NCBI GenBank assembly: GCA_945787325.1
Contig: CALZHP010000003.1
Coordinates: 6,070 to 70,069 of the forward strand
Length of the DNA stretch: 64,000 bases
Reading direction: 5' to 3'
From: an uncultured Desulfobulbaceae bacterium
GTDB lineage: Bacteria; Desulfobacterota; Desulfobulbia; Desulfobulbales; BM004
Shown here: positions 1-64,000 of the stretch, in pieces
Layout of the letters: each line of letters opens with the position of its first letter
Position numbering within the stretch: position 1 is the first letter of the stretch
The notes under the pieces: generated by a model
Databases searched by the model: none
Told to the model about the DNA's origin: nothing
What the model saw: the letters and a program-made list of their open reading frames with translations, nothing else
Program-made: the position numbers and the translations under genes

Positions 1-527
1 TATCCATTTTCAGTTCCGTCGTTTATTATCGAAGCTGTAATCCCGCTCGTACTGGACTCTGCGTTAATCTTCTCTTTGATTCCTTCTAAAGAATCGTCGG
101 CATCAAGTGTGATTGTGGTCAGATTGTCCGAATCAAGATCGAGGGTAATGGTGCCGCCATGGAAGATATTGTCAGTTCTGCTGGAATATCCGCCTATGGC
201 AACATCTTTCTGTACTCGTGCCATGGTCATGGCCCTGATATCATAGACCCCGGCAGTAGCCGAACTGGAGGCAGTGGCACTGAAATAATCTTCCGAGCTG
301 AGAGAGGTTCGGTGCGGCTGCAGATCAGAGGCGGTGTCGAGACTTTTTATGCTGTCCAATACCGCATTCAGTTTGGTATTGAGTTCGGTATAGGCGCTGA
401 GACGGTTATTGAAATATACCTTGTCGGTTTCCAGTCGAACTATGGGCTGACGCTCAATCTCCATCAGTGATTGTATAAGCGCAGTTGTGTCTAAGCCTGT
501 AGCGAGGCCGCCGAAACTGATTGCCAT
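1..527 (-). CDS. fliD: Flagellar filament cap protein FliD, N-terminal part only (3' end runs off the window)
   Basis: Manual reverse translation from the ATG at 527-525 gives MAISFGGLATGLDTTALIQSLMEIERQPIVRLE..., a typical FliD N-terminus. A GGAGG-type SD (aggaggtaaaacaATG) precedes it. Position after fliC-flaG is canonical. Not in the ORF track because no stop codon lies inside the window. Confidence 0.8.
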   Translation of the reverse strand, partial: MAISFGGLATGLDTTALIQSLMEIERQPIVRLETDKVYFNNRLSAYTELNTKLNAVLDSIKSLDTASDLQPHRTSLSSEDYFSATASSSATAGVYDIRAMTMARVQKDVAIGGYSSRTDNIFHGGTITLDLDSDNLTTITLDADDSLEGIKEKINAESSTSGITASIINDGTENG

Positions 528-565
528 TGTTTTACCTCCTTTCTCTCGTATCGGATGCGTTTGGA

Positions 566-910
566 TCAGCTTTCGGTGTTAACGAAAAGGCCTCGCAGAT
601 CTTGGAGTTGCTTGCTGACTTCAAGCAGTTCTTCGGACGGGAATTGACGAATTACTTCACCGGAGTCTTTGCTGACAACCTGTATGATTAACTCATCAAC
701 GTCCTTGTTCATCTCGAAACGGACACTGTAGATTCCGTCTTCCGTTAAAGCCTTTATTTTGTTTAACACTTCTTCCGGTGCTACTTTTTTTACATCCTGG
801 CTTGTTTCTGTTGGGGAAAGTGAAGCCTTACGCTGTTTCTCGACTTTTTCGGAAGAAGAATCCTGGTTACTGAAATTTGCGCCGCTAAGCGCTGTTGATT
901 CAACTTTCAT
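566..910 (-). CDS. flaG: FlaG family flagellar protein
   Basis: C-terminal ...YSVRFEMNKDVDELIIQVVSKDSGEVIRQFPSEELLEVSKQL is FlaG-like and it sits between fliC and fliD. I prefer the start at the internal Met (MKVEST) at 910 because GGAGG lies 5 nt upstream. The track ORF extends to 931. Confidence 0.75.
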   Translation of the reverse strand: MKVESTALSGANFSNQDSSSEKVEKQRKASLSPTETSQDVKKVAPEEVLNKIKALTEDGIYSVRFEMNKDVDELIIQVVSKDSGEVIRQFPSEELLEVSKQLQDLRGLFVNTES

Positions 911-1017
911 TGTATCCTCCATGATAAGCATACTATCTTTAGCTGAACATTTATATTCAGCTTGGTAACGCTACCCTTTCGATTACCGGCATTCCTTTGC
1001 CGCAAGTTGCAAGGGTA

Positions 1018-1051
1018 CGGCAGGGAGACGGTGTTACACATCCCCCTGCCG
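1018..1051 (-). terminator. GC-rich hairpin downstream of fliC (CGGCAGGG ... CCCTGCCG), with no U-run
   Basis: An 8-bp perfect stem is read directly from the sequence about 40 nt after the fliC stop. There is no T/U tract, so at best it is a partial or stabilising terminator allowing readthrough into flaG-fliD. Confidence 0.3.
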
Positions 1052-1090
1052 GTTGAATTATTGGTTAATTATTACCTGTTAACGCCTGAT

Positions 1091-2587
1091 TTAGCTAAGC
1101 AGTGACAGGGCAAGCTGCGGAGTCTGATTTGCCTGGGCCAGAATGGCAACACCAGCTTGCTGCAGGATGTTGGCCTTGGTCATCTCAGCAGTTTCCTGAG
1201 CGATATCAGCATCCATAATCCTTGAACGAGCAGCAGACAGATTCTCCGATACGTTCTGCAGGTTAGAGATAGTTGATTCAAAACGGTTCTGGATCGCACC
1301 CAGTTTACCGCGGGTGGAGTTGATGGAACTAAGCGCTGCATCAACGATGGTGATAGCAGTATTTGCGCCAGCGGCTGAACTGATATCAATTTCGTCGAGG
1401 GTGTCCTGAGAAACGGTTACAGCTGTATCAGCAGCCGCAGTGAAGATAGATCCGTCTGCGGTAGCAACGCTTGAAGAAGCTGAAAAACTTTTATTTGAAT
1501 AGAGCTCTACCGTACCAGATGCAACAACACTGTCGGTGGTTGTTAATGCACCAATTGTTGTCGCGCCGGTTCCACTGGATCCAGTAACGTCAATAGTTGC
1601 TGTTGCAGCACCCAACCAGTCCTGGATCTGAATGTCTTTACCCTCGGCTTGAGTCAAGGTGACCGATAACGTATCGGTGGACAGAGTCGCGGTAACACCG
1701 GTCTGACCACTTGCGTCGTTAATCGCGTCAGAAAGGGCAGAGAGATTGGTGTCAACAAGACCGACCACGCTGATAGAGGACAGGGTACCACCGGTTCCCA
1801 AGCTGAAGGTGATATTGTCGGAGGCGCTTAAGTTATCCAGTGTAACAGATGTTGTTGCCGTTGCATTGACTCCGGTTGTAGAGGCTTGCGCATTAATAGC
1901 CGCAGCAACAGCTCCAGCAGTGTCACCAGCTGTAACAGTCACATCCGCAGCAGCTTCACCTGTAATTGTCAATGTCTGGGTGGCAATGGAGTTATTCCCG
2001 GCAGCCGTTGCTGCTGCAGCCGTTGTAGAACCAGTACCATCCTGTGCGGAGGTGTTTTCGCCGGTATGGGAATAACGTCCTAATGAGGTTGACTGCATAT
2101 TGTCAACGGTGACAGAGATAGTCTGGTTGGCTTCGGCGCCTACCTGGAAGGACTGCGCGGTAAATGTTCCATCGAGCAAATTCCGACCATTAAAGCTGGT
2201 AGTCGTGGCGATTCTCTGCAGCTCACTCTGCAGTTCGTTAACTTCGGCCTGCAAAGAAGAGCGGTCAGCTGCTGAGTTGGTGCTATTGGCAGACTGGATT
2301 CCCAGCTCACGGATACGTTGCAGAATGTTGGTGCTTTCGGATAGCGCGCCTTCAGCAGTCTGCGCAAGAGAGATACCATCGTTGGCATTACGGGCTGCCT
2401 GGTTAAGGCCGCGTATCTGGGATGTCATGCGGCTGGAAATAGCCAATCCTGCCGCATCGTCTTTGGCGCTGTTAATACGAAGGCCAGAAGACAGACGCTG
2501 CATTGCTTGATTGAGTGTGCTTTGTGATTTTGAAAGGTTGCGTTGTGCGTTAAGTGATCCGATATTACTATTGATTGTTAAAGCCAT
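1091..2587 (-). CDS. fliC: Flagellin
   Basis: N-terminus [51 protein letters not shown]... and C-terminus ...[25 protein letters not shown] are the conserved D0/D1 flagellin segments. The central region is Thr/Ser/Ala-rich and variable. Confidence 0.96.
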
Positions 2588-2594
2588 TATTTTT

Positions 2595-2628
2595 CCTCCG
2601 TGAAAAATATTTTCGGGCTTCCTTGCCC
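2595..2628 (-). promoter_or_regulatory. Candidate CsrA-binding elements in the fliC 5' leader (GGA in a hairpin loop plus GGA in the SD)
   Basis: The mRNA-sense leader reads ...taGGGCAAGGAAGCCCga...cacGGAGGaaaaataATG. A 4-bp stem (GGGC/GCCC, 2615-2628) presents AAGGAA in its loop, and a second GGA lies in the Shine-Dalgarno (2595-2599). Two further GGA motifs lie upstream (about 2688-2715). csrA and fliW are encoded immediately upstream. Confidence 0.4.
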
Positions 2629-2725
2629 TATTGTTAGAATAATACTTTTGGTGAAGCCTGGAGACAGTGTGTACTACTTATTTATGTCACCTCCTTTTCT
2701 ATGGATTTCTCCTGCTTCAAAAATC

Positions 2726-2753
2726 TTTTCGGCAATTTTAAAAAGAAGCTTTA
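2726..2753 (-). promoter_or_regulatory. Sigma-28 (FliA)-type promoter for fliC
   Basis: The minus-strand sequence reads TAAA-gcttctttttaaaatt-GCCGAAAA (consensus TAAA-N15/16-GCCGATAA), about 135 nt upstream of the fliC ATG. It has the same 16-nt spacing as the flgM and cheA sites. Confidence 0.6.
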
Positions 2754-2937
2754 GAAAAAAGTGCAGTATGTGAAAATTACCGAACTTTTAAATATTCCCA
2801 GCACTGTGTATTAATATTTGATAGGATAGCCAAAGCTATTGAGTAAAGAGGATCGGTCAATACGTATATATAAAAAAAGAATAAATTAAGGGAATATAGA
2901 TCGTGGGGTATATTTATTACGTTCAGAGAGTTCACTC

Positions 2938-2977
2938 AAAAAAAGGCCCTCTGTCTTGTTATTTTACAGAGGGCCTT
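2938..2977 (-). terminator. Rho-independent terminator after fliW
   Basis: The minus-strand RNA reads AAGGCCCUCUG-(13 nt loop)-CAGAGGGCCUU followed by UUUUUU. It is about 30 nt downstream of the fliW stop and insulates csrA-fliW from fliC. Confidence 0.8.
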
Positions 2978-3004
2978 ATGATGTTAAGCTGCTATAAATG
3001 GTTG

Positions 3005-3433
3005 TCAGGTTGGAAGAGGCTCTCTGGTTGAATAAGGCAGATTCTCAAGTATTACCTGTATTGCCTTGTTAGTCTCGGGAGAAAAGAGTATGGGGGCCTT
3101 CATATTGAGAGTTACCTGTTTCTCCGGAGAAACAGTTACTACTGAAAGAACGAAGCACAGACCGTCTTCCTTGATGCCCAGCTTTTGCCGATCTGTCTTT
3201 TCCGGTTTCACCATGAAATCCGGAAAGAAATTTGTTGGATCAGTTATAACGAAGGCAACTTCGGGATCTTCAACGCTCTGGATCCAGAATAGGGGTCCCT
3301 TCTTAACATTGGGCATTATTATAAAATTTCGAAGCGATTCGAACCCGAGAAGACCTTCCGGGAAGGAGACTGTATTGTCAGGATCATATTCCACTTCACC
3401 GAAACGGGTATTTATCTTTTTCATGGCAGGCAT
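3005..3433 (-). CDS. fliW: Flagellar assembly factor FliW (CsrA antagonist)
   Basis: ...INTRFGEVEYDPDNTVSFPEGLLGFESLRNFIIMP...PLFWIQSVEDPEVAFVITDP is the FliW signature region. Start chosen at MPAMKK (3433), which has a GGAG SD. The longer track ORF (to 3538) would overlap csrA. Confidence 0.85.
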   Translation of the reverse strand: MPAMKKINTRFGEVEYDPDNTVSFPEGLLGFESLRNFIIMPNVKKGPLFWIQSVEDPEVAFVITDPTNFFPDFMVKPEKTDRQKLGIKEDGLCFVLSVVTVSPEKQVTLNMKAPILFSPETNKAIQVILENLPYSTREPLPT

Positions 3434-3444
3434 TTTTACTCCAT

Positions 3445-3690
3445 TTATTTCTGGCTTGTATTTTTGCCGGAAATCATCTCGCTCACGACATCCAGGTCCG
3501 TAATGTTCCATTGACTGGCCTCTTTGTTTTCTTGACATATCCGGTCGTATATTTCCTGCCGGAAGATCTTTTTACCTTTTGGAGCCTCAATACCTATTCG
3601 AATGCTCCCACCTTTTACTTCAATAACTGTGATCTTAATGTCGTCACCTACAACGATTCCCTCGCCTGGCTTTCTGGTTAATACCAGCAT
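3445..3690 (-). CDS. csrA: Carbon storage regulator CsrA (long, FliW-interacting type)
   Basis: MLVLTRKPGEGIVVGDDIKITVIEVKGGSIRIGIEAPKGKKIFRQEIY is the near-invariant CsrA core. At 81 aa it has a C-terminal extension, as in flagellar CsrA proteins. Confidence 0.93.
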   Translation of the reverse strand: MLVLTRKPGEGIVVGDDIKITVIEVKGGSIRIGIEAPKGKKIFRQEIYDRICQENKEASQWNITDLDVVSEMISGKNTSQK

Positions 3691-3855
3691 GTCGCCCTCC
3701 CTGGCTTTCCCGTTTTATTTGGTAAAATTGATTCTTTATGAGAAATGCGGGCAATAATTCAGATAAAAAACTGATTGCAGATTATAATTTGCCCATACAA
3801 CTTACTTTCGCATAAAGAGTATTTGTACCGTTTTTTGGGATTAGGCGCGAGAAAT

Positions 3856-4815
3856 TTATCTCAAATAATTAAGAATCGATAGCCTTGAGACATTTGCTGT
3901 TACTTGCAGGGCTGCCTGAAAGGCGGTTTCCTGCTGTGTTATATTCGTGATTATTTCAATAGCGTCAACGTCTTCGTAGCGCGAGATGATCTGCTGCAGG
4001 TCGACCTGTGAGTTTTCCAGGCTCGCCATTGCACTTTCAATGTGCTGGGCTTTATTACCCATAATGCCTCGCATACGCCTACCCTGATCAGTTACACTTT
4101 CAATATCGTTCATCAAAGCTTCCACGCCTGACGGGTTATGGGCCCTCAGCTCCTCTTCTAATTTTGTAAGTGTAGCAAAAACATTCATTCCACCTGGGTC
4201 TACAGCTCCGTCATTATCAGCATCGCCAAGAAAAAGGGCATTCCCGGTAAGGCTGATTGTAACCGTTTCACCTGGGGATATTTCAAGAGTAGTAGAGTTG
4301 GCGTCACCATTGTACTGAACAGGCCAGGTAAGGCTGTCAGCAGGGTCATAAAGGGCAGGGTCATAAGCAGGATTAATCGTGAAAGGTTGTGTCGCTTCCT
4401 CGAATCCTGCAAAGATGTATTTCCCATTAACCTGGGTGTTGGCAGCTGCCAGGAGTTCGTTCTTTATTTCACTGATATTATCAGCAAGGCTTTCCATGTC
4501 AGAGTTGCTCATTACACCATTGATGGATTGAATAGCTATTTCTTTGCTTCGGACCAGCAGATTTTCAACCTGGTCAAGTTGGTTTTCAGTCTGGTTAAGA
4601 TTGTCCAGGCCAAAACCCATTATTTTAATGTAACGATCATTTGCCCTTATCTGCGCGCGCGCGTTAAGAACCGGCTTAATTGCAGTGGGTTCGTCCGAGG
4701 GTTTGTTCAGTTTTTTTCCTGACGCGGCAACAGTACGTAAATCCTGAAGTCGAGTGGTAATATCGTTAATATGAGACTGAAGTGTCCTGAAAGTTGTTCC
4801 CTGGGTGGCCTTCAT
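3856..4815 (-). CDS. flgL: Flagellar hook-filament junction protein FlgL (HAP3)
   Basis: It has flagellin-like N- and C-terminal heptads (…ITTRLQDLRTVAASGKKLNKPSDEP…; …AALQVTANVSRLSILNYLR). It sits directly after flgK. Confidence 0.85.
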   Translation of the reverse strand: MKATQGTTFRTLQSHINDITTRLQDLRTVAASGKKLNKPSDEPTAIKPVLNARAQIRANDRYIKIMGFGLDNLNQTENQLDQVENLLVRSKEIAIQSINGVMSNSDMESLADNISEIKNELLAAANTQVNGKYIFAGFEEATQPFTINPAYDPALYDPADSLTWPVQYNGDANSTTLEISPGETVTISLTGNALFLGDADNDGAVDPGGMNVFATLTKLEEELRAHNPSGVEALMNDIESVTDQGRRMRGIMGNKAQHIESAMASLENSQVDLQQIISRYEDVDAIEIITNITQQETAFQAALQVTANVSRLSILNYLR

Positions 4816-4818
4816 GAA

Positions 4819-6198
4819 TTACCTCTTTATAGTAAGGAGAGTGGCCATCATTTCATCAACTGTTGAGAGGACTTTTGCCGATGCTTCGAAACCACGTTGA
4901 AATTGAATAAGGTTGATCATTTCTTCTTCAAGGGAGACGCCGACCTTGCCATCGCGCAGGTTCTGAAGTTGTACCAGAGCGTCTTCAGATCCACCCAAGG
5001 AAAGCCGGTTTTGGCTGGATTCGATTCCGACTCTTGCGGTAATATCTCCGTAGAAACTGACAAAAGTATCGGTGCCATTAACGGTATTTGCAGTACTTAA
5101 ACCTGAAATTGCGATGGCGTTAGTATTATCACCTGGTGCAGAGCTTGTGCCGGCGGCGATGTGACTGCTGTTATTAACCATGACTGCAATGTTATCACTT
5201 GCATTAGTCTGTACCGCGAGCGTCGTGAAGAAATCACGCCCACCTATTCCATCCAACCCGACACCTGCCTGATGCTGGGTATTTATTTCATTGGTCAAGT
5301 TGTATGCAAGTTTGTCCAGATCGTCTTTTATAGAAGGGAGGAGGCTGTCTCGAACTGTGAGTAATCCCTTGAATTCGCCGCCAAGCATTCCCATTCCAAC
5401 GTCCAGAGTAGTATTGTCGTATTGAATTTGTAGTTGAACATTATTTCCGGATATAACTCCATTAATTGGTAATGCCTTGGCGCTTTCGACCAACGGCAGA
5501 CCGCTGGGGAGTTGTACTGAAACCATATGGTTGTTTTCTTCGTATGACTGTATGCCGAGGCTGTAGGACAATTCTTCAAGAAGAAGGTCCCGACGGTCAC
5601 GGAATGTGTTTGCCGGTTGGCCGGCCATTTCTATGGAACCGATTTGAACATTGAGCTCTGCTACTTCCTGAAGTTTTAGATTGATCTCATCAATTTTTGA
5701 GGAAATTGTAAAGTTAATATTCTGGCGAACATTTTCCAGTTCCTGCGACGTACTATGAAATTTGTTGGCGAGAATGTTCCCCCGCTGGACCACTACATCT
5801 CGCTCGATAGAGCCGCTTGGGTTGGCAGATAGCTCTTGCCATGCATCGAAAAAACGGTCTATTTCAGTTGAAAGATTTTCTTCGGAAATATTGAAAACCC
5901 TCTCAATTTCTGCGAGTGGAGAAGCCTGCGCGCTTTCTTCGCCAAAGCTTGCATTTTGTTCACGTAATTGGCGGGTAAGAAAAACATCATGCTCACGGGT
6001 AACAGTGCTTAATTTAACTCCCTGTCCAATAAAATATCCATTGAAATTAAGTGCCGGATAAGGTGTGAGCTCCGGCCTTTGACGGGAATATCCGGGAGTA
6101 TTGATATTGGCAATATTATTGCCGGTAATCTCAATTGATTTCTGATTGGTGAAGATACTGGTTTTTGCAGCATCCATTGCGGAAGTAAGTCCACTCAT
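4819..6198 (-). CDS. flgK: Flagellar hook-filament junction protein FlgK (HAP1)
   Basis: MSGLTSAMDAAKTSIFTNQKSIEITGNNIANINTPGYSRQ is the rod/hook family N-terminus. The C-terminus ...EEMINLIQFQRGFEASAKVLSTVDEMMATLLTI is also conserved. Confidence 0.9.
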   Translation of the reverse strand: MSGLTSAMDAAKTSIFTNQKSIEITGNNIANINTPGYSRQRPELTPYPALNFNGYFIGQGVKLSTVTREHDVFLTRQLREQNASFGEESAQASPLAEIERVFNISEENLSTEIDRFFDAWQELSANPSGSIERDVVVQRGNILANKFHSTSQELENVRQNINFTISSKIDEINLKLQEVAELNVQIGSIEMAGQPANTFRDRRDLLLEELSYSLGIQSYEENNHMVSVQLPSGLPLVESAKALPINGVISGNNVQLQIQYDNTTLDVGMGMLGGEFKGLLTVRDSLLPSIKDDLDKLAYNLTNEINTQHQAGVGLDGIGGRDFFTTLAVQTNASDNIAVMVNNSSHIAAGTSSAPGDNTNAIAISGLSTANTVNGTDTFVSFYGDITARVGIESSQNRLSLGGSEDALVQLQNLRDGKVGVSLEEEMINLIQFQRGFEASAKVLSTVDEMMATLLTIKR

Positions 6199-6201
6199 AA
6201 C

Positions 6202-6555
6202 CTATACCTTTCCAGAGAGAAGTCCACCACCGCTATTATTGTGGACTATATTGCCGTTAGGATTGTATGAGGCTGATGAAACTTGTTTACCGAAAAATTC
6301 CATAGACTCACGGATCCATTTCAGTGCAGACCAAAAAAGATAAGCGTTTCGCCTGTTTTCTGTTCTAATAATTTCGGCAAATTCCTGATCCGACTTGTTC
6401 AGGTCCGACAGAGAACTCATTACGTGAATCAGTTCTTGTTTTTCCTGTGATGCGGCGAGCATATCTTCGATAGCAAGGGCTTTAGCACACTCTCGCTCCT
6501 TCAGAATTACAGAGTGCAGTTTATTTAGCTGATCGCGAGGAGTCTGACCAATCAT
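6202..6555 (-). CDS. flgN: FlgN-like export chaperone for FlgK/FlgL
   Basis: A small helical protein in the conserved flgM-flgN-flgK slot. It is abutted tightly to both neighbours. The call rests mainly on position. Confidence 0.55.
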   Translation of the reverse strand: MIGQTPRDQLNKLHSVILKERECAKALAIEDMLAASQEKQELIHVMSSLSDLNKSDQEFAEIIRTENRRNAYLFWSALKWIRESMEFFGKQVSSASYNPNGNIVHNNSGGGLLSGKV

Positions 6556-6849
6556 TTATATTTTCTCCTCGATTAGGAATCTCAGGAGGCTGGCGGCGAC
6601 CTTTTGTAAATCTGGCTGGTAGGAACCTTCCGCGATCTGCTCTTTGAGCGCCTGAATTTTTTCAGTCCGCTCAGCGCCTGCTGCTGAATTAGCCTGTTTT
6701 GCATGGCTAACTTCCTGCAGGACAGAGGAAAAGGCTACTTTGTCTACCGATCCCGCTTTTCCTGTCCCTTTGGCCGACTGGGACTTATTTGATTTCTTGG
6801 CCTCGTTGACCGGCGCGAAACCTTTATTGCCGTTTATTTTAATTGACAT
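6556..6849 (-). CDS. flgM: Anti-sigma-28 factor FlgM
   Basis: C-terminal ...DKVAFSSVLQEV...RTEKIQALKEQIAEGSYQPDLQKVAASLL matches the FlgM sigma-28-binding region. Start preferred at MSIKINGNKG (6849); the track ORF extends to 6879. Confidence 0.75.
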   Translation of the reverse strand: MSIKINGNKGFAPVNEAKKSNKSQSAKGTGKAGSVDKVAFSSVLQEVSHAKQANSAAGAERTEKIQALKEQIAEGSYQPDLQKVAASLLRFLIEEKI

Positions 6850-6914
6850 AATCTTTACCTGAAAAATTGAAACACTCAATATTTCCCAAAATGGAAATCA
6901 CTTCCTTATTGATA

Positions 6915-6942
6915 TTATCGGTGCAGGTAATGGAGAACTTTA
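6915..6942 (-). promoter_or_regulatory. Sigma-28-type promoter for flgM-flgN-flgK-flgL(-csrA-fliW)
   Basis: The minus-strand sequence reads TAAA-gttctccattacctgc-ACCGATAA, with 16-nt spacing. It is flanked by the same ctttagaaaaaa context as the fliC promoter. Confidence 0.6.
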
Positions 6943-7100
6943 GAAAAAAACGTAATGGCAAAAACAGGGTTTATTATAAAGGATATTTATTGTTGCCAAT
7001 GTATTGAGATCAGATGAAAAACATGGGGGTGTATTCGTGATTTGCAAGTTGATCAGGAGGGTTACTTTTTTAGCAACCAAGAACATGATGAACAGATGAG

Positions 7101-7415
7101 TTATTCCTCTTCTGATTTTAACTGCCTAAACAGAGTCTCTGCGAGGCCAATACTTTGATGACGTGCCATTTGTTCCGCAACAGACTGGTCTCTTAATTCC
7201 TGGTAAATCTCTGCATCGGTTCCTTTTTCAATAAGCCCACCATCAGGTATGGTAGAACGCATTCCCTTGAACATTGTATTAAGTAGAATTGCCTCAAATT
7301 GTTGGCAGAGTTTTTTAAGGTGCTCAGGGTTTTTACTCCTGTTTGCTTGTTTATTATTTAAATCAGCTTGGGAGGCTTGGCTGAGGAGTAATTTGGGATC
7401 TATATATGTGTTCAT
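7101..7415 (-). CDS. flgJ: Rod-binding protein (FlgJ N-terminal domain only, no muramidase domain)
   Basis: ...LKKLCQQFEAILLNTMFKGMRSTIPDGGLIEKGTDAEIYQELRDQSVAEQMA... is the FlgJ rod-binding domain pattern. It is only 104 aa and follows flgI. Confidence 0.75.
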   Translation of the reverse strand: MNTYIDPKLLLSQASQADLNNKQANRSKNPEHLKKLCQQFEAILLNTMFKGMRSTIPDGGLIEKGTDAEIYQELRDQSVAEQMARHQSIGLAETLFRQLKSEEE

Positions 7416-7436
7416 GTAAATACCTGTGGGTTACTT

Positions 7437-8543
7437 TTATAGAACGACGAGATCGGCGTGCAAGCCACCGGCAGCCTTGATTGCCTGGAAAATGGCTATA
7501 AGGTCACGGGGAGTTGCTCCGATCGCATTCAATGCATTTGCTACATCGCCGATACTGACACCCATTTGCAGGACCACCAGGTTACCCTGATCCTCTATCG
7601 CAGTGATTTCTGTCTGCGGTACGACCACTGTTTCGCCTTCTCCAAGAGGATTGGGCTGTGAAACTTCAGCAGATTCACTGATGACCAGATTCAGGTTGCC
7701 GTGTGAAATAGCGACGGTTGCCAACCTGACATCATTACCCATAACAATGGTCCCTGTTTTTTCATTCACCACAATTTTTGCGGTGGTATCTGGTTTCACA
7801 GGCAAACCTTCCAGAGAAGCAATAAATCCAATGGTGTTGCCACGGTGTTCATCAGGTATTCTCACTTTAAAGCTGCCGCTGTCTGCGGCTTTGGCAATAT
7901 TGCTGGAATAAAAATTATTAATTACGCTTACAATCCTTGATACGGTAGTGAAATCTGCCCGGGCAAGACGATAAGATAGTTCCGAACCCGGATTCAGTTT
8001 GAAAGGAACTTCTCTTTCCACCAAGGCACCACCTGGAAGCCTCCCCACTGTTGGATGATTTTTCTGTACCGATGCAGCTTTGCCGCCGAAAGCCAGAGCC
8101 CCGACTGCTAGGGGGCCTTGTGCTACAGCGTATATGTGCCCATCAGGTCCTTTGAGGGGGGTCATAAGCAAGCTGCCACCCGCAAGACTTTTAGCGTCAC
8201 CTATTGATGAAACCAGCACATCAATGGTACTGCCAGCCTTTGCAAAGGGGGGCAGGTCGGCCGTGACAATAACAGCTGCTATATTATTTACTTTCACTTT
8301 GTCCTGATCAACAGTTATACCAAGCTTCTGCATCATGTTGACCAGTGACTGAATAGTAAATTCTGTGCTGGCACTGTCTCCACTTCCGTTTAAGCCAACA
8401 ACCAGACCGTAACCGACCAGCTGATTATTACGGACTCCTTCAATCTGAGCAATGTCCTTGATTCGTGCAGACATTGACGTGGCAGGAAGTACAAGTTGGA
8501 GCAGCAGCAGAATAAGTATTGGTTTTGAAAGTAGGTTGTGCAT
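7437..8543 (-). CDS. flgI: Flagellar P-ring protein FlgI
   Basis: Signal peptide MHNLLSKPILILLLLQLVLPATSMSA, then RIKDIAQIEGVRNNQLVGYGLVVGLNGSGD, the FlgI hallmark. Start set at 8543 (the track ORF extends into flgH). Confidence 0.93.
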   Translation of the reverse strand: MHNLLSKPILILLLLQLVLPATSMSARIKDIAQIEGVRNNQLVGYGLVVGLNGSGDSASTEFTIQSLVNMMQKLGITVDQDKVKVNNIAAVIVTADLPPFAKAGSTIDVLVSSIGDAKSLAGGSLLMTPLKGPDGHIYAVAQGPLAVGALAFGGKAASVQKNHPTVGRLPGGALVEREVPFKLNPGSELSYRLARADFTTVSRIVSVINNFYSSNIAKAADSGSFKVRIPDEHRGNTIGFIASLEGLPVKPDTTAKIVVNEKTGTIVMGNDVRLATVAISHGNLNLVISESAEVSQPNPLGEGETVVVPQTEITAIEDQGNLVVLQMGVSIGDVANALNAIGATPRDLIAIFQAIKAAGGLHADLVVL

Positions 8544-8556
8544 CCCTATATTCCTG

Positions 8557-9246
8557 TTAGAAAGGCCATACGTTGTCAAGCAATCGGACCAGCCAGCCGG
8601 GTTTCTGTTTATCACTAATTATCCCTTTACCGGTATATTCAATATCGGCATCGAGGATATGCTTTGAATCGACCAGATTCTGTGGAGAAATATCTTCCTG
8701 TCGCACAACCCCTGACAAGCGAATAATTTGGTTCTCGTTGTTAACGGCAACAGTTTTGCCACCGTTTATGCGGAGATTACCGTTAGGAAGTACTTCAACG
8801 ACTCGCGTAGTGAGAGTTGCGATCAAATCTTCTTTGCGTTTTGTTGTTCCAGTGCCCTCAAAGTCATTTTCATAACTGGCACTTACCAGACTTGTTGGAT
8901 CTATTGATTTATTGATCTTGGCGATATTGTCTTCAAGCCCGAACAGTTTACTAATACCTGCAGAAGCAGTACTGTTTCTACCAGTTGAAGTGCTTGCCTC
9001 CTTGCTGGCGCTAGCTTTTTCATATATTGCTACGGTCACGATATCACCGACGTTCCTGGCTTTATTGTCATAAAAAAGGCCCCCTCGGCGATCGGTCCAG
9101 AGAGAGCCGGCGGTTTCAGGCACAGCCGGAACAGCAACCGGTGGGGAAGAGGGGATGTGTACTTCCTCTACTTTAACGGTGCTTGTAGCACAGCCGGAAA
9201 GTAAAAATGCAACTGTTAGCAATAATGCGGTTGTTTTGTGCATCAA
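8557..9246 (-). CDS. flgH: Flagellar L-ring lipoprotein FlgH
   Basis: Lipobox LLSGC, then ...GSLWTD...LFYDNKARNVGDIVTVAI..E.ASASKEAST..., the FlgH pattern. Confidence 0.93.
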   Translation of the reverse strand: MMHKTTALLLTVAFLLSGCATSTVKVEEVHIPSSPPVAVPAVPETAGSLWTDRRGGLFYDNKARNVGDIVTVAIYEKASASKEASTSTGRNSTASAGISKLFGLEDNIAKINKSIDPTSLVSASYENDFEGTGTTKRKEDLIATLTTRVVEVLPNGNLRINGGKTVAVNNENQIIRLSGVVRQEDISPQNLVDSKHILDADIEYTGKGIISDKQKPGWLVRLLDNVWPF

Positions 9247-9247
9247 A

Positions 9248-9976
9248 TCAGATCTCCACTTTAACCAGACCGGGAGCCACCACTTTACATAGAATCTCTT
9301 TCTGGGAGTTGGTATTACGAACTTTTATCCAGGCACCTTTTTTACCGTTCCTGCGGGCAACACCCTTGGCTGTAACAGTAAGGGCGCCTTTACGAACAAC
9401 CATTGAAACAATATCACCGCGCTTGACCAGGGATGGGAACTCAACGGATGTACGATCTATCGGTTTGCCCAGTCTTAAGGAGCGCTTTACTTTTTTGCCG
9501 ATAAGTTCTTTGGGATCAAAGCTCGGGTTGCGCAAAGGGACTATATCCATTCGAACGAGATTGATATCACGCCTGTTAATTATTGATCCACGCTGCAGGT
9601 CTCCAGAAGCAACTGCAACCGGTGCAATTGCTTCCAACTTGGCGCGTACAGCTATATTTTTTTCAACCCTACCATCTACCCTGAAAATCAGAGTGAAGCG
9701 GTGGCTTTTCAGGATAGCCGGGTCCGATGGAATAACTTCGATGTCGAGTTTTCCCTTCGGCAGTGTGAAAGGTTTCGCGAGCTGGATATTCCTTAAACGT
9801 ATTTCTGCCTGTGGAAGAAAGCTTTTGTTTCTTTCGATATAATCAGATAGAACTCTATCTATGCTATTCTGGTCTATCGTTACTGAATTGTCCGTGCTGT
9901 TTACCGCTTTACCAAATGCGGTTGAATTGATACACAGAACCAGAAGCAGAGTGATAGACCATTTGTAGATTTTCAC
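9248..9976 (-). CDS. flgA: P-ring assembly chaperone FlgA
   Basis: It has a signal peptide and a C-terminal SAF-like segment ...VKRGDIVSMVVRKGALTVTAKGVARRNGKKGAWIKVRNTNSQKEILCKVVAPGLVKV. It sits in the flgA slot. Confidence 0.8.
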   Translation of the reverse strand: MKIYKWSITLLLVLCINSTAFGKAVNSTDNSVTIDQNSIDRVLSDYIERNKSFLPQAEIRLRNIQLAKPFTLPKGKLDIEVIPSDPAILKSHRFTLIFRVDGRVEKNIAVRAKLEAIAPVAVASGDLQRGSIINRRDINLVRMDIVPLRNPSFDPKELIGKKVKRSLRLGKPIDRTSVEFPSLVKRGDIVSMVVRKGALTVTAKGVARRNGKKGAWIKVRNTNSQKEILCKVVAPGLVKVEI

Positions 9977-9986
9977 GATTTATTCA

Positions 9987-10772
9987 CTACAATAAGTTGT
10001 TTGTCATCTGGACCATTTCATCAGCTGTCTTAATGGCCTTCGAGTTAATTTCATACGCACGCTGGCCGGCAATCATATTGACCATTTCTTCCATGATACT
10101 TACGTTTGAACCTTCCAGGAATCCCTGTGAGATCACTCCAAGGCCACTCTCGCCAGGAACACCTGTTACAGGTGCCCCTGAAGCCGGTGTTTCTGAGTAC
10201 AGGTTTCTGCCCATACTGAAAAGTCCGGCCGGGTTGCTGAAGTTAGCAAGTTCAATCGTGCCGACTTGTGTACTGGAGGTACTGCCATCTAGATGGACAC
10301 TTACAGTGCCGTCTTCACCGATTGAAATTTTTGTGGCGTTTTCCGGGATAATGATTTCGGGGGCAAGAGGGTAGCCGTCCGAGGTTACCACTCTGCCGGT
10401 TCCATCTTTTTTGAAAGCTCCTGATCGTGTGTAAGCTGATTCGCCATTGGGAAGCTGAACTTGGAAGAGACCTGGACCTTCAATGCCAAGGTCGAGTTCG
10501 TTACTTGTCTGCTGGAAATCGCCAACTGTAAAAACCTTCTGGACCGCAGCGGGCCTGGTACCAAGACCGACCTGGATTCCAGTAGGAGACTCTGTTTCAG
10601 AAGATGTTGGGCTGCCGGGGGCTTTAGTGCTCTGATAGAGCAACTCCTGAAAGTCTGCCCGGCTTTTTTTGAAACCTGCAGTATTGACATTTGCCAGGTT
10701 GTTGGCAATCACATCCATGTTAAGCTGTTGTGATTCCATTCCTGTTGCTGCTGTCCATAATGCTCTGATCAT
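9987..10772 (-). CDS. flgG: Distal rod protein FlgG
   Basis: [42 protein letters not shown]... and C-terminal ...[35 protein letters not shown]. Confidence 0.94.
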
Positions 10773-10824
10773 AATAATTCTCCTTTGTTATACTGCTGTC
10801 GCTGCGAAGTCCTCAGCTATTTAA

Positions 10825-11553
10825 TTATCCTAAGGACCCAAGTTCGTCGAGTTTGGACCCAATAGCTCCATAGGACTTTATTATTTTCTGGTATGATTCA
10901 AATGTGCGCAGGCTGTCCATCATCAAGGCCATTTCCTGCATCATATTTACGTTTGATGCTTCAAGATGTCCTTGTTGAACACGCGGTTGATCTACTTCCT
11001 GGTCATTTATGTCATCGGGTAAAGAAAACATCCCGTGTTCCTTTTTTTTCAGCAGAGATGTATCTTCAACAGTATATATAGCCAGCTGATCAACCTGACT
11101 GTCGCCGTCAAAGATCCTTCCCTCTTCGTCAACATCAACATCTGCGTTTGGAAGTGTGATGGGGCTGTTACCGGAATTCAAAACTGTCAGATCTGTTGTG
11201 GTTTTCAGGGTGCTGTCACCATCAAGTACGAAGTTCCCCGATCGCGTATAAAAGATATTGCCATCATCGTCCTGCACCTTGAAAAAACCCTCACCGTTGA
11301 TTGAAAAATCAAGATTTCTGCCAGTCGGCTGGCTTGCGCCCTGACTGAAGTCCACATAGTTATTGCGAGCGCGGGTGAAATTTATACCTTTTGCGCTAGT
11401 ATTTTGTTTAGCATCGTTAAGAACAGATTCAAAAATCAGACGTTCTTTTTTGAATCCGAAAGTAGTGGCGTTAGTCAGGTTATTAGTAATTATGTCCAGC
11501 GTTTTCATTTTTGCCAGATTGCCTGATAACGCGCTATACATTCCTGAACTCAT
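10825..11553 (-). CDS. flgF: Proximal rod protein FlgF
   Basis: It has rod-family termini (…ITNNLTNATTFGFKKERLIFES…; …LEASNVNMMQEMALMMDSLRTFESYQKIIKS). It is located upstream of flgG. Confidence 0.85.
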   Translation of the reverse strand: MSSGMYSALSGNLAKMKTLDIITNNLTNATTFGFKKERLIFESVLNDAKQNTSAKGINFTRARNNYVDFSQGASQPTGRNLDFSINGEGFFKVQDDDGNIFYTRSGNFVLDGDSTLKTTTDLTVLNSGNSPITLPNADVDVDEEGRIFDGDSQVDQLAIYTVEDTSLLKKKEHGMFSLPDDINDQEVDQPRVQQGHLEASNVNMMQEMALMMDSLRTFESYQKIIKSYGAIGSKLDELGSLG

Positions 11554-11589
11554 TTTTGCTCCCCTGTTATATTATCCCTATACAAATAC

Positions 11590-11616
11590 TTGTCGGTCTT
11601 TTGGTTAATAACTTTA
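11590..11616 (-). promoter_or_regulatory. Possible sigma-28-like promoter upstream of flgF
   Basis: The minus-strand sequence reads TAAA-gttattaaccaaaag-ACCGACAA (15-nt spacing). The -10 is weaker, and rod genes are not usually sigma-28 dependent, so this is tentative. Confidence 0.3.
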
Positions 11617-11622
11617 ACTGTT

Positions 11623-12021
11623 TTACATTGCTACGTTGCTGGCAACGTTTGACAAATTAATGAGTTGTCCAGCTTCTCTGGTAGAAATATTGAGAACCAT
11701 AGCGATTTCTTCGGTGTCCATCCCATGACTGATAAGTGATTTAATATGACGATATTTTGAAGGTATTTCACTGTTCCGGTTACTGCTCATGAGCTGTGTT
11801 TTAATCTCTGCTTCATCAAGTTGCGCATGGAAGCTGTTATCTTTTTCACAGGAATTGGATGTGTTAGTGTTCAGGCATTGCAGAGCCTTATCAAGCTCCA
11901 GAACAAGCTTGGCGATTACCCGTTGCTGCAGATTCAACCTGCGGCGTAAAAAGAGGTAGGTCATCAGTAGTAAACTGCAAAAGCTGACGGAAGTGATAAG
12001 TGTCATATTCAGAGGTGTCAT
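11623..12021 (-). CDS. Small membrane-anchored protein with C-terminal helix-turn-helix-like segment (DUF2802-like by recollection)
   Basis: One N-terminal TM helix (LITSVSFCSLLLMTYLFL). The C-terminal ...SLISHGMDTEEIAMVLNISTREAGQLINL resembles a sigma-70 region-4/LuxR-type HTH. It lies immediately downstream of fliA. Confidence 0.5.
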   Translation of the reverse strand: MTPLNMTLITSVSFCSLLLMTYLFLRRRLNLQQRVIAKLVLELDKALQCLNTNTSNSCEKDNSFHAQLDEAEIKTQLMSSNRNSEIPSKYRHIKSLISHGMDTEEIAMVLNISTREAGQLINLSNVASNVAM

Positions 12022-12075
12022 ATCTTATGTACCTGTATGTTTTAACTTCCTGCCTGTTTGTATATGGATGAATTT

Positions 12076-12837
12076 TTAGTAAGATTCATTTCTATTTTTT
12101 AAAGCCTTTTTTATTTTCACTTTGAGCTTCATGAGTGCTTGGCTGTGAAGCTGTGAGACACGCCCTTCAGACACTTCCAGTATCCCAGCTATCTCTTTCT
12201 GATTGAGCTCTTCGTAGTAGTATAATGAAATGACCAACCGTTCTTTTTCGGAAAGTTTTCTGAGATGAGCGGCAATATCCTTAGTCAGTTCTTTTGATTC
12301 AATCCTTTCTGTAGGGGCTTTACCGTTTTCGTCCATCAGACTTTCCAAGAAATCACGGCCGTTTCTTGACCTATCGAGTGTTTCATGCAGGCTGACACAT
12401 CCCAGGTGACAGACTTGTCCCATCAACTTATGATAGTCTTCGAGATTCATATCCATAGCAGCAGCCATTTCTTCCTCCTCTGGAGAACGCCCCAGGGTTT
12501 TTTCCAGCCAGTCCATTGTTTTTGTCAGCCTGGAATGTTTTTCCCTTAAAGACCTTGAGAACCAGTCCATTTTTCGTACTTCATCAAAAATTGCTCCTCG
12601 TATACGATGCTCTGCAAAGGTTTTGAAAAGTATACCCTTGGATTCATCAAAACGGCTTGCAGCATCCAGCAATCCCATCATGGCAGCGCTTGCCATGTCG
12701 TCTCGTGTAAGAAAAGAAGGAACTTGAGGAACCATCCTTTCAACAATGCACTCAATCATCGGCATGTGACTCTTTATGAGAGCGTTTCTGTCATCTTCCT
12801 GATTTGTGTAGGGATTGTATTGTCTGTTCATCTTCAA
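12076..12837 (-). CDS. fliA: Flagellar sigma factor sigma-28 (FliA/SigD)
   Basis: It has sigma-70 family regions 2-4 (…DDMASAAMMGLLDAASRFDESKGILFKTFAEHRIRGAIFDEVRK…; …LNQKEIAGILEVSEGRVSQLHSQALMKLK). It follows flhG with a 4-bp overlap. Confidence 0.9.
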   Translation of the reverse strand: MKMNRQYNPYTNQEDDRNALIKSHMPMIECIVERMVPQVPSFLTRDDMASAAMMGLLDAASRFDESKGILFKTFAEHRIRGAIFDEVRKMDWFSRSLREKHSRLTKTMDWLEKTLGRSPEEEEMAAAMDMNLEDYHKLMGQVCHLGCVSLHETLDRSRNGRDFLESLMDENGKAPTERIESKELTKDIAAHLRKLSEKERLVISLYYYEELNQKEIAGILEVSEGRVSQLHSQALMKLKVKIKKALKNRNESY

Positions 12838-13757
12838 GTCTCACTGCCAAATGTTAGAAGGCTCTTCCAGAAAAACTGGACAGTTCCTTTTGGCATTTTC
12901 TCACGTTTTTCAGATGTAATACTTCCTGCCAGTGATTCGAAAGCTGCACTTGCTTTGGTTGCCGGGTAAAGATCAACCATGGCTTTCTGCTGTCTGATAG
13001 ATTCATGCATACGACGGTCAAAAGGAATGCCCCCTAGAAAGTCAATGGATATGTCCAGGTAGTGATCGGAAACCATTGTAAGTTTTCTAAAAACATTGAG
13101 GGCTTCATCCTCATCTTTTACCGAATTGACTATGAGGCAGAATTTCTTTTCATGATATTGCGTGGATAACAGTTTCATCAGGGCATAAGCGTCGGTAATT
13201 GCTGTCGGTTCAGGGGAAGTGACTACCAAAATGTCCTGGGCGGCTGTGTTGAAAAAAGTAACGTTTTCCGAGATACCAGCTTCGGTATCAATCAGAACGA
13301 CGTCGAAATAATCATGAAGTGTGTCAAGTTCTTCCATCAGCCGAATTTTATGGTCGGATTCAAGACGCGTAAATTTCTGAACACCCGAACCTGCAGGCAA
13401 TATTTTTATGCCATAGGGGCCTTCGACGATAATTGAGTTAAGGTCCTGTTCGCCGTTAAAGAAATGATTTAGGTTGTATTTAGGAGTTAGCCCGAAAACG
13501 ACATCAATATTGGCAAGTCCGAGATCGGCATCAATTATCAGGATTTTTTTGCCGGTTTTTGCAAGAGATATTGCTACATTTGCTACAACAGCTGTTTTGC
13601 CGACTCCTCCCTTGCCACTGGTGACTGAAAGAACCCACGAAGCCTTACCATTATCACCCGTCATTAATGCTGGAGACGTTTTTTGTCCGTTTAATGTCCG
13701 AAGAGTTTCAGCCTGATCAACAGGTTCTGCTGCAATATTAGCCATTTTGTTACCCAT
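12834..13757 (-). CDS. flhG: MinD/ParA-type ATPase FlhG (FleN/YlxH), flagellar number regulator
   Basis: It has the N-terminal FlhF-activating motif DQAETLR and the deviant Walker A SGKGGVGKT. It also has a C-terminal amphipathic tail, ...VQFFWKSLLTF. Confidence 0.88.
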   Translation of the reverse strand: MGNKMANIAAEPVDQAETLRTLNGQKTSPALMTGDNGKASWVLSVTSGKGGVGKTAVVANVAISLAKTGKKILIIDADLGLANIDVVFGLTPKYNLNHFFNGEQDLNSIIVEGPYGIKILPAGSGVQKFTRLESDHKIRLMEELDTLHDYFDVVLIDTEAGISENVTFFNTAAQDILVVTSPEPTAITDAYALMKLLSTQYHEKKFCLIVNSVKDEDEALNVFRKLTMVSDHYLDISIDFLGGIPFDRRMHESIRQQKAMVDLYPATKASAAFESLAGSITSEKREKMPKGTVQFFWKSLLTFGSET

Positions 13758-15036
13758 GTCGTTTACCCATGATGAGATCTGATATTTTCTTCGGGTTTGC
13801 CAGCATCAAATCTTCAGGAACTTTCTGGCCGTTAGTTAAATATGATATTGGATATTCATTATTGTTGTTGACACTGAGCAGATTGCCCAGTGTTGCACAT
13901 TCATCAATTTTACTGAAAACAATATTGTGAACAGGAAGTATACTGAAGCGATTAACGGAGTTTTCAAGGTTGTCTTCGCTATTGGTCGCAGATAAAACGA
14001 GATGATTTTCTATACCGAATTCCGGGCGAAGAAATGATGACAGCTCCTTTATGCTCATTTCATCCCTTGGGCTGCGCCCGGCAGTATCAATAAGGATAAG
14101 TTTTTTGTCATCGTGCTTGTTAAGCACATTTTCCATCTGGTCCGGTGAAATTACTACCTCTACCGGAAGGTTCATTATTTCCCCGTAAACTTTGAGCTGC
14201 TCTACGGCGGCTATCCTGTAAGTGTCTATAGTGACTAAAGCCACATTTTTATCAAAGTGTTTGAGGTAGCTTGCAGCAAGTTTTGCAACTGTTGTTGTTT
14301 TTCCTACACCTGTAGGTCCTATGAGTGCCAGACGTTTTGATTCTTTGCTGCTGACCTTTATAGGTCCACTTACCTTGAATTGACGTGAAATTTCATTATT
14401 GAAAAATGTTTTTAGAGTCTTTTTATCAGCAACTTGCTGGATGGATAGTTTTTTTGCAGCCGATCGCATCAGGTTCTCAGCAGCTCTCCCTCTGATGCCA
14501 TATGCAGCAAGTTCATCAAAACCCGATGCAAGCCAGTTACTATCAGTGATGTTGCTGGACTGTACATCTTTGTAAGAAGTGAAATCATCTACAATTTTTA
14601 TATCAGGTTTTTGGTGACTCGATATCTCTTCCATTGCATTATTGAAAAGGCCCTTGAGCTCCTTAATTTCATCTTGAAATTTGTCAAAATCAAGGGTTTC
14701 AACGCTCTGCCTGAGTTCTTTTACCTCTTCTTCGAGGGGGTCGATAACTTTGCGGTTTCGCCAGAGTTGTTCATAAGTGAGATTATCATCTATAGTCCTG
14801 ATATTTTCAGAATCTGAATGAATAGAAGTACTTTCTTGCGGAACGCGAGGGGCAGAACCTTTGTCAACATCGTTATCTATGGCAGCCGTTACTTCGACGA
14901 CCTGCTTGCTAAGTAAACCCTTACCTCTTTTGCGTACAGTTCTTGTCGATAGTATCAGAGCGTCTGGCCCGAGGGTCTCTTTCACTTTGCGAAGAGTGGA
15001 TTTTATGTCTTCAGATTCAAAAACTTTAACTTGCAT
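13750..15036 (-). CDS. flhF: SRP-type GTPase FlhF
   Basis: G1 GPTGVGKTTT, DTAGR, and an NG-domain layout, located between flhA and flhG. Confidence 0.88.
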   Translation of the reverse strand: MQVKVFESEDIKSTLRKVKETLGPDALILSTRTVRKRGKGLLSKQVVEVTAAIDNDVDKGSAPRVPQESTSIHSDSENIRTIDDNLTYEQLWRNRKVIDPLEEEVKELRQSVETLDFDKFQDEIKELKGLFNNAMEEISSHQKPDIKIVDDFTSYKDVQSSNITDSNWLASGFDELAAYGIRGRAAENLMRSAAKKLSIQQVADKKTLKTFFNNEISRQFKVSGPIKVSSKESKRLALIGPTGVGKTTTVAKLAASYLKHFDKNVALVTIDTYRIAAVEQLKVYGEIMNLPVEVVISPDQMENVLNKHDDKKLILIDTAGRSPRDEMSIKELSSFLRPEFGIENHLVLSATNSEDNLENSVNRFSILPVHNIVFSKIDECATLGNLLSVNNNNEYPISYLTNGQKVPEDLMLANPKKISDLIMGKRHG

Positions 15037-17107
15037 GGAGTTTCACCGTTCCTAATGATCTGACTTTAAGGTGTGGAGCGATCTCATTATGAGAAATAAC
15101 TGACAAGTTAGGGAGGTAACGTTCGGTCAATCTTTTGACATGAGGTCGGATAGTTGGCGTGCAAAGTAGAACCGGCTGCATTGAACCATCAAAGTTGTTC
15201 ATGCTTTGAGATAGGCCGTCGAGAATAGACTGGGCTTTCTGAGGGTCTATGGCTAAATAACTGCCTTGTCCCTTGTTTTGAACAGCCTGTTGAATGGTCT
15301 CCTCCACTTCTCTGTCAAATGTAAGCAGTGGTAGTATGTTGTCGCCCTGAGTGTATTTTGAGCTTATCTGCCGGGACATAGCGTGCCTGACGTGCTCGGT
15401 AAGTACATCAACTTCCTGAGTTGAAGGTGCCAGATCAGCCAGGGTTTCTAGAATCGACCTGAGATCCCTAATAGATACATCTTCTCTTAATAAGTTTTGT
15501 AGTACCTGCATAACTGTTCCAAGGCTTAAAAGGTTTGGCACCAGCTCTTCTACTAGCTTCGGATACGTCTTTGCAAGGTTATCTAGCAAGTTCTGTGCCT
15601 CTTGCCTTCCAAGTAGTTCATGAGCATGTTGATTTATTATCTCGCTGATATGAGTGGCCATTACTGTCGTACAATCAACAACTGTATAACCCGCTATCTG
15701 GGCGCGTTCTTTCTTGTCTTCATTGATCCAGATGGCGGGAAGACCAAAGGCTGGTTCTACTGTTTCGACTCCTTTGAGATTTTCAGTTGCAGTGCCGGGG
15801 TTCATTGCAAGGAAGTGGCCGGGAAGCATTTCTCCGTCAGCTAAAGGAACACCTTTCAGTGAAATACGGTATCCGTTAGGTTTGAGCTCAAGATTATCTT
15901 TTATATGTATTGGAGGGACTATAAACCCGCTGTTCATTGCAAACTGTTTTCGTATGGATCGGATCCGATTCAATAGCTCGCCGTTCTGAGCTGCGTCAAC
16001 AAATGGAACCAGGCCGTATCCTACTTCAAGCTCAAGCAGGTCGATGGCAAGATCCTGGTTGAAATCTTCTTCAGCAGGTGGCAACATTGGTTGTTCCTCT
16101 GATAATGTTTCTTCTTCAGTATTTTTTTTGCGGTCCAGATGATAAGCAAGATAAGCTGTCATCCCAGAAAGAAGGAGAAATGGGATAAATGGCAGGCCAG
16201 GTATAAGAGCGAAAATGAGAAGAACAGTAGAAACAACCCATATTGCCTGCGGGTGAAGTGAGAATTGAGTTTTAAGCTCGGAGGCAAAGTCTGAAGTACC
16301 CGCAGTTCTTGTAACCAGAAGGCCTGCAGTTGTTGAAATGATGAGAGCAGGTATCTGCCCCACGAGACCGTCACCAACAGTTAGAATTGTATAATTGGCT
16401 GCTGCTTCTCTCACCGGCATCCCTTTTTGCAACACACCAATTACAAATCCGGCACCAATATTTATAAAGGTAATAATAATACCGGCAATGGCATCTCCTT
16501 TTACAAACTTGCTGGCACCGTCCATGGCGCCGTGAAATCCGGCTTCATCGGATATCTCTTTGCGCCGCATGCGAGCTTCATCATCATCAATGAGTCCGGC
16601 ATTCAAATCTGCGTCGATAGCCATCTGTTTTCCGGGCATGGCGTCGAGGGTAAATCGTGCTGCAACTTCGGCTATTCTTCCTGCGCCTTTTGTGATAACT
16701 AGAAAATTTATAACGACGAGAATTATAAAAACTACAAGACCGACGACATAGTTGCCCCCCACTACAAACTGTCCGAAAGACTGAATAACAGTACCTGCGG
16801 CACTGGGTCCTTCATCACCACGGAGCAGAATGAGCCTGGTGGAAGCTACATTCAGTGATAATCTGAAAAGAGTTGTTGCAAGAAGAACTGACGGAAATAT
16901 AGCAAAGTCTAGAGCGCGAACGGTGTATAGACTTATGATAAGAATTAATAGTGCAATAGTGATATTGAGTGAAAGAAAAACGTCCAGGACTAGTGGAGGT
17001 AAAGGTATTATCATCACCATGAGAATGGTGACAAGCCCCAGTGCAACAAGGATGTCGCTTCTGATTATATTTTCAGACCATTTTTTCTGAGCAAGAGCCT
17101 GTATCAT
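15026..17107 (-). CDS. flhA: Flagellar export gate protein FlhA
   Basis: At 693 aa, it has an N-terminal polytopic domain with ...FPSVLLATTLFRLSLNVASTRLIL... and the FHIPEP region. Confidence 0.96.
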   Translation of the reverse strand: MIQALAQKKWSENIIRSDILVALGLVTILMVMIIPLPPLVLDVFLSLNITIALLILIISLYTVRALDFAIFPSVLLATTLFRLSLNVASTRLILLRGDEGPSAAGTVIQSFGQFVVGGNYVVGLVVFIILVVINFLVITKGAGRIAEVAARFTLDAMPGKQMAIDADLNAGLIDDDEARMRRKEISDEAGFHGAMDGASKFVKGDAIAGIIITFINIGAGFVIGVLQKGMPVREAAANYTILTVGDGLVGQIPALIISTTAGLLVTRTAGTSDFASELKTQFSLHPQAIWVVSTVLLIFALIPGLPFIPFLLLSGMTAYLAYHLDRKKNTEEETLSEEQPMLPPAEEDFNQDLAIDLLELEVGYGLVPFVDAAQNGELLNRIRSIRKQFAMNSGFIVPPIHIKDNLELKPNGYRISLKGVPLADGEMLPGHFLAMNPGTATENLKGVETVEPAFGLPAIWINEDKKERAQIAGYTVVDCTTVMATHISEIINQHAHELLGRQEAQNLLDNLAKTYPKLVEELVPNLLSLGTVMQVLQNLLREDVSIRDLRSILETLADLAPSTQEVDVLTEHVRHAMSRQISSKYTQGDNILPLLTFDREVEETIQQAVQNKGQGSYLAIDPQKAQSILDGLSQSMNNFDGSMQPVLLCTPTIRPHVKRLTERYLPNLSVISHNEIAPHLKVRSLGTVKLHAS

Positions 17108-17110
17108 TAA

Positions 17111-18169
17111 CTAGTTCCCTTTTAAAGTGTATACATAGGCCAGAATCTCTGCTACAGCTTTAAACATCTCTTCAGGAATACTGGACCCTATTTCCACTTT
17201 ATGCAACGCCCGTGCCACAGGAACGTTTTCAATAATGGGAACACCATTTTCTCTTGCAATCTCTCGGATTTTCATAGCGAGATGATCTGCACCTTTTGCC
17301 ACAACCTGTGGAGCTTCCATTTCTCCTCGTCTGTAAGCAAGCGCCACTGATATGTGTGTCGGGTTTGTTATTATCACATCGGCCTTGGGAACCTCGGCCA
17401 TCATTCGTTTTCTGGCGATCTGGAACTGTATTGATCGGATGCGTGATTTTACATGCGGATCACCCTCTGCTTCTTTGAATTCTTCTTTTGTTTCCTGCTT
17501 TGTCATCATCATCTGCTGTTCCATACTCCACCGAACAAACATGTAGTCGAGCACAGCCAGAAAAATAAGAATACCACAGCATTTCAGCAGTATAAGTGCA
17601 GCCACCTTTCCTACAAAAAGGAGTGTCTGATTCACATCCATGTCTACCAGAATGAGGGCCCCATCAAATTTATCAATAACAGTACTGTAAGCTACAGCGC
17701 CCACCAGCAGTACTTTAGCAAGTGATTTTATTACCTCGACCAGTGATTTTTTAGAGAAGAACTTCTTGGCCCCTTTTATAGGATCCAGTTTAGCAATGTC
17801 AGGAATCAACGGTTTGGTGGTAAAAAGCCAGCCGATCTGCAGAAAACTTGAGAAAAAGCTGATGACCAGCACAAGCAATAGTAATGGACCTATCAAGAAC
17901 GCCAATTTCTGGAGAATGAAGCCGGTAAGGTCTACTATAGCATCGGGAGAAACCGTAAACTCTCCTGCTTTATTCCATAATCCTGAAGTGAGAGATGAAA
18001 GTTGGTTCCAGAAACGCGGCGCATAAAAAAACCAGAACAGAAGGGTGGTAGATAATAATACCGCAGTGTGGACTTCTTTGCTTTGCGCGACCTGCCCTTT
18101 CTCACGAAAATCGGCACGTCGCTTGGCAGTCGCTTTTTCTGTACGTTCTTGTTGAGAAGTCTCTGGCAT
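17111..18169 (-). CDS. flhB: Flagellar export switch protein FlhB
   Basis: N-terminal ...QERTEKATAKRRADFREKGQVAQSKE and the autocleavage motif NPTH (ITNPTHISVALAY). Confidence 0.95.
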   Translation of the reverse strand: MPETSQQERTEKATAKRRADFREKGQVAQSKEVHTAVLLSTTLLFWFFYAPRFWNQLSSLTSGLWNKAGEFTVSPDAIVDLTGFILQKLAFLIGPLLLLVLVISFFSSFLQIGWLFTTKPLIPDIAKLDPIKGAKKFFSKKSLVEVIKSLAKVLLVGAVAYSTVIDKFDGALILVDMDVNQTLLFVGKVAALILLKCCGILIFLAVLDYMFVRWSMEQQMMMTKQETKEEFKEAEGDPHVKSRIRSIQFQIARKRMMAEVPKADVIITNPTHISVALAYRRGEMEAPQVVAKGADHLAMKIREIARENGVPIIENVPVARALHKVEIGSSIPEEMFKAVAEILAYVYTLKGN

Positions 18170-18177
18170 TTATTATC

Positions 18178-18954
18178 TCAAAGCATCTGGAATATGTTAA
18201 GGAATCGGTCACCCAGGGCGTCAAATTCCCGACTTAAAAGAACTGCAACGATATTTAGTGTCAAACCAATGACAAAAAACGACAGCCCTATATTCAGAGG
18301 AAATGAAAGCAGAAAAACGTTTAATTGTGGAAATACCCGTGCGAGTATCCCGAGAACGAGTCCCGAAAGGAGCAGGACTGCTAAAATCGGTGCACTGAAT
18401 TTTATACCCAGAACAAACATGCCGCTTGCCAGTTTCATAAGAAACGGAACGGCCCCACCTGAAAAGTCGAGCGCCCCAGGTACTATCAATTGATACGATT
18501 CAACTATGGCGCGAAGAAAAATATGATGGACATCGAGTGCAAGAAAAATGAGTATTGCAAAAACATTCTGGAACTGAGAAATCTGAGAGATCTGATGGTT
18601 TGTTTGCGGGTCAAAAACATTCGCCGCAGCAAAACCCATCTGATAGCCGATAACTGTCCCACCATATTCAATGGCTGTGAAAATAAGTCGTGCAGTCAGA
18701 CCTATCATGAAACCCAGAAGTGCCTCATTGGTTATAATGAATGCGAGGTTGAGCAGAGTCAGATTCCGAGTGGGAATATAAGGTTCGAGCACGGGAAAAA
18801 GCAGGAGTGCGAGGCCAATTGAAAGTCCAACACGAATCTTTGCCGGAACTTGAATACTACTGAAAACTGGAATACTTCCGAAAAGAGCTGCAACCCTGGC
18901 AGCACAAATCAGAAATATCTGGATTTTTTCTATAGAAATGAAGGGGATTTCCAA
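18178..18954 (-). CDS. fliR: Flagellar export apparatus protein FliR
   Basis: A 258-aa polytopic membrane protein in the fliPQR-flhB order. Confidence 0.9.
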   Translation of the reverse strand: MEIPFISIEKIQIFLICAARVAALFGSIPVFSSIQVPAKIRVGLSIGLALLLFPVLEPYIPTRNLTLLNLAFIITNEALLGFMIGLTARLIFTAIEYGGTVIGYQMGFAAANVFDPQTNHQISQISQFQNVFAILIFLALDVHHIFLRAIVESYQLIVPGALDFSGGAVPFLMKLASGMFVLGIKFSAPILAVLLLSGLVLGILARVFPQLNVFLLSFPLNIGLSFFVIGLTLNIVAVLLSREFDALGDRFLNIFQML

Positions 18955-19045
18955 AGTAACCCTCAGTATTTCTCGGAATTATTATATTTAGTAGTCCGGT
19001 TGTCTTTGATTGAAATTATGAAGGAACTGGTTGCCAGTTTTATTC

Positions 19046-19312
19046 TTATTGGATGGTAGCGATACTATCGAATATGCCGTTTGTAAAAATAATTAGGGTA
19101 TTCATAATCCAGGGTGCAAAGAAGAGCAGGGCAACAAGAACTGCTACTATTTTTGGTACAAATGTCATAGTCTGTTCATTAATCTGGGTCGCGGCCTGAA
19201 ATATGCTGACAATAAGACCCACAATCATACCCGAAAGAAGCATTGGGGCAGCCACCATGAGAACGGTCTGAACCGCTTTGCGTCCTATCTCGATTACTAA
19301 TTCAGGAGTCAT
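19046..19312 (-). CDS. fliQ: Flagellar export apparatus protein FliQ
   Basis: MTPELVIEIGRKAVQTVLMVAAPMLL... is the typical FliQ start. The start is set at 19312; the longer track ORF overlaps fliP. Confidence 0.9.
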   Translation of the reverse strand: MTPELVIEIGRKAVQTVLMVAAPMLLSGMIVGLIVSIFQAATQINEQTMTFVPKIVAVLVALLFFAPWIMNTLIIFTNGIFDSIATIQ

Positions 19313-19322
19313 TGATTTTCCC

Positions 19323-20063
19323 CTAGAAGAAACTCTGAACAATCGACCCTACAACGAGGCTCCATCCATCCACGAGGACAAAAAGAAGCAACTTAAAGGG
19401 CAATGAAATAATGGGTGGCGGCAACATCATCATACCCATGGCTAGCAGAACTGAAGCGACAACCATATCTATAATGAGAAATGGGACATAAACCATAAAT
19501 CCCATTTGAAAGGCCCGTTTTAATTCGGAAAGCATGAACGCCGGAATCAGAGCTGTTGTCGGGACATCATCAGGATTATCCGGCGAAATGTTACCGGAGA
19601 TGTCCATCAGCAGTCCCAGGTCTTTCTCGTTGGTTTGATTGAACATGAAATTACGCATCGGCTGAACAGCAAGCTGCAGAGCCTGGTTCTGATCAATCTG
19701 CTCATTGAAGTAAGGCTGTAATGCGGTTGTATTTATTTCATTGAAAACTGGTGACATAATGAAAAATGTCAGGAAAAGAGCCAACCCAATGATAACCTGG
19801 TTGGGAGGCATCTGCTGGGTTCCCATGGATTGACGCACAAATGATAAAACGATGACTGTCCGGGTGAAAGCTGTCGTCATCAGAAGGATTGCCGGAGCCA
19901 GAGACAAAACTGTAAACAGGAACAATACCTGAAGCGCGGTGGAAACCTGTTGTGGTGATGTTGACTCATTAACACCTAATGTAATGGTTGGTATACCTTG
20001 GGCCCATGCAGACTGGGAAAAGAACAAAAGAATAATGCTGCCGAATATGACGTAACGTCTCAT
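19323..20063 (-). CDS. fliP: Flagellar export apparatus protein FliP
   Basis: ...LAPAILLMTTAFTRTVIVLSFVRQSMGTQQMPPNQVIIGLALFLTFFIM... is the conserved FliP core. Confidence 0.95.
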   Translation of the reverse strand: MRRYVIFGSIILLFFSQSAWAQGIPTITLGVNESTSPQQVSTALQVLFLFTVLSLAPAILLMTTAFTRTVIVLSFVRQSMGTQQMPPNQVIIGLALFLTFFIMSPVFNEINTTALQPYFNEQIDQNQALQLAVQPMRNFMFNQTNEKDLGLLMDISGNISPDNPDDVPTTALIPAFMLSELKRAFQMGFMVYVPFLIIDMVVASVLLAMGMMMLPPPIISLPFKLLLFVLVDGWSLVVGSIVQSFF

Positions 20064-20440
20064 TTTTTTTCCTCAATGTTAGACTGCAAAGTCTCTTCAA
20101 AGGAAGGGCAGTTGTAATCTTCAATGGGTGATATCAATTCAATGCTGTTAACACCCAAGCCTAGCAGCAGTTCCTTTCCTCTGATCTCAATAAGGCATAA
20201 TGATTTCTTGGGCATAAGGTGCTTCATTTCAACAATTTTTATGATGCCGCTTTTGGGGGTTGGCATGAAGCTGAAACCTTTGCGACTTAAAGCATAGAGC
20301 AAAAGAACAATTCCTAAAACGAGCCCCAACCCCCCCACAAGTTTGAGAGTGGCCGGTAGAAGCCCGTCTGATAATCCATCAGCTGCATAAAGCTGAGTAG
20401 GAATTAGCAGAAATGAAAGTAGGTAGATTAATCGAATCAT
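20060..20440 (-). CDS. fliO: FliO/FliZ family protein
   Basis: A single-TM small protein between fliN and fliP. It overlaps fliP by 4 bp. Confidence 0.7.
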   Translation of the reverse strand: MIRLIYLLSFLLIPTQLYAADGLSDGLLPATLKLVGGLGLVLGIVLLLYALSRKGFSFMPTPKSGIIKIVEMKHLMPKKSLCLIEIRGKELLLGLGVNSIELISPIEDYNCPSFEETLQSNIEEKK

Positions 20441-20489
20441 TGTACTATTTATTTGTTATGAAATTATTCATTGCAGAACAGATCACAGA

Positions 20490-20870
20490 TCAACCCAGTT
20501 TTTCTATTCTTTCAGCCTGGCTGACAACCTCGGTCAGTCTGAGACCGAACTTTTCGTTCACAATTACTGCTTCGCCGCGTGCAATAAGCCGTGAGTTGAC
20601 GTAAAGGTCTAGTGGTTCATCGGCAAGTTTATCCAGCTCGATCACATATCCTTCTCTCATTTGCAGCAGCTCTTTTATCAGCAGGCTGGAGCGGCCGACC
20701 TCAACTGATATCTGCAGAGGGATATCAAAGAGGAACTTGAGGTCTTTATCGCCGTTTTCCGATGCCTGCATTGTTTCCGGTGCTGTCTCCTGCGGAGTTT
20801 CCGGCATGGTTTCCGGCTGGTCAGTTGGTAAGGTTTCTTCAGCAGTAGTTTGGTTTTCAGTTGCTTCCAT
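20490..20870 (-). CDS. fliN: C-ring protein FliN
   Basis: The C-terminal SpoA domain reads ...LLFDIPLQISVEVGRSSLLIKELLQMREGYVIELDKLADEPLDLYVNSRLIARGEAVIVNEKFGLRLTEV. The N-terminus is acidic and PET-repeat rich. There is no CheC domain, so this is FliN rather than FliY. Confidence 0.9.
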   Translation of the reverse strand: MEATENQTTAEETLPTDQPETMPETPQETAPETMQASENGDKDLKFLFDIPLQISVEVGRSSLLIKELLQMREGYVIELDKLADEPLDLYVNSRLIARGEAVIVNEKFGLRLTEVVSQAERIEKLG

Positions 20871-21855
20871 TGGTATCCTCCTGTGAGAATCTACACGTTA
20901 CGCGCACAGCTTTCTTGCCGTTATGAACACCGGCATGGGCAAAATATTTAGGCTTTTGGCCAACAAGTATGCGCAATGGAGTGTTAGGGTCATAGTTAAG
21001 ATCGATGATGTCTCCTTCCTGTAAATCAAGAATATCTTTAATGTTCAGTGTTATTTCTCCGGATTGGGCGGTAATTTCTGTTCTCATGTCCTGCAGCCCG
21101 TCGGCAATTGTATTTGACCAGGATGTGCCTTGATCCTGTATATCGGTTACACCTTCTTTAAGCTTTTCCCTCAAGGGTTCCATCGAAGAGTATGAAATTA
21201 CAAAGGTGAGCAGACCCGAAAGATTATCAATTGAGACTGTGAATTTTGCTACCAGTACTTCCGTGTCGGGTGCAGCTATATTTACCATCCTCGGATCAAT
21301 TTCTAGTGTAGCTAAGGATGTGAAAAGTTCCTGGATAGGCTTAAAGGACTTTTGAAGATTTTCACAGGAAGTGCTTAAAACACCCTTGATGACGTTGACT
21401 TCAATTGTTGTCATCGGGCGAGTTACAGGTGAAGTCGATATTTCAGTAGATCCTCCAAGCATAACCTCAACGAGAGAATACGAGAGTGCAGGGTCGAGAA
21501 TAAGAAGTCCAGCACCTTTGAGAGGATCCATTCTCACTACACCTATCAATCCATGATCGTCAAGTTGCATGAGGAATGGATCTATTTCTGCAGACTCCAC
21601 GATAGTTTTTTTAACAGAGACAGACCTTTGTAACCTGTTGGTAAGAGATATTCCCAGATTTTTTGCAAAAGAATCCAGGACAACATCAAAATCGTTGTGC
21701 TGCCAACGACCGGCTCCGCGGGAGCGGGCCAGATCCAGTCGGGTTACATTTTTATCGGTTGTCGATGCAGTTTGATCAACTTCCGTTTTTATGTCGCCTT
21801 CACGCAGAGCAGAAAGCAGTTCTGATATTTCATCTTTGGAAAGAATTCGCTCCAC
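20857..21855 (-). CDS. fliM: C-ring protein FliM
   Basis: It has an N-terminal CheY-P binding peptide, ILSKDEISELLSAL, and a central FliM domain. Its C-terminus is SpoA-like. Confidence 0.92.
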   Translation of the reverse strand: MERILSKDEISELLSALREGDIKTEVDQTASTTDKNVTRLDLARSRGAGRWQHNDFDVVLDSFAKNLGISLTNRLQRSVSVKKTIVESAEIDPFLMQLDDHGLIGVVRMDPLKGAGLLILDPALSYSLVEVMLGGSTEISTSPVTRPMTTIEVNVIKGVLSTSCENLQKSFKPIQELFTSLATLEIDPRMVNIAAPDTEVLVAKFTVSIDNLSGLLTFVISYSSMEPLREKLKEGVTDIQDQGTSWSNTIADGLQDMRTEITAQSGEITLNIKDILDLQEGDIIDLNYDPNTPLRILVGQKPKYFAHAGVHNGKKAVRVTCRFSQEDTNGSN

Positions 21856-21868
21856 AGGTTATTCCCCC

Positions 21869-22405
21869 TTACTGGATGACGAAGTTTGTAAAGTAAATAT
21901 GTTTCAGCGTCCCTTTATGGAGCAGGCTGTTGATTTTTCCAGCTAACTCTGCACGTAGCTGCATTTTCCCCTGCAGGTCTCGTAATTCATCAAATGTCTT
22001 GTTGCTAATCAGGAGTAGAGTTGCGTCCCGTATTTGAGGCATTCGGGCCTCCACCTCTTCCTGTGATTCTTCAGAATTAACTTCAAGGGTGATTGCCGCT
22101 TTAAGGAAACGGGGGTCACCGCTGGTGAGGATATTCACAATGAAATTGTCGATTTTGACCATTGGGCCAATTTCAGAGTCAGAAACAATTTCAATATCTT
22201 CTTCCTGCTTTTTGGAAGTTTTTTCTTTTTCCTCATTTTGGTCATCAGCGGATATTGTAGCAATGGCCGACTTTGTTCCCATAATGTAGGCTCCGGCACC
22301 TATTCCTGCTATCAATAAAAGCGCGACAACTGCTCCGATTATAATTTTCAGTTTGTTGCTTTTGGGGGGGCTTTCCTGTTGTTCTTCCTGTTTCTTTTCA
22401 GCCAT
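21869..22405 (-). CDS. fliL: Flagellar basal-body-associated protein FliL
   Basis: A single N-terminal TM helix and the C-terminal ...FLKAAITLEV...RDATLLLISNKTFDELRDLQGKMQLRAEL... Confidence 0.85.
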   Translation of the reverse strand: MAEKKQEEQQESPPKSNKLKIIIGAVVALLLIAGIGAGAYIMGTKSAIATISADDQNEEKEKTSKKQEEDIEIVSDSEIGPMVKIDNFIVNILTSGDPRFLKAAITLEVNSEESQEEVEARMPQIRDATLLLISNKTFDELRDLQGKMQLRAELAGKINSLLHKGTLKHIYFTNFVIQ

Positions 22406-22423
22406 TATTCTCTCCGTTTCTAC

Positions 22424-23182
22424 TTAAAAAGGAAGTTGATCACGTGCATCGATGAGATATGGAAGCTCCTCAGAGTATCCTCCGATGCTTTCAAGTATAA
22501 AATCTACTCTTCTGTTTAATGCCCTGTTAACTTGTGAATCGTTAGGAGCGACAGGACGTTGAGAGCCAAACGCAGTGGCGGACATTCGATCTACTGGATA
22601 AAGTTTTTCATGCGCAAAGAATTTTAGAACAGAAATTGACCGCATCATCGATAAATCCCAGTTACTTGTGTCCTTCTTTGTGAAAGGTGTTGAGTCGCTA
22701 TGTCCGGCAATCCTGAGTTGCAGGGGTAGCGGCCGTATCAGATCGGCCACTCTTTTCAATACATCGTGTGCTTCAGGTTTAACCTCATATTCACCGGGGC
22801 CAAACAGGATGGAATTGTTTACACGCAGCACAACGGCACCACGATCTTTAACAAGAGTAATGTCTTCATCAATTCGCAAGCGATTGAATTTCGTCATGAT
22901 GCGGTTGTAGACTCTCTGGAGCAGGTCATCTTCTACTGGTGGTATTTCTATGACAGCAGGAGGAGCAATTCTTCGCTGTTCAATGGCCCCTATTACTCCG
23001 AAAGCGTTTTTCAGGGAAACTATTGCCTGATTAAATTTAAGTTGGTCAAGGCTGGCCATGGAGAGGAGCAATACAAAAAAGGTCAGAAGGAGCGTTACGA
23101 GGTCACTGTATGTGACCATCCACTGAGGTGCGCCCGCCGGTTGTTTTTTCTGTTTTTTTTTGGAGCCTTTATTAGATGCCAT
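22424..23182 (-). CDS. motB: Stator protein MotB
   Basis: The TM helix carries the conserved Asp (WMVTYSDLVTLLLTFF). The C-terminal OmpA-like domain reads ...GHSDSTPF...NRRVDF. Confidence 0.88.
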   Translation of the reverse strand: MASNKGSKKKQKKQPAGAPQWMVTYSDLVTLLLTFFVLLLSMASLDQLKFNQAIVSLKNAFGVIGAIEQRRIAPPAVIEIPPVEDDLLQRVYNRIMTKFNRLRIDEDITLVKDRGAVVLRVNNSILFGPGEYEVKPEAHDVLKRVADLIRPLPLQLRIAGHSDSTPFTKKDTSNWDLSMMRSISVLKFFAHEKLYPVDRMSATAFGSQRPVAPNDSQVNRALNRRVDFILESIGGYSEELPYLIDARDQLPF

Positions 23183-23199
23183 ATTCAGAACTTTTGAAT

Positions 23200-23964
23200 C
23201 TAGTTAAAATTGCTTTCACGTAATTTCGGGGCGAGAAACGCGTGTAATTTCTGTTCCATTATACGCGGGTTCTCCCCAGCTAGTATGGATTCCATTCCCT
23301 CTGCGATAAGATTTTTTCTTAACACTTCAGTCTGGGAGCGGTGTTTCAGTTTGCCTGCTATCGGTAAGCAGACAACGTTGGCTATAACTGCACCGTAAAA
23401 CGTTGTCAGCAGCGCTATGGCCATAGCAGGGCCAATGGTAGATGGGTCCGACATTGTCTGCAGCATCTGTACGAGTCCGATCAACGTTCCGATCATGCCG
23501 AGCGCTGGAGCAAATGTTCCCATGGTGGTGAATATTTCAGCCCCTTTATCATGCCTTTCCTGGATGTATTCTATTTCTCTGAACAACATATCTTTAAGTG
23601 ACTCAGGTTCCTGGCCGTCTACAGCCATCTGCAGTCCTTTCTGAAAAAAACTGTCTTCAACTTCATTCATCATTGATTGAAGAGAAAGGATACCTTCCTT
23701 TCTGGCTTTGCTAGAAAATTTGATGAGCTGCTCAATTACTTCATTATGGGTAGTCTCTTTGTGATGAAAAGCTTTCTTTAGGATAGCAAAAGCTCCAAAA
23801 ATATCTTTGAATGGATAATTAACCAGGACAACGCCGGTAGTACCACCAAAGACAATGAGCAGGGAAGGGACGTTGACAAACAGCATGATTGAGCCGCCTG
23901 ACAACATGGCGGAAATCATAAGAGCAAATGCTGCAACAATTCCTAGAACCGTAGAAAGATCCAC
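23200..23964 (-). CDS. motA: Stator protein MotA
   Basis: Four-TM MotA/TolQ/ExbB layout, with ...TFAPALGMIGTLIGLVQML... and ...ALLTTFYGAVIAN... Confidence 0.9.
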   Translation of the reverse strand: MDLSTVLGIVAAFALMISAMLSGGSIMLFVNVPSLLIVFGGTTGVVLVNYPFKDIFGAFAILKKAFHHKETTHNEVIEQLIKFSSKARKEGILSLQSMMNEVEDSFFQKGLQMAVDGQEPESLKDMLFREIEYIQERHDKGAEIFTTMGTFAPALGMIGTLIGLVQMLQTMSDPSTIGPAMAIALLTTFYGAVIANVVCLPIAGKLKHRSQTEVLRKNLIAEGMESILAGENPRIMEQKLHAFLAPKLRESNFN

Positions 23965-24034
23965 GATACCATCTCTCCGTTATTATTTTTCTTATGCATA
24001 GAGCAGTTGAATTTTCTTAACGTAACTTTGTTTA

Positions 24035-24049
24035 GCAATTTAAATGCCA
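24035..24049 (-). promoter_or_regulatory. Sigma-54 (-24/-12) promoter for the motA...fliA operon
   Basis: The minus-strand sequence reads TGGCAT-TTAAA-TTGCT, an exact GG-N10-GC geometry against the consensus TGGCAC-N5-TTGCW. It is about 70 nt upstream of the motA ATG. Confidence 0.6.
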
Positions 24050-24161
24050 TAAAAGCCAAGATAGCCAATGTGTCTCGTAACATATTGTTATAAAAAGATT
24101 AAAGTGAAAACCTTTAGGGGAATTCTAATTCTGTGTGACGGGAATTCGTCATGCGGAAATG

Positions 24162-24192
24162 AAAAAGCGACCGGTCCTGGTGGACCAGCCGC
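24162..24192 (-). terminator. Rho-independent terminator after flgE
   Basis: The minus-strand RNA reads GCGGCUGGUCC-ACCA-GGACCGGUCGC (11 bp including two G-U pairs) followed by UUUUUC. It is about 27 nt after the flgE stop. Confidence 0.7.
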
Positions 24193-24218
24193 TTTAATGC
24201 CATTATTTTGACTGATTA

Positions 24219-25490
24219 TTACCGTTTCAGATTAATGAGTTCGCTCATCATTTCATCTGTAGTAGTAATAATTTTTGAGTTTGCCTGAAAACCACGCTGG
24301 ATGGTAATCATTTCAACAAACTCCTGGGCCAGGTCCACATTGGACTGTTCCAGTGAATTTGTAAATATCTTACCAACACCAGAGCCAACAGTACCAATAA
24401 TAGGAGTTCCTGATTCACTGGTTTCATTGTATAGATTGTTCCCCTGCTTTGATAAGCCGTTAGTATTGGTAAAAGCAGATAAAGCAATCTGGGAAAGTTT
24501 CAGGGGCTCTCCGTTTGAATAGGTTCCTACAATATTACCATTGCTGTCGATATCTATTTTTAATAGAGAACCAGCAGCATACCCATCCTGGTTTTGAGAG
24601 TTAACAACTGAATCACTGGCATACTGGGTTGTTTGCATATCGAATGATATCTGCTGTGCCGGATCAGAGTTGTTTGCCCATGTGAGCAGCCCTGCACCAG
24701 TTGTTAATGTGACTGGAGCAGTCAAAGCACCATCAACACCAAATGTAATGTTTCCAGTTCCTATCTGGGTGAGAGTACCTGGTACACCACCAATTTCTGA
24801 TCCATCAACAGTTGTGGTCACTTGCCATTCCAGTGGATTTGTTGCCGGATCGAGTTTCGTAAAATAGTTTGTTATCAGGTGAGTCTCTCCTAGAGAATCA
24901 AAGACCTGAATGGAGGCGGCGTAATTTGAGGTGTTGGCTGGATCCAAAATATCAAATGCACCGAGGTATGGAGCGTTGCCATTTAGGTTGGTGGATAGGG
25001 TAACGTTTGCTGTTGAATTCGCAGGTGTATAACTTAAAGGGTCAACCACGATATCATTTATGTCACCAACTGTATTTCCATTTACGTCAAGAGGATATCC
25101 CTGAACCTTGTATCCTTCGGCATTAACCAGTGTGCCTATAGAGTCAAAACGGAAAGCACCGGCCCTGGTATAACTGATAGCCTGACTAAAAGGATCACGG
25201 ACCATAAAAAAGCCGTCACCCTCAATGGCGAGGTCTGTATTAGATTCGGTGCTGACAAATGTACCCTGGCTGAAGATGTTGTCGATAATTGAGAGCCCGA
25301 CTCCCCTGCCCACCTGTGAGTTACCACCAGAGCCTGAGACTGTGCTTGAGAGCAGGTCGGAAAAGATAGTTCGGCTTGTTTTAAAACCGATAGTGTTGGT
25401 GTTGGCTATATTATTACCAATAACACTCATGGCATCGCCGTTGGTAGATAGACCACTGATGCCACTGTACAATGAACTTTGTACACTCAT
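24219..25490 (-). CDS. flgE: Flagellar hook protein FlgE
   Basis: MSVQSSLYSGISGLSTNGDAMSVIGNNIANTNTIGFKTSR... and C-terminal ...LEQSNVDLAQEFVEMITIQRGFQANSKIITTTDEMMSELINLKR. Confidence 0.93.
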   Translation of the reverse strand: MSVQSSLYSGISGLSTNGDAMSVIGNNIANTNTIGFKTSRTIFSDLLSSTVSGSGGNSQVGRGVGLSIIDNIFSQGTFVSTESNTDLAIEGDGFFMVRDPFSQAISYTRAGAFRFDSIGTLVNAEGYKVQGYPLDVNGNTVGDINDIVVDPLSYTPANSTANVTLSTNLNGNAPYLGAFDILDPANTSNYAASIQVFDSLGETHLITNYFTKLDPATNPLEWQVTTTVDGSEIGGVPGTLTQIGTGNITFGVDGALTAPVTLTTGAGLLTWANNSDPAQQISFDMQTTQYASDSVVNSQNQDGYAAGSLLKIDIDSNGNIVGTYSNGEPLKLSQIALSAFTNTNGLSKQGNNLYNETSESGTPIIGTVGSGVGKIFTNSLEQSNVDLAQEFVEMITIQRGFQANSKIITTTDEMMSELINLKR

Positions 25491-25566
25491 TATAATTCTC
25501 CTTGTGTGAGGCTGCTTCTGTCGGTCAGCAGCCCACGAACCTCCTTTACAAGGACCGGTTCGTATA

Positions 25567-25953
25567 TTATGCGATTATCGCACTGTCAATGTTTGTAAAA
25601 ACATTTCCCTGAAGACTGTTTTTATCAACTACCGTAACGACTGTATTGTTTTTTACGCTGACTACCAGAGCCGTATCATTTAATAATACAAGTGATTCTC
25701 TGGAGCCCTTTGCATTGACAAGGTTTACGGCATTTGAAAGTCTGTCCATTTCTTCATTGTTGAAATTAATCCCTCTGCTTTGCATACGTTCAGAAGCGTG
25801 ACGGGAGAATTTCAGCTTTTCTGTTTTGAGTTGATCATCCAACACCTTATCAAAGGATATGGACGAAGTTTTACCCTGCTTGACCGGCTTCCCGGATGGG
25901 GTTGTTCCTGCAGGCATTATTGGTTGAGGCATAATCACCAGCTTATCACTCAT
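25567..25953 (-). CDS. Small flagellar operon protein (the family found between flgD and flgE in Bacillus/spirochete-type operons; TIGR02530-like by recollection)
   Basis: ...KFSRHASERMQSRGINFNNEEMDRLSNAVNLVNAKGSRESLVLL... plus the flgD-X-flgE position. It overlaps flgD by 8 bp. Confidence 0.6.
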   Translation of the reverse strand: MSDKLVIMPQPIMPAGTTPSGKPVKQGKTSSISFDKVLDDQLKTEKLKFSRHASERMQSRGINFNNEEMDRLSNAVNLVNAKGSRESLVLLNDTALVVSVKNNTVVTVVDKNSLQGNVFTNIDSAIIA

Positions 25954-26620
25954 TGTCCTGGCTCCTTACACTCAAAATGTCTGACATTTGGAAAACACCA
26001 GCATCCGTAATAAGCTTGTTTTCCGCGCCATTCAGGTCTACCCCGGTAACGATTCCTTTAATGAGCGCTGTACCTGCAAAAACATCATCGTTGCTTCTCT
26101 GAGCGCTTACAATCATTGTGTATTCGCCAGGAGGAATGATGTTGCCGGCCTCGTCGGTCCCATCCCAGGAAAAAAAGTGGTCTCCTGCTTCAGTCTCTGT
26201 GGCAGGCAGAGTGGCAAGCGTTCGACCCAATTGATCTTGGATAATAAGATTAACGGAGTTTGCAGGTCTGTCGAGCCGGTAACCCAGTTCGACGCCATTT
26301 TCTCCAAGAAGGAAACTATTACTCGTGGAGACAACTTCTCTGTCAATAAGCGATAGAGCTGAAAAACGCTCCATGCCGCCATTTTCAGCAACCATTTTTT
26401 CGAGGTTATCATTTACAGCAAAGAGCTGTTCCAGTGAACTGAACTGGGAAAGTTGAGCTGTAAATTCCGTGGGATCAGCAGGATTAAGCGGATCCTGGTG
26501 CTGTAGCTGGGCAACCAGAAGCTTCAGGAAATCATCTTTCCCCATGACACCGCTTGCTCCTGCGGTAGAAGAGGCAATAGTTGTACCAGCTGTTGTCGTC
26601 ACATCAGATATGGACGTCAT
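25946..26620 (-). CDS. flgD: Hook assembly/capping protein FlgD
   Basis: ...GKDDFLKLLVAQLQHQDPLNPADPTEFTAQLSQFSSLEQL... is the FlgD N-domain. The C-terminus is FlgD Ig-like/Tudor-like. Confidence 0.88.
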   Translation of the reverse strand: MTSISDVTTTAGTTIASSTAGASGVMGKDDFLKLLVAQLQHQDPLNPADPTEFTAQLSQFSSLEQLFAVNDNLEKMVAENGGMERFSALSLIDREVVSTSNSFLLGENGVELGYRLDRPANSVNLIIQDQLGRTLATLPATETEAGDHFFSWDGTDEAGNIIPPGEYTMIVSAQRSNDDVFAGTALIKGIVTGVDLNGAENKLITDAGVFQMSDILSVRSQDNE

Positions 26621-26656
26621 TGAAGGCTCACCTCCTTATGTTGAAGTTTATCATGT

Positions 26657-28144
26657 TCATATTCTTAGACTAAGTCCTTCTGATTCCCGCTGCACTAATA
26701 CGGGGCTATCTTCCGGCGCCGTATCTGCTCGCCAGTTTCTCGAATGCTGATTGTCATGTCCGGTAAAGGGGAATGATTCCCTGTCCTGAAATAGTGCCCT
26801 GCCGCCATCCCGATCGCTGCTAACGCTCACTTGAATGTCGTCCAGTTTTAGGCCCTGTTGTTCAAGACTTTCCCTTAATCTGTGGATATGACGTTCGAGA
26901 ATATCCTGAGCCTGGTGGTTTTGCGCTTGCAAATGCGCGGTTACATGTTCTTTGATTATTACCAGGTCCACCTTAAGATGTCCGAGTTCCTCGGGCTGCA
27001 TCCTGATAGTAATACTGCTAGACTCATTTCTAGGTGACACATGTAATTGTTCGACAACCTGTCTGACAACCTGACTTTCGGCAACTATGTTACCGGAAGG
27101 AAGTTTGGCAAAAGTTTCATACTTGTCACTGGTAAGGGCTTGCGCAGTATTTTGGAATTGTCCCAAAGTCGTCCCGAATCCTTCTCCAACAGTCTTCATT
27201 GCATCAGCTGGAGATGGAGTGTCAGATGATTTACCGGAAAAGATATTTTGTCTGGTGTTCTCACCAAACAGAAAATCTGTCTTTTCCTGGTTCGCATCGT
27301 TTGTGGGCTGGATTGATTGACTCTGGACTGAGGTTGAACCTGTCAAGTCGTTTTCCCTCACTTGAACACCCTCTGCAAGAGATGATTTAATACGGCTAAC
27401 CTTTTCCAAAAGTCCGTGAAAACGTGGGTCCATTGTTTCACTGACACTTTTTAAAGTGTCGGTATTTTGTTGGACAGCTAGGAGATCTTGACTTTGCATT
27501 TTTTCAACTAGACGCGGGTCAAGAATCTCTAGCGTTGCTTTCACTTTTTCAATGTTGTTTCCGCTGACAAGTTCCATAAGGTCAGCGACTGTTTTCGGTA
27601 CAGGTTTTCTTACGACTTGAGAGGAAGGAATTTCTCCTTCGGATATACTATCTCTCGGTATGGTAATACTAACACTGTCATCTTCATTAGCGGCTTGCAG
27701 AACTTTTGAAAGATCTGCTGAACCTGTCGATTCAGAACTGAAACCGGAAGTTTGCGGCCATAGTTGTTTAAGGCCAGATTGTTCCGGCTGGTTATTGGCC
27801 GTTAGCATTTCACCTTCAGATCCGTTAAACAGGTTTGTTTTGGCCTGTGTTTCGGGAAAAAGAAAAATGTTATCGGCTGATTGAGTTAGTGCGATCTCTG
27901 CGGATATTTCGAACTGTTCCGCAGTTTGATCGGGGTTGATTCCCTCGGGGGTCTCGAAAATAGCTGCTGCCATCAGCCATCCTGCCTCCGTTACGGATTC
28001 CTGGACTATAGAGCCAGGCCCCGTCATTTCCTTCGCCAGTAGAGAGTCCATAAGACCAGGACTTGCCCCATCCGGCGGTTTGTTTTGTCCGGAAACCGCT
28101 GGGGCTCCGAACAGGTTGATCGGCAGTGTCTGCATCATAGGCAC
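26657..28144 (-). CDS. fliK: Hook-length control protein FliK
   Basis: The long N-terminal region is low-complexity. The C-terminal Flg_hook-type domain reads ...ITIRMQPEELGHLKVDLVIIKEHVTAHLQAQNHQAQDILERHIHRLRESLEQQGLKLDDIQV. Confidence 0.75.
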   Translation of the reverse strand: MPMMQTLPINLFGAPAVSGQNKPPDGASPGLMDSLLAKEMTGPGSIVQESVTEAGWLMAAAIFETPEGINPDQTAEQFEISAEIALTQSADNIFLFPETQAKTNLFNGSEGEMLTANNQPEQSGLKQLWPQTSGFSSESTGSADLSKVLQAANEDDSVSITIPRDSISEGEIPSSQVVRKPVPKTVADLMELVSGNNIEKVKATLEILDPRLVEKMQSQDLLAVQQNTDTLKSVSETMDPRFHGLLEKVSRIKSSLAEGVQVRENDLTGSTSVQSQSIQPTNDANQEKTDFLFGENTRQNIFSGKSSDTPSPADAMKTVGEGFGTTLGQFQNTAQALTSDKYETFAKLPSGNIVAESQVVRQVVEQLHVSPRNESSSITIRMQPEELGHLKVDLVIIKEHVTAHLQAQNHQAQDILERHIHRLRESLEQQGLKLDDIQVSVSSDRDGGRALFQDRESFPFTGHDNQHSRNWRADTAPEDSPVLVQRESEGLSLRI

Positions 28145-28265
28145 TTTCCTCTCAGTTTATGGTTGATAATCTGCCAGCCTCACAACAGTGAGGCTGACTC
28201 CATGGTATTATGTGTTTTGCAAAGTAATATTTTGAAATAATACGGTTTGCTACATGCATAGGAAA

Positions 28266-28772
28266 TTATTTTGGTTTCAAAGTCGAAAAGGCCACGCTTA
28301 GATGTGCTGCTTTCTCTTTATCCATATTGTTCAGTATCTTGGCAGCAGATTTTTTTTTCATTCCAGAAAGTATTCCTGTTACAAGGTTATCTTCAAGATC
28401 CGAGAGTATTGTAGCGGCTTTGACCGAGTCCATTTTCTCGTACATCTTGCTGAGATCTCTCACTCTTTGTTCTTCTTCTGTATCTTTTTGCGACAGAAGA
28501 TTTTTCACTTCTACCCTCAGTGCTTTAAGCTCGTTTAACTTATTATCGACTTCATCCTGCAAACTCTTTAGCTCCAACTCCCTTTGATCAAGAAGTATAT
28601 TGCGTTCTTCGAGTTTGGCCTGTTGTTCTTTGAGAGAAACAATGATGCGCCTCTCTTCTACTGAGCCGATGTGACCATCTTTCTTAACAGTTTCACTGTT
28701 TGCCAAATGAGAGTGAAAAAATATTGCTAAAAGAAAGAACATAATTGGGATGGCAGTCTGTTTGATTTTCAT
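28266..28772 (-). CDS. Flagellar operon protein with MgtE-intracellular-N-like domain (B. subtilis YlxF position)
   Basis: It has a signal/TM helix, a coiled coil, and then ...MDSVKAATILSDLEDNLVTGILSGMKKKSAAKILNNMDKEKAAHL. It lies between fliJ and fliK, as ylxF does. Confidence 0.6.
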   Translation of the reverse strand: MKIKQTAIPIMFFLLAIFFHSHLANSETVKKDGHIGSVEERRIIVSLKEQQAKLEERNILLDQRELELKSLQDEVDNKLNELKALRVEVKNLLSQKDTEEEQRVRDLSKMYEKMDSVKAATILSDLEDNLVTGILSGMKKKSAAKILNNMDKEKAAHLSVAFSTLKPK

Positions 28773-28774
28773 AG

Positions 28775-29206
28775 TTACCTCTTGTGAATCCGGAGAGCGA
28801 CTTCATCTGTTGCAATGGTTTCTTTTTTACGGTATTGCTGTTCCTGGTCAGTGATATGCTTTTCTTTAAGTGTATCAAGAACTTTTTTGTCTTTGCTTGC
28901 TTCGTATAGAGTTTGACGCCGTTTCTCAATCTCTTGACGTGTTTTTTCAAGTTCTTCTTTCAATAGAGAAATGTGGTCAGATTTGTGAGAAAGCCGGTTT
29001 TCATAAATAGAAAGCTCATGGGGAGTGATGCCTATTTTCTGTCTTTCTTCCAAGTCATCATAAAGTTGATCGAGTTCGCTGAGTTCAGAATTAATTGCGA
29101 ATAGGATTTCTTTTTCTAAGCTGATAACTGTAGAAAGCTCCTGATGAGCTATATTTTTCAAGAGTTTTCGATAATCGAGAACAGATTGCAGCTTAAAAGG
29201 CTTCAT
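28775..29206 (-). CDS. fliJ: Flagellar export chaperone/stalk protein FliJ
   Basis: A 143-aa coiled-coil protein starting MKPFKLQSVLDYR, directly after fliI. Confidence 0.75.
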   Translation of the reverse strand: MKPFKLQSVLDYRKLLKNIAHQELSTVISLEKEILFAINSELSELDQLYDDLEERQKIGITPHELSIYENRLSHKSDHISLLKEELEKTRQEIEKRRQTLYEASKDKKVLDTLKEKHITDQEQQYRKKETIATDEVALRIHKR

Positions 29207-29255
29207 ACTTTTCTCTTTTGTTTTCTGTTGACCTGTACATTCATTGTCTTAGGGC

Positions 29256-30587
29256 TTATGTATCCCGTGATGATTTTCTGCGGTCGAGTAGTAGTTTATC
29301 CATGGCAGACATTGTTGTAGCAAGGTCTGCTTCTTCATCCATCTCCTGTCGCAGGAAACTGTTTACGGCATCTATTCGCGTAAGAGCGTAATCTATTTTT
29401 GGGTTACTGCCGGCAGAATAGGCACCAATATTGACAAGGTCTTCAGCCTCACGGTAAGTGGCAATTACCTCTCTGAGCTGACCGCTTATTTTATTATGTT
29501 CAGGTGACACGATATCGCGCATGACCCTGCTTGTTGAATTGAGGATGTCAATTGACGGGTAATGGTTTTTGGCAGCCAGGTCTCTGGAAAGAGCGATATG
29601 GCCATCTAGAATTGATCGTACGGCATCAGCAATTGGCTCGTTCATATCATCACCTTCTACCAGGACAGTATAGAGGCCAGTAATACTTCCGGCACCCTTA
29701 AAACTGCCAGCACGCTCGAGGAGTTTTGGCAGAGCTGCAAATACGGATGGCGTGTAGCCTTTTGTTGTTGGAGGCTCCCCGATTGCAAGACCGACTTCAC
29801 GCATGGCCATGGCAAAACGGGTGATGGAATCCATCATGAACAGGACTTCTTTGCCCTGTGAGCAGAAATATTCTGCGATGGTTGTTGCTACAAAAGCACC
29901 ACGCATTCGCAACAGGGGAGAGCGGTCTGAAGATGCAACCAGAACAACAGAGCGCTCCAAGCCCTCAGGTCCTAGATCTCTTTCGATAAACTCTCTTACC
30001 TCTCGGCCACGCTCACCAATCAGAGCTATGACATTTACATCAGCCCGAGTATGTTTCGCCATCATTCCAAGCAAAACACTTTTACCAACACCTGAGCCTG
30101 CCATGATTCCCATTCGTTGTCCGGAACCACTGGTAAGCAGTCCATTGATTGCCCGGACTCCGAGATCAAGGGGAGTACTAATTTTTTTCCGTTGCATGGG
30201 ACCAGGAGGAAGAGCATAGATAGGCATTTCTTTTTCCGGCAATATTGCGGGGCCGTCATCAATAGGATTTTCCATCGCATCAATGACTCTTCCTAACAGA
30301 TTATCCCCGACTCCGACAGTAGCACTGCTTTGGCATACTTTTATCAGGCTGCCCGGCCCAAGGCCGCGTAGTTCTCCAAGGGGCATTAACAAAGCGCGGT
30401 TTTCCCGAAAACCAACAACTTCAGCATGTACAACAGAACTGCCGTCAAGTGGGGTCAGTTCGCAAAGTGTACCGACAGATGCCTCAGGACAGTAACCTTC
30501 CACAACAAGGCCAACAATTTTGGTAACTTTACCGCGGACTCGGATCGTATTAAGACCCTTGATGGATTCAGCTAGCTGCTCCATCAT
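29256..30587 (-). CDS. fliI: Flagellum-specific ATPase FliI
   Basis: Walker A GSGVGKS, Walker B ...VLFMMDSITR, and an F1-beta-like layout. Confidence 0.96.
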   Translation of the reverse strand: MMEQLAESIKGLNTIRVRGKVTKIVGLVVEGYCPEASVGTLCELTPLDGSSVVHAEVVGFRENRALLMPLGELRGLGPGSLIKVCQSSATVGVGDNLLGRVIDAMENPIDDGPAILPEKEMPIYALPPGPMQRKKISTPLDLGVRAINGLLTSGSGQRMGIMAGSGVGKSVLLGMMAKHTRADVNVIALIGERGREVREFIERDLGPEGLERSVVLVASSDRSPLLRMRGAFVATTIAEYFCSQGKEVLFMMDSITRFAMAMREVGLAIGEPPTTKGYTPSVFAALPKLLERAGSFKGAGSITGLYTVLVEGDDMNEPIADAVRSILDGHIALSRDLAAKNHYPSIDILNSTSRVMRDIVSPEHNKISGQLREVIATYREAEDLVNIGAYSAGSNPKIDYALTRIDAVNSFLRQEMDEEADLATTMSAMDKLLLDRRKSSRDT

Positions 30588-31273
30588 TCATTTTCCATGG
30601 ATTTCTGCAGATGGTTGTATAACTTTTCCAGCTGAGACTCAATTGTGGCATCTACCTGGCCAAGAGAAGATTCTACCAGGCAGCCACCTTTTGCAACGCT
30701 GGGGTCTGGTTCAACAGTTATATTTTTCAAACCACTGATACTTGTCAAAAACAGGGGTTTCTTATCATTGACTGTTGCGAGATCATCAGGGTTAATCTTG
30801 ATGTGATACTCGTCGGTTTTAATTGCCGCCCGTAAGGCCTTGCTCAGAGTTTCAAGAATGATGTCATCATCCAAGGATGTTTCCTTATGGATAATCTGAC
30901 GGCTGATTGCCATAACAAGGCGCAACATGTCCTGGCTGCTGTTATTGATAATTGATTCACGCAATCCGCTAACTTCACTCAAAAGGTCTGCTAAAGCGTT
31001 GCTTGTGTCCCCAAATCGTGCTTCAGCCTCTTTGATGCCTGCCTGCTTTCCCTGTTCGAAGGCTTGTTTTTTTAAATCTTCCAGCGCCATTGTTGTAGTG
31101 CCCCCGACAGATGTTTCTGAATCGCTTGTATTTGGCGAAAACTCACCTGAAGAGGAGTTGTTGGAAGAATGGAATACTTTTTCAGCAAGTGTGTTTGGAC
31201 CGTTGAAGACGTTGGAAAGTAACCTCAGCGGTTTAAAGTCATTATTTCCTTTATAAACCTTAGACCAAGACAT
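30584..31273 (-). CDS. fliH: Flagellar export protein FliH
   Basis: The FliH/YscL-type C-terminal region reads ...LRLVMAISRQIIHKE...IKINPDDLATV...GGCLVESSLGQVDATIESQLEKL. Start taken at MSWSKV (31273); it overlaps fliI by 4 bp. Confidence 0.8.
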   Translation of the reverse strand: MSWSKVYKGNNDFKPLRLLSNVFNGPNTLAEKVFHSSNNSSSGEFSPNTSDSETSVGGTTTMALEDLKKQAFEQGKQAGIKEAEARFGDTSNALADLLSEVSGLRESIINNSSQDMLRLVMAISRQIIHKETSLDDDIILETLSKALRAAIKTDEYHIKINPDDLATVNDKKPLFLTSISGLKNITVEPDPSVAKGGCLVESSLGQVDATIESQLEKLYNHLQKSMENE

Positions 31274-32267
31274 CGCGTCCTCCTCTTCCTGGCAGGACAA
31301 GTGTCCCTTCATCTTCAAGTCTTAAGGCTATTTTTACAATCTCCTGCTGCACCGCTTCAACTTCTGAAAGACGGGTTGGCCCCATAACATCCAGGTCTTC
31401 CTGGATCATGTCTGCGGCACGTTGCGAGATATTGTTGAATATCTTGGTTTTTAATTCATCCGAGGCAGTTTTTAGTGCCAATGTTAAGGAATCGGTGTTG
31501 ACTTCTTTTAGAATCGTCTGCATCGAGGAGTTATCTACAGTAGTCAGATCCTCGAAGGTAAACATTTTCTTTCTAATTGCTTCTGCCATTTCCTGATCTG
31601 TTTCTTCCATCCTAATAAGGATGTTACGGTCAACGCCCTTATCCATGCGGCTCAGTATTTCAACAACTTTATCTATACCACCAACCTTCTGCTGTTCCTT
31701 ATTTACTACAACACCAATTTCACGCTGTAGAGCATCCTCGATCTGGTTGATGACTTCGGGTGATACTTTGTCGATCTTTGCAATCCTGTACATTACGTCG
31801 GCTTTCAGTTCCTCCGGAAGATGAGAAAGAATTCGGCCGGTATGTTCTGATTTTTGGGTAGAAAGAATAAGTGCTAATGTTTGTGGATGTTCGCTCTCGA
31901 GTAGGCTTGCAACCATCCTCGGCTGCATCATGGATATTGTTTCCAGAGAGCTTGATTCTGTACCGGAAATGACCTGGTCCATGAGCGCCTCAACTCGTTG
32001 TCGGTCCCCAGAAGCCGCAAGAGCTTTTCTAACAAATTCAGTGCCTTTCACAAATATTCCGTTGGAATCCTGCAGGTTTTTTGTGAAGGATGATAAGGCC
32101 TCATTTGCTACGTCAGCAGGAATATGGTCAATGGCCATCATGTTCCTGCTGATCATACGGACTTCACTGTCTGAAAGTTCCTCAAACACCTTTGCGGAGG
32201 CTTCTTCACCAAGACAAAGTAAGAATACAGCAGCTTTTTCCGGACCTGAGAGCTTAGAAAATTGCAT
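31260..32267 (-). CDS. fliG: Rotor/switch protein FliG
   Basis: ...LSGPEKAAVFLLCLGEEASAKVFEEL... and the C-terminal torque helix region ...ISQRAADMIQEDLDVMGPTRLSEVEAVQQEIV. Confidence 0.94.
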   Translation of the reverse strand: MQFSKLSGPEKAAVFLLCLGEEASAKVFEELSDSEVRMISRNMMAIDHIPADVANEALSSFTKNLQDSNGIFVKGTEFVRKALAASGDRQRVEALMDQVISGTESSSLETISMMQPRMVASLLESEHPQTLALILSTQKSEHTGRILSHLPEELKADVMYRIAKIDKVSPEVINQIEDALQREIGVVVNKEQQKVGGIDKVVEILSRMDKGVDRNILIRMEETDQEMAEAIRKKMFTFEDLTTVDNSSMQTILKEVNTDSLTLALKTASDELKTKIFNNISQRAADMIQEDLDVMGPTRLSEVEAVQQEIVKIALRLEDEGTLVLPGRGGRDVLV

Positions 32268-32281
32268 AGTTGCTGAATCCT

Positions 32282-33841
32282 TTATTCGTTATTGAGCCAG
32301 GATTTAATAACCTGAGTCGGAGGGGTTTCCGACCTGAGAATCTGGTCCCTGAGTAATAGAGTAGGATCTTTTGGCGCCAAGAGCTGCTCACTGGCATGAA
32401 GCTCGGCTTCAAGCTCTTGAACGGTTTGATATCCACTGCCGGTTGATCCGCCCTGCATGCTCCTGATTATGGGTTTTACCATCAGAATGTAGAGTAGGAT
32501 TCCAGCCAGTCCTAGAAGACCATATTTAATAAATGGCATGTATTCATAAATCTTATCTGATGGTGTTGGTTCGCTTATCGCCTGATCGAAAAATGAGTTT
32601 TCAAAAGGCATAGATACAACGGAGATCTGGTCACCCCGACTCATGTCAAGACCCAGTGCACTTGTGATCATGTCTTGAATTGCCTGGATTTCCTTTTTAT
32701 CTCGTGGAACGTGTGTAGGTTCTTTTCCTTCTGCACCAGGGACTACATTGTCAGCAATAAGGACTGCTACGGAAAGACTTTTCACTGTTCCGACAGGCGC
32801 TATTACCCTGTTGACAATTTTGCTGATTTCATAGTTTATCGTTTCGGAAGATCTGCTTGAAGTAGTGCCACCGGTTGATTGTGCGACATTATTTCCATTT
32901 AGGTTGGACTGTACACCAGGAATTCCACCACCACCGAAGCCTCCATCATCAGATTTTTCCTCAGTAACCTGTTCGCTTCGGGGAACGGAACCGTTTGGAT
33001 CAAACCGCTCTTCAGTCTTTTCTACTTGTGAAAAGTCAATCTGTGCGGTTACCTGTGCGAGTGAATTGCTGGCACCCAATGCTCTGTCGAGGAGGGACTG
33101 GGCCCTTTTTTCAAGCCGCTGTTCAATTGTCTGTTGGTAGTCCAGCATGCCTGCTGTCATTTGGCCGCTGGAATTATCACCAACTGCTTTTGAAAGCACT
33201 CTGCCGTTTGAGTCAACAATTGCGATATTCTCGACCTCCAGACCTTCAATGCTGCCAGCCACGAGATGGATAATACCCTGAATCTGGTTCTCTCTTAAGT
33301 TGCGGCCTGCCGCCAATTTTACAATAATGGATGCTGTAGCTTCTTTCTGTTGTTCTCTGAAGAGTCTTTTCTCAGGAATGGCCAATAGCACCCTGGCACC
33401 TTCGACAGGAGAAAGGGAAACTATTGTCCTGGATAATTCCCCCTGCAATGCTCTCTGATAATTGACTTTTTGCGCAAAATCAGTCATGCCAAAATTTTGT
33501 TTGTCAAAAATCTCAAAACCAACTGAGCCCCCCCGCGGCATTCCGGCCCCGGCAAGTTCAAGCCTCGTTTCATATACTTTATCTGCCGGAATCTGAATCG
33601 CTTTACCCCCGTCTTTGAGCTGATAAGGAATTTTTCGGTCTTTAAGCCAGGTCATTACCGACGAGGCATCTGTTTCCGAAAGATTTGCAAAAAGGAGCCT
33701 GTAATCAGCTACACGGGCCTGCATAATCATGATGACAAATATTGATAATGATAACAGTGTAACAACAATCAAGCTGATTTTACGGGATAAAGGCAAGCTG
33801 TTAACTGTATTTAGTAGTGAGTTGCCAGTTGCTTCAGCCAT
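32282..33841 (-). CDS. fliF: MS-ring protein FliF
   Basis: At 519 aa, it has an N-terminal TM helix and ...LFANLSETDASSVMTWLKDRKIPYQL... It also has the RBM domains and a C-terminal TM helix. Confidence 0.94.
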   Translation of the reverse strand: MAEATGNSLLNTVNSLPLSRKISLIVVTLLSLSIFVIMIMQARVADYRLLFANLSETDASSVMTWLKDRKIPYQLKDGGKAIQIPADKVYETRLELAGAGMPRGGSVGFEIFDKQNFGMTDFAQKVNYQRALQGELSRTIVSLSPVEGARVLLAIPEKRLFREQQKEATASIIVKLAAGRNLRENQIQGIIHLVAGSIEGLEVENIAIVDSNGRVLSKAVGDNSSGQMTAGMLDYQQTIEQRLEKRAQSLLDRALGASNSLAQVTAQIDFSQVEKTEERFDPNGSVPRSEQVTEEKSDDGGFGGGGIPGVQSNLNGNNVAQSTGGTTSSRSSETINYEISKIVNRVIAPVGTVKSLSVAVLIADNVVPGAEGKEPTHVPRDKKEIQAIQDMITSALGLDMSRGDQISVVSMPFENSFFDQAISEPTPSDKIYEYMPFIKYGLLGLAGILLYILMVKPIIRSMQGGSTGSGYQTVQELEAELHASEQLLAPKDPTLLLRDQILRSETPPTQVIKSWLNNE

Positions 33842-33918
33842 TGAAGAAAAACCTCCGGATTAGAGTGTATTAAGTTGTGTGACTAGTTTATGAAATCGTG
33901 TAAACGTCATAGTCCCGG

Positions 33919-34212
33919 TTACACACTCATTCTCATTATTTCTTTGTAAGCATCCACAATTTTATTACGCATCTGCACAAGTAGGCGCATGGAGATATCC
34001 GCTTTTTCCATAGCAATCATCACTTCATGAAGATTTTTTGATTCGCCTGTATTGAGCTTTTGGGCCGCATTGTCTGCTTTAACCTGCATTTTGTTTGTTT
34101 CATCGATAACGTTTTTCAGCGTCTCGGTAAAACCTTCCGCGGTCTTTTCTGTTTTACCGGCTTGTTGTCCGGCCATGGATTGCAGATGGTTAACAAGTGT
34201 AATATCTTTCAT
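33919..34212 (-). CDS. fliE: Hook-basal body complex protein FliE
   Basis: ...LHEVMIAMEKADISMRLLVQMRNKIVDAYKEIMRM is the FliE C-terminus. Confidence 0.85.
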   Translation of the reverse strand: MKDITLVNHLQSMAGQQAGKTEKTAEGFTETLKNVIDETNKMQVKADNAAQKLNTGESKNLHEVMIAMEKADISMRLLVQMRNKIVDAYKEIMRMSV

Positions 34213-34219
34213 GATTCAC

Positions 34220-34654
34220 CTACCTCCCTATTTCCAAGGCTTTTAGGGCCATTCTTTTGGCAGATTTAATAGTAGTTACATTAGCCTCATAAGCTCTTGT
34301 GGCAGCCATCAGGTCCGCCATTTCCTCCAGGAGATTGATGTTTGGCAGAGCAACATACCCTTTCTCATCAGCATCAGGGTGAGAAGGATCGTATATTGTC
34401 TTGGGTGGTGAATTGCTGGTAATGATTCTGGAAACTTCCACACCTTTTGCTGCACCTTTCATGCTTTGGTTCAGGTGTTTTTCAAAAGGCGGGTTATCAA
34501 CCGGCTTAAACACAACAGATTTTTTTCTGTAAGGTCCGCCATTAGGTGTACGGGTTGTTTCAATATTTGCCAGGTTAGAACTTATTGTGTTCAGCCTTAT
34601 CTGCTGGGCTTTTAGAGCTGATGAGCTTATTTTCAGTGTCTGGAAAATATCCAT
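34220..34654 (-). CDS. flgC: Proximal rod protein FlgC
   Basis: MDIFQTLKISSSALKAQQIRLNTISSNLANIETTRTPNGGPYRKK... and ...VALPNINLLEEMADLMAATRAYEANV. Confidence 0.93.
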   Translation of the reverse strand: MDIFQTLKISSSALKAQQIRLNTISSNLANIETTRTPNGGPYRKKSVVFKPVDNPPFEKHLNQSMKGAAKGVEVSRIITSNSPPKTIYDPSHPDADEKGYVALPNINLLEEMADLMAATRAYEANVTTIKSAKRMALKALEIGR

Positions 34655-34688
34655 AATTTACCTCCGATAAAATTTCTTAAGCATGCTC

Positions 34689-35105
34689 TTAGCGCCCATC
34701 CTGGGCAACATATTTCAAGAGTCCCAGTTTTTTTTTGAGCATCTGGGTTGTTGCTTCATAAAGTAATTGGTTTTCAGCAAGGGCAACCATTTCCTGGTCA
34801 ACACTCACTCCATTTCGATCACCAATACCGGTCTTGTCTGGAGTTCGTATTATTGTTCCCTGCACAGACTCTACCCCTCCACCTCCAATGTTAATGTGGG
34901 CAGGGTGTGTGGTTGTTGGTTTATTTTCTTTATTATTGACTGCACGTTGGAGTTTCTGCTCAAACTCCAGACGGGCAGGTGCATATCCGGGAGTGTCGGC
35001 GTTGGCAATGTTTGATGCAATAGTCTGCTGGTTCTGGAGTCTGAGGTCCAACACCTTCTGCAGCAGAGTCAGGGAGTTATCAAATAGATTGGCTTTTGGC
35101 ATCAT
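34689..35105 (-). CDS. flgB: Proximal rod protein FlgB
   Basis: ...LDLRLQNQQTIASNIANADTPGYAPARLEFE... and ...DQEMVALAENQLLYEATTQMLKKKL. Confidence 0.9.
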   Translation of the reverse strand: MMPKANLFDNSLTLLQKVLDLRLQNQQTIASNIANADTPGYAPARLEFEQKLQRAVNNKENKPTTTHPAHINIGGGGVESVQGTIIRTPDKTGIGDRNGVSVDQEMVALAENQLLYEATTQMLKKKLGLLKYVAQDGR

Positions 35106-35143
35106 CAGTACCTTTACATATTATATTCATTTACCCTGTTAAG

Positions 35144-37582
35144 TTATGGTACTTTCAGGGCAAGGGTTTCGACGGCCATTTTTTGCCAGAGAGTACTCTT
35201 AGCTTCATCGACAAGGCGTTGTAAAAGTTTAAGACCATCGTTGGATCTGTCAGTTGCAAAATAAATCTGAGCGTTTCGAAAAGTTGCCTGGTCAGAATAG
35301 TCATCCATCTTTTCGAGATGTTCGTAAAGTTTCTGCGCTTTTTTATTGTCTCCTTTACGGAAAAGTGCCTCCGCAAGCAGCATAATGTGTTCAGGTTTTG
35401 CTTCATCGAAACTGTTGCCGACAACTTTACTGAGATGTCTTTCTACTTCATCATACCTGGCAAGATCCCAGAATATTTGGCCGGCTATGAGATCAAGTTC
35501 GGTACTTTCAGGTCTGTCCTTCGAACTGAGAATTTTTGCAGCTTCTTCGAGTTGGCCTGTTTCTATTTTTCCTTTTATAGACAGCGAGAAGAGATCTATA
35601 CTGCTTGGGCCTTCTGGAAATTTGTTGAAATATAGTTCAGTATATTCTTCTACCAGTCTGTGATCACCCTTGGCATAAAGAGCCTCTACTAAAGGTAAAT
35701 ATATTTTTTCTTCATCAGAATTATCTTTGCTTACATCGAGCAGGTAAAGATATACTCTTGCGGCCCGGTTCCATAACCAGAGCCCTGCAAAGGCAAGTCC
35801 AAGGTCTGTGAGAAAGTTGCCGTTTATCCTGCCGCTAAGAAGCAGGTTTCTATTCTGTTCAGCAAGCACCAAGGCATTTATATAATCATTGTTGTCTGTT
35901 AATTTTTTTATGGCAACGGGCAGAATTTCTACTTGCAGTGCCTCTGCTTGGCTATGGAGTGTGCCGTTACTGTAGTCACGCAAGAAATTGTTTAATAGTT
36001 CAACACTTTTGACTTTCTCACCCTGGAGGTGAAGTGCAATTACCTGTTTAAGGGCACCTTCTTCGCGAAGTTCCCTGGAGGGTGCATAGGAAGCTATTTT
36101 CGCATAGTCAATAATGAGTTCAGGAGCATCTTCTCCCAGGAGGATGGCCAGATCACTTAATTTCATTCTGGCGCGATAAGATGCATCTGATTTTGGGAAA
36201 TCAGATATAATATTTTTAAATATATCTATAGCTTGATCTTTTTGCCCCACCTTCAGCCAGTTTACAGCTGCAGCATAAGTTGCAAGGCCTTTTTCGTGCT
36301 GTTTAGAAGCCTGTTTTGCAATTTTTTTATAACGTGTATACGCTTCACCGTACTCTCCCTGCCGGTGGAATAATTCGGCAAGATTGGCAAATGAATATGG
36401 GTGATATTTTAGAACGGTAGAACTTTCGCTTATCTCTTTATAAATTGCCGTAGCATCGTCGAATCTTCCGATGGCAAAACAGGTATCAGCTTGACGCATT
36501 TGTTTTAATATACCGGCCATACCACCGCCGGTGTAAGAATTGCGTGATAATATCTGCTGGGCCTTTTCATACTGGCTGTTTGTCAAAGCTATTTCAGCTT
36601 CTAGAATGTCATAATATGGTGAAAGAGGATCGTTGGTTGTGCTGTCTTGTTTAATCGACAGACGGTATTGAGCGCCATATGAATCACCCGAAGATGCCAG
36701 CGCAATTGATGTAAGATACGTGGCACATCTTCTCACATCCAATACAGGATTGGTCAAGAACAATTCTGTAAATAAAGAAAGCGCTTCACTTAACTCTCCT
36801 TTTCGTATAAGTACTTCTCCGTAGGTAAGCTGAAGATATACTTTTTCAGTGGCAACAGATGAATATTCGACAGCTTTTTGCAGCGTTGAACTGATATTGT
36901 CCCAATTTGTATTATTGGAATATTGACCGACAGATGAAAGGTCATTTTCACCCCAATTTTCAATAATTGTGGCATTGATATCATCCTTTACACTGGGTTT
37001 GAAAAGGGCAATAACAGGAAAAGGTGGAAGTGTATGCTTAAGTGAAACAGGTATGGTAACTGGAGTTTCGTACTTTTCTATAAAAGCTATCCAATTTCCT
37101 GTGTATTCAGAAGTTACAGCTCGCTGAAGAATTGGGGTTCCGGGAATTTTGGAAATACTCCGGGGAAGGTTGTTAGTAATGGCAGGACGCATTTTAGACG
37201 TTTTTTTGTCCCAAAGTATATCCAGAACAAGTTGATCTTCTGATTCATTTAAGGAACTTTCGACCTGCAGCGGTGGTCTGTGAAAGAAAAATGATAGTAC
37301 TGTTTCAGAATCCTTTTCACTCCATTCAGTTTTTATTATAGTACTATCCGATGAAAGGCCCTTAAAAGCATTATCAACAGAACTCATGTGTATAAACAGG
37401 TCTATACGTTGGCCCGATGTTTTTATCTGGTACTTTGGAAGGCCGCTAAACTGAAGAGTTATGCGTGAAGTTTCCTGCCCTTCCTTTTTTTTCACATGCG
37501 TTAACTTGGTTTTTTCCGCAGCAAAGGTGCCCGTTGCGAAAAAAAACGTTATGATAAGAAGACAGAATATTTTTCGAGTCAT
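35144..37582 (-). CDS. Secreted AMIN-like beta-domain plus long TPR-repeat protein, first gene of the flgB operon
   Basis: Signal peptide MTRKIFCLLIITFFFATGTFA|AE. The N-terminal region ...ETSRITLQFSGLPKYQIKTSGQRIDLFIHMSSV... resembles an AMIN domain. After that, about 550 aa carry repeated A/Y/L-patterned TPR-like helices (…GEYGEAYTRYKKIAKQ…, …GDNKKAQKLYEHL…). It is 38 bp from flgB on the same strand. The track ORF extends to 37636. Confidence 0.8.
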   Translation of the reverse strand: MTRKIFCLLIITFFFATGTFAAEKTKLTHVKKKEGQETSRITLQFSGLPKYQIKTSGQRIDLFIHMSSVDNAFKGLSSDSTIIKTEWSEKDSETVLSFFFHRPPLQVESSLNESEDQLVLDILWDKKTSKMRPAITNNLPRSISKIPGTPILQRAVTSEYTGNWIAFIEKYETPVTIPVSLKHTLPPFPVIALFKPSVKDDINATIIENWGENDLSSVGQYSNNTNWDNISSTLQKAVEYSSVATEKVYLQLTYGEVLIRKGELSEALSLFTELFLTNPVLDVRRCATYLTSIALASSGDSYGAQYRLSIKQDSTTNDPLSPYYDILEAEIALTNSQYEKAQQILSRNSYTGGGMAGILKQMRQADTCFAIGRFDDATAIYKEISESSTVLKYHPYSFANLAELFHRQGEYGEAYTRYKKIAKQASKQHEKGLATYAAAVNWLKVGQKDQAIDIFKNIISDFPKSDASYRARMKLSDLAILLGEDAPELIIDYAKIASYAPSRELREEGALKQVIALHLQGEKVKSVELLNNFLRDYSNGTLHSQAEALQVEILPVAIKKLTDNNDYINALVLAEQNRNLLLSGRINGNFLTDLGLAFAGLWLWNRAARVYLYLLDVSKDNSDEEKIYLPLVEALYAKGDHRLVEEYTELYFNKFPEGPSSIDLFSLSIKGKIETGQLEEAAKILSSKDRPESTELDLIAGQIFWDLARYDEVERHLSKVVGNSFDEAKPEHIMLLAEALFRKGDNKKAQKLYEHLEKMDDYSDQATFRNAQIYFATDRSNDGLKLLQRLVDEAKSTLWQKMAVETLALKVP

Positions 37583-38084
37583 AGAATTTCCCTTCAAAAA
37601 TTTGTTTCGACTGGAAAACAGCAAAATGTGTTCCATTCTGACCTGCTATTTTCTTTATTCTAATGATTACAGATATATAGGTTTTTTGCAGATTGAATCT
37701 GTGTATGGATTTGCTCGTTAGGTTATTAAAGGAGCTATGAAGGGTCATTTTTTTGACAATTAATTCGATGAACTTGAAACATTCACTTGGGCCAGGGAAA
37801 AGAGACAGAACGAGATTCCAGAAATACACAAAGCAGATTAATGAGTTGATTACTTCTCAATGGTCATATTTTATAAATGTTACTTTAATAATATCGGGGA
37901 GATATGTTCACGAATGTCGACTGAGTGATTGTTGCCTTGATGTCATAAATACGAAGCCGAAACTATTAATGTAATGTAATGAAATGAACTTAATGAAGAT
38001 GTTACTCATTAACGGCATAAAAATTGTATAAGTGCTCTTGTGGTGTAACAATTAGAATGTATAGTGTTGAGTGGATTTTTTCTG

Positions 38085-38112
38085 TAAAGATCAGTATTCC
38101 TTTGGCCGATAT
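38085..38112 (+). promoter_or_regulatory. Sigma-28-type promoter for the che operon
   Basis: TAAA-gatcagtattcctttg-GCCGATAT with 16-nt spacing, 38 nt upstream of the cheA ATG (SD GAGG). Confidence 0.6.
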
Positions 38113-38150
38113 ATAAAAATGATTCTGGAACAAAATCCATCGAGGTAGAT

Positions 38151-40721
38151 ATGAGCAAAGATATTTCTTCAGAAGACATTGAAATAATTCAAGACTTTAT
38201 CCAAGAAAGTCATGACATGCTTGATCAATTGGAACCAACGATTATTGAACTTGGTGAGAGTTGTCAAAGTGTGAACTGCTGGGAAATCCTTAAGTGTGAA
38301 AGTGATGACTGCCACCGACAAGGAAAAGAAATAGATATTCCCTGCTGGCTGCACACCGGTTATGTGGGAAACGGTCTTGGTATATGTACCCACGGCAGTT
38401 CTGAGGCCGAATGTCTGTCTTGCCAGGTCTTTGTAATGACAAACGGAGATACTGAAACAATGAACGCCATATTCCGTTTGTTTCATTCAATGAAAGGGAG
38501 TGCCGGGTTCCTTGAGTTCGACAATATTTCTCGCAGCGCGCATGCGGCTGAAAACCTGCTGGATTTGATCCGTTCCGGCAACATTCAAATGGTGCCAGAA
38601 CATGTTGATCTTCTCTGCAAAGCATGTGACTTTGCCAATGAAGCTCTCGACTACGTAGAGGAACATTTTAACGACGAAGGTATGGCTGAAAAAGCAGAAG
38701 AAATTACTTCCCTTCTTAGAGATGCTATTGAAGATGCTCAAAACAGGGCAAAATTTATTCAGGAAGATACTGTTCAACAAGGCAAGAAAAACGATACCCA
38801 TAGCTCTGATGAAAAAGCATCTGCTTCTGAAGAGTCTGAGCCAGATCAGCAGGATCTGATTGGTCCGGAAATGATAGAGACATTCGTGCTTGATGCTGAA
38901 GATTTACTCAGAAGGGTAGAGCTGAATCTTTTAAAATTAATTGAACAGCCGAGCGATGAGATCATTTTAGCAGATCTTTTCAGAGAGATGCACACTTTTA
39001 AAGGGAATTGCGGATTCCTAAACCTTGGAGACTTTGAGAGATTAAGCCACAAGGTAGAAAGTGTACTTGGGGAATATAAGGAAGGAGATGTCCTAACAGA
39101 TAGTGATTCCACTCAACTTCTCATCAATATTGTAGATACAATGCAATCTGGTGTTGCCGATTTTTCTTCTGATGGCGATGGTACAATAGATCAGTTGGAA
39201 ATGCATCTCAAGTCGTTGGACGACCTTCTTCAAAAAATAAGCAATGCCCCCCCTCCAATACCAGATGATGCACCACGCCTGGGTGAATTGCTCGTAGAAA
39301 AAGGAATTATTAATTTTGAAGATATCGAAGAGGCACTGGAAGAACAGCAGAAACCTCTTGGAGATATCTTGATTGATATGGGGAAGGTTACTCCCGAGCT
39401 GATAACAACTACTCTAAAAGAACAACATAAAATTATTTCGCAGGATGCAGATAAAAAAGGGAAACCGAAGCCAAGATCTTTACCTGTAAAACGCCAAGAC
39501 ATAAGAGTTGATCTTGAAAAGCTCGACAACCTAATAAATCTTATCGGCGAGATGGTTATCGCCGAAAACATGTTAGTTCACAACCCCGATCTGGAAGGAA
39601 TGGAGTTGGAGAACTTCAATAAGGCCGCCCAACAGATGGGTAAGCTTGTCCGTGAGCTGCAGGAGATGGCCATGATAATCAGGATGATTCCTGTGTCGGG
39701 TCTATTCAGGCGAATGATTCGTCTGGTTCACGATCTGTCTACAAAGTCTGGGAAAAAGGTAGATCTGCAGCTTGCAGGTGAAGAAACAGAGATAGATAAA
39801 ACTGTCATAGAAACAATCACGGATCCCCTTGTCCATTTGTTGCGTAATTCTTTGGACCACGGTCTAGAACCTCCGGAAGAAAGAAACAAGGCGGGAAAAC
39901 CTGAAATAGGTGTACTTATCTTGTCGGCAAGACATGAAGAAGGCGAGGTCTGGATTACCCTGGAAGATGACGGCAGGGGACTTAACCGTGAAAAGATTAT
40001 CGCAAAAGCAATAAAGAACGGATTATTAGAAGAAGAATCTCCAGATTTGAGCGACAAGGAGGTTTATAATCTTATTTTTCAGCCGGGATTTTCAACTGCT
40101 GAAGTGATAACAAATGTATCTGGCCGTGGTGTGGGGATGGATGTTGTAAAGCAGAATCTTAACAAAATAAGAGGTAAGGTTGAGGTTCAGAGTAAACCCG
40201 GACGCGGCACTAAAATAACCCTTCGTATTCCCCTTACCCTGGCTATTATCGACGGAATGCTCGTTCGCGTAGGGTTATCTAAGTGTATTCTTCCCATCCT
40301 GAATATCCGGGAGGCTTTTTGTCCAAAAAGCAGTTCGATAACAATTACCCCAGATGGTGAAGAGATTGTTCGTGTCCGGGAAAACTTTTTTCCTGTCATA
40401 AGACTTCATGAAATTCTAGGTAAAGAACCGGACTGTATGGAGCTTGAGAAAGGAATTCTGATTGTTCTTGAGTATCAGGACAATAGCGCCTGCCTGTTCG
40501 TGGATGAAATAATGGGGCAGCAGCAGACGGTTATTAAGGGGTTGTCAGATTATATTGGCAGCATTCCAGTTATTTCAGGTTGTACTATCCTCGGCAACGG
40601 GCAAGTCTGTCTCATTCTTGACACTGGTAACCTGGTTGAACTGAAAGAAGGAAGTGAGCATGCCGCTGCACTGCAGGAACTGGCCCAACAACAAAGTGCG
40701 GCCGAACAGGCTGCTAATTAA
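38151..40721 (+). CDS. cheA: Chemotaxis histidine kinase CheA, non-canonical: Hpt(with Cys-rich insert)-Hpt-MshEN-like-P3-P4-P5
   Basis: It carries two Hpt phospho-His boxes, FRLFHSMKGSAGF (H112) and FREMHTFKGNCGF (H281). The dimerisation segment is DIRVDLEKLDNLINLIGEMVI. The HATPase region has the N box HLLRNSLDHG, G1 DDGRG and G2 GRGVGMD. The C-terminus is CheW-like. Confidence 0.93.
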   Translation: MSKDISSEDIEIIQDFIQESHDMLDQLEPTIIELGESCQSVNCWEILKCESDDCHRQGKEIDIPCWLHTGYVGNGLGICTHGSSEAECLSCQVFVMTNGDTETMNAIFRLFHSMKGSAGFLEFDNISRSAHAAENLLDLIRSGNIQMVPEHVDLLCKACDFANEALDYVEEHFNDEGMAEKAEEITSLLRDAIEDAQNRAKFIQEDTVQQGKKNDTHSSDEKASASEESEPDQQDLIGPEMIETFVLDAEDLLRRVELNLLKLIEQPSDEIILADLFREMHTFKGNCGFLNLGDFERLSHKVESVLGEYKEGDVLTDSDSTQLLINIVDTMQSGVADFSSDGDGTIDQLEMHLKSLDDLLQKISNAPPPIPDDAPRLGELLVEKGIINFEDIEEALEEQQKPLGDILIDMGKVTPELITTTLKEQHKIISQDADKKGKPKPRSLPVKRQDIRVDLEKLDNLINLIGEMVIAENMLVHNPDLEGMELENFNKAAQQMGKLVRELQEMAMIIRMIPVSGLFRRMIRLVHDLSTKSGKKVDLQLAGEETEIDKTVIETITDPLVHLLRNSLDHGLEPPEERNKAGKPEIGVLILSARHEEGEVWITLEDDGRGLNREKIIAKAIKNGLLEEESPDLSDKEVYNLIFQPGFSTAEVITNVSGRGVGMDVVKQNLNKIRGKVEVQSKPGRGTKITLRIPLTLAIIDGMLVRVGLSKCILPILNIREAFCPKSSSITITPDGEEIVRVRENFFPVIRLHEILGKEPDCMELEKGILIVLEYQDNSACLFVDEIMGQQQTVIKGLSDYIGSIPVISGCTILGNGQVCLILDTGNLVELKEGSEHAAALQELAQQQSAAEQAAN

Positions 40722-40915
40722 CGGGAAATGACCAATTAGAAATCAATTGAAGCAGGCTTAAGTCAATCAGTTTGGGGAAGTACTTAATTTAAAATCAATG
40801 GAATAACTGATAGACAGCTGTAGCCGAGAATTCAGGGGGGGAGGACCCCCAAATGCATTATTGTGGTCGTTCAGAAAAACTGCAATAAATGCGTAAAATT
40901 CAAGGGAGGATTTCG

Positions 40916-41710
40916 ATGAGTAAAAGAGTTATGAAATTGTTTTTTGTTACTATGAGTTTGGTCCTGTTTTTTTCCTATTCCGCAAATGCTGCAGAGGTCC
41001 TGTTGTGGGGGTCAACTACCTGTCAGAAGCGTTTTCTGGAGCCTGGCAAGGAAGCGCTCAATAATGCTACAGGAGTTAACATCAAGGTTTTTGGGGTTGG
41101 TACAGGTAAGGGAATGCTTGCCCTTTTTGAAGGAAAGACCAATGTGGCAATTTCTTCGAATACCTTGGATGAGAGTGTTAAATCCGCCCAGAAGGTTCGA
41201 AAAAAAACAGGCAAGGAGCCTGTGGAAGTGCCAGAAGGACTTCAGTATCATGAGATAACCAAAGACGTCATTGTCCCTATAGTACACAAAGAAAACACTG
41301 TCAATAAACTGAGCTGGGAACAGCTGGCAGATCTGAACACCGGTAAAATCACCAACTGGAAAGATGTCGGTGGCCCAGATATGTCTGTTCAGGTTGTAAC
41401 AAGCCATGCCGGCAGTTCAACAAAAGCAGTATTCCGGAAGATGGTCATGAAGAAGGCAGAGTATGATGCCGGTGCAATCGAGGTAAAAAGCACCAGGTTG
41501 GAGATAAACAAAGTATCCAAAAATAAAGGTGGTGTAGGTGCTGTCAGTAGCGGTTTTCATACGCTGAATCCCGGCAAAACAAAAGTAGTTGAAACAAACA
41601 CGATTCAGAGACCTCTCGGTCTTGTAACAATTGGTGATCCGGCTCCTGATGTACAGAAAATAATTGATTTTTTTCGTTCAGCAGAAGGCAAGAAACATAT
41701 ACTAGATTAA
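40916..41710 (+). CDS. Periplasmic substrate-binding protein, PstS/PBP-like-2 family
   Basis: Signal peptide ...LVLFFSYSANA|AE, then ...LLWGSTTCQKRFLEPGKEAL...IKVFGVGTGKGMLALFEGKTNVAISSNTL..., the pattern of phosphate-type type-2 binding proteins. There is a strong SD (GGGAGGA) before the ATG at 40916. Confidence 0.8.
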   Translation: MSKRVMKLFFVTMSLVLFFSYSANAAEVLLWGSTTCQKRFLEPGKEALNNATGVNIKVFGVGTGKGMLALFEGKTNVAISSNTLDESVKSAQKVRKKTGKEPVEVPEGLQYHEITKDVIVPIVHKENTVNKLSWEQLADLNTGKITNWKDVGGPDMSVQVVTSHAGSSTKAVFRKMVMKKAEYDAGAIEVKSTRLEINKVSKNKGGVGAVSSGFHTLNPGKTKVVETNTIQRPLGLVTIGDPAPDVQKIIDFFRSAEGKKHILD

Positions 41711-41769
41711 GGCCGAAATTGCGGAAAATGTAGTAATCTTTAGTGTTTTTGATAGTTACAATTATGATA

Positions 41770-41813
41770 GTTGATGCCTGCTTCGATACGATCCGTTTGA
41801 AGCAGGCATCAAC
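41770..41813 (+). other. Perfect 15-bp inverted repeat (stem-loop) between the binding-protein gene and mcp
   Basis: GTTGATGCCTGCTTC-(14 nt)-GAAGCAGGCATCAAC. No T-run follows, so this may be an attenuator, an mRNA stability element or a protein-binding palindrome. Confidence 0.5.
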
Positions 41814-41911
41814 AAGCGATTCAAAATATATCGAACGAGTGTGGCAGTTTACTCAGAAAGTCATCGGCAAAAAAACTTGGGATAGTTGGAAAACCTGATA
41901 GCGAGGAAGGC

Positions 41912-44356
41912 ATGAAGAATAGTTGGAAGCTAAACATTCAGGAGAAATTGATCGGTGGTTTCGGCATTGTTGCGTTTGTATGCGCTACTGTGGGCTATGT
42001 CGGGTGGTATGGGGCTTCTAAATTAGAAGAAAATATCGTTGTAACCGGTGAAGTCAGTGTACCTTCTTTGCAGGCAGTAATGAACCTTAAAGAAGCGCAG
42101 CTTTCTATTAAGGCATCTGGGCGAACTCTTCTTAACCCATCTCTTTCAGTTGAAAATAAGGCTAAAGAATACGCGGATATTGATGCCGCTTTCTCAAGGG
42201 CAAACAGCGCGCTTGAAATGTACGAAGCCCTTGACATCGATGGTAGTGAGAAAGCTTTGTGGCAAAATTTTCTGGCCAGCTGGAGTGAATGGAAAATGAG
42301 TATTGAAAATTTTATTACTCTCAGCAAGAAGAATGATGCATTAAATATCCACAACCCCCAAAAACTGATCAGCGATATAGAGAGAAATTTTGGTGAATAC
42401 AGAACCTGGGCCGCTGAAAGTGTAAAAGCTGTCCTCGAAAACAGTGAATTCTCAGGTAACCTGGACCCGGATAAATCACCCTTCGGGATATGGTTGTCAT
42501 CACTACAGGTCGATAACCAGGTTGTTCAGGAAGCTGTCATCAAACTAAAAAATCAGTTGATCAGTGTATATTCTTCGGTTGGTTCAATTGCAGATTTTTT
42601 ATCAATTGAAGAATATGAACTGGCCAAGGAAGTATATGTTTCAGAGGTGCTGCCAAGTATAGAAAGTATTCAGATCTATGTAGATAACCTCATGGCACCT
42701 ATTGAAGAATCCCTGGATCTATATGAGGAGATGGCTGTTTATGAGCGTGAAACCTTCTCAATATCACTGGCAAAAACAGAAAAACTCTTGAATCAGGTTG
42801 TGATGAAGACCAACGCAAAAGTCGCGGAAGATGTGAATGAAGGCCGTGCATTTGCTGGTAATATTACAATGGCTCAAATTGTTGTGGCAATGCTTGGTGC
42901 AATAGCAGCTTTTGTGTTTGGTTTTTTTCTTGCCCGCCATATAATTATTCCCATTAAAAAGGCTATTGGTGTTATAAGCAAGCTTTCACAGGGTAATACA
43001 GATGTGACTATGCCGGTTGGCAAATTTTTTAATTGTTCTGAAGAGAAAAAATGCGGTCATGAGGATTGTCCAAGTTATGGCAAAGTTGACCCCTGCTGGG
43101 TAACAAGTGGTTCTTTTGCGGCAATAAAACATTGTCCTCGAGCGAAAAGCGGTGAAGATTGCCGCTCATGTAATTTGTATGGCAAGCGCACTGAACTTGA
43201 AGAGCTGGGTTCAATTATCATGGCATTATCAAATATTATAAAAGAACGGGAAAATCTGGCGCTTGCAATTGCCGAGGGTGATCTGAATAAAGAAGTGGAA
43301 GTTGCATCTGACAATGATACACTCGGCAAAGCTCTCAAATTGATGCAGGATAGTCTCAGCGATATTATCGGCAAGGTCCAAATGGCGGGAGAGCAAATAG
43401 CTAACGGTTCTACTCAGATTTCCGGTTCCAGCCAGTCTCTTTCTGAAGGAGCGACCAAGTCTGCTGCGTCGCTTGAAGAGATGACCACGTCCATGTCGCA
43501 AATGGGCACGCAAACCAAGCGAACCGCCAAGCACGCAATTGAGGCTAATGATCTTTCCGAACAATCCAAAAATGCTGCCGAGGATGGTAATCAGCGAATG
43601 GCCGACATGGTTGAAGCCATGAAACAGATAAGTGCATCCAGCCAGAGTATCTCAAAGATAATAAAAGTGATTGATGAGATCGCTTTTCAGACAAATCTAC
43701 TTGCTTTGAACGCGGCTGTGGAAGCTGCGCGAGCAGGGCGGCATGGCAAAGGTTTTGCAGTAGTGGCTGAAGAGGTAAGGAACCTTGCTGCGCGAAGTGC
43801 CAAAGCTGCGCGGGAAACAGCTGACTTAATAGAGGGGTCAGTAAAAAGAACTGATAATGGTGCTGAAATAGCAGGTAAAACTGAGGATGCCCTGTTGGAT
43901 ATAGTGGGCAAAACCTCAAAGGTGTCTGACATTGTTGCAGAAATAGCGTCATTGTCTAACCAGCAGGCCCAGGGGATAGATCAGGTAAATTTGGGTTTGG
44001 AGCAGGTGGATAAAGTTACCCATGAAAATACAACCACTGCTGAAGAAGGAGCAGCCGCCGCTGAAGAGTTGTCCTCCCAGGCAAATCACCTGTATAATAT
44101 GTTACGGCATTTCAAACTTAAGGAAAATTATCGGAATAAAATCAGGACTGAACAGCCACAGCAATTAGAACCTTTAGAGGAGGTTCGGAATAATGACCAT
44201 AATGAACAGCCGCAGCTGATTGAACCTGTAAAGAAGGCGGTTGAAACATGGGGTGTGAATAGCGAGGAACCTGAAGAAAGTAATGAGTTTAAAGATGAAC
44301 CCCGTTTTCAGGATGATTTTATAGCGTTGGATGATAACGAATTTGGTAAGTACTAA
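41912..44356 (+). CDS. Methyl-accepting chemotaxis protein with a Cys-rich module inserted in its HAMP domain
   Basis: It has TM1, a periplasmic region of about 290 aa, and TM2 ([24 protein letters not shown]). The split HAMP is followed by a signalling domain, ...[44 protein letters not shown]... The C-terminus is a long acidic tail. Confidence 0.93.
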
Positions 44357-44485
44357 TTATATAGCGGAAGTGAACAACATAATTTAATAATAATGCTACA
44401 TAAGTCAAAGGATCGTAAACCATGAATATAAAGTGATTGTAGACTTAATATTCGATTATGCAGGACATGTTTGAGAGGAGTAAAT

Positions 44486-45010
44486 ATGGTGCAATATACC
44501 AGGGACGAAATGTTGGATGATGATTTTTACGGTGAAGATGAAGATACCCAGAAGGGAAAATTTTTAACATTTCACATGGCGAATGAGGATTATGGAATAG
44601 AGATCAAACATGTTACTGAAATAATTGGAATTCAAAATGTTACGGAAGTGCCGGATATGCCGGACTATGTCCGTGGTGTTATCAATCTGCGCGGCAAAGT
44701 AATACCCATAATGGATGTGCGTACCAGGTTCAAACTTCCCCCCCGGGAATACGACGAGCGCACCTGCATCATTGTTGTCAACATTGATGATAAGTCAGTG
44801 GGACTTGTAGTAGACAAGGTGAATGAGGTCGCGGATATTCCCGATGACCAGATAGAACCGCCTCCCAGGACAAAAAGAGAGGGAGGAGGGTATATCCAGG
44901 GTATGGGTAAGATTGACGAGGAAGTCAAGATACTGCTGGACGTCACTAAGCTACTTTATGAGGATGAACTTGAAGAGCTTGATGCCGTGTCCCAGAATTC
45001 CTCTGAGTAG
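44486..45010 (+). CDS. cheW: Coupling protein CheW
   Basis: ...FLTFHMANEDYGIEIKHVTEIIGIQNVTEVPDMPDYVRGVINLRGKVIPIMDVR... Start at MVQYT, with SD GAGGAG. Confidence 0.9.
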   Translation: MVQYTRDEMLDDDFYGEDEDTQKGKFLTFHMANEDYGIEIKHVTEIIGIQNVTEVPDMPDYVRGVINLRGKVIPIMDVRTRFKLPPREYDERTCIIVVNIDDKSVGLVVDKVNEVADIPDDQIEPPPRTKREGGGYIQGMGKIDEEVKILLDVTKLLYEDELEELDAVSQNSSE

Positions 45011-45149
45011 TAAAAGCAGTAATATATGTTCGTAAAATTGATTATGACAACTTTATAGGTTTGTCATTTATTTCAACTCATATCAATGTTAGAATGTCAC
45101 TATTATTCACAAAGATTGCGGACACTTGTTGTCTGAAAAGCTGAACGGT

Positions 45150-45992
45150 ATGAATGGATATCTGCTTAGCATTTCAGACGAAGAATTCCAATTAATGCGC
45201 TCTTTGATCTATGAGCGTTTCGGTATCAATCTCACCGAACAAAAACGTTCGCTGTTGATCGGGCGTCTCCAGAAGATAATCAAAACATCTGGATTTCATT
45301 CTTTTCAACAGTATTACGAACACATAATTAATTCCCAGAACGAACAGGCCCTCAGTAATCTGATTGACCGTGTTTCAACCAATCATACTTATTTCTACAG
45401 AGAGAAAGACCATTTTGATTACTTTCTTCAAACCGCATTGCCTAATGTCGTATCAAGACTAGAAGCAAAAGGTTCCCGAGAATTGCGAGTGTGGTGCGCC
45501 GGATGCTCGTCAGGTGAAGAACCTTATATGATTCTCATGCTGATGCAGAAATACTTTGGTATGGATTATTTGAAATGGGATGCAGGAGTTTTAGCCACTG
45601 ATATCTCTTTGAGAGCACTGAATACTGCTAAGGCAGGGATTTATAATCAGGAAAAAATCGATATGATTCCTGAGGAGCTCGTAAGTAAACATTTTTATAA
45701 GAGTGGCAAAAGTGAGTGGGTCGTAAAAGATTCATTAAAGAAAGAGGCTACCTTCCGCCGATTTAATTTAATGAATAGTCATTTTCCTTTTAAGAAGCCA
45801 TTTCAAATAATTTTCTGCAGGAATGTGATGATTTATTTTGATCAGCCGACCCGGGACAATCTTGTGAAAAAATTTTATCAATTCACGGATCCGGGTGGAT
45901 ATTTTTTTATCGGCCACTCAGAATCTCTAGGCCGTAGCCATGATCACTACCAATATGTAAAACCGGCCGTTTATCAGAAGAGGTATAAGTAG
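45150..45992 (+). CDS. cheR: Chemoreceptor methyltransferase CheR
   Basis: ...FQLMRSLIYERFGINL... and the SAM-binding VWCAGCSSGEEPY ...IFCRNVMIYFD. The start is uncertain (ATG at 45150 or TTG at 45126). Confidence 0.9.
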   Translation: MNGYLLSISDEEFQLMRSLIYERFGINLTEQKRSLLIGRLQKIIKTSGFHSFQQYYEHIINSQNEQALSNLIDRVSTNHTYFYREKDHFDYFLQTALPNVVSRLEAKGSRELRVWCAGCSSGEEPYMILMLMQKYFGMDYLKWDAGVLATDISLRALNTAKAGIYNQEKIDMIPEELVSKHFYKSGKSEWVVKDSLKKEATFRRFNLMNSHFPFKKPFQIIFCRNVMIYFDQPTRDNLVKKFYQFTDPGGYFFIGHSESLGRSHDHYQYVKPAVYQKRYK

Positions 45993-47054
45993 ATGCTTAA
46001 AAAAATACGTGTTCTTGTTGTTGATGATTCTTTGCTTGTCAGGCAAGTACTTACCAAGGGACTTTCCGCTGATCCAGCTATAGAAGTTGTTGGAGCTGCT
46101 GAAGATCCATATGTTGCCAGGGATAAGATTGTGGAGCTGAAGCCCGATGTCCTGACCCTGGATGTGGAGATGCCCCGCATGAACGGTGTTGATTTCCTTC
46201 GCCGACTAATGGCCCAGCGGCCCATGCCGGTTGTTATGGTAAGTTCTCTTACACAGAAAGGACAAAAAGTTACACTTGATGCTCTGGAGGCGGGTGCAGT
46301 GGATTTCGTTTCCAAACCATCTGTATCCGGTATCAGTGGACTAAGTGGGATGCTGACAGAGTTGCGGGTTAAGGTAAAAACAGCAGTTACGGCAAATCTT
46401 CTTCAGCTCAAAGAGAAAAAAGAACGGGCTCCTCAAGAATCGGTTTCTAAGGACAATGTTAGAGCACTTGCAGAGCTGGCTGGAAAAGTAGTTGCGATAG
46501 GAGCATCGACCGGTGGAACTGAAGCTTTAAATACAATTTTATCGCAGTTTCCGGCAACTATGCCGGGTGTTGTTGTTGTTCAGCATATGCCACCAGGATT
46601 CACCAAGATGTTTGCAGAAAACTTGAATAATGCCTGTGCTATGAAAGTGAAGGAAGCGGAAACAGGTGACAGAATAATGTCTGGACGTATCCTCGTTGCA
46701 CCGGGAGGTGTGCAGACTAAGGTAGTAGAAAAAGGGGGTGTCCTGCAGGTCTCTTGCGGTTCTTCGGAAAAGGTAAGCGGTCATTGCCCTTCTGTAGATG
46801 TAATGATGCAATCAGTAGCAGAAAGCGTTGGGGCAGATGCTGTTGGAGTCATGCTGACTGGAATGGGTAATGATGGTACCAAAGGAATGCTTGCCATGAA
46901 AAATGCCGGAGCTAAAAATATGGCTCAGGATGAAGCATCTTCAGTTGTTTTCGGTATGCCTAAACAGGCTTATGAGGCTGGAGGTGCAAAAGCACTTGTC
47001 CCCCTTAATAGGATATCGGCTAAAATTATCAGTTTTCTCCTGGAGAAACGTTAG
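45993..47054 (+). CDS. cheB: Chemoreceptor methylesterase/response regulator CheB
   Basis: REC domain (VLVVDDS..., DVLTLDVEMPRMNG) plus an esterase domain (IGASTGG..., ...HMPPGFT..., ...GMGNDG). Confidence 0.94.
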   Translation: MLKKIRVLVVDDSLLVRQVLTKGLSADPAIEVVGAAEDPYVARDKIVELKPDVLTLDVEMPRMNGVDFLRRLMAQRPMPVVMVSSLTQKGQKVTLDALEAGAVDFVSKPSVSGISGLSGMLTELRVKVKTAVTANLLQLKEKKERAPQESVSKDNVRALAELAGKVVAIGASTGGTEALNTILSQFPATMPGVVVVQHMPPGFTKMFAENLNNACAMKVKEAETGDRIMSGRILVAPGGVQTKVVEKGGVLQVSCGSSEKVSGHCPSVDVMMQSVAESVGADAVGVMLTGMGNDGTKGMLAMKNAGAKNMAQDEASSVVFGMPKQAYEAGGAKALVPLNRISAKIISFLLEKR

Positions 47055-47539
47055 TGAGCGGAACCTTTCTAGGAATCGGCGATTATGCCGTCTCAAATGA
47101 GGCAGACTCCGTGTTGAAAACGTACCTTGGTTCTTGTGTTGCGGTTATCCTGCTTGATCCTATAACACGAACCGTTGGTATGGTGCACATAGCTCTGCCG
47201 GATTCAAGTCTAGATCCATCTAAGAAGGAATTATTACCTGGGTATTTTGCAGACTCAGGTATTGCTGTTCTTTTCAACAAGATGAAAGAGTACGGCTTCA
47301 GTGAAAAAAGCCATAAACTTATTGTAAAACTGGTGGGAGGGGCATCGGTAATGTCTCAATGTGATGTTTTTAACATTGGATTAAGAAATGTTGAGGCTGC
47401 AAAAAGTATACTGAAATCCATGGGTTTACATATATCATCAGAAGATGTTGGAGAGAAATACAGCAGATCTGTTGCCATTGAGGTGGATACAGGAAAGGTA
47501 ACTGTAAGCAGCCCAGGTCGCGGCCAGTGGGATATATGA
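47054..47539 (+). CDS. cheD: Chemoreceptor glutamine deamidase CheD
   Basis: ...LKTYLGSCVAVILLDP...GMVHIALP... with catalytic Cys/His contexts. It overlaps the cheB stop. Confidence 0.88.
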   Translation: MSGTFLGIGDYAVSNEADSVLKTYLGSCVAVILLDPITRTVGMVHIALPDSSLDPSKKELLPGYFADSGIAVLFNKMKEYGFSEKSHKLIVKLVGGASVMSQCDVFNIGLRNVEAAKSILKSMGLHISSEDVGEKYSRSVAIEVDTGKVTVSSPGRGQWDI

Positions 47540-47549
47540 GGTAGAAAGT

Positions 47550-48416
47550 ATGAACAAGAAACTTGTTAATAAAGAAATCATGATTGCTATCAAAAGCGCA
47601 CCGCTTCTTTCTCCAAGCGTTTATGATATTATAAGAAAAATAGCAGAACCTGACCACAGCCTGGCTGATGTGGTCAAGATTGTGAAGCATGATTCCGCAC
47701 TTACAGCAAGATTATTGAGGGTAGTTAACTCAGCGGCTTTTGCGACGTTAGATCCGGTTAATTCTGTTGACCGGGCTATATCATTACTTGGAGAACGTAT
47801 GGTTGTCGGTTTGGCTATATCAGAAAGTACAGGTAATTTATTCCATAAACCTCTAGAGGGCTACGATGGCAAAAAAGGTGACCTTTGGAGTCATGATCTT
47901 ATTGTTGCTTATGCAACAAGAAAAATAGCGGGACTAGCTAAGATTAATATCGATCCCGAACTGGCATTTACCGGTGGGTTATTACATGATATCGGCAAGG
48001 CGATTATTTCCGATTTTCTAAAAGGAACTGCGGAGGAGTTACTGCAGAGTATTGATAAAGGTCATGTCGATGATTATGCCTCGGCCGAAAAAAATTTCCT
48101 GGGAGTCAACCACCAGGCGGTGGGTTACGAACTTGCCATGAACTGGAATTTACCTGAATCAATCCAACAGATGATCCTCCATCACCACAGCCCTGCCGAA
48201 TCGGATGATGAGTTCAAACCTTATGTTTATGCAGTTCATTTAGGAGATATTATATCAATGATGTCCGGATTTGGTACCGGCACAGATATTATGCAATATA
48301 ACCTGGACCAGGGATATGAAGAGTATTTTAATCTTAAATTTGAATCGATAGCATCTGTAATGCTGGAAATTAAGGATAAATGTAAAAGAGTAATTGGGGT
48401 GGAGGACTGCATGTAG
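47550..48416 (+). CDS. HDOD domain protein
   Basis: ...ADVVKIVKHDSALTARLLRVVNSAAF... and ...GGLLHDIGKAIIS... are HDOD hallmarks. Confidence 0.8.
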   Translation: MNKKLVNKEIMIAIKSAPLLSPSVYDIIRKIAEPDHSLADVVKIVKHDSALTARLLRVVNSAAFATLDPVNSVDRAISLLGERMVVGLAISESTGNLFHKPLEGYDGKKGDLWSHDLIVAYATRKIAGLAKINIDPELAFTGGLLHDIGKAIISDFLKGTAEELLQSIDKGHVDDYASAEKNFLGVNHQAVGYELAMNWNLPESIQQMILHHHSPAESDDEFKPYVYAVHLGDIISMMSGFGTGTDIMQYNLDQGYEEYFNLKFESIASVMLEIKDKCKRVIGVEDCM

Positions 48417-48496
48417 ATCCATTTAACGTTCTTAATATGATCGGTATCTGCATTTATTTAGCTGTAATTATACGTCAACCATAGGCGGAGGTAAGC

Positions 48497-48868
48497 ATGG
48501 GTAAGAAGGTATTAATTGTTGATGATTCAAGCACTATGCGTAAGATCGTAACCAGGTGCCTGAGACAGGCGGGTCTGGAGTTCGAAGAGGTACTGGAAGC
48601 AGGAGACGGCCAGGAAGCCCTCCAGGTTCTTCAGGGTGCAAAAGTGGATCTTATTTTAAGCGACATAAATATGCCCAATATGGATGGTTTGGCATTCCTC
48701 AAGGAAAAAGCAGGTAATGATGCAATCAAAGACATTCCTGTGGTTATGATATCAACTGAAAGTGGGGACGATATTGTAACTGAAGCCAAAAAATTGGGTG
48801 CTGCAGGCAGTATAAAGAAACCATTTACGCCAGATCAGGTCAACGAGACAATAATGCCGTTAATATAG
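48497..48868 (+). CDS. cheY: Response regulator CheY
   Basis: KVLIVDDSSTMRKI..., DLILSDINMPNMDG, ...VVMISTE..., ...IKKPF. All canonical receiver residues are present. Confidence 0.93.
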   Translation: MGKKVLIVDDSSTMRKIVTRCLRQAGLEFEEVLEAGDGQEALQVLQGAKVDLILSDINMPNMDGLAFLKEKAGNDAIKDIPVVMISTESGDDIVTEAKKLGAAGSIKKPFTPDQVNETIMPLI

Positions 48869-48887
48869 ACTTGATAAGGTAGTATAC

Positions 48888-49346
48888 ATGGTTGAACCAC
48901 AAGAGTTGATTAGCTTCACCCAAGAAATATTCTCTACGATGATCATGATGGATGTAAGGCCGGGTGAACCTATTACAGGAAAATATGAGTTTTTTCAATC
49001 TTCCATTACCGGTATGGTTGGTCTGGCAGGGAAATATAAAGGAATGATCGCTATTCATGTTCCCGACAATGTAGCAAAAACGATAACAGGAAACTTTCTT
49101 GGCTGTGGTGTTGAAGAGATTAATGAAGATGTCCATGATGCAATTGGAGAGCTAGCGAATATGTTAGGAGGTAGCATAAAAGCCTGCTTAGCTGAATCCA
49201 GTAAAGATATCGAGCTTTCATTGCCTACTACTGTTTTAGGGATGCAATATTCCCTGCAGAGTCAGGATGATGTTAAGGTTATGACAATTCCTTTCAGCGT
49301 TGAAGGTGGTGAGTTTCTGGTTGAAATACAGTTGCAAGAAAAATAA
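48888..49346 (+). CDS. cheX: CheX-type CheY-P phosphatase (CheC/CheX/FliY family)
   Basis: A single active-site motif, D-x3-E-x2-N (DAIGELANMLGG), followed by a Pro about 22 residues later. CheX-like size (152 aa). Confidence 0.8.
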   Translation: MVEPQELISFTQEIFSTMIMMDVRPGEPITGKYEFFQSSITGMVGLAGKYKGMIAIHVPDNVAKTITGNFLGCGVEEINEDVHDAIGELANMLGGSIKACLAESSKDIELSLPTTVLGMQYSLQSQDDVKVMTIPFSVEGGEFLVEIQLQEK

Positions 49347-49446
49347 TTACTGATTGATATGATGTTTAATAATGTCAAATATACAAATCGAGTTCAATAA
49401 CTTTATAAGTAGCGACATTATAATCATGGCTTCATAATAGGAGACA

Positions 49447-50586
49447 ATGAAAGCAAGGGAGACAATTGATAACACACTGGATGCGGCGAAATTGCATCTA
49501 CAGAAAGAAGTTGGTGATCTTCTTGGACACAAAGTCAGTCTATCAGATCCCAGGGGCCGCTTCATTTCCAAGGTGAACTTTTTTTCAAGATTCGAAAGTA
49601 AAAACGTTCTTGTCAAATTTGAGGTAAGTGGTGAACTGGAAGGGATTATATATCTTAATTTTTCTATGAAAGATGCTATTACACTTGGCGGTACGCTCAT
49701 AATGCTTCCCGATGCTGAACTGGAGGCACACATCTCTAAAGGTGAATTTGGTGAGGATGAAGCAGATGCATTTGGTGAAATAACAAATATCATTTGCGGT
49801 CTCTACACGAAAAGTTTTACTGAGCAATTTCCCCAAAAAATCCATTTTAAAAAAACGGACCTTGTAGTTTTCCAACCATCTGAAATAGATATTGATTCTC
49901 CCGACCCTATTCCGGACGTAGGTTACTATTTGGTATCTTTTCCAATGGTTCTCGGGGAAAAACAACTTGGTGAATTTGATACCCTATTTCCTGCAGAATT
50001 GTTCGGAATGGAGTTTGTTGAAGAACAAGGCGTCGCAGAGAAAGTTCAGGGTGAAGAGGGTGAAAAGCAGGCGGAACCAGCGGCTTCAGATGATGGGATA
50101 ACAGAGTCCCCGCCGACTGATGTTGGAGCATCAGAAACTGAACTGGGGGCTCCTGCAGCCCAGGAAGATGCAGCAGTGACTCCTGCTCAAGACGTAAGCG
50201 CTTCTGCTGCAATAAATCAGGAAAGCACCCGAGTGATCATACTTGCAGATGAAGTCCAGGACGCTCAACCCTTTATGAGTACACTTCAGGAATGCGGGTT
50301 CGAGCCGAATATTATGAATTTTAATGATAATATAAAGGATGTTGTCGCCCAGGGAGTACGCGGAATTTTTATTATCTTGAACGAAGTGAACGAGCAGGGT
50401 ATGGCGGCTCTAATAAAAATAAGCTCAGCCTGTAGTGGTGGTTATCCACTTGTAATAGCAGGGCCGGAATGGACGCGAAAAACTGTTATGCAGGCTGTTA
50501 AATATGGTGCCTGTGACATAGTTATGACCCCGGCGTCACCTGATGAAATAAAAGGAAAAATTTGCCAGCACTTCGGAAGCGTCTAA
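49447..50586 (+). CDS. CheC-like domain - acidic linker - degenerate receiver (pseudo-REC) fusion protein
   Basis: A D-x3-E-x2-N motif is present (DAFGEITNIICG, codons 107-114). A Glu/Ala/Pro-rich linker of about 70 aa follows. The C-terminal 120 aa have a REC fold pattern (VIILADE..., GIFIILNEVN, PLVIAGP, DIVMTP), but Asn, Ala/Gly and Thr replace the phospho-Asp, Thr/Ser and Lys. Confidence 0.65.
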   Translation: MKARETIDNTLDAAKLHLQKEVGDLLGHKVSLSDPRGRFISKVNFFSRFESKNVLVKFEVSGELEGIIYLNFSMKDAITLGGTLIMLPDAELEAHISKGEFGEDEADAFGEITNIICGLYTKSFTEQFPQKIHFKKTDLVVFQPSEIDIDSPDPIPDVGYYLVSFPMVLGEKQLGEFDTLFPAELFGMEFVEEQGVAEKVQGEEGEKQAEPAASDDGITESPPTDVGASETELGAPAAQEDAAVTPAQDVSASAAINQESTRVIILADEVQDAQPFMSTLQECGFEPNIMNFNDNIKDVVAQGVRGIFIILNEVNEQGMAALIKISSACSGGYPLVIAGPEWTRKTVMQAVKYGACDIVMTPASPDEIKGKICQHFGSV

Positions 50587-50612
50587 CCAGAATATTTTAT
50601 GAGAAATATTAT

Positions 50613-52088
50613 TTACGAGTCCGGAATTATATTTTTCTTTTTAATTTTTTCCAGAAGAGTAGTCCTTTTCAGATTCAGTAATTTTGCAGCTTCCTTTTTA
50701 TTGCCTTTCGAAACCTCCAGTGCCTGAAGGATCAGCTTCCTTTCATAATTATCAACCAGGGTGTTGAAGTCTATTCCATTTTCATCCAGTTCTAATTCCT
50801 GATCATGCTGAATTTCAGATGATACAGGATCAGGTTCGGTAGTGATGTTATCAATATGTGCCGTGTATTTAGGAGGCAGGTCAGTCAGTGCGACTTTTTT
50901 CCCACCGTGCAGGATAGACATATGTTGTACCAGGTTTTCAAGTTCCCGCACATTGCCTCGCCAAGGATACTCCTGCATTTGTTCGATGGTTTCAGACTCA
51001 AATCCCTGTAAGGGCTTTTTTTTGTTGCGGTTAAAAATCTGTACGAACTTGTTAATCAGAATCGGAATATCAGGTTTACGTTCACGGAGAGGAGGGATGT
51101 TAATAGGAACGACACTCAGACGGTAGAATAAATCTTCTCGAAAATTTCCTGAAGCGACCTTATCCTCAAGGTCACAGTGAGTGGCGGCGATTATTCGAAC
51201 ATTGGCCGGAATGGGTTTAAGTCCTCCCACCGGTTCAAATTCCTTTTCCTGGAGCACTCTCAGCAGTTTGGCCTGCAGGGAAGGTTTCATATCACCAATT
51301 TCATCAAGAAAAAGTGTTCCCCCGTCAGCATACTGTATACGACCCATTTTTGACTTAGTTGCTCCTGTGAAAGCGCCTTTGACATACCCAAAAAGTTCAC
51401 TTTCAAGAAGCTCGTCAGGAATTGCCGTACAGTTAACAGGCACGAGGTTTTTTCCTTTCCGAGGGCTGTGGGCATGAATTGCCTGTGCTACCAGTTCTTT
51501 TCCAGTCCCGCTTTCGCCATGTATGAGGACTGTACTGATGTCATCATCTGCAACTTTACTAATGAGGTAGAATAGATTCTGCATTACAGAGGAGTCACCG
51601 ATAATTCCATGGAATCCCTCCGACTTTCTGCTCTTAACACTCGCCTTCTTCTCTTGAGACATGCTGGCCGAATAGTTTAGCCCACGGCTGACAGCAATGA
51701 CTGCTTCACCATAGTCATACGGAGAATTAATATAGAAAAACGTGCCGAGACGCAGCACCTCGGTGATTATCTCCCTGTTTCCGGAAGGTATAGCGGCAAT
51801 TGTAATAATTTCAGGGTTTGATGCATGTGTTTCTTTTAATAGAGCTATCCCTTCTCTTTTAGGAAGGAAAAGGTCTGTTAGAAGAAGAGAGATGTTCCCA
51901 TCGTTTAACAACTCCTGAGCATCTTCCGTTGACCCGGCTTCAAGTACTACGCATCCAATTTCTTTGCGCAGCATGACGGCAAGGCTTTCCCTTGCTTTAG
52001 TGTCTGGATCTACAAGAAGAATAGTGCAGTAGGCTTGATTGTTATTCTGATCTTTATTTTCAGTATTTTTTCTCATTGAAGGTGTCAT
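50613..52088 (-). CDS. Sigma-54-dependent response regulator (NtrC/FlrC/FleR-type enhancer-binding protein)
   Basis: REC (ILLVDPD..., LLLTDLFLP), AAA+ (GESGTGKE, GAFTGA, ...RVIAAT...) and a C-terminal Fis-type HTH (...GNKKEAAKLLNLKRTTLLEKIKK). No adjacent histidine kinase. Confidence 0.92.
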   Translation of the reverse strand: MTPSMRKNTENKDQNNNQAYCTILLVDPDTKARESLAVMLRKEIGCVVLEAGSTEDAQELLNDGNISLLLTDLFLPKREGIALLKETHASNPEIITIAAIPSGNREIITEVLRLGTFFYINSPYDYGEAVIAVSRGLNYSASMSQEKKASVKSRKSEGFHGIIGDSSVMQNLFYLISKVADDDISTVLIHGESGTGKELVAQAIHAHSPRKGKNLVPVNCTAIPDELLESELFGYVKGAFTGATKSKMGRIQYADGGTLFLDEIGDMKPSLQAKLLRVLQEKEFEPVGGLKPIPANVRIIAATHCDLEDKVASGNFREDLFYRLSVVPINIPPLRERKPDIPILINKFVQIFNRNKKKPLQGFESETIEQMQEYPWRGNVRELENLVQHMSILHGGKKVALTDLPPKYTAHIDNITTEPDPVSSEIQHDQELELDENGIDFNTLVDNYERKLILQALEVSKGNKKEAAKLLNLKRTTLLEKIKKKNIIPDS

Positions 52089-52264
52089 TTGTTGGAAATG
52101 CTATGGAGTGATGTATAACATGTTGAATATATGATTGATTCATGAAATCAATTTAATGTTATGAGGCGTCAAAAATTTGACTTTAAAGGAAGTTCGTAGA
52201 TTTTGCAATTTAATAATACAGCGAATCATAAAAAAAATAATTTGAGTTTATTTCACTGATATTC

Positions 52265-52293
52265 TTGACATCAAAATTCCTGTCCTTTACATT
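52265..52293 (+). promoter_or_regulatory. Sigma-70-like promoter for the mla operon
   Basis: TTGACA-N17-TACATT, about 70 nt upstream of the mlaE ATG. Confidence 0.45.
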
Positions 52294-52365
52294 CAACCGA
52301 TCTCATTTTAATATCTTGCCAGCATTTATTGGAACACAACTACACATATTCTGACAATTGATCTG

Positions 52366-53157
52366 ATGATCGCTCAACGCATAGAAAAGATAGGAAGTTA
52401 TACGCTCTACTATCTGCATGATATTGGAAGAATGGGGCTGTTTCTGTTTTATGCTCTTTTGGGAACATTTAAACGTCCATTCAGATTTGCAGCGTTGGTA
52501 AAGGAAATCCGCCTGATAGGTGCCAATTCGTTCGCTGTAATTTTTTTCACGGCGGCATTTACCGGGATGGTTTTGGGACTGCAAGGTTATTATACCCTTC
52601 GCCAGTTCGGTTCTGAAGGTTTATTGGGTTCCGCGGTTGCATTGAGCCTGATCCGGGAACTTGGGCCGGTTCTTACCGCTCTGATGGTCACTGGAAGGGC
52701 GGGCTCAGCGATGTGTGCTGAAATAGGCATAATGAGGATTTCAGAGCAGATTGATGCATTGGACTGTATGGCAATTGATCCATTTCGTTTTTTAATTACC
52801 CCTAAACTCTGGGCCACAATCATTTCAGTTCCTTTACTTACTCTCATCTTCAATGTTGTTGGTATTTATGGTGGCTATGTCGCCGGCGTATATATTCTCG
52901 GAGTTAACCCTGGCGCTTATTTTACGGGCATGGAACATAGTGTGATAAATAAGGATATAAATCTAGGAATTATTAAATCTTTCGCATTTGCGCTGATTAT
53001 TATTTGGGTTTGTGCGGGACGTGGTTATTTTGTACAGGAGATAAAAGGGGCAGGTTTTGGGGCCGAGAGTGTGAGCCGGGTGACGACCCAGGCTGTTGTC
53101 ATCTCTTCTATTTCTATATTGATCTGTGATTATTTAATAACGGCTGTGCTGCTATGA
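52366..53157 (+). CDS. mlaE: Mla-type ABC transporter permease MlaE
   Basis: ...FGSEGLLGSAVALSLIRELGPVLTALMVTGRAGSAMCAEIGIMRISEQIDALDCMAIDP... is the MlaE/Ttg2B signature. Confidence 0.88.
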   Translation: MIAQRIEKIGSYTLYYLHDIGRMGLFLFYALLGTFKRPFRFAALVKEIRLIGANSFAVIFFTAAFTGMVLGLQGYYTLRQFGSEGLLGSAVALSLIRELGPVLTALMVTGRAGSAMCAEIGIMRISEQIDALDCMAIDPFRFLITPKLWATIISVPLLTLIFNVVGIYGGYVAGVYILGVNPGAYFTGMEHSVINKDINLGIIKSFAFALIIIWVCAGRGYFVQEIKGAGFGAESVSRVTTQAVVISSISILICDYLITAVLL

Positions 53158-53945
53158 GTACTTCAACTATAAAATTTATAGATGTTTATAAAACATTTGC
53201 CAGGAACTCATCAAATCCCCAGACCGTTTTAGATGGGGTAAACTTTGAACTGAAGCCTGGAAAAACAACTGTTATTGCCGGTGGAAGTGGGCAGGGAAAA
53301 AGTGTAAGTTTGAAACTCATACTTGGTCTGATGAAACCTGATTCAGGTCAAATTCTGGTTGACGGTAAAGATGTAGCCCAAATGGGAAAAAAAGATTTAA
53401 AAGAAGTACGTATGAATTTTGGAGTTCTCTTTCAGGGGTCCGCACTATTTGACTCGCTGACTGTTTATGAGAATGTCGCATTGCCACTTCAGGAAAGAAC
53501 TAAAGCAAGCAGTGATGAAATCAGGGAACGTGTAACCAAAAGCCTGGCACAGTTTGATCTGGCAGGACATGAAGATAAGTATCCTGCTCAACTGAGCGGT
53601 GGTATGAAAAAACGAGTGGGGCTCGCGAGAGCATTACAATTGCAACCGAAATTTATGCTGTTTGATGAGCCGACTACGGGACTTGATCCTGCAAAATCAC
53701 TTGAAATTTATCGGTTGTTTTATAAGACGCAGCAGGAATTCGGTTACACTTCTATAATTGTTAGCCATGATATTCCCAAGATTTTTAATCTTGCCGATCA
53801 GGTTATTGTCCTGCACCAGGGGAAGATGAGTGTTTTTGACAGTCCTGAAGAAATTCAATGGTCAGAAGATCCAAATATAAAATCGTTTGTTGAAATGACT
53901 ATGGGACACGTTTATCAAAGCCATGAGATGGAACGAATACAATGA
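53154..53945 (+). CDS. mlaF: Mla-type ABC transporter ATPase MlaF
   Basis: Walker A GGSGQGKS, the signature LSGGMKKR, and Walker B MLFDEPT. Confidence 0.9.
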   Translation: MSTSTIKFIDVYKTFARNSSNPQTVLDGVNFELKPGKTTVIAGGSGQGKSVSLKLILGLMKPDSGQILVDGKDVAQMGKKDLKEVRMNFGVLFQGSALFDSLTVYENVALPLQERTKASSDEIRERVTKSLAQFDLAGHEDKYPAQLSGGMKKRVGLARALQLQPKFMLFDEPTTGLDPAKSLEIYRLFYKTQQEFGYTSIIVSHDIPKIFNLADQVIVLHQGKMSVFDSPEEIQWSEDPNIKSFVEMTMGHVYQSHEMERIQ

Positions 53946-54406
53946 AAAAAGTTACTGTTGATTACGTTGTGGGCTTGTTCATGATTCTGGGGTTTCTCGC
54001 CTTTGTCTATTTATCGTTGCAACTGGGAGAGTTTTCCATTTTTTCAATGGAAAAAAATTACTCTGTCTCGGCGCAATTTGATAATGTTTCAGGACTTAAG
54101 GAGGGAGCGGCTGTTGAAATTGCCGGTGTAAGTGTTGGCCGGGTGTCTAAGATAATACTTGGTGAAGATGATCTGGCAGAAGTTACTCTATTGATCAACA
54201 AGGATGTCAAAATAACCATGGATGCTATAGCTTCCATCAGAACTCAAGGTATAATTGGAGATAAATTCATCAGGGTTTTTCAGGGTGGTGATTCAGAGAT
54301 GCTAAAGCATGATGATGTGATCTGGGAAACTGAATCAGCTGTTGATCTTGAAAAATTGATAAGTCAGTATATTTTCGGAAGCGCCCAGGAAAAAAGTGAT
54401 GAATAA
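53942..54406 (+). CDS. mlaD: MCE-domain protein MlaD
   Basis: An N-terminal TM helix plus ...FDNVSGLKEGAAVEIAGVSVGRVSKI.... Confidence 0.85.
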   Translation: MKKVTVDYVVGLFMILGFLAFVYLSLQLGEFSIFSMEKNYSVSAQFDNVSGLKEGAAVEIAGVSVGRVSKIILGEDDLAEVTLLINKDVKITMDAIASIRTQGIIGDKFIRVFQGGDSEMLKHDDVIWETESAVDLEKLISQYIFGSAQEKSDE

Positions 54407-54484
54407 ATATGTACTTTCCTCCTTAATATTATTCGGTTTATCTTTCTGAAATTGAGTGGTGTTAATAATAAAGACAAATAGTAC

Positions 54485-54512
54485 TTGAAAATCCAACAAA
54501 ACACCCTAGAAT
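54485..54512 (+). promoter_or_regulatory. Possible internal sigma-70-like promoter before mlaA
   Basis: TTGAAA-N16-TAGAAT in the 177-bp gap between mlaD and mlaA. Confidence 0.4.
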
Positions 54513-54583
54513 AAATATCCTTTCATTTAATATTTGCACTTTCTTCTAAAGTTCTTCATGGGGCGTCCGATAAATATATTGTT

Positions 54584-55771
54584 ATGAATATATATAAATT
54601 GCCCAGGAAAAATACATCATTTTGGTTGTTTACAATAATTATAGGATTATTGCTATATTGTCCGAATTCCTTTGCCACAGAAGCAATATCTGGTGGGCCT
54701 GAAAACCTTGAGGATATGGAGTGGTTGTCCAGTGAAGAGAGCTCCGGTGGCGTTGAGAATTGGACTGCTAAGGATGATACTGTATTGACAGCAGACCCAT
54801 TGGAGCCTGTCAATCGCCTGTTCTTTCACTTCAATGATAAACTATACTACTGGGTACTTAAACCAGTCGCCACTGTTTACTCCAAGGTGATTCCCAAAGA
54901 CGTGAGGGGTAGTATTCGAAATTGCTTTGATAATCTGCTAACCCCCGTTCGTGTTGTAAATAATTTATTGCAAGGAAAGGTGAAAGGTACTGGTGTTGAG
55001 CTATCACGGTTTGTTATTAATTCAACATTGGGAATATATGGATTTGGCGACCCGGCAGTAGAATTTGGCCTTGAACCTCAGAGTGAGGATTTCGGACAAA
55101 CATTAGGTACTTATGGGATCGGGCGAGGTGTTTACATTCACTGGCCTGTACTTGGACCATCAAATATTCGTGATACTATAGGTTTGGTTGCTGATTCTTT
55201 TCTGGACCCACTTGCATATATTGTTTCCAGTGAGACTTTTGCAACTGCTGCAGTATATGGTGGTAAAAAAGTAAACGAAATTTCTTTACAGCTGGGAGAC
55301 TACGAACTTTTTAAAGAGACTTCCCTTGATCCTTATACCGCGGTACGTGATGCTTATCAGCAGTACAGAGAAGGACAGATTAAAGATTTATCAAGTAAAG
55401 AGAAGGACAATTCCAAACATGCTAGAGCTGCAGTAAAAATGGGCCTTGTAGCAGGAAATTATATGTTAAATGGCGGGAGGTCTGGATTTCCACAATATCA
55501 TGAAGATGATTCGATAGTAGGTGAAAGTGCGGTCGATGAAAGTACATATTTTATTCAAGTAGGTACTTTTTCTGACCCAGACCAAGTTGATAAAGTGATA
55601 GATGAATTAAGCTCGATTAAAATTAATCCGGTTGTTAAAGTATATGAAAGAGAAGATTATTCGATCTTTGGTGTGCAGGTTGCAGCCGGTACTAATTTTT
55701 ATATGGCAAAAAAACAGGAAATACAGTTGGCGGCGGCTGGTTACAATGGTGCTTTTGTCGTCACCAGGTAA
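54584..55771 (+). CDS. mlaA: MlaA/VacJ family lipoprotein fused to a C-terminal SPOR domain
   Basis: The VacJ core reads ...DPLEPVNRLFFHFNDKLYYWVLKPVATVYSKVIP...VRNCFDNLLTPVRVVNNLLQGK... The C-terminal ...YFIQVGTFSDPDQVDKVIDELSS...IFGVQVAAGTNFYMAKKQEIQLAAAGYNGAFVV is SPOR-like. Confidence 0.8.
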   Translation: MNIYKLPRKNTSFWLFTIIIGLLLYCPNSFATEAISGGPENLEDMEWLSSEESSGGVENWTAKDDTVLTADPLEPVNRLFFHFNDKLYYWVLKPVATVYSKVIPKDVRGSIRNCFDNLLTPVRVVNNLLQGKVKGTGVELSRFVINSTLGIYGFGDPAVEFGLEPQSEDFGQTLGTYGIGRGVYIHWPVLGPSNIRDTIGLVADSFLDPLAYIVSSETFATAAVYGGKKVNEISLQLGDYELFKETSLDPYTAVRDAYQQYREGQIKDLSSKEKDNSKHARAAVKMGLVAGNYMLNGGRSGFPQYHEDDSIVGESAVDESTYFIQVGTFSDPDQVDKVIDELSSIKINPVVKVYEREDYSIFGVQVAAGTNFYMAKKQEIQLAAAGYNGAFVVTR

Positions 55772-55804
55772 CTATTCTTAAGTTCAATACGGACAGGTTA
55801 TTTA

Positions 55805-56431
55805 ATGAAACACTTATTTTTTGCCAGAAGAATAACAACATTCTTTGTAATTATCTCTGCCTTGTTTGGGTTTTGCAGTGTGAGTGCATCATCTGATACG
55901 CCTTTGGATCAGATGAAAACATCTGTTGAAAAACTGCTTGAAATACTCAGCGATGATCAGCTGAAGACTCCTGAAATGCAGAGTGAGAGGAAAAAACGTG
56001 TTGTGAGTGTTGTAGATGGAATTTTTGACTTTCATGGCATGGCTCGAAGCTCTCTTGCAAAAGAATGGCAGAAAATCTCAGCTGAGGACCAGAAAGAATT
56101 TGTTGATTTGTTTTCAAAGCTGATTAAACAGAGATATATTGGTAAAATAGATGCTTACGACGGACAAAAAGTTGTATTTGGCAAAGAGATTATTCGCGGT
56201 GAACGTGCCCTTATCTATAGTACTTTGCAGGATAATTCAAGCAGCTACTCCATGGTATATTTTCTAAAAAAGAATCAAGATAAGTGGCTTATTATTAATA
56301 TGAAAATTGAAAATGTGAGTCTTGTAGCAAACTACAGAAGTGATTTTTCCAGCATAATCAGAAAGGATAAATATGCAGGGCTAGTTAAAATGCTTAAAGA
56401 TAAAGTAAGTGGGTTCAAGGAATCCTGGTAA
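55805..56431 (+). CDS. mlaC: Periplasmic lipid-binding protein MlaC (Ttg2D family)
   Basis: A signal peptide, then ...FDFHGMARSSLAKEWQKISAEDQKEFVDLFSKLIKQRYIGKIDAYDGQKV... Confidence 0.8.
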   Translation: MKHLFFARRITTFFVIISALFGFCSVSASSDTPLDQMKTSVEKLLEILSDDQLKTPEMQSERKKRVVSVVDGIFDFHGMARSSLAKEWQKISAEDQKEFVDLFSKLIKQRYIGKIDAYDGQKVVFGKEIIRGERALIYSTLQDNSSSYSMVYFLKKNQDKWLIINMKIENVSLVANYRSDFSSIIRKDKYAGLVKMLKDKVSGFKESW

Positions 56432-56434
56432 ATC

Positions 56435-56905
56435 ATGATATCCGATAAATCATCAATATGTTCTTCCTTATCCGAGGAAATCGGTTCAGTATTCAGTTTT
56501 TTAACAAATGAAGAGGTAGAGGATCTTTGCTGTTACCTCGAAATGAAAGAATGCTCCGCAGACCAAGTTTTGTTGAAACAGGGAGAAGCTGGTGAATATC
56601 TGGGCTTCCTTTTAAGTGGAAGGCTGGCAGTAAAAAAAGAAACAGGATTTCCAGGTAAGTACGTAATTCTTGCCATTCTAGAAGCCGGTACAATGGTTGG
56701 AGAAATTGCTGCAGTATTGAAATGGGCCCGTTCAGCAACTGTTGTAGCCCTTGAGGATTGCAAGTTATTAACCATGTCTGTTGAGAACATGGCACGGGTA
56801 AGCGAAGAAAAGCCAGCCCTTGCAATTAAACTGTATAAAAGAATTATTTATATAATCAGCCTTAGGCTGCGTAAATCCGGAGAAAGATTATCCCATTTGT
56901 TGTAA
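56435..56905 (+). CDS. Stand-alone cyclic-nucleotide-binding domain protein
   Basis: ...FLTNEEVEDL...LLKQGEAGEYLGFLLSGRLAV... and the phosphate-binding cassette GEIAAVLKWARSATVVA. Confidence 0.8.
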   Translation: MISDKSSICSSLSEEIGSVFSFLTNEEVEDLCCYLEMKECSADQVLLKQGEAGEYLGFLLSGRLAVKKETGFPGKYVILAILEAGTMVGEIAAVLKWARSATVVALEDCKLLTMSVENMARVSEEKPALAIKLYKRIIYIISLRLRKSGERLSHLL

Positions 56906-56958
56906 TTAGTAATTTAATTATCTGAATAGTCTCAGTTAATATATTTTTATTACGATAT

Positions 56959-56997
56959 GCCCCGTTTCCTTATGATCAGGAACGGGGCATTGTTTTT
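56959..56997 (+). terminator. Rho-independent terminator ending the mla cluster
   Basis: GCCCCGTTTCC-(9 nt)-GGAACGGGGC followed by ATTGTTTTT. Confidence 0.75.
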
Positions 56998-57189
56998 CAG
57001 ACATTGGTAGATCAAATATTCATAATTTCATGTATCCAACTGTTTCGTATAGAAAAAATAATATTATTAAATATAAAAGCTGATGAATTTATTCAATGTC
57101 AAAGTGTTAATCATACCCGGTAAGTTTAAATGTGTTGATAAAAGGCTGATTTTAGGTGATAGAGTTAATGGCTCTGTAAGTAAAATGAC

Positions 57190-57219
57190 TTGACAAGATT
57201 GGATGATTTTTCTTATAGT
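57190..57219 (+). promoter_or_regulatory. Sigma-70-like promoter for rpmF-plsX-fab operon
   Basis: TTGACA-N18-TATAGT, about 100 nt upstream of rpmF. Confidence 0.45.
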
Positions 57220-57322
57220 CAACGGCTATTTAAAAAATATTTTATTTAATGTTCACTACTGAAAAAGTATGCTTTCAGTAGAATAAAAAATCAACAATTA
57301 TAAGTTGTTAATGGAGGATATA

Positions 57323-57511
57323 ATGGCATTACCAAAAAGGCGTCACTCTCATGCGCGAACAAGAAAAAGGCGCTCTCATGACGCGCTCACCCCATCTTCG
57401 ATTGCTACATGCTCAAATTGCGGTGAACCTAAACTTCCGCACCGACTTTGCGGAGGATGTGGAACTTACAAGGGTAGGACAGTTATCAAACTGGACGATG
57501 AATTGAGCTAG
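57323..57511 (+). CDS. rpmF: 50S ribosomal protein L32
   Basis: MALPKRRHSHARTRKRRSHDAL... with a CxxC...CxxC zinc ribbon. SD GGAGGA. Confidence 0.94.
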   Translation: MALPKRRHSHARTRKRRSHDALTPSSIATCSNCGEPKLPHRLCGGCGTYKGRTVIKLDDELS

Positions 57512-57514
57512 GGG

Positions 57515-58573
57515 GTGACGGTGCATATTGCCCTGGATGTTATGGGCGGTGATCGAGGCCCCTTGGAGCTGGTAGCTGGGGCAGTGCAAGCCGTGCGCGA
57601 TTTCAGCCTGGAAGTAACACTTCTGGGAGATGAGGGTCAGATTAAGCAGGCTCTCAAACATCATTCAATTTCAGATTCCAGACTTCATACAGTCCACACC
57701 TCTCAGACTATTTCCATGATAGAACCCCCTTTTGAGGCGGTTCGTAAGAAGAGGGACGCTTCTGTTGTAGTGGCGTTTGAATTACTCAAGAAGGGTGAAG
57801 TGGACGCTGTTGTCAGCGCCGGAAATTCAGGTGCGACAATGGCTGCTGCAATAAGGAAGCTAGGCCGATTGAAACAGATTTCACGGCCTGGAATTGCGAG
57901 TATTTTCCCAACCCAGAAAAATCCCCTGGTGATGATGGATGTGGGTGCAAATGTTGATTGCCGTCCACAGCATCTGTTCCAGTTTGGGGTTATGGCGTCA
58001 GCGTTTTCAACAGTTTTATTAGGTATTGATAAACCGAGAATAGGGTTGTTGAGTATAGGAGAGGAAGGGGGGAAGGGAAACCTGTTAGTTAAGAATTCCC
58101 ATGAACTTTTTCAGAAAAGCTCACTTAATTTTATTGGCAATGTTGAAGGCAGGGATACTTTCCTGGGTGATGTTGACGTCATAGTTTGTGATGGGTTTGT
58201 CGGCAATGTGTGCTTGAAGGTAAGCGAAGGGCTTGCTGAAACAGTTCTTGCTATGCTTGGCGAAGAAATATCAAAAAGTTTTTCTGCAAAGATGGGATAC
58301 CTGCTGGCAAAACAGGCGTTTGCCAACTTTAAAAAACGTGTGGACTATGCCGAATATGGAGGAGCACCTCTCCTGGGTTTGAATGGTACCGGTATAGTTT
58401 GCCATGGTCGTTCCAATGCAAAGGCTATAAAAAATGCCATCAAGGTTGCAATTGAAATGGTTCGAAATAAAGTAAATGATCATATCATAGAATTATTGCC
58501 CGAAGACAACTTCACAGATGTTAATGGGCACCAGCAAGAGGAAGATGCTGAACTTCCGGTTGAAGGCTCATGA
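57515..58573 (+). CDS. plsX: Phosphate acyltransferase PlsX
   Basis: ...IALDVMGGDRGP...VDAVVSAGNSGATMAAA... GTG start. Confidence 0.93.
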   Translation: MTVHIALDVMGGDRGPLELVAGAVQAVRDFSLEVTLLGDEGQIKQALKHHSISDSRLHTVHTSQTISMIEPPFEAVRKKRDASVVVAFELLKKGEVDAVVSAGNSGATMAAAIRKLGRLKQISRPGIASIFPTQKNPLVMMDVGANVDCRPQHLFQFGVMASAFSTVLLGIDKPRIGLLSIGEEGGKGNLLVKNSHELFQKSSLNFIGNVEGRDTFLGDVDVIVCDGFVGNVCLKVSEGLAETVLAMLGEEISKSFSAKMGYLLAKQAFANFKKRVDYAEYGGAPLLGLNGTGIVCHGRSNAKAIKNAIKVAIEMVRNKVNDHIIELLPEDNFTDVNGHQQEEDAELPVEGS

Positions 58574-59568
58574 ACAGGGCGGTAATCATTGGCACAGGTT
58601 CCTGTTTACCCGAGCGGGTTTTGACGAATGCTGATCTTGAGCAGATAGTCGATACTTCGGATGAATGGATTACCACCCGAACAGGCATCAGTACCAGGCG
58701 CATAGCTGAGAGAGATGAGAGAACCTCCGCCCTGGCTACTAAAGCAGCACGCGAAGCACTAAGCATGGCTAATGTTTCTCCGAAGGAGTTGGACCTGATC
58801 TTTCTTGGTACAATTACCTCCGATATGGCAATGCCTTCCTGTGCCTGTCTTGTCCAGAAAGAACTCGGGGCGGTGAATGCTGCAGCCATGGATCTAAACG
58901 CTGCATGTTCTGGGTTTGTCTATGGTCTTGATATTGCTGAGAAGTATATTAAGAGCGACCCTTCGATGAAAATTCTTGTGATTGGCGCTGAAACCCTTTC
59001 AACGAGGACAAACTGGAAAGATCGTAATACATGTGTTTTGTTTGGAGATGGGGCTGGCGCGAGTGTTCTAACAGGTAGTAATAACGGAAGTGGTATTCTT
59101 TCCAGCAGGTTATATTCTGACGGCAGTCTTTGGCAGTTGCTCAGCATGGAAAGTGCACCACGACAGGTTTGCCCGGTACTTAACGACAATCCTGCTGATG
59201 CTGACAAGCAACATGACGGTTCATATATTAAGATGGTGGGTAAAGATGTTTTCAGGTATGCCGTGCGCTCGATGGAGCAAGCAGTTTTAAGCCAGCTCGA
59301 AAAAGAAGGTGTTTCCATCAATGATGTTAACCTGATGATACCTCATCAGGCAAATATACGTATTTTGCGGAGTTTGGTGGAAAAGCTCAACATTCCAATT
59401 GAAAAAGTATTCATTACTGTATCTAAATATGGTAATACATCTGCGGCGAGTATTCCGATTTGTATAGATGAAGCAAACCGATCCGGGAGACTTACTGAAG
59501 GAGATTTAGTCTTATTGTGTGTGTTCGGAGGTGGATTTACCTGGGGTGTAACTCTCATCAGATGGTAA
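58570..59568 (+). CDS. fabH: 3-oxoacyl-ACP synthase III FabH
   Basis: ...IGTGSCLPERVLTNADLEQIVDTSDEWITTRTGI..., active-site Cys context LNAACSGF, and ...HQANIRIL..., ...GNTSAASIP. Confidence 0.93.
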   Translation: MNRAVIIGTGSCLPERVLTNADLEQIVDTSDEWITTRTGISTRRIAERDERTSALATKAAREALSMANVSPKELDLIFLGTITSDMAMPSCACLVQKELGAVNAAAMDLNAACSGFVYGLDIAEKYIKSDPSMKILVIGAETLSTRTNWKDRNTCVLFGDGAGASVLTGSNNGSGILSSRLYSDGSLWQLLSMESAPRQVCPVLNDNPADADKQHDGSYIKMVGKDVFRYAVRSMEQAVLSQLEKEGVSINDVNLMIPHQANIRILRSLVEKLNIPIEKVFITVSKYGNTSAASIPICIDEANRSGRLTEGDLVLLCVFGGGFTWGVTLIRW

Positions 59569-59659
59569 CCATTTAATTCACGAATCTTTAATATTGACTT
59601 TAATATACTGTAAACGTTAAAAAAATGTAAACTGATGGCTAAAAGCCAGAGGAGAGACA

Positions 59660-60808
59660 GTGGATTATTTTTTAACCGAAGAACAACAGATGATTGTTGA
59701 GGTCGCCCAGCAGATTACCGATGAAAAAATTATTCCTCAGCGGGCAGAACTTGACGAAAAAGAAGAATTTGCTACAGAAATTCTGAAAGATATTGCCAAG
59801 GCGGATCTGTTCGGGCTCTATATCCCTGAAGAATATGGTGGGTATGGAGGTGGCTGCTTTGAGGTAGTACTGGCCCTGGAACAATTTGGACGGGGATGCG
59901 TTGCTGTAGCGACTAGTTTTGCCGCCAGTGCGCTCGGTGCGTATCCAATTCTGTTGTCCGGAAGTAAAGAAATGAAACAGAAGTATCTGCCTGATGTCGC
60001 CAGTGGTAGCATGAAGGCGGCTTTTGCCCTCACTGAGGCGAATGCTGGGAGTGATGCATCGGGAATCCAGACCACAGCGGTGCTTGATGGTGATGAGTGG
60101 GTCCTGAACGGTACTAAGCAATGGATTACCAATGCTGGGGAAGCACAGATTTATTCAATTGTTGCTATTACAGATAAAAGCAAGGGAGCACGTGGTGCTT
60201 CCATGTTTGTAGTCGAAGATACAGATCCGGGATTTTCTTACGGACCCAAAGAGAAAAAAATGGGTATCAGGGCGTCTGCTACCCGGGAATTGATATTCAA
60301 GGACTGTCGTATCCCAAAGGATCGTCTAATCGGCCGCCAGGGTATGGGTTTCATTACGGTCATGAAAACTTTGGATCTGTCTCGACCCGGTATAGCAATA
60401 TTAGGTGTTGGTCTTGGCCAGGCAGCCTTGGATGAATCCGTTACATATGCAAAGCAAAGGGTTCAGTTCGGCAAGCCGATCATTTCATTCCAGGCCATTC
60501 AACATATGCTTGCCGATATGGCAATTCAGGTTGAAGCTTCCCGGGCACTTGTATACGCAGCCGCTAAGCATATTGCAGCTCACCAGAAAGATATGTCAAA
60601 AGCTTCTTCCATGTGTAAAGTGTTTGCCACCGACATGGCAATGAAAGTTACTACAGATGCCGTACAGGTCCTTGCAGGGTATGGCTACATGCGCGAGTAC
60701 CCGGTAGAAAAAATGATGCGTGACGCAAAAATCCTGCAGATCTATGAAGGTACAAACCAGATCCAGCGGAATGTAGTTGGCCAGGAACTGAACAAAGAAT
60801 ACACCTAG
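59660..60808 (+). CDS. Acyl-CoA dehydrogenase (short-chain/butyryl-CoA dehydrogenase-like)
   Basis: ...FALTEANAGSDASGIQTTA...GTKQWITNAG... and the catalytic-base context ...AKILQIYEGTNQIQRNVV. GTG start. Confidence 0.9.
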   Translation: MDYFLTEEQQMIVEVAQQITDEKIIPQRAELDEKEEFATEILKDIAKADLFGLYIPEEYGGYGGGCFEVVLALEQFGRGCVAVATSFAASALGAYPILLSGSKEMKQKYLPDVASGSMKAAFALTEANAGSDASGIQTTAVLDGDEWVLNGTKQWITNAGEAQIYSIVAITDKSKGARGASMFVVEDTDPGFSYGPKEKKMGIRASATRELIFKDCRIPKDRLIGRQGMGFITVMKTLDLSRPGIAILGVGLGQAALDESVTYAKQRVQFGKPIISFQAIQHMLADMAIQVEASRALVYAAAKHIAAHQKDMSKASSMCKVFATDMAMKVTTDAVQVLAGYGYMREYPVEKMMRDAKILQIYEGTNQIQRNVVGQELNKEYT

Positions 60809-60822
60809 GAAGTCTAACTGTT

Positions 60823-61602
60823 ATGAATATTATTGTATGTGTAAAACAAGTTCCTGATGCAAAGGATGTTCGGTTGGACCCTAAGACCAATACCCTCTCC
60901 AGAGAAGGCGTGGAGAGCATAATGAATCCTTATGACCGCCATGCTCTGGAAGCAGCAGTTCAGCTTAAGGAAAACTATGGAGGCACTGTGACAGTTGTCA
61001 GTATGGGGCCGCCTCAAGCGGAAGAAGTCTTACGGGAAGCAGTTTCATGTGGTGCCGATGAGGCCGTGCTTGTTTCAGACCGGGCCTTTGCCGGAGCCGA
61101 CACCTGGGCAACTACCTACACCTTAATGAAGGCAATCAAAAAAATAGGTACTTTCGACCTCATTATATGCGGGAAACAGGCCATCGATGGTGACACAGCT
61201 CAGGTAGGCCCTGGCCTTGCACATAGACTTAATATCCCATTTGTGACCTGTATCAGAAATATAACCAATTGTGAGGATTCCCTTCTGAAGGCTGAACGCC
61301 TCATGGATGACGGTTATGATGTGCTTGAGATTCAACTTCCTGCTCTTCTTACCGTAGTTAAAGATATAAATGAGCCTCGTGTCCCTTCGTTGAAGGGCAA
61401 GATGAAAGCGAAGAAGATATCAATTACCTCTATGTCTGCTGAAGACATTGGCGCTAATCCTGAGCAAATAGGCTTGAACGGGTCAACAACACAGGTAGTT
61501 CGAGTCTTTTCTCCGGAACCCAGAGGCGAAAAAACGATGCTCACCGGTTCTGTCGCAGAACAGGTTGAACAGTTAATCGAAAAACTGGAAGCCATTCAAT
61601 AA
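60823..61602 (+). CDS. etfB: Electron transfer flavoprotein beta subunit EtfB
   Basis: MNIIVCVKQVPD...NPYDRHALEAAVQLKE... Confidence 0.9.
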   Translation: MNIIVCVKQVPDAKDVRLDPKTNTLSREGVESIMNPYDRHALEAAVQLKENYGGTVTVVSMGPPQAEEVLREAVSCGADEAVLVSDRAFAGADTWATTYTLMKAIKKIGTFDLIICGKQAIDGDTAQVGPGLAHRLNIPFVTCIRNITNCEDSLLKAERLMDDGYDVLEIQLPALLTVVKDINEPRVPSLKGKMKAKKISITSMSAEDIGANPEQIGLNGSTTQVVRVFSPEPRGEKTMLTGSVAEQVEQLIEKLEAIQ

Positions 61603-61608
61603 AAAGCT

Positions 61609-62802
61609 ATGTTGCAGATTAATATTGATGCCTGTATAGGTTGCGGTTTATGTGAGGAAGAGTGCACTTACGAGGCGATTTCGGTTGTCGATGGAATTGC
61701 TGAGGTTAATGATAAGTGCACCCTCTGCGGATCTTGTGTCGATGTTTGCGAAGTTGAAGCACTTCACATAGAGCGTGAAGAAAAGCAAGTCCAATCTGAT
61801 TTTGGCGATTGGTCTGGTGTCTGTGTTTTCGCTGAACACAGAAATGGCAGGATTGCGCCGGTGACTTTTGAACTCCTTGGCATTGGGCGTCAACTTGCAG
61901 ATGATTTGGAAGTCAAACTATCCGCAGTCCTCTTGGGCTCAGACCTGTCTGACAAAGCTTCAAAATTGATAGCCTTTGGCGCCGATACCGTCTACCAGGT
62001 TGATGATACTGCTCTTGAAGATTTTACAGATGATGCATATGGCAATGTTTTCGAAGACATTGTTCGTGAGCACAAGCCCGAGATTGTCCTTGCCGGGGCA
62101 ACAGCTATCGGACGTTCATTTATCCCCCAGGTGGCCACAGCCTTGGAAACAGGGCTTACTGCCGACTGCACGGAACTCGCAATCCGTAAGGAAGACCGAA
62201 CGCTTCTGCAAACCAGACCCGCGTTTGGTGGCAATGTAATGGCAACTATTGAGTGCCCATACAGCAGGCCCCAGATGGCCACTGTAAGACCTATGGTCAT
62301 GAAAAGCCTTCCTGAAGATCAGGGTAGAAAGGGTGAGATCATTTCGTATACACCGAAACCGGAAAGGCTGCAGTCCAGAGTTAAGGTCTTGAACAGTGTG
62401 AAAGAGGACAGGGACCAGATAAATATAACTGAAGCAGAAATAATAGTTTCAGGTGGCAGAGGTCTTGATGATGAGAAAGGATTTGCGCTCATAAGAGAAC
62501 TTGCAGATGCGCTTGGAGGTGCGGTCGGTGCCTCAAGGGCTGCTGTAGATTCAGAATGGATTCCTTATCCGCACCAGGTTGGTCAAACTGGTAAAACAGT
62601 GTGCCCTAAACTGTATATTGCTTGTGGTATTTCCGGTGCAATTCAGCATATAGTTGGAATGCAATCTTCTGACATGATTGTAGCAATTAATAAAGATCCT
62701 GATGCACCAATATTTGATGTGGCCACTTGTGGTATTGTTGGAGACTTGTTTGAAGTGGTCCCAATGCTTACCGAAAAGATCAAGGAGAGGAAAACATCAT
62801 GA
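61609..62802 (+). CDS. etfA: Electron transfer flavoprotein alpha subunit EtfA with N-terminal 2x[4Fe-4S] ferredoxin domain
   Basis: Two CxxCxxCxxxC motifs (CIGCGLCEEEC, CTLCGSCVDVC), then the EtfA core with ...IVSGGRGL... and ...YIACGISGAIQHIVGM.... Confidence 0.9.
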   Translation: MLQINIDACIGCGLCEEECTYEAISVVDGIAEVNDKCTLCGSCVDVCEVEALHIEREEKQVQSDFGDWSGVCVFAEHRNGRIAPVTFELLGIGRQLADDLEVKLSAVLLGSDLSDKASKLIAFGADTVYQVDDTALEDFTDDAYGNVFEDIVREHKPEIVLAGATAIGRSFIPQVATALETGLTADCTELAIRKEDRTLLQTRPAFGGNVMATIECPYSRPQMATVRPMVMKSLPEDQGRKGEIISYTPKPERLQSRVKVLNSVKEDRDQINITEAEIIVSGGRGLDDEKGFALIRELADALGGAVGASRAAVDSEWIPYPHQVGQTGKTVCPKLYIACGISGAIQHIVGMQSSDMIVAINKDPDAPIFDVATCGIVGDLFEVVPMLTEKIKERKTS

Positions 62803-63545
62803 GTCTGGCTGGGAAAATCGCTATGATAACCGGCGGCAGCCGTGGGATTGGCCAGGCTGTCTGCTTGCGTTTGGCAGAAATGGGTGCGGAAGTAGTAGTC
62901 AATTATGTGAGTCGACCTGATGCTGCTGAAGAAACATTATCAGCAATTAAAGGCAATGGTGGTATCGCGCACCTGGCTAAATTCAACGTTGCAGATGCCG
63001 AAGAGGTCCAAGAGGTTTTTAAAAAAATAACCGCGGATCATGGTACTGTCGACATCCTGGTAAATAATGCCGGAATTACAAAAGACGGCCTGCTGGCAAC
63101 AATGAAAGAGGAAGCCTGGGACGATGTTCTTGATATAAATCTTAAGGGTGCTTTTAACTGTACCAAGGCTGCTTGTCGGGCTATGATGAAAAAGAGGTGG
63201 GGCCGGATTATTAATATATCATCGGTCGTCGGCGCTTCCGGAAATGCTGGGCAGGCGAATTATGCTGCAGCAAAAGCCGGTTTGATAGGATTTACGAAAT
63301 CTGCCGCCAGAGAGCTGGCTTCACGCGGAATTACCGTAAACAGTGTTGCTCCGGGGTATATTGATACGGATATGACCAGCGATCTTTCTGAAGCAGTTAA
63401 AGAAAAGATTTTGAGTGAAATTCCATTGGGTGTACTTGGCGAAGGCAAGGATATTGCCGGAGCCGTTGCATTTCTTTCTTCGGAAGACGGGAGATATGTG
63501 ACCGGTCAAGTCATACATGTCAATGGTGGAATGTACATGATTTAA
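62799..63545 (+). CDS. fabG: 3-oxoacyl-ACP reductase FabG
   Basis: TGGSRGIG..., NNAGIT..., and YAAAKAG (the YxxxK catalytic motif). It overlaps the etfA stop by 4 bp (ATGA). Confidence 0.93.
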   Translation: MSLAGKIAMITGGSRGIGQAVCLRLAEMGAEVVVNYVSRPDAAEETLSAIKGNGGIAHLAKFNVADAEEVQEVFKKITADHGTVDILVNNAGITKDGLLATMKEEAWDDVLDINLKGAFNCTKAACRAMMKKRWGRIINISSVVGASGNAGQANYAAAKAGLIGFTKSAARELASRGITVNSVAPGYIDTDMTSDLSEAVKEKILSEIPLGVLGEGKDIAGAVAFLSSEDGRYVTGQVIHVNGGMYMI

Positions 63546-63635
63546 TATATACCATTAGAGATGAATGTTTTTTGCAAATGGTTTGCTGAAACATTTACGA
63601 GAAACCTAAGCACTATGTAATTAAGGAGAAGAAAC

Positions 63636-63863
63636 ATGTCGGCAGAAGAAAAAGTTATCGGTATTATTGTAGAGCAATTAAGCGTAGAAAAAGACAAAGT
63701 TGTGCCAAGCGCTTCCTTTGTTGATGATTTAGGAGCAGATTCACTTGATCTCGTAGAGTTGATCATGGCTATGGAAGAAGCTTTTGACATTGAGATACCA
63801 GATGAGGTCGCTGAGAAAATTACTACCGTTAAAGACGCTATTGATCACGTCCAGGCAGCCTGA
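63636..63863 (+). CDS. acpP: Acyl carrier protein
   Basis: ...[30 protein letters not shown]... with the phosphopantetheine Ser in DSLD. Confidence 0.96.
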
Positions 63864-63986
63864 TATTTAAGATAAAAGAAGACGTTTTGCATGAATCGTC
63901 AGTTTTTTTATGGTTGTTCAATTTCTGTAATAACCACTCTCTGCAATGAATGGATATGTGTGTAAATGATTTCATGGGAGAACAGG

Positions 63987-63999
63987 CATGAATAGAAGA
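63987..63999 (+). CDS. fabF: Probable start of 3-oxoacyl-ACP synthase II (FabF), only the first 4 codons are in the window
   Basis: ATG AAT AGA AGA (MNRR), preceded by GGGAGA. FabF typically starts M-x-R-R-V-V-V-T-G and follows acpP. This call rests on position only. Confidence 0.4.
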
Positions 64000-64000
64000 G

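Follow-up and report, generated by a model that had tools for sequence, protein, structure and literature searches.

The gene described here lies within a window of 64,000 nucleotides from an uncultured Desulfobulbaceae bacterium, and encodes a TPR protein directly ahead of flgB on the minus strand (Table 1). Its stop codon, TAA, occupies positions 35144-35146 and the ATG of flgB is at 35105, so that the 38-bp spacing on a common strand given in the original prediction is exact. No minus-strand terminator was found in this gap by a terminator scan. Downstream of the TPR gene are flgB, flgC, fliE, fliF, fliG, fliH, fliI, fliJ, a FlgY-like gene, fliK and flgD, followed by a flagellar biosynthesis gene of the TIGR02530 family (Pfam Flagellar_put), flgE, motA, motB, fliL, fliM and additional genes. 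The flgB to fliI genes of the window were named by homology, and the Pfam labels for these seven were read from the homologous loci only. The earlier description of a flgB-flgE operon with the TPR gene in first place is loosely correct: the TPR gene is first and flgB to flgE are downstream of it, but more genes follow.

Table 1. Features of the TPR gene, its product and the surrounding flagellar genes (window coordinates).
Feature	Position	Strand	Basis
PflA/MotK-like protein gene (including stop codon)	35144..37582	(-)	ORF, homolog alignment, promoter position, 199 homologous clusters, AF2 model
Sigma-54-type promoter (-24 TGGAAC / -12 TTGCT)	37620..37635	(-)	Motif, conserved in homologous loci
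Sec-type signal peptide, residues 1-22	37517..37582	(-)	Read from sequence; modeled helix 2-16
AMIN-like beta-sandwich, residues 25-123, 9 strands	37214..37510	(-)	Model, Foldseek
Variable low-confidence linker, residues 124-145	37148..37213	(-)	pLDDT, indel-rich alignment
Conserved extended aromatic segment, residues 146-197	36992..37147	(-)	Conservation, pLDDT
TPR-like alpha-solenoid, residues 198-812	35147..36991	(-)	Pfam TPR families, model helices, PDB match
TPR gene-flgB gap, 38 bp, without terminator	35106..35143	(-)	Sequence and terminator scan
flgB, flgC, fliE, fliF, fliG, fliH, fliI	29256..35105	(-)	ORFs and tblastn synteny, 14 loci
168-residue FlgY/MotE/FlbB-like protein, candidate E-ring subunit	28266..28772	(-)	Pfam, NCBIfam, position
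motA, motB (OmpA-like peptidoglycan-binding domain), fliL	21869..23964	(-)	Pfam
NtrC-type sigma-54 activator (receiver, AAA+ and HTH_8)	50613..52088	(-)	Pfam

The program-listed ORF extends from 35144 to 37636 on the minus strand and would give 830 residues. The ATG at 37582 (MTRKIFCLL...), which the original prediction had also chosen, is the better start, as the alignment of homologs begins at this Met and the ATG at 37636 overlaps the -24 element of the sigma-54-type promoter. With this start the precursor has 812 residues and the mature protein roughly 790, rather than the ~810 first put forward for the mature form.

The promoter element, TGGAACACATTTTGCT, precedes the start codon of the TPR gene by 38 nt. 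The sigma-54 pattern TGGMACN5TNGCW has three matches in the window, compared to 0.35 expected. Of 15 homologous loci, 13 have the same pattern immediately ahead of the ortholog, and it is the sole match in 12 of these 13, the other locus (L006) having a second one inside the gene. The gaps between the TPR gene and flgB in the homologous loci are about 28-148 bp in length, and there is no match to the pattern before flgB in any of them. An upstream scan of all the loci for a sigma-28 promoter gave best matches of only 8-9 of 12, at inconsistent positions, and the sigma-54 motif is therefore favored. Counts from a sigma-70 promoter scan were no greater than those for shuffled sequence. The NtrC-type activator encoded in the window is a candidate regulator of this promoter.

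Homologs of the TPR protein form 199 clusters (at 50% identity) with E values of 1e-30 or below. This family was found by an exhaustive search of representative sequences, which was needed because word-index protein searches are saturated by generic TPR proteins and returned only 7 true homologs. The nearest relatives of the window protein are from uncultured Desulfobulbia, with 37-43% identity, and an accession check placed Geoalkalibacter ferrihydriticus WP_040095735.1 in the family. A tblastn comparison of loci from Desulfuromonadales and Desulfobulbia found the same arrangement (cheA<- ->TPR-flgB-flgC-fliE-fliF-fliG) in all 14 loci that are long enough to show it. The position upstream of flgB, whose presence in related genomes had been named earlier as a check, is kept in these loci.

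The N-terminus of the precursor has the layout of a Sec-type signal peptide (MTRK, a hydrophobic core and TFA/AE), and the alignment shows the same n/h/c pattern in the homologs. No lipobox was seen on reading this signal peptide. The only hydrophobic helix in the model covers residues 2-16, and there is no membrane segment beyond the cleavable signal peptide. The protein is therefore predicted to be exported to the periplasm, in keeping with the secreted protein first proposed.

The full-length AlphaFold (AF2) model has a pLDDT of 90.7, and this value together with the 199 clusters confirms that the ORF and its architecture are far beyond chance. The model is made up of four parts: the signal peptide, a β-sandwich, a disordered linker followed by an aromatic segment, and about 17 TPR hairpins. 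The sandwich has pLDDT values above 90, both in the full-length model and in a model without the TPR domain, and carries the conserved motifs (S/T)R(I/V)xLxF and SGQR(I/V)DL. In a Foldseek search of the Protein Data Bank, the top match for this domain is AmiC (4bin), with an E value of 2.8e-4 and an rmsd of 2.9 Å over 110 columns. PilQ (4av2, 4aqz) is also among the top matches (rmsd 2.6-3.6 Å for PilQ B2), and the N-terminal domain of PflA (9leq_A) is at rank 21. This part of the protein has its closest structures in the AmiC and PilQ AMIN domains (4bin; 4av2, 4aqz, 3jc8), which share with it a kindred pattern, xRxxLxF ... QRIDL, in both halves of the sandwich. Their neighbors are different, however, with a TPR scaffold here compared to an amidase or a secretin in AmiC and PilQ. 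An N-terminal profile (A3) searched against PDB sequences matches only the AMIN region of PilQ, marginally (E about 0.1). The Pfam AMIN family (PF11741) has no match at E values up to 10 with the whole protein or the N-terminus alone, and none at E values up to 1 in 40 family members. AMIN membership is therefore claimed only at the level of the fold, which consists of two four-stranded sheets. The AMIN-like domain named in the original prediction stands in this structural sense, over the same stretch of the protein, while the Pfam HMM is silent.

The linker is rich in insertions and deletions among the homologs, and residues 127-145 have pLDDT values below 50 in the model. The aromatic segment that follows has the pattern RPAI...S-Y-x-G-x-W-x-x-F-F-x-x-Y-E-x-P...TLPPFP, with Trp164 being invariant. 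In the full-length model its pLDDT is 77-97, compared to 55-85 when modeled without the TPR domain, which suggests docking on a TPR surface. The S-Y-x-G-x-W-x-x-F-F portion probably docks in this manner, on its own chain or on a neighboring one.

The rest of the protein is a solenoid of about 34-36 modeled helices, corresponding to about 17 hairpins. Pfam families TPR_19, ANAPC3 and TPR_14 match it above their cut-offs, and TPR_12 and others match as well; these matches and the modeled helices bear out the long TPR solenoid proposed from the letters of the DNA. The best NCBIfam match for the protein is tol_pal_ybgF, with an E value of 5.8e-14, and two homologs carry the label 'BamD family' at JGI. 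These matches would suit a general envelope TPR protein of the YbgF/CpoB, BamD or LapB kind, for which the flagellar genes are mere neighbors. The matches to YbgF/CpoB (TIGR02795) and BamD (TIGR03302) are confined to about 110 residues (362-474), however, and have 52.7 bits against a cut-off of 90.1 and 23.3 bits against 81.4, respectively. An AMIN-like domain followed by ~17 hairpins is also unlike the architecture of YbgF or BamD, and the gene occupies the flgB slot in every one of the 14 adequately long loci and shares the sigma-54 promoter of the operon. The YbgF, BamD and LapB identities were rejected on the curated cut-offs and the flagellar context, and a general envelope role is very improbable.

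A search with the whole model against 350,542 PDB chains gives as its first match chain K of 9hmf, a flagellar periplasmic scaffold of C. jejuni, with an E value of 5.7e-16, although a similar length and order of domains may account in part for its rank among TPR proteins. The next match, a generic TPR protein, has an E value of 1.6e-11 and is about 4-5 orders of magnitude behind. The superposition with 9hmf_K has a TM-score of 0.38 and an rmsd of 46 Å, a low score that is expected because the solenoids are flexible. We infer that 9hmf_K is PflA, from its length (773 residues, that of PflA 16-788) and from Drobnic 2025, where PflA residues 16-788 were modeled in the C. jejuni motor scaffold. 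PflB is found at rank 25 in the same search, and the window protein has no TM segment after the signal peptide. The comparison with PflA in the original prediction is therefore apt, and PflB is the poorer analog.

The published PflA has a β-sandwich ('PflA-AMIN'), a loop and 16-17 TPR. The PflA proteins of Campylobacter jejuni and Helicobacter pylori resemble the window protein in having a signal peptide, an AMIN-like sandwich, an unstructured linker, 16-17 TPR and a length of ~790-800 residues, and their genomes also carry a FlgY-type protein. There are three differences. The pflA gene of Campylobacterota is outside the flgB operon, the conserved aromatic motif in the linker is specific to the family described here, and the sandwich and loop of PflA clamp PflB, for which no counterpart was found with the window protein. 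Sequence homology to PflA or MotK is not detectable with PDB sequence profiles (including the PflA entry 9leq) or NCBIfam. The PDB profiles A1, A2 and A3 match only designed TPR/PPR proteins, LapB, YbgF and, marginally, PilQ, with no PflA among them, and NCBIfam has no PflA-type match for the TPR protein. According to the literature, the PflA/MotK class is not conserved at the sequence level. It is possible that the likeness to PflA arose by convergence, as TPR solenoids and β-sandwiches arise easily.

MotK of the Cereibacter sphaeroides Fla2 system (also CC_2058 of Caulobacter) is likewise periplasmic, with an AMIN-like sandwich of ~8 strands that is recognized by structure only and a TPR-like remainder. 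It is encoded with MotE, a FlgY homolog, it has no PflB partner, and peptidoglycan anchoring has been proposed for it. Modeling in Velez-Gonzalez 2024 gave 8 AMIN-like β-strands and a TPR-like region; the MotK mutant is Mot-, and MotK binds MotE and MotB2. MotK differs from the window protein in having 652 residues, long proline-rich stretches that are disordered, and fewer helices of good confidence. In addition, motK is near motA and motE instead of before flgB, and the two sequences are without similarity. FlcA and FlcB of Borrelia burgdorferi and MotC of Sinorhizobium meliloti are periplasmic TPR-rich partners of the FlgY homologs FlbB and MotE, respectively, and are required for stator assembly or function. 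They are likened here by description and not by structure; MotC has no reported AMIN-like domain, and the spirochete collar has several extra components.

A FlgY-type partner is also a candidate in the window. The protein encoded between fliJ and fliK has a signal/TM segment, a charged coiled-coil-like stretch and an MgtE_N-like C-terminus. Its matches to Pfam MgtE_N (E=1.9e-5; 25.5 bits, cut-off 25.9) and to collar_FlbB, the sole NCBIfam match (E=4.5e-5; 23 bits, cut-off 110), are both sub-threshold. An equivalent gene is found in three homologous loci (L003-L005), and FlgY homologs at the same fliJ-fliK position have been described in the literature. The products of motA, motB and fliL, stator and known scaffold, are presumed to be the clients of a spoke. 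A second, PflB-like TPR protein was not seen: there is no TPR match in the 55 window ORFs scanned with Pfam and NCBIfam (E cut-offs of 0.01 to 0.0001), a set drawn from this window alone, without fliQ and some short or flanking ORFs, while flgB to fliI are identified by homology. The mechanism of Campylobacter therefore cannot be transferred unchanged.

Taken together, the structural match and the gene context suggest that the TPR protein is probably a periplasmic motor spoke or stator scaffold of the PflA/MotK class, produced from the first cistron of an early basal-body operon. The sigma-54 promoter would drive the TPR gene first and then flgB to fliJ, the FlgY-like gene and onward, and the Sec system would export the protein to the periplasm. 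There, the superhelix of ~17 hairpins would form radial spokes, in analogy to the PflA of Campylobacter and Helicobacter and the MotK of Cereibacter. An E-ring around the MS-ring, built from the co-encoded FlgY/MotE/FlbB-like protein, would serve as the inner base of the spoke. The spokes would reach the stator ring, touch MotB and FliL, and hold the stators in place. At the outer end of the spoke, the AMIN-like sandwich would be fixed to peptidoglycan, following the MotK model, and not to a PflB rim. With no PflB-like protein in the Pfam-scanned cluster, a peptidoglycan anchor is the most likely role for this domain. The location in the motor, the partners, the binding to peptidoglycan and any effect on the stators are inferred for this protein.

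The same operon position could suit a transient periplasmic assembly factor that is not a permanent part of the motor. The AMIN-like domain of such a factor would attach to peptidoglycan where a basal body is being built, and its TPR region would recruit or chaperone other proteins, such as a lytic transglycosylase that lets the rod penetrate, P-ring/L-ring subunits or stator subunits. The TPR gene heads an early rod and MS-ring operon, and the FlgJ protein of the window is a 104-residue rod-binding domain without muramidase, so that the peptidoglycan-opening activity must come from elsewhere. TPR proteins are often chaperones or adaptors, and there are weak NCBIfam matches to T3SS chaperone classes and CpoB. 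MotE was itself first proposed as a chaperone for MotC, but localization data opposed a chaperone-only view for this partner protein. The domain order and size fit PflA, a stoichiometric structural spoke, and solenoids as large as ~17 hairpins are found more typically in scaffolds than in chaperones. We consider an assembly factor unlikely.

AMIN domains target particular peptidoglycan, as AmiC is directed to the septal and new-pole wall. The AMIN-like fold could thus belong to a polar or positional landmark, which would mark the site of flagellar construction or tether the basal body to the pole instead of supporting stators. The flagellar cluster of the window also encodes the FlhF/FlhG placement system, which implies polar flagellation. 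Mutants in PflA and MotK, however, are flagellated but paralyzed and their flagella are not mislocalized, and the complete model resembles a motor spoke. A landmark is still less probable than an assembly factor, and the motor spoke or stator scaffold is the preferred reading.

For Desulfobulbia and Desulfuromonadia jointly, a more specific arrangement is conceivable, although doubtful as a whole. In it, the spoke would be rimless (without PflB), with one protein serving as anchor, spoke and ring contact: the AMIN-like domain would be the peptidoglycan anchor, the TPR region the spoke, and S-Y-x-G-x-W-x-x-F-F would bind the TPR groove of a neighbor. The TPR gene, fliF and the FlgY-like gene would be co-transcribed from one sigma-54 promoter. 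This module might be close to an ancestral stator scaffold, with the structures of Campylobacterota and spirochetes being later elaborations.

The general concept is already published. A TPR protein resembling PflA was pointed out in a flagellar operon of Bdellovibrio by Chaban 2018, the combination of AMIN and TPR was described in Velez-Gonzalez 2024, and Feng et al. 2025 proposed a 'potential PflA' in Thermodesulfobacteriota. The remark in the original prediction that delta-proteobacterial motors have no established component of this kind is correct only as regards experiments. Supplementary Table 5 of Feng et al. 2025 lists FlgY and, nine genes apart, a 'potential PflA' called TPR-1 (~700-880 residues) in Desulfobulbus, Desulfocapsa, Desulfuromonas, Geoalkalibacter and Geobacter, for example in Desulfobulbus propionicus (WP_015724899.1, 809 residues) and Desulfuromonas versatilis (WP_221250029.1, 807 residues). 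The TPR-1 proteins were picked by TPR content and gene proximity alone. They share the phylum, the length class and the nine-gene offset from the FlgY homolog with the window protein, and are almost certainly its orthologs on these grounds. A comparison of the family cluster accessions with that table gave no exact match and a single congeneric species (Geoalkalibacter). With the general idea in print, the value of the present analysis is confirmatory and descriptive and not one of surprise.

The relatives in Desulfobulbia and Desulfuromonadia have an important part in sediments and extracellular electron transfer; a literature search found no motor structure for them. The family offers a clean test case, with one TPR protein, no PflB found and a single promoter, in which the role of the AMIN-like domain (cell-wall anchor or protein clamp) could be separated from that of the rest of the scaffold. 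If the preferred reading is true, the motors of Desulfobulbia and Desulfuromonadia would carry an E-ring-and-spoke stator scaffold similar to the ones in Campylobacter, Helicobacter, Cereibacter and spirochetes. A well-defined and deeply conserved family of ~200 clusters, fixed in the flgB slot, would then add to the case for an ancient origin and wide occurrence of such scaffolds, as opposed to their being specialities of the epsilon-proteobacteria.

Two in-frame starts are possible for the TPR gene, whose product joins an AMIN-like domain to TPR-like repeats. The public version of the protein (P0001, 830 aa, source NCBI) starts at ATG 37636 and includes window 37583-37636(-). The true start is almost certainly ATG 37582 (MTRKIFCLLIITFFFATGTFAAEK...), giving a precursor of 812 aa and correcting the deposited one, because all homologues align from that methionine and the upstream ATG is part of the -24 element of a sigma-54 promoter. 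The original prediction had preferred this start for the gene, and its spacing of 38 bp to flgB on the same strand is likewise exact, from the stop TAA (35146-35144) to the flgB ATG at 35105. No minus-strand terminator was found around this junction in a terminator scan. The N-terminus of the protein is a typical Sec signal, with a positive n-region, a hydrophobic core and TFA/AE; the signal peptide has no lipobox.

Features of the window and segments of the TPR protein model
Feature	Position	Strand	Context or source
TPR gene, ORF as listed	35144..37636	-	830 aa
Sigma-54-type element TGGAACACATTTTGCT	37620-37635	-	38 nt before TPR gene start codon
flgB, flgC, fliE, fliF, fliG, fliH, fliI	downstream of TPR gene	-	ORF list
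fliJ, 168-aa MgtE_N-like gene, fliK, flgD	after fliI	-	Pfam/NCBIfam
The 168-aa MgtE_N-like gene of the row above (FlgY/MotE/FlbB-like)	28266-28772	-	between fliJ and fliK
TIGR02530-family flagellar biosynthesis gene (Pfam Flagellar_put), flgE	after flgD	-	Pfam/NCBIfam
motA, motB, fliL, fliM, fliN, fliO, fliP	after flgE	-	Pfam/NCBIfam
Expected fliQ position, gap without profile scan	18955-19322		between fliP and fliR
fliR, flhB, flhA, flhF, flhG, fliA	after 18955-19322 gap	-	Pfam/NCBIfam
flgF, flgG, flgA, flgH, flgI, flgJ, flgM, flgN, flgK, flgL, fliW, flagellin	after fliA		Pfam/NCBIfam
cheA, PBP-like protein, MCP, cheW, cheR, cheB, cheD, HDOD protein, cheY, cheX	upstream		che cluster, divergent from TPR gene
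NtrC-type response regulator / sigma-54 activator	50613-52088	-	beside che cluster
Signal peptide helix	residues 2-16		AlphaFold2 model
Nine beta-strands	within residues 25-123		AlphaFold2 model
Disordered stretch	residues 127-145		AlphaFold2 model
Extended, confidently placed segment	residues about 146-197		AlphaFold2 model
About 34-36 helices, roughly 17 TPR-like hairpins	residues 198 to 810		AlphaFold2 model

The sigma-54 pattern TGGMACN5TNGCW occurs three times in the 64-kb window (0.35 expected), and none of 100 shuffles reached this number. It lies directly upstream of the orthologous TPR gene in 13 of the 15 homologous loci, and it is the sole match of the locus in 12 of these (L006 has a second, intragenic match). 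In the remaining two loci the element stands at the unchanged position with one mismatch. The pattern is absent from the short gaps before flgB in the homologous loci (about 28-148 bp), and a search of the two longest gaps showed no plus-strand terminator. The conserved upstream element, its absence before flgB and the lack of a terminator in the scanned gaps argue that the TPR gene is very probably the promoter-proximal cistron of an early basal-body operon. The NtrC-type activator is a candidate master regulator (FlrC/FleR/FgrM-like) of sigma-54 flagellar promoters. In L001, the closest homologous locus, the 148-bp gap contains a GC-rich hairpin (CCCCGAAAGGGG, 12701-12724) whose coding strand lacks a T-tract; it may act in RNA stability or processing rather than as a terminator. 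A second good sigma-54-type motif in the window (TGGCACGGGCGTTGCA, 17202-17217(-)) is within the 3' end of flhB, about 95 nt before the flhA start, and suggests an internal promoter for flhA-flhF-flhG-fliA.

A word-index protein search found only six homologues of the TPR protein (28-37% identity). An exhaustive search of 1.84 billion representatives (E<=1e-30) gave 199 clusters, at least 150 of them strong; most span the profile end to end as full-length proteins of about 800 aa. The named carriers are uncultured Desulfobulbia, Desulfuromonadales, 'Pelobacter' UBA MAGs, Trichloromonas, Geothermobacter, Geoalkalibacter and a Desulfobulbaceae MAG. The gene order cheA (opposite strand), TPR gene, flgB, flgC, fliE, fliF, fliG is found in all 14 sufficiently long loci, bearing out the conservation before flgB expected for relatives. 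The TPR protein evolves much faster than its neighbours (28-37% versus 44-77% identity). Source names of the homologues are 'hypothetical', 'TPR repeat protein' and 'BamD family', the last of which is wrong. One locus (L015, JBFWJC010000001.1, a 1.76-Mb contig) is titled 'Pedobacter sp.', yet has a Desulfuromonadales-type flagellar and che cluster, and its promoter 16-mer agrees with that of three 'Pelobacter sp.' UBA MAGs; a misspelling of Pelobacter, or else misbinning, probably explains the label.

Several Pfam TPR families exceed their cut-offs in the TPR protein (residues about 320-480 and 680-800), in agreement with the repeats originally read from the sequence. NCBIfam gives sub-threshold likeness alone, to YbgF/CpoB, LapB, BamD and T3SS chaperones. 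A YbgF- or BamD-like generic TPR protein of the envelope is thus highly improbable, as the curated cut-offs are unmet and the operon position is fixed.

An AlphaFold2 model of the whole protein was built from a 69-sequence family alignment (mean pLDDT 90.7, pTM 0.76). The N-terminal part was modelled separately and compared with the PDB. The best match is E. coli AmiC (4bin; E=2.8e-4, rmsd 2.9 Å over 110 columns), from which the AMIN fold was defined, followed by the B2/AMIN domain of Neisseria PilQ (4av2, 4aqz) and then small heat-shock/CS sandwiches. The N-terminal domain of C. jejuni PflA (9leq_A) is at rank 21 and Myxococcus PilQ (3jc8) at rank 29. The N-terminal sequence profile reached two PilQ entries alone in the PDB, both in the AMIN region and with a non-significant E of about 0.1, and Pfam AMIN has no match to the whole protein, the N-terminus alone or 40 family members. 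The AMIN-like assignment therefore stands at the level of the fold, with AmiC and PilQ best, but is unprovable from sequence. A polar landmark, targeted through the AMIN domain, is an improbable role for the protein.

For the whole model, the top PDB match is 9hmf_K ('Periplasmic scaffold of the Campylobacter jejuni flagellar motor', E=5.7e-16), with a full-length alignment. The runner-up is Ctr9 (E=1.6e-11), and chain L of 9hmf is at rank 25. We infer that chain K is PflA, because its 773 residues equal the length of PflA 16-788 as modelled in the 9hmf study. The TM-score to 9hmf_K is low (0.38), as it should be for a solenoid that flexes and carries a tethered domain.

The segment after the linker is family-specific and among the better conserved regions of the protein (RPAI...S-Y-x-G-x-W-x-x-F-F-x-x-Y-E-x-P...TLPPFP, with Trp164 invariant). 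It has high confidence in the full-length model and not in the N-terminal-only model; this dependence on the TPR domain suggests that it would dock on a TPR surface, either of its own chain or of an adjacent subunit. The equivalent loop of PflA binds the TPR groove of PflB.

E-ring proteins recur in the literature together with a periplasmic TPR partner. The former (FlgY in Campylobacter and Helicobacter, MotE in alpha-proteobacteria, FlbB in spirochaetes) have an MgtE_N-like head, and their genes usually adjoin fliJ or fliK; the partners are PflA, MotK, MotC, CC_2058 and FlcB. In PflA, a beta-sandwich at the N-terminus ('PflA-AMIN') is followed by a flexible loop and 16-17 TPRs. The protein builds radial spokes with the inner end at the E-ring, the sandwich and loop clamping the PflB rim, and the whole assembly serves as a scaffold for MotB and FliL. 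MotK combines a TPR-like region with an AMIN-like domain of 8 strands, which is recognised by structure alone and proposed to bind peptidoglycan (Velez-Gonzalez et al. 2024). It binds MotE and MotB2 and is needed for rotation but dispensable for assembly.

The architecture of the TPR protein agrees with those of PflA and MotK part for part, and its operon also encodes the putative partner, the 168-aa MgtE_N-like protein. Besides a signal or TM segment, this protein has a charged stretch that looks coiled-coil-like and, at its C-terminus, an MgtE_N-like region (E=1.9e-5). Its 25.5 bits are just below the Pfam gathering cut-off of 25.9, so the gene would escape automatic annotation; its single NCBIfam match is collar_FlbB (E=4.5e-5). 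A 175-aa MgtE_N-like gene follows fliJ in the homologous loci that reach that far, and the window is arranged alike. With this architecture and the co-encoded partner, the TPR protein is probably a spoke or stator scaffold. The Pfam-scanned ORFs of the window include no second TPR (PflB-like) protein, which makes a MotK-style peptidoglycan anchor the likelier role for the AMIN-like domain. FlgJ in the window (7101-7415(-)) is a 104-aa rod-binding domain without a muramidase domain, and therefore the enzyme opening peptidoglycan for rod penetration must come from elsewhere; this would suit a transient assembly or peptidoglycan-remodelling adaptor, which we consider unlikely for the TPR protein.

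CheA (38151-40721(+), aa 42-94) and the MCP (41912-44356(+), aa 374-424) have a common module of ~50 aa with seven cysteines (C-x5-C-x4-C-x8/10-CW-x12/13-C-x8-C-x2-C). The local alignment score of the two copies is 85, compared to 28 +/- 5 for shuffles (maximum 44), and neither has a Pfam match; as an insert in both kinase and receptor, the module may sense metals or redox state. The 379-aa protein closing the che cluster (49447-50586(+)) has a weak, partial CheX-like match below cut-off (E=5.5e-5) as its only assignment. In an mlaEFD-mlaA-mlaC cluster, the MlaA lipoprotein (54584-55771(+)) is seemingly an unexpected fusion, with a SPOR (septal peptidoglycan-binding) domain at its C-terminus.

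A PflA-like TPR protein in a Bdellovibrio flagellar operon, and a matching ring in tomograms, were described by Chaban et al. (2018), and PflA was equated with MotK by Tachiyama et al. (2025). In a survey of 1,365 flagellated species, Feng et al. (2025, bioRxiv) compiled a table of TPR proteins listed as 'potential PflA'. Examples among the Thermodesulfobacteriota rows of their Table S5 are the FlgY and TPR-1 pairs of Desulfobulbus propionicus (WP_015724908.1 and WP_015724899.1, 809 aa), Desulfocapsa sulfexigens (WP_015405291.1 and WP_015405282.1, 801 aa) and Desulfuromonas versatilis (WP_221250020.1 and WP_221250029.1, 807 aa). The accession offset is nine in each pair, equal to the gene count between the two in the window. 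The idea of the original prediction is correct, but no longer new (Chaban 2018, Velez-Gonzalez 2024, Tachiyama 2025, Feng 2025). Added here are the definition of the family, with about 200 clusters, a confident model of the TPR protein whose fold is explicitly matched to AMIN and PflA, the strict synteny with the TPR gene as first cistron, the conserved sigma-54 promoter that corrects the deposited 830-aa start, and the conserved post-linker motif.

Follow-up and report, generated by a model that had tools for sequence, protein, structure and literature searches.

Does the chemotaxis kinase encoded at this locus take its signals only through receptors, or does it also read the state of the cytoplasm itself? 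The question is raised by an operon in a 64,000-nucleotide stretch of DNA from an uncultured Desulfobulbaceae bacterium (the whole of this stretch is referred to here as the window). A previous sequence-only reading had found extra modules in both the kinase and the receptor and had proposed that an intracellular signal is integrated at the kinase.

Layout and kinship of the operon

That reading placed eleven chemotaxis-type genes behind a sigma-28-like site, and both the genes and the site were confirmed. The genes are co-directional, span 38151-50586 of the + strand and lie exactly where they had been located:

38085-38112, +, sigma-28-like promoter, TAAAG-N15-GCCGATAT, some 40 nt before the ATG of cheA
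38151-40721, +, cheA, 856 aa (Pfam; NCBIfam CheA models)
40916-41710, +, PstS-like binding protein (PBP) gene, 264 aa (Pfam PBP_like_2)
41912-44356, +, mcp, 814 aa (Pfam 4HB_MCP_1, HAMP, MCPsignal)
44486-45010, +, cheW (Pfam CheW, 149 bits)
45126-45992, +, cheR (Pfam CheR and CheR_N)
45993-47054, +, cheB, receiver plus methylesterase (Pfam)
47054-47539, +, cheD (Pfam CheD, 94 bits)
47550-48416, +, HDOD/HD-domain protein (Pfam HDOD, 163 bits; HD, 47 bits)
48497-48868, +, cheY, with canonical residues DD, D56, T and K (Pfam; residues read from the translation)
48888-49346, +, cheX, active-site motif DAIGELAN at aa 84-91 (Pfam CheX, 84 bits)
49447-50586, +, terminal protein, 379 aa, a CheX/CheC-like domain fused to a pseudo-receiver (profile and structure comparison)

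The start of the binding protein gene was set at 40916, behind a GGGAGGA ribosome-binding site, which gives the same length as in homologues (the longest reading frame begins at 40889), and that of cheW at the ATG behind GAGAGGAG (longest frame from 44471). From their annotation, CheA, CheW and the MCP make up the sensing unit and CheY the output, with CheR, CheB and CheD as adaptation enzymes and with CheX and the terminal protein as candidates for signal termination.

The string TAAAG-N15-GCCGA occurs exactly twice in the 64 kb, once before cheA and once upstream of the flagellin gene (2729-2753, - strand), and none of 100 shuffled controls gave two or more occurrences. The sigma-28-like site is not conserved before most of the orthologous cheA genes compared, and gaps of 115-200 bp on either side of the binding protein-mcp pair leave space enough for internal promoters. 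A full flagellar cluster, including a FliA-like sigma factor (a FliA-sized gene at 12076-12837), lies divergent from the operon, and 37 of the 80 orthologous loci that were fetched share the gene arrangement flgB/flgC/TPR-cheA. The longer of these loci mostly keep the order cheA-(W)-R-B-D-HDOD-Y-(Y)-X-(X)-CheX-like, with the HDOD gene in the same position. An mcp gene is missing from most of the orthologous loci. The family reaches from the Geobacteraceae to Desulfuromonadales, Desulfobulbales and Nitrospinota MAGs.

Operons of this type were reported in 2008 as the Geobacter 'group alpha' che clusters by Tran, Krushkal, Antommattei, Lovley and Weis (PMC2577667), who also reported a sigma-28 site for G. 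sulfurreducens cluster 1. Matched by description, both systems contain cheA, cheW, cheR, cheB and a stand-alone HD-domain gene, of which the HDOD gene of the window is the counterpart, whereas the window differs in the inserted PBP-mcp cassette; the group-alpha paper makes no mention of the Cys module, the tandem Hpt domains or the MshE-type motif discussed below. Our preferred reading, to which we assign a probability of about 0.55, is that the locus encodes a flagellar chemotaxis pathway of the Desulfuromonadales/Geobacter 'group alpha' type in a sigma-28-dependent operon, where a PBP-MCP cassette stands between cheA and cheW and optional plug-in cytoplasmic inputs act on the kinase. We consider it quite improbable that the operon instead serves a non-flagellar process (matrix production, development or gene expression, for instance), the kind of role assumed for several Geobacter che clusters. 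Many clusters in that genus do have non-flagellar roles, the function of group alpha is itself unknown, and neither the HDOD protein nor the pseudo-receiver has a known role in chemotaxis; against this stand the conserved flagellar synteny, the promoter type common to the operon and the flagellin gene, an output that consists of a single-domain canonical CheY alongside CheX-type phosphatases, and an MCP of the 36H type with a tether-like C-terminus.

A seven-cysteine module in kinase and receptor

Two segments rich in cysteine are inserted between recognizable signaling helices:

38259-38450, +, CheA Cys module, aa 37-100, in the helix A-helix B loop of P1a (AF2 model, alignment, profile)
43031-43183, +, MCP Cys module, aa 374-424, seven Cys (profile search, alignment)

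The two had been described as the same 7-Cys CW module, a claim that stands for the cysteines and needs qualification otherwise. A profile of 99 other CheA modules scores 26.7 bits against the window MCP (aa 374-423), where all seven Cys align, and when 40 CheA modules are compared with that of the MCP, neither the seven Cys nor P, W and G vary; however, the two modules share only 31% identity and fall into different subfamilies, and that of the MCP has one CW, not two. In CheA the invariant residues are C43, W44, C49, C54, C65, W66, C79, C88 and C91, and the Cys pattern is kept in 105 of the 120 best CheA homologues, which marks the inserts as conserved and not as strain-specific drift.

In the AF2 model of CheA (pLDDT 91.5), helix A (7-37) and helix B (101-120) flank the module, which is itself modeled at pLDDT 78-92, mostly as coil with short helices, and at pLDDT 52 when modeled alone. 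The flanking helices superpose on CheA P1 structures with a TM score of 0.83-0.88 (normalized to the target); the alignments span 184-198 columns for targets of about 128 residues, which leaves room for an unmatched insert. The module ends about 12 residues ahead of His112. Where CheA homologues lack the module, the P1 loop is short, and in related MCPs of orthologous operons the HAMP domain is contiguous at the exact module site; in the window MCP the module separates AS1 (aa 347-369) from AS2 (aa 428-445) within the HAMP connector. Both proteins carry the module in the window and in locus L022, only the MCP carries it in L047, L077 and L085, and in further loci only CheA does; on the kinase-core tree, at least four gain or loss events are required. 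From the module-less homologues and these gains and losses we conclude that the module is a self-contained insertion between two helices of a signaling helix bundle, in both CheA and the MCP, and that it has been gained or lost repeatedly.

Among 1.84 billion sequences, the module profile retrieves 182 representative proteins at E<=1e-3, and seven is the commonest Cys count per module subgroup. The 84 module-bearing proteins that were scanned have the consensus IxxP..G - module - DExxxLxxxxNxM, a layout identical to that of the window MCP, and contain MCPsignal (29), HisKA (23), GGDEF (16) and HAMP (26) domains. The NCBIfam 'two-CW domain' (NF045718) has the same seven-Cys pattern, C-W-x4-C-x4-C ... 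C-W ... C ... C-x2-C, but the window modules differ from it in the position of the fifth Cys and in loop lengths. The CheA module scores 20 bits against the NF045718 cutoff of 35 and the MCP-type module gives no match to that model, which canonical members pass; conversely, the window-module profile retrieves bona fide NF045718 members. The invariant Cys pattern, the confident model in context, the 182 profile hits and the kinship to NF045718 together indicate that the module is a real domain and, judged by its sequence, a divergent member of the uncharacterized 'two-CW' superfamily. Neither a solved structure nor a paper on the two-CW domain was found in the databases and literature searched.

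Instead of a sensor, the module could be an insertion that binds zinc for structural reasons or that serves as a docking surface, for instance a handle for CheY, CheB or another protein of the operon that offsets the missing P2 domain, a reading that we regard as rather unlikely. It would fit a CheA that lacks P2, the prevalence of coil and short helices, and the last Cys pair, a CxxC spaced as is usual in zinc knuckles; for seven cysteines, structural zinc is an equally possible ligand, and a RING zinc finger figures among the weak PDB similarities of the module (E=0.16, not significant). Yet members of the two-CW superfamily turn up repeatedly where MCPs, histidine kinases and GGDEF proteins have their input domains, and others form stand-alone proteins of 60-90 aa, a pattern typical of sensor modules; the module of the MCP, moreover, occupies the HAMP connector, an element of signal conversion. 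Since the module is gained and lost freely while the pathway is kept, it is not needed for basic docking.

Tandem Hpt domains and an MshE-type motif in CheA

Returning to the preferred reading, with cytoplasmic inputs on the kinase, CheA is composed of P1a with the inserted module, P1b, an MshE-type motif, P3, P4 and P5. Pfam recognizes two Hpt domains, H-kinase_dim (449-509), HATPase_c (558-696) and CheW (702-830), and the NCBIfam CheA models match below their equivalog cutoffs.

38484-38486, +, codon of His112, P1a phospho-acceptor, FHSMKGSAG (alignment, model)
38991-38993, +, codon of His281, P1b phospho-acceptor, MHTFKGNCG (second Pfam Hpt stretch)
39276-39425, +, predicted MshE-type c-di-GMP motif, aa 376-425, RLGELLVEKGIINFEDIEEALEEQ-QK-PLGDILIDMGKVTPELITTTLKEQ (NF053729)

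His112 is invariant in alignments of 31 and 58 sequences and sits on helix B of the AF2 model. The tandem Hpt domains listed as unusual are indeed present, H112 in HSMKG and H281 in HTFKG, but they are family-wide, as two Hpt histidine motifs occur in 117 of 120 CheA homologues.

The domain search found no P2 in CheA, nor is there room for one. Between P1b and the dimerization domain, the usual place of P2, aa 376-425 score 54.7 bits against NF053729 (cutoff 38), which bears out the replacement of P2 by an MshEN-like motif. NF053729 is a curated model built from the family of MshEN, a c-di-GMP receptor domain. The motif is kept across homologues, 38 of 58 matching at E<=1e-6. Fusions of MshEN to CheA were listed bioinformatically in 2016 by Wang et al. 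(PMC5013675), with the architecture HPT-P2-MshEN_N-dimerization-HATPase-CheW for Aeromonas veronii. The CheA of the window resembles that protein in having two LGxxLV-type 24-residue motifs between the phosphotransfer region and the dimerization domain (PMC5013675), but it lacks P2, has a second Hpt ahead of the motif and a spacer of 2 residues, not 5, and its second half-motif starts with Pro. Experimental c-di-GMP binding by any CheA was not found in the literature searched.

Whether nucleotide plays a part is the point on which a rival account bears, according to which the segment is a helical-hairpin linker only, a degenerate MshEN_N that does not bind c-di-GMP; this may well be so, although on balance we doubt it. 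The first half-motif departs from the published 24-residue motif by a single conservative change, L to I, and retains R, L, G, G, the hydrophobic positions and Q, whereas the second has Pro in place of the starting Arg and Lys at a hydrophobic position, and the spacer is three residues short. Degenerate MshEN domains such as that of XpsE, with several key substitutions, do not bind c-di-GMP, and the CheA of locus L085 keeps a single half-motif. On the other side, the segment lies above the curated cutoff and is conserved in two thirds of the homologues, and the relaxed published motif permits P at the first position.

From periplasmic input to a kinase that may read the cell's interior

Two further features are associated with mcp:

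41773-41810, +, 12-bp inverted repeat, GATGCCTGCTTC ... GAAGCAGGCATC, between the PBP gene and mcp (direct reading)
44321-44353, +, conserved extreme C-terminus of the MCP, a pentapeptide-like tether (comparison of MCP ends)

The embedded PstS-like protein of the earlier description is present but is not specific to this locus: the MCP gene follows the PBP gene in 5 of 5 homologue contexts, with co-conserved periplasmic domains, and the binding protein is, by gene context, one half of a conserved PBP-MCP cassette placed into the operon. It matches Pfam PBP_like_2 (87 bits) and the PstS family model TIGR02136 (107.6, below the cutoff of 206.6), and its closest solved relatives are phosphate-binding proteins. 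No T-tract follows the inverted repeat in the sequence read directly, and no transporter genes are adjacent to the PBP gene. Indirect sensing through periplasmic binding proteins is established for Tar-MBP and Trg-RBP/GBP in E. coli and for CtpL-PstS, which serves phosphate, in P. aeruginosa. The window shares with these a PstS-fold binding protein, encoded beside a four-helix-bundle MCP as a conserved pair, and differs in that its PBP falls under the PstS family cutoff and that the interaction is proposed from gene adjacency only. The MCP consists of a periplasmic 4HB domain, TM2, a split HAMP with the module, a second HAMP, a 36H-type signaling domain and a C-terminal tail; E. coli Tsr 256-523 can be aligned to its cytoplasmic domain with no gap. 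Thirteen of 18 MCPs compared close on IALDDxEFGKY (one FGRY and one INLDD variant counted), and the window MCP C-terminus fits the xF/YxxF/Y CheR-tether motif (PMC2577667).

The terminal protein, predicted to be a CheC-like protein fused to a non-phosphorylatable receiver, is just that. A CheX/CheC-like domain (aa 1 to about 200; CheX profile, hhalign 91.7%; Pfam CheX, 23.6 against a cutoff of 27) is joined by an acidic/Ala-rich linker to a pseudo-receiver (aa about 261-379; CheY profile, hhalign 85.5%) in which N312 takes the place of the phospho-site Asp, G/P that of the Thr and T that of the Lys. DAFGEITN at aa 107-114 aligns with the CheX site, and comparison with the CheC structures 2f9z/1xkr likewise aligns the ExxN motif. 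The operon resembles the systems of CheC/CheX/FliY phosphatases and of CheC-CheD in Bacillus subtilis and Thermotoga maritima in having CheD, CheX and a third protein whose DxxxExxN motif aligns with CheC E118/N121; it differs in the fusion of one CheX-like domain to a receiver-like domain without Asp, Thr and Lys. Orthologues in 38 loci have single- and double-domain forms, with two CheX-like domains in 24.

The four features singled out as unusual are therefore all real, but several are family-wide or already catalogued: the tandem Hpt, the MshE-type motif and the CheX-like/pseudo-receiver protein are common to the whole CheA/operon family, and of the combination for which the earlier reading knew no characterized precedent, the operon type and the MshEN-CheA fusions had been described (PMC2577667, PMC5013675), which leaves the Cys module as the undescribed element.

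Our working model is as follows. The PstS-like protein, loaded with an oxyanion, presumably docks on the periplasmic domain of the MCP. The cofactor and signal of the Cys module we infer: a metal centre is its probable cofactor, with Fe-S as the likeliest kind and Zn as the alternative, and its state (loaded or empty, oxidized or reduced) would alter the packing of the flanking helices, biasing HAMP output in the MCP and, in CheA, controlling whether His112 can reach P4, or CheY and CheB. Aer, which has PAS-FAD beside HAMP, and receptors with a CZB domain, among them TlpD, likewise couple a cytoplasmic cofactor-type module to a HAMP or signaling domain, but the module of the window lies within the HAMP connector and also within the P1 domain of the kinase. 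The MshE-type motif probably binds c-di-GMP, which would shift the P1-P3/P4 geometry, so that the kinase would sum receptor input, cytoplasmic redox or metal state and second-messenger state. For the proposal that an intracellular signal is integrated at the kinase, the anatomy was right and the segments are conserved, whereas cofactor, ligand and effect on the kinase remain matters of inference. Cytoplasmic input at the kinase is plausible because the module superfamily occurs in MCPs, histidine kinases and GGDEF proteins and because the c-di-GMP motif exceeds a curated threshold, and the kinase itself may thus read the internal state of the cell.

The operon and its family

Eleven co-directional ORFs, all on the + strand, are read from the sequence within 38085-50586. 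Pfam and NCBIfam annotation, the survey that the sequence-only reading had called for, identified their products as CheA, a PBP_like_2/PstS-like periplasmic binding protein (PBP), an MCP, CheW, CheR, CheB, CheD, an HDOD/HD protein, CheY, CheX and a 379-aa terminal protein. The operon described in that reading, sigma-28-driven and running from cheA to a CheC-like/pseudo-receiver gene, is thus real, with a putative promoter and a presumed single transcript.

Features of the operon and its surroundings (window coordinates)
1-35105, strand opposite to the operon: complete flagellar cluster (flagellin, FlhA, FliM, rod proteins)
35144-37636, - strand: 830-aa TPR protein, divergent from cheA
38085: sigma-28-like site, TAAAG-N15-GCCGATAT, upstream of cheA
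38085-50586, + strand: the operon, from cheA to the gene of the terminal protein (49447-50586)
[quoted passage not shown]
40916, + strand: start of the PBP gene, an ATG with GGGAGGA 5' of it; 264 aa, the same as in homologues
MCP domains (Pfam/NCBIfam): 4HB_MCP_1, HAMP, MCPsignal
44486, + strand: probable start of cheW
50613-52088, - strand: REC-sigma54-activator-HTH regulator, convergent with the operon

The TAAAG-N15-GCCGA layout occurs exactly twice in the 64-kb window, upstream of cheA and upstream of the flagellin gene (2729-2753, - strand), and none of 100 shuffles gave two matches. Since cheA and the flagellin gene have this layout in common, the motif supports sigma-28 control of the operon. 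The two sites amount to a local two-site sigma-28 consensus; the strict consensus TAAA-N14-16-GCCGATAA has no match, the cheA site differing from it by one base in the -10 element, and the motif is absent upstream of most orthologous cheA genes. A 252-aa sigma-70-family factor is encoded inside the flagellar cluster, at the usual fliA position. Because the PBP-mcp pair has gaps of 115-200 bp on either side, transcription of the whole operon as one unit is something that we infer. Generic promoter and terminator scans returned sites no more numerous than chance, and a search of the window and of the operon's intergenic gaps against Rfam detected no RNA family, riboswitches included.

Related cheA genes were found in 80 genome loci from Desulfuromonadales, Desulfobulbales and some Nitrospinota MAGs. 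The gene order cheA-(W)-R-B-D-HDOD-Y-(Y)-X-(X)-CheX-like is kept in most of the longer loci, and divergent flgB/flgC/TPR neighbors are kept in 37 of the 80. The TPR protein adjoins the operon in 37 loci and the sigma54-activator-type regulator is present in 39. Most orthologous operons have a pair of neighboring cheY genes and often a second cheX as well, and the window has one of each (cheY at 48497-48868). By gene content, and in the window also by the sigma-28-like site, the family appears to fit the Geobacteraceae "group alpha" che clusters, described as containing cheA/W/R/B and an HD-domain gene, with no mcp, a sigma-28 site and an unknown function (PMC2577667); the comparison is with this published description. 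The window has an mcp, and most orthologous loci have none. A non-flagellar output is an unlikely rival reading; the recurrent flagellar neighbors and the site common to cheA and the flagellin gene speak for an output through the flagellum.

The seven-cysteine module of CheA and the MCP

The sequence-only reading had seen the same seven-Cys CW module in CheA and in the MCP; it lies at aa 37-100 of the former and aa 374-424 of the latter. When 99 other CheA modules were made into a profile, this indeed matched aa 374-423 of the window MCP with all seven cysteines aligned, and seven Cys, one Pro, one Trp and one Gly are invariant in a joint alignment of CheA and MCP modules. "The same" has to be qualified, since the two belong to distinct subfamilies. 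Sequence identity between them is 31%, and each clusters within its own subfamily, for which reason we rejected the idea that they are recent copies of each other. Low-complexity drift, the alternative raised with the original claim, was rejected as well, because the cysteine pattern is invariant across >100 homologs.

Neither module has a match in Pfam. Against NF045718, the NCBIfam "two-CW domain" model, the CheA module reaches 20 bits (E=6.5e-4), below the curated cutoff of 35 bits, where canonical members score 36-78 bits; the window MCP module and its MCP-type relatives P0136 and P0141 have no match to this model. The affinity of the module for the two-CW domain is instead indicated by the seven-Cys/CW pattern and by reciprocal profile similarity: searched against 1.84 billion representative proteins, the module profile gave 182 at E<=1e-3, among which 91 canonical proteins were retrieved, and those tested pass NF045718. 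In every group beyond a handful of members, proteins most often have seven cysteines.

Groups among the best 149 of the 182 matches to the module profile
Canonical two-CW, 91: CWE..C....CP.Y..CW...GT.C...C..C
MCP-type, 42: NCS..K.CG...CPSYGK..CWV.SGS...CPRA..GEDCR.C
CheA-type, 5: pattern as in the window CheA
Other, 11: varied patterns

Pfam annotation of 84 host proteins recovered MCPsignal (29), HAMP (26), HisKA (23) and GGDEF (16), as well as PAS, GAF and HD_5. Two-CW domains occur as tandem pairs in several signaling proteins (P0125, a GGDEF protein, and P0127, P0133, P0138, P0176, P0195 and P0226), and there are stand-alone two-CW proteins of 60-90 aa (P0157, P0174, P0234 and P0266). In another MCP with a PBP partner (locus L086, 4904-7057), the very C terminus (aa 639-714), and not the HAMP connector, bears a sequence, ...CPAYPDHGTTCARKAGTLCGGKVQGSFAKKIINCKQCDFY..., that reads like a degenerate two-CW domain; another residue stands in place of the second Trp, and the module profile gives it only 9.9 bits. 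A word-indexed homology search with the MCP module alone gave no candidates, an AlphaFold2 (AF2) model of the isolated module had a pLDDT of 52, too low for a fold search, and PDB sequences yielded no significant hit to either the module profile or a canonical two-CW protein, the best being a RING finger (E=0.16) and an Fe-S subunit (E=2). Our literature search found nothing relevant on the "two-CW domain" or on Fe-S/cysteine-rich HAMP chemoreceptors, and the PDB searches found no solved structure of the domain.

In CheA, the module interrupts the first Hpt domain, P1a. An AF2 model of residues 1-205, computed from 31 aligned sequences (pLDDT 91.5, pTM 0.87), shows helix A at 7-37, a coil-rich segment with four short helices at 38-100 (pLDDT 78-92) and helix B at 101-120, which bears His112 (FHSMKGSAG). 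The P1a helices superpose on solved CheA P1 domains with target-normalized TM scores of 0.83-0.88, and the alignments span 184-198 columns against targets of ~128 residues, which leaves space for an unmatched insert. As CheA homologs without the cysteines read ...EPTIIELGNSGGDEKTINAVFRLFHSMKG... at this position, the module is, by alignment, a clean insertion of ~57 residues in the P1a A-B loop. In the consensus of the module-bearing host proteins, as in the window MCP, the module sits between the HAMP helices AS1 and AS2. The MCPs of the window and of the related loci L022, L047 and L077 have a 54-residue insert there, and HAMP is contiguous at that exact point in related MCPs of orthologous operons. 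The undescribed core of the finding is a two-CW-type domain spliced into the P1 domain of CheA and into HAMP connectors.

The occurrence of the module was profiled across CheA and MCP homologs, as had been proposed; the module is conserved, yet optional. On a neighbor-joining tree of the kinase core (P3-P5), its presence requires at least four changes, and the window CheA core is closest to those of module-less CheAs. It is found only in the MCP in loci L047, L077 and L085, in both proteins in the window and L022, and only in CheA in some other loci. From these distributions, the module behaves as an optional plug-in.

Other parts of the pathway

CheA itself has the expected P1 (an Hpt with an HxxKG histidine, its P1a model superposing on CheA P1 structures), P3, P4 and P5. 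The tandem Hpt domains are present as reported, the second one, P1b, with His281 in MHTFKGNCG; they are not peculiar to this locus, since two Hpt His motifs occur in 117 of 120 CheA homologs, which makes them a family trait. Neither Pfam nor NCBIfam detects a P2 response-regulator-binding domain, and the stretch between the end of P1b (~aa 345) and the start of P3 (aa 449) holds only a 50-aa MshE-type motif and linkers. The MshEN-like replacement of P2 proposed earlier is therefore real: aa 376-425 match NF053729 ("cyclic di-GMP-binding domain, MshE-related") with 54.7 bits against a cutoff of 38, over profile positions 1-53 of 53. It is less novel than supposed, as MshEN_N inside a CheA (from Aeromonas veronii) and fused to CheX was already listed by Wang et al. 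2016 (PMC5013675). Among 58 CheA homologs, 38 match NF053729 at E<=1e-6. PF27543.1 stands in the precomputed Pfam lists of five homologs (P0029, P0034, P0035, P0040 and P0066), and the one further local Pfam match in P0029 is to DUF4388, a weak one that covers the MshE-like segment (aa 311-344).

The published MshEN_N pattern comprises two 24-residue motifs, RLGxxLVxxGILxxxxLxxxLxxQ, separated by a 5-residue spacer (Wang et al. 2016, PMC5013675). The first half-motif of CheA, RLGELLVEKGIINFEDIEEALEEQ, fits it save for one conservative L-to-I change. The second has P for R at the first position and K at one hydrophobic position, and the spacer has 2 residues instead of 5, as might be expected if the segment were a nonbinding remnant. 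The full-length profile match and the nearly intact first half-motif lead us to favor slightly the view that the segment binds c-di-GMP. Our literature search brought up no CheA with demonstrated c-di-GMP binding.

The closest solved relatives of the PBP are phosphate-binding proteins (E about 1e-13). It scores 107.6 bits on TIGR02136 (PstS family), below the threshold of 206.6, and falls only into the broader PBP_like_2; its phosphate loop reads SST where SGT is expected (alignment to 4q8r). We rejected a phosphate-uptake gene caught in the operon, because the PBP lacks transporter partners and invariably comes with an MCP. In all five genomic contexts examined, the gene that follows the PBP homolog (57-75% identity) encodes a 4HB-type MCP; one of these contexts adjoins a flagellar cluster and another a cheA. 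The periplasmic domains of the partner MCPs are alike (36-57% identity), and only one partner MCP has the Cys module. Since, in addition, none of the 80 orthologous che loci has the PBP, the PBP-MCP pair is, judged from gene order, a conserved cassette inserted here between cheA and cheW. Both a 12-bp perfect inverted repeat between the PBP gene and mcp (41773-41810, GATGCCTGCTTC / GAAGCAGGCATC, 14-nt loop, no T-run after it) and a G5/C5 hairpin 3' of cheA (around 40833-40849) lie at borders of the cassette. In a Desulfobulbaceae MAG (L081, 628-5682), the pair immediately follows an operon for a TAT-signal molybdopterin oxidoreductase (Molybdopterin, Fer4_11, Nitrate_red_del-type chaperone), a context that may hint at a respiratory oxyanion as the ligand.

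The cytoplasmic domain of the MCP (query residues 2-269) aligns without gaps to residues 256-523 of E. coli Tsr, which assigns it to the 36H type; with the 44H receptor TM1143, 28 further residues are required. At its C terminus (44321-44353) is an 11-residue motif kept in most MCPs of these operons. After a variable low-complexity linker, IALDDxEFGKY ends the MCPs of the window and of loci L001, L011, L047, L049, L051, L053 and L056, and also those of L058, L060, L065, L077 and L085. The motif resembles the xF/YxxF/Y pentapeptide tether, which was published for 34H receptors (PMC2577667), whereas the receptor here is the one aligning gap-free to 36H Tsr.

Downstream, CheY is canonical and CheX carries DAIGELAN. 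The N-terminal domain of the terminal protein matches the CheX family of the operon (hhalign 91.7%), with DAFGEITN on the active-site motif, and this motif also aligns to the Thermotoga maritima CheC site; against Pfam CheX alone the protein scores 23.6, below the cutoff of 27. Kept in the orthologs, DAFGEITN has the D/S-x3-E-x2-N form of CheC/CheX/FliY, to which profile similarity also assigns the domain, and the Pro lies at +15, against +22 in the operon's own CheX. A variable acidic linker leads to a C-terminal domain that matches a CheY profile (hhalign 85.5%, E=5.8e-6, 113 columns) and has no Pfam match even at E<=10. Asn replaces the phospho-Asp, Gly/Pro the Thr and Thr the Lys, and one of two N-terminal acidic residues is lost, so that the earlier description of a CheC-like protein with a putative receiver predicted to be nonphosphorylatable holds. 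Orthologs in 38 loci comprise 14 single-domain ORFs (one a fragment), the form found in the window, and 24 double-domain ones of ~600 aa (L002, L004, L014, L021, L024-L029 and others), in which the pseudo-receiver is preceded by a pair of CheX/CheC-like domains in tandem. Asp is kept at the phosphosite in 8 of the 13 single-domain proteins of full length, and these 8 are without the N-terminal acidic pair. Overall, the unusual character claimed for the locus is genuine, although about half of what seems strange in it is shared across the family or had been cataloged before.

A possible cytoplasmic input to the kinase

Starting from the parts and insertion points demonstrated here, we infer how the pathway would work. 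Given its seven cysteines, its strictly anaerobic host and its recurrence at input positions of signaling proteins, the module most likely binds a metal center. Weighing the candidates jointly, we place an Fe-S cluster first, at a little under even odds, with zinc a serious contender and anything else less likely. The module could alternatively be a structural or docking element; its recurrence at input positions and its optional occurrence speak against this. Each insertion site joins two helices of a bundle whose packing carries signal, so a change of module state could bias HAMP output in the MCP and, in CheA, make His112 more or less available. A constitutive phosphotransfer route could run through the second Hpt, which is unmodified, and the MshE-type motif could add control by c-di-GMP. 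In its broadest form, our reading is that two-CW represents a new, widespread class of cytoplasmic Fe-S/metal-thiolate redox sensor, a loop insertion that repacks its two helices and directly gates the phospho-His helix of CheA, so that the kinase would sense redox state or metal, and c-di-GMP via the MshE motif, without any receptor. We regard this as tentative, with a probability of about 0.3.

Many MCPs have a member of the two-CW superfamily in their HAMP connectors, and the superfamily occurs in histidine kinases and diguanylate cyclases as well; because it is common to these proteins, a cofactor solved in one tractable protein would annotate the input domain of at least 182 sequence clusters. 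Cultured carriers include Trichloromonas acetexigens, Geoalkalibacter subterraneus, G. halelectricus, Geothermobacter species and Desulfuromonas versatilis, and the natural variants of CheA and MCP with and without the module are ready-made controls. In textbook chemotaxis, CheA is a passive relay under receptor control. If a sensor-type domain truly acts ~12 residues before the phospho-His helix, together with a second-messenger motif in place of P2, the kinase would itself integrate the state of the cytoplasm.

Follow-up and report, generated by a model that had tools for sequence, protein, structure and literature searches.

A divergent two-CW-like module predicted within the first P1 domain of a Desulfobulbaceae CheA

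The CheA kinase encoded in a 64,000-nucleotide stretch of an uncultured Desulfobulbaceae genome (the window) carries a cysteine-rich insert in its first P1 (Hpt) domain, between helix A and the helix of the phospho-acceptor histidine. Profile comparisons place this insert, as a divergent member, in the two-CW superfamily, represented in NCBIfam by NF045718. The explanation that we favor, with moderate confidence, is that a cofactor-binding two-CW domain was grafted into P1, where it would modulate phosphotransfer.

Results

The cheA locus

The features of the locus are collected in Table 1. Pfam detects two Hpt domains, H-kinase_dim, HATPase_c, and CheW in CheA, and the MshEN-like motif pair is matched by NF053729 (54.7 bits; cutoff 38). 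The candidate promoter upstream of cheA resembles the sigma-28 (FliA) consensus; its pattern occurs once in the whole window, against 0.06 matches expected from shuffled sequences. Synteny of the chemosensory operon was compared with 80 related loci. The closest CheA proteins, which share 57-60% identity over the whole protein and 65% over P1, are found mostly in Desulfuromonadales MAGs and in some Desulfobulbales.

Table 1. Features of the cheA and MCP region, in window coordinates.
Feature	Position	Strand	Description
sigma-28 (FliA)-like candidate promoter	38085..38112	+	TAAA-N16-GCCGATAT; 39 nt upstream of cheA ATG
cheA	38151..40721	+	856 aa; P1a (with insert) - P1b - MshEN-like c-di-GMP motif - P3 - P4 - P5; P2 absent
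P1a helix A	38169..38258	+	aa 7-36; AlphaFold2 model, pLDDT >90
Whole inserted stretch	38259..38453	+	aa 37-101; from alignments against insert-less orthologues (3-4 residues at the same place)
Two-CW-like module proper	38277..38432	+	aa 43-94: C43 W44 C49 C54 C65 W66 G70 C79 C88 C91 V93 F94; invariant in 41 orthologues
P1a helix B with phospho-acceptor H112	38451..38510	+	aa 101-120; H112 codon 38484-38486; sequence and AlphaFold2
Second Hpt domain P1b	38862..39155	+	about aa 238-335; H281 in FREMHTFKG with K284/H300/E303; no insert; Pfam
MshEN-like c-di-GMP-binding motif pair (predicted)	39276..39425	+	aa 376-425: RLGELLVEKGIINFEDIEEALEEQ ... PLGDILIDMGKVTPELITTTLKEQ
P3, P4, P5 of CheA	39495..40640	+	P3 dimerisation aa 449-509, P4 HATPase_c 558-696, P5 CheW-like 702-830; Pfam
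Periplasmic-binding-protein-like gene (PBP_like_2)	40889..41710	+	between cheA and MCP
MCP	41912..44356	+	814 aa; TM1 - 4HB - TM2 (aa 318-343) - predicted HAMP enclosing the module - second HAMP-like - MCPsignal
MCP HAMP AS1 and proximal connector (predicted)	42941..43033	+	aa 344-374
MCP module copy	43034..43171	+	aa 375-420
MCP HAMP AS2 (predicted)	43190..43249	+	aa 427-446
Rest of chemosensory operon	44471..49346	+	cheW, cheR, cheB, cheD, HDOD, cheX

An insertion between helices A and B of P1

The region that first drew attention (38262-38426) encodes C38 to Q92 of CheA. Our own translation is identical to that of the original prediction in its cysteine and tryptophan pattern and in the position of the phospho-acceptor, with C38, C43-W44, C49, C54 (followed by H55), C65-W66, C79, C88, and C91, and with H112 in FRLFHSMKGSAGF. 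Eight of the 17 cysteines of CheA fall within 54 residues, which has a binomial probability of about 2e-7 given the cysteine density of the remaining protein. Helix A and the phospho-histidine helix had been described as separated by extra residues, and the orthologue alignments bear this out, placing about 61 additional residues between them. In close insert-less orthologues the sequence is ...IIELGQ-NSDS-ETMNAIFRLFHSMKG, 4 residues taking the place of the 65 (aa 37-101) of the window CheA, and the short A-B turn of P1, 3-4 residues long in such orthologues, is absent from the window protein. By these alignments, the stretch is a true and clean insertion.

The comparison set comprised 41 orthologous insert-bearing CheA proteins from other genomes, mostly Desulfuromonadales, with identities down to ~44%. 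The original prediction had named cysteines unconserved among homologues as grounds for abandoning it; all seven cysteines of the module and both tryptophans are kept in 41 of the 41 inserts. Together with L67 and G70, these residues (C43, W44, C49, C54, C65, W66, C79, C88, and C91) are invariant, while most other positions vary. Outside the cysteines, conservation is found at W, G, R56, and VF, and H55 is poorly conserved, the commonest residues at its position including P (15), S (10), H (5), and L (3). C38, which had been counted with the module, is missing from some insert-bearing orthologues (P0001, L022, L029, and L032) and retained in the insert-less orthologues P0236 and P0245 (ELGQSCQDASGDPETINA), and therefore lies outside it.

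Many syntenic CheA orthologues lack the insert entirely. As these insert-less proteins are common and nested among the insert-bearing ones, P1 evidently works without the module, which appears from this distribution to have been lost repeatedly from CheA.

A divergent relative of the two-CW domain

Among NCBIfam models, NF045718 was the sole match to the CheA insert, scoring 18.8-19.9 bits against a curated cutoff of 35, and Pfam gave no match to the module. The NF045718 match covers the whole model, from position 2 to 78 of 80, and 36 of the 41 CheA inserts match it at E <= 0.01. The best of these (E 8.1e-6) still falls well short of ~2e-8, our estimate of the E-value equivalent to 35 bits, which is reached by 43 of 48 classical modules. 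Since the scores stay below the curated cutoff, annotation pipelines miss the insert, and NCBI names the proteins that carry it plainly as 'chemotaxis protein CheA'.

In a comparison between profiles with hhalign, the CheA inserts aligned to bona fide two-CW modules with 98.9% probability (E 1.2e-17, 62 columns), and an HMM built from CheA inserts only gave each of the 140 other modules 24.5-50.8 bits, with a mean of 41 bits for classical modules versus 33 bits for the MCP type. Two Cys-Trp dipeptides (C43-W44 and C65-W66) stand in a multi-cysteine skeleton whose columns align one by one with those of classical members. Shared between the two are the pattern C(W)-x5-C-x4-C(P)-x8-10-CW ... C ... 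C-x2-C-x-[VL]-[YF] and a conserved glycine four residues past the second CW. The differences are that inserts of the CheA lineage do not conserve the CP after the third cysteine, which MCP and classical members have; that the fifth cysteine, C79, lies 14 residues past C65, leaving the classical GTxC position (8 after the second CW cysteine) unoccupied; and that the module is hosted by the Hpt A-B loop, not by a HAMP connector or soluble linker. The RefSeq label "two-CW", suggested in the original prediction, thus pointed to the right superfamily, although the insert does not reach the curated cutoff of the model that bears this name.

Literature and structure searches yielded neither a publication nor a solved structure for any member of the two-CW family. 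Sequence and profile searches of the PDB with the module returned no relative, only a Pex12 RING fragment (E 0.22), and no relevant paper emerged from literature searches on the two-CW domain, on Cys-rich HAMP domains or Fe-S sites of chemoreceptors, or on insertions in the Hpt domain of CheA.

Hosts of the module

An exhaustive HMMER profile search recovered 229 cluster representatives (50% identity clusters) carrying the module; a word-index homologue search with a 6-sequence module alignment gave no matches. Among 148 hosts scanned, 64 contained MCPsignal, about 26 HisKA/HATPase, 16 GGDEF, 4 HD_5, and 5 Hpt domains, often along with PAS, GAF, or Cache domains. This range of signalling proteins fits a sensory or input role for the module. 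The named hosts are anaerobic lineages, and 5 of the host MCPs have CZB as a separate domain.

The usual site of the module is the HAMP connector, in most cases with a TM segment and AS1 upstream and DEIxxLGxxFNxM downstream. When the module was deleted in silico, 8 of 10 hosts regained a Pfam HAMP match that crossed the junction. Four of these spliced proteins reached 42-52 bits over positions 2-52 of 53, and the spliced window MCP 23.5 bits (gathering threshold 25) over positions 1-42 of 53. Going by this survey, the module is widespread in the signalling proteins of anaerobes and is a promiscuous cytoplasmic unit, typically found inside the HAMP connector and hence between two HAMP helices. 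The P1 loop of CheA is, on the same grounds, a rare second host site, of which we found no description in the literature, and the CheA-type and MCP-type subfamilies are ones that escape current annotation models.

The number of conserved cysteines had been put at seven. This holds for the 41 CheA inserts, but across the family only six are invariant, as the fifth shifts or is occasionally missing. The span from the fourth to the sixth cysteine stays at about 21 residues while the fifth moves between subfamilies, behavior that would be typical of a ligand supplied by a flexible loop.

The copy in the neighboring MCP

The same pattern had been reported in the adjoining MCP. We recovered its seven-cysteine skeleton, shared with CheA, at the position given in Table 1, though with only the second CW, the first being C-S; NF045718 does not match this copy. 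Both copies have the same spacing class for the fourth to sixth cysteines (12-13 and 8), and both are predicted to interrupt a signalling domain of the helical-bundle kind, between two of its helices, in proteins of the same operon. MCP copies differ from those of CheA in usually having C-S for the first C-W, and in their strong CP motifs. In addition, the helices of HAMP run parallel and helices A and B of Hpt antiparallel, which would require a different geometric coupling.

Recent transfer of the module between CheA and MCP within the operon was rejected, as the two copies share 31% identity and each groups in its own subfamily. The signals for the origin of the CheA copy conflict: the spacing of its fifth cysteine is MCP-like, while the CheA-only HMM favors classical modules. 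A module-bearing MCP within 8 kb of an insert-bearing cheA was found only in the window and at one other locus (L010). As most insert-bearing cheA operons have no such MCP nearby, a dedicated CheA-MCP pairing is not general.

Predicted structure and the P1 active site

AlphaFold2, run on P1 plus the insert with a 65-row alignment, gave a mean pLDDT of 96 and a pTM of 0.90, with the insert at 92-97; with a 7-sequence alignment, the pLDDT of the insert stayed below 50. The structure prediction proposed at the outset thus yields an insert that is modeled as confidently folded on an undisturbed P1 bundle. The modeled insert is loop-rich and without beta-hairpins, with short helices (43-46, 65-68, 85-89, and 92-98) that start at or beside cysteines. 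Compared with solved CheA P1 structures (1I5N, 3KYJ, and 8C5V), the P1 model has target-normalised TM scores of 0.84-0.88.

The host domain itself looks conventional. P1 matches Pfam Hpt with 76.6 bits (cutoff 24.6), and contains HxxKG. In sequence, the spacing of H112/K115/H131/E134 is identical to that of H48/K51/H67/E70, the corresponding network in E. coli CheA; on this basis, the P1 active-site network is intact. As in the canonical P1 domains of E. coli/Salmonella (1I5N) and T. maritima (1TQG), a five-helix bundle is combined with HxxKG and the H/K/H/E spacing; in contrast, 65 residues replace the short canonical turn between helices A and B. A published survey of CheA architectures describes CheA as lacking an input domain and contains no Hpt-nested domain among its entries (PMC10782961).

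Candidate cofactors

The cysteines most likely ligate a metal cofactor, either an Fe-S cluster or zinc, as far as can be judged from their pattern. A c-type heme site, its CxxCH form already dismissed in the original prediction, was ruled out: there is no CxxCH, H55 is present in 5 of 41 orthologues, and CheA is cytoplasmic, with no signal peptide seen by eye. C49-x4-C54-H55 does literally fit the rare CX4CH variant of heme-c sites. CZB and known zinc-finger families were likewise set aside, as none of their profiles matches the module. For the 48 classical modules, Pfam returned only isolated weak matches, to SWIM in 1 and to DUF2769 in 6 (best E 0.019).

Cysteine-ligated Fe-S sensors include FNR, NreB, WhiB-like proteins, and the Rrf2 regulators NsrR, IscR, and RirA, with loops of the C-x5-C-x5-C type. 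Like these, the module combines a close cluster of cysteines in a loop (C-x5-C-x4-C) with one or more distal putative ligands, has aromatic residues beside them, and is found in regulators of anaerobes. It differs from them in that no homology of sequence or fold was detected, in having six or seven cysteines rather than three or four, with a cofactor that is putative, and in being nested in a helical bundle instead of terminal or PAS-embedded.

A second possible analogy is CZB (PF13682), which may be likened to the module as a cytoplasmic metal-thiolate unit of chemotaxis proteins. In H. pylori TlpD, CZB is reported to be such a unit, through which redox or metal state controls the kinase (PMC6715182). 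CZB, however, folds as a four-helix bundle, and its Zn site is of the 3His/1Cys type.

Discussion

According to the explanation that we favor, the module would be a compact fold of ~55 residues, stabilised by its six or seven cysteines, which would ligate a metal cofactor. In the HAMP connector, the state of this cofactor would change helix packing. In the present CheA lineage, the module would have been grafted into the loop between helices A and B of the first P1, with its last helix (aa 92-98) predicted to run nearly straight into helix B, three turns before H112. Occupancy or oxidation state of the cofactor, set by redox conditions, O2/NO, or metal availability, could then alter packing on this end of the P1 bundle, and thereby modulate either the phosphorylation of H112 by P4 or the passage of the phosphoryl group from H112 to CheY/CheB. 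Parallel routes may be provided by the second Hpt (H281), which is unmodified, and by the operon's module-bearing MCP. A regulatory effect on phosphotransfer is, in our view, a reasonable inference.

More tentatively, the proposal can be taken further: CheA of this lineage may have a built-in Fe-S or Zn-thiolate input, responsive to redox, O2/NO, or metal, that is nested in P1 and directly gates either the phosphorylation of H112 or the transfer from it. The input would then be the first Hpt-embedded sensor domain, and the two-CW domain could be a general 'helix-clamp' sensor that drives HAMP and Hpt domains from their loops.

Somewhat unlikely, in our judgement, is a purely structural role, in which a knot of zinc or another metal serves as a rigid spacer or as a docking surface for array partners or localisation, and senses nothing. 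Small cysteine-rich domains are often structural, many orthologues have a working P1 without the module and have apparently lost it repeatedly, AlphaFold2 was confident without a cofactor, and beyond W, G, R56, and VF no conserved non-cysteine pocket residues are evident. However, the hosts are almost exclusively signal-transduction proteins, and an inert spacer would be hard to explain in the preferred HAMP connector, which is mechanically critical. Six or seven invariant cysteines also exceed the need of one structural Zn site.

We consider it improbable that the module is instead a metal-free or zinc-thiolate redox switch, working by reversible disulfide formation or oxidant-triggered Zn release to report oxidative stress, without an Fe-S cluster. 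RsrA, Hsp33, and the CZB domain of TlpD are examples of such switches. The module has a high cysteine density and a CxxC pair (C88/C91), and the taxis of its anaerobe hosts could plausibly be guided by the avoidance of oxidants. A Cys-Zn switch in a chemoreceptor also has a published precedent in TlpD (PMC6715182). Against this, the module shows no sequence similarity to CZB or ZAS motifs, nor any Pfam match, and the invariance of six or seven cysteines with adjacent aromatics better fits a multi-ligand cofactor site.

Finally, that the cysteine pattern arose by chance, from low complexity, or as an annotation or assembly artefact (a frameshift or mobile insertion) is barely conceivable: only the NCBIfam score below the cutoff speaks for it, and against it stand an insert that is in frame and conserved in 41 related loci of other genomes, homology to about 230 cluster representatives, a confident AlphaFold2 fold, and the improbable cysteine density.

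The natural pairs of CheA orthologues with and without the module offer ready controls for experiments on the favored explanation, a cofactor-binding two-CW domain acting on P1. The two-CW domain has so far been only a name in curated databases; its hosts, its nesting, and its subfamilies are now described. Among histidine kinases, CheA is the textbook case of one that has no sensor of its own and receives its input from chemoreceptors (PMC10782961). If a module of the cofactor-binding type does act three helical turns from H112, some chemotaxis pathways would integrate an intracellular signal at the phosphotransfer step itself, perhaps one that reflects redox, oxygen, or metal status.

A cysteine-rich insert in CheA

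Translation of the window's cheA gene, which gave only partial matches to the NCBIfam CheA equivalogs, reproduced exactly the residues listed in the original prediction: cysteines at positions 38, 43, 49, 54, 65, 79, 88 and 91, tryptophans at 44 and 66, and the phospho-acceptor histidine H112 in FRLFHSMKGSAGF. A stretch of 54 residues holds 8 of the 17 cysteines of CheA (binomial P ~2e-7 against the cysteine density elsewhere in the protein). A six-frame scan of the window found the cysteine pattern at just one further site, in the MCP encoded two genes downstream, where it had indeed been predicted, except that the first CW reads CS. The second Hpt domain carries no insert, and two Hpt domains are also present in insert-less CheA orthologues. 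H112, K115, H131 and E134 of the first domain share the spacing of H48, K51, H67 and E70 in Escherichia coli. Both P1 domains (H112, H281) look competent. This CheA lacks a receiver domain, and its gene lies in a flagellar neighbourhood.

Features of the window around cheA
Feature	Position	Strand	Remarks
fliE, flgC, flgB look-alikes	33919-35105	-	by eye
Sigma-28 (FliA)-like promoter	38085-38112	+	TAAA-N16-GCCGATAT; 39 nt upstream of cheA
cheA	38151..40721	+	856-aa ORF; Pfam: Hpt (two stretches), H-kinase_dim, HATPase_c, CheW
Cys-rich stretch of CheA	38262-38426		C38 to Q92
Second Hpt (P1b) of CheA	38862-39155		~aa 238-335; complete; H281, K284, H300, E303
Tandem MshEN-type c-di-GMP-binding motif of CheA	39276-39425		aa 376-425; RLGELLVEKGIINFEDIEEALEEQ / PLGDILIDMGKVTPELITTTLKEQ; NF053729, 54.7 bits vs cutoff 38
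PBP_like_2 (PstS-like periplasmic binding protein) gene	40889-41710	+	N-terminal hydrophobic segment
MCP copy of the module	43034-43171		aa 375-420
HDOD protein, CheX, 379-aa protein with weak CheX-like N-terminal region	47550-50586	+	
Sigma-54 activator with receiver domain	50613-52088	-	convergent to operon

In a comparison based on the N-terminal 173 residues of the window CheA, close homologues fell into two groups, with and without the cysteine-rich stretch. Insert-less proteins read ...IIELGQ-NSDS-ETMNAIFRLFHSMKG, with 4 residues in place of the 65 (aa 37-101) of the window CheA, which bears out the predicted excess of about 65 residues between helix A and the phospho-His helix. A scan for related loci, with one genome per species, returned 80 loci, 42 of which encode a CheA with the insert. 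These are mostly from Desulfuromonadales, and include Geothermobacter hydrogeniphilus HR-1, Desulfuromonas sp. CSMB_57, and MAGs of Trichloromonas, 'Pelobacter', Geoalkalibacter and Syntrophotalea; the insert is absent from the remaining loci, among them those of Desulfuromusa kysingii and Malonomonas rubra. Both states share the same operon synteny, a divergent TPR gene and then cheA-cheW-cheR-cheB-cheD-HDOD-...-cheX.

Conservation was assessed over 41 insert sequences including that of the window, to which they are 44-57% identical. All seven cysteines of the module are invariant (C43, C49, C54, C65, C79, C88 and C91), as are W44, W66, L67, G70, N98 and G99, while R56, P64, G75, V93 and F94 are nearly so and the other positions are mostly free to vary. 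The additional C38 of the prediction is not part of the module, since it is missing from some insert-bearing CheAs and kept in the insert-less homologues P0236 and P0245 (ELGQSCQDASGDPETINA). A rough, approximate neighbour-joining tree, built on the part of CheA that follows the insert, placed the insert-bearing proteins as basal and paraphyletic, with insert-less ones nested among them several times. Because of this nesting, and because P0236 and P0245 still carry the flanking 'ELGQSCQ', the tree suggests, as a lead only, that the module was acquired by CheA long ago and then precisely lost on repeated occasions, rather than gained once.

Relationship to the two-CW superfamily

No Pfam model matches the module. 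The sole NCBIfam match to the window insert was NF045718, 'two-CW domain', the label mentioned in the original prediction; the match runs over the whole length of the model (positions 2-78 of 80), yet at 18.8-19.9 bits it falls short of the cutoff of 35. NF045718 was matched at E <= 0.01 by 36 of the 41 CheA inserts (best E 8.1e-6). In NCBI records, the insert-bearing proteins are named plainly 'chemotaxis protein CheA'.

When a profile of five CheA inserts and the MCP copy was run exhaustively with HMMER against 1.84 billion cluster representatives, 229 proteins matched at E <= 1e-3. Common to them all is the skeleton C1(W/S)-x5-C2-x4-C3-x8-10-C4W ... C5 ... C6-x2-C7-x-[VL]-[YF], which comes in two spacing classes. 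C5 follows the second CW by 12-13 residues and precedes C6 by 8 in CheA and most MCP copies; in the 'classical' class (GTFCxGxVQGxFAxKxxDCxxCxVY), the two distances are 7 and 14. Despite this 'migration' of C5, the C4-to-C6 span is constant at ~21 residues family-wide. Since C5 is missing or elsewhere in a few classical members, six cysteines appear to form the family-wide invariant core, with the seventh as a class-specific ligand candidate.

The classical members P0026, P0120 and P0166 scored 47-93 bits against NF045718, and 43 of 48 classical modules matched it at E <= 2e-8, an estimated ~35-bit cutoff, which marks classical members as bona fide two-CW domains. When a profile of the 41 CheA inserts was compared with one of the 48 classical modules, the match had 98.9% probability (E 1.2e-17, 62 aligned columns), and an HMM built from CheA inserts only scored all 140 other modules at 24.5-50.8 bits. 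The CheA insert thus shares the two CW, the cysteine skeleton and profile-level homology with NF045718, but scores below its curated threshold and has C5 off the classical position. For these reasons, we regard it as a divergent subfamily of the two-CW superfamily that is missed by the curated model, rather than a called member. The original prediction thus proved right about both the family and the insertion.

In 6 of the 48 classical modules there was weak similarity, below threshold, to Pfam DUF2769, another uncharacterised cysteine-rich family (best E 0.019); a distant relationship between the two is possible. Several GGDEF, MCP and other hosts (P0026, P0038, P0041, P0166, P0168) carry two tandem classical modules, at the C-terminus of an MCP in P0166, and P0120 and P0132 are stand-alone module-only proteins of 71-77 aa. 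The prediction that this is not a heme-c site held, as the stretch contains no CxxCH; a literal CX4CH (C49...C54-H55) is not conserved.

Host proteins and nesting in HAMP connectors

The module is a promiscuous module of signal-transduction proteins. A Pfam scan of 148 hosts found MCPsignal in 64, HisKA/HATPase_c in ~26, GGDEF in 16 and HD_5 (HD-GYP type) in 4, with PAS, GAF and Cache domains frequent among them. In the window MCP, the module follows TM2 (aa 318-343) and lies between AS1-like and AS2-like helices. A TM segment occurs at most 75 residues upstream of 95 of 149 modules, and a DE[IL]xxLGxxFNxM-type AS2 directly downstream of 85 of 149 by a strict regular expression; by eye, AS2 follows in nearly all TM-linked hosts. 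When the module was excised in silico from ten hosts, Pfam HAMP was matched across the junction in eight, in four of them at 42-52 bits and over profile positions 2-52 of 53. The window MCP reached 23.5 bits against a threshold of 25, and the two soluble hosts gave no Pfam HAMP match after excision. The TM/AS2 context and the HAMP matches restored by excision show that the usual place of the module is within the HAMP connector.

A second host site, occupied only rarely (~3-5% of clusters; 5 of 148 hosts with Hpt), is the helix A-helix B loop of CheA P1. The 447-aa JGI protein P0029 has an Hpt-like N-terminus with a nested module of shortened C5-C6 spacing, but diverges after FRLFHTVKG into a PF09839-annotated region and is therefore not a CheA; a unit of P1 and module may thus exist outside CheA.

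Predicted structure

AlphaFold2 with seven sequences gave a good helical bundle, with residues 41-82 at pLDDT <50. With a deeper alignment of 65 rows, in which HAMP-type and classical modules were added in the insert columns, aa 1-198 were modelled at a mean pLDDT of 96 and pTM of 0.90, and the insert at 92-97. The modelled insert has no beta-strands and consists of short helices at 43-46, 65-68, 85-89 and 92-98, each beginning at or beside a cysteine; the last is predicted to join helix B (101-120) via G99-D100. A Foldseek search of the PDB returned CheA P1 domains (2LP4, 1I5N, 3KYI/3KYJ, 8C5V, 2LD6, 1TQG). Because TM-scores for isolated P1 chains were high when target-normalised (0.80-0.88) and ~0.56 when query-normalised, the model indicates an intact P1 bundle with the module as an excursion from it; the target-normalised score to the larger P1-CheY/P2 entry 2LP4 was 0.51. 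A PDB sequence search found no solved structure related to the module (best match E 0.22).

Operon context and a possible second CheA input

The MshEN-type motif lies between the second Hpt and P3, the usual place of P2, and scored 73 bits against NF053729 in the full-length homologue P0024. Wang et al. 2016 (PMC5013675) had earlier listed an association of MshEN with CheA. With this motif besides the insert, the window CheA may take two intracellular inputs.

The predicted sigma-28-like promoter is the window's sole match, where 0.06 would be expected, and is consistent with a chemotaxis operon of the flagellar regulon. The PBP_like_2 gene is placed between cheA and the MCP gene. Since cheW directly follows cheA in most orthologous operons, the PBP and MCP pair has the look of a receptor cassette that was inserted here, and might serve to sense a ligand indirectly via the periplasmic 4HB domain of the MCP. 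No cheY was found among operon ORFs of at least 150 aa, the size class covered downstream of 44 kb.

Possible function and cofactor

The module is modelled with confidence as a compact domain, and six or seven of its cysteines are invariant. Its hosts are almost only signalling proteins, and in nearly every case it interrupts a helical-bundle transducer between two helices. In CheA, a very short link connects it to the helix of the phospho-acceptor histidine, about three turns from that residue. We propose that the cysteines ligate a cofactor, whose presence or oxidation state would set the conformation or rigidity of the module and thereby change how the helices on either side of it pack. In a HAMP host, the signalling state would be biased as a result. 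In P1, helix A/B would dock differently on the ATP site of P4 or on CheY/CheB, so that phosphorylation of H112, or phosphotransfer from it, would be gated. The second, unmodified Hpt (H281) could give an ungated route, and the operon's MCP would respond to the same cue at the level of the receptor.

We lean slightly towards an Fe-S cluster, to which we give a roughly even chance, over zinc or a Zn-thiolate switch, which is somewhat less probable. The invariant cysteines outnumber the needs of one zinc site, and the C-x5-C-x4-C loop resembles the cluster loops of Rrf2 regulators. CP motifs occur in MCP and classical members, the putative ligands are flanked by aromatic residues, and the predicted fold consists of loops and short helices only, with no zinc-knuckle hairpins. 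Finally, the named hosts belong to anaerobic lineages (Desulfuromonadales, Thermodesulfobacteriota, Nitrospirae MAGs, marine sediment). None of these reasons is decisive, and a thiol or Zn-thiolate oxidant switch is a rival that would be a variant of the same sensing model with another cofactor. An inert structural knot or docking surface would be compatible with repeated loss of the insert, but fits poorly with a module that is restricted to signalling proteins and sits in the mechanically critical HAMP connector. Conservation, homology and fold rule out a chance or artefactual origin of the cysteine pattern.

A survey of CheA architectures, which describes CheA as lacking an input domain, documents duplications, loss of P2, fusions to REC and to CheC/CheX, and an insertion of 50 aa in a CheW domain of Desulfobacteraceae, but makes no mention of a domain nested in Hpt or of cysteines (PMC10782961). 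No publication on the two-CW domain, or on a cysteine-rich insert in HAMP, came up in our literature search. New here are the occurrence of a known, though uncharacterised, domain at a previously undescribed host site, CheA P1, and the generalisation that the two-CW domain is typically HAMP-nested. A sensor-like domain inside P1 would surprise a chemotaxis specialist, and the natural orthologues with and without the insert make the question of its function directly testable.
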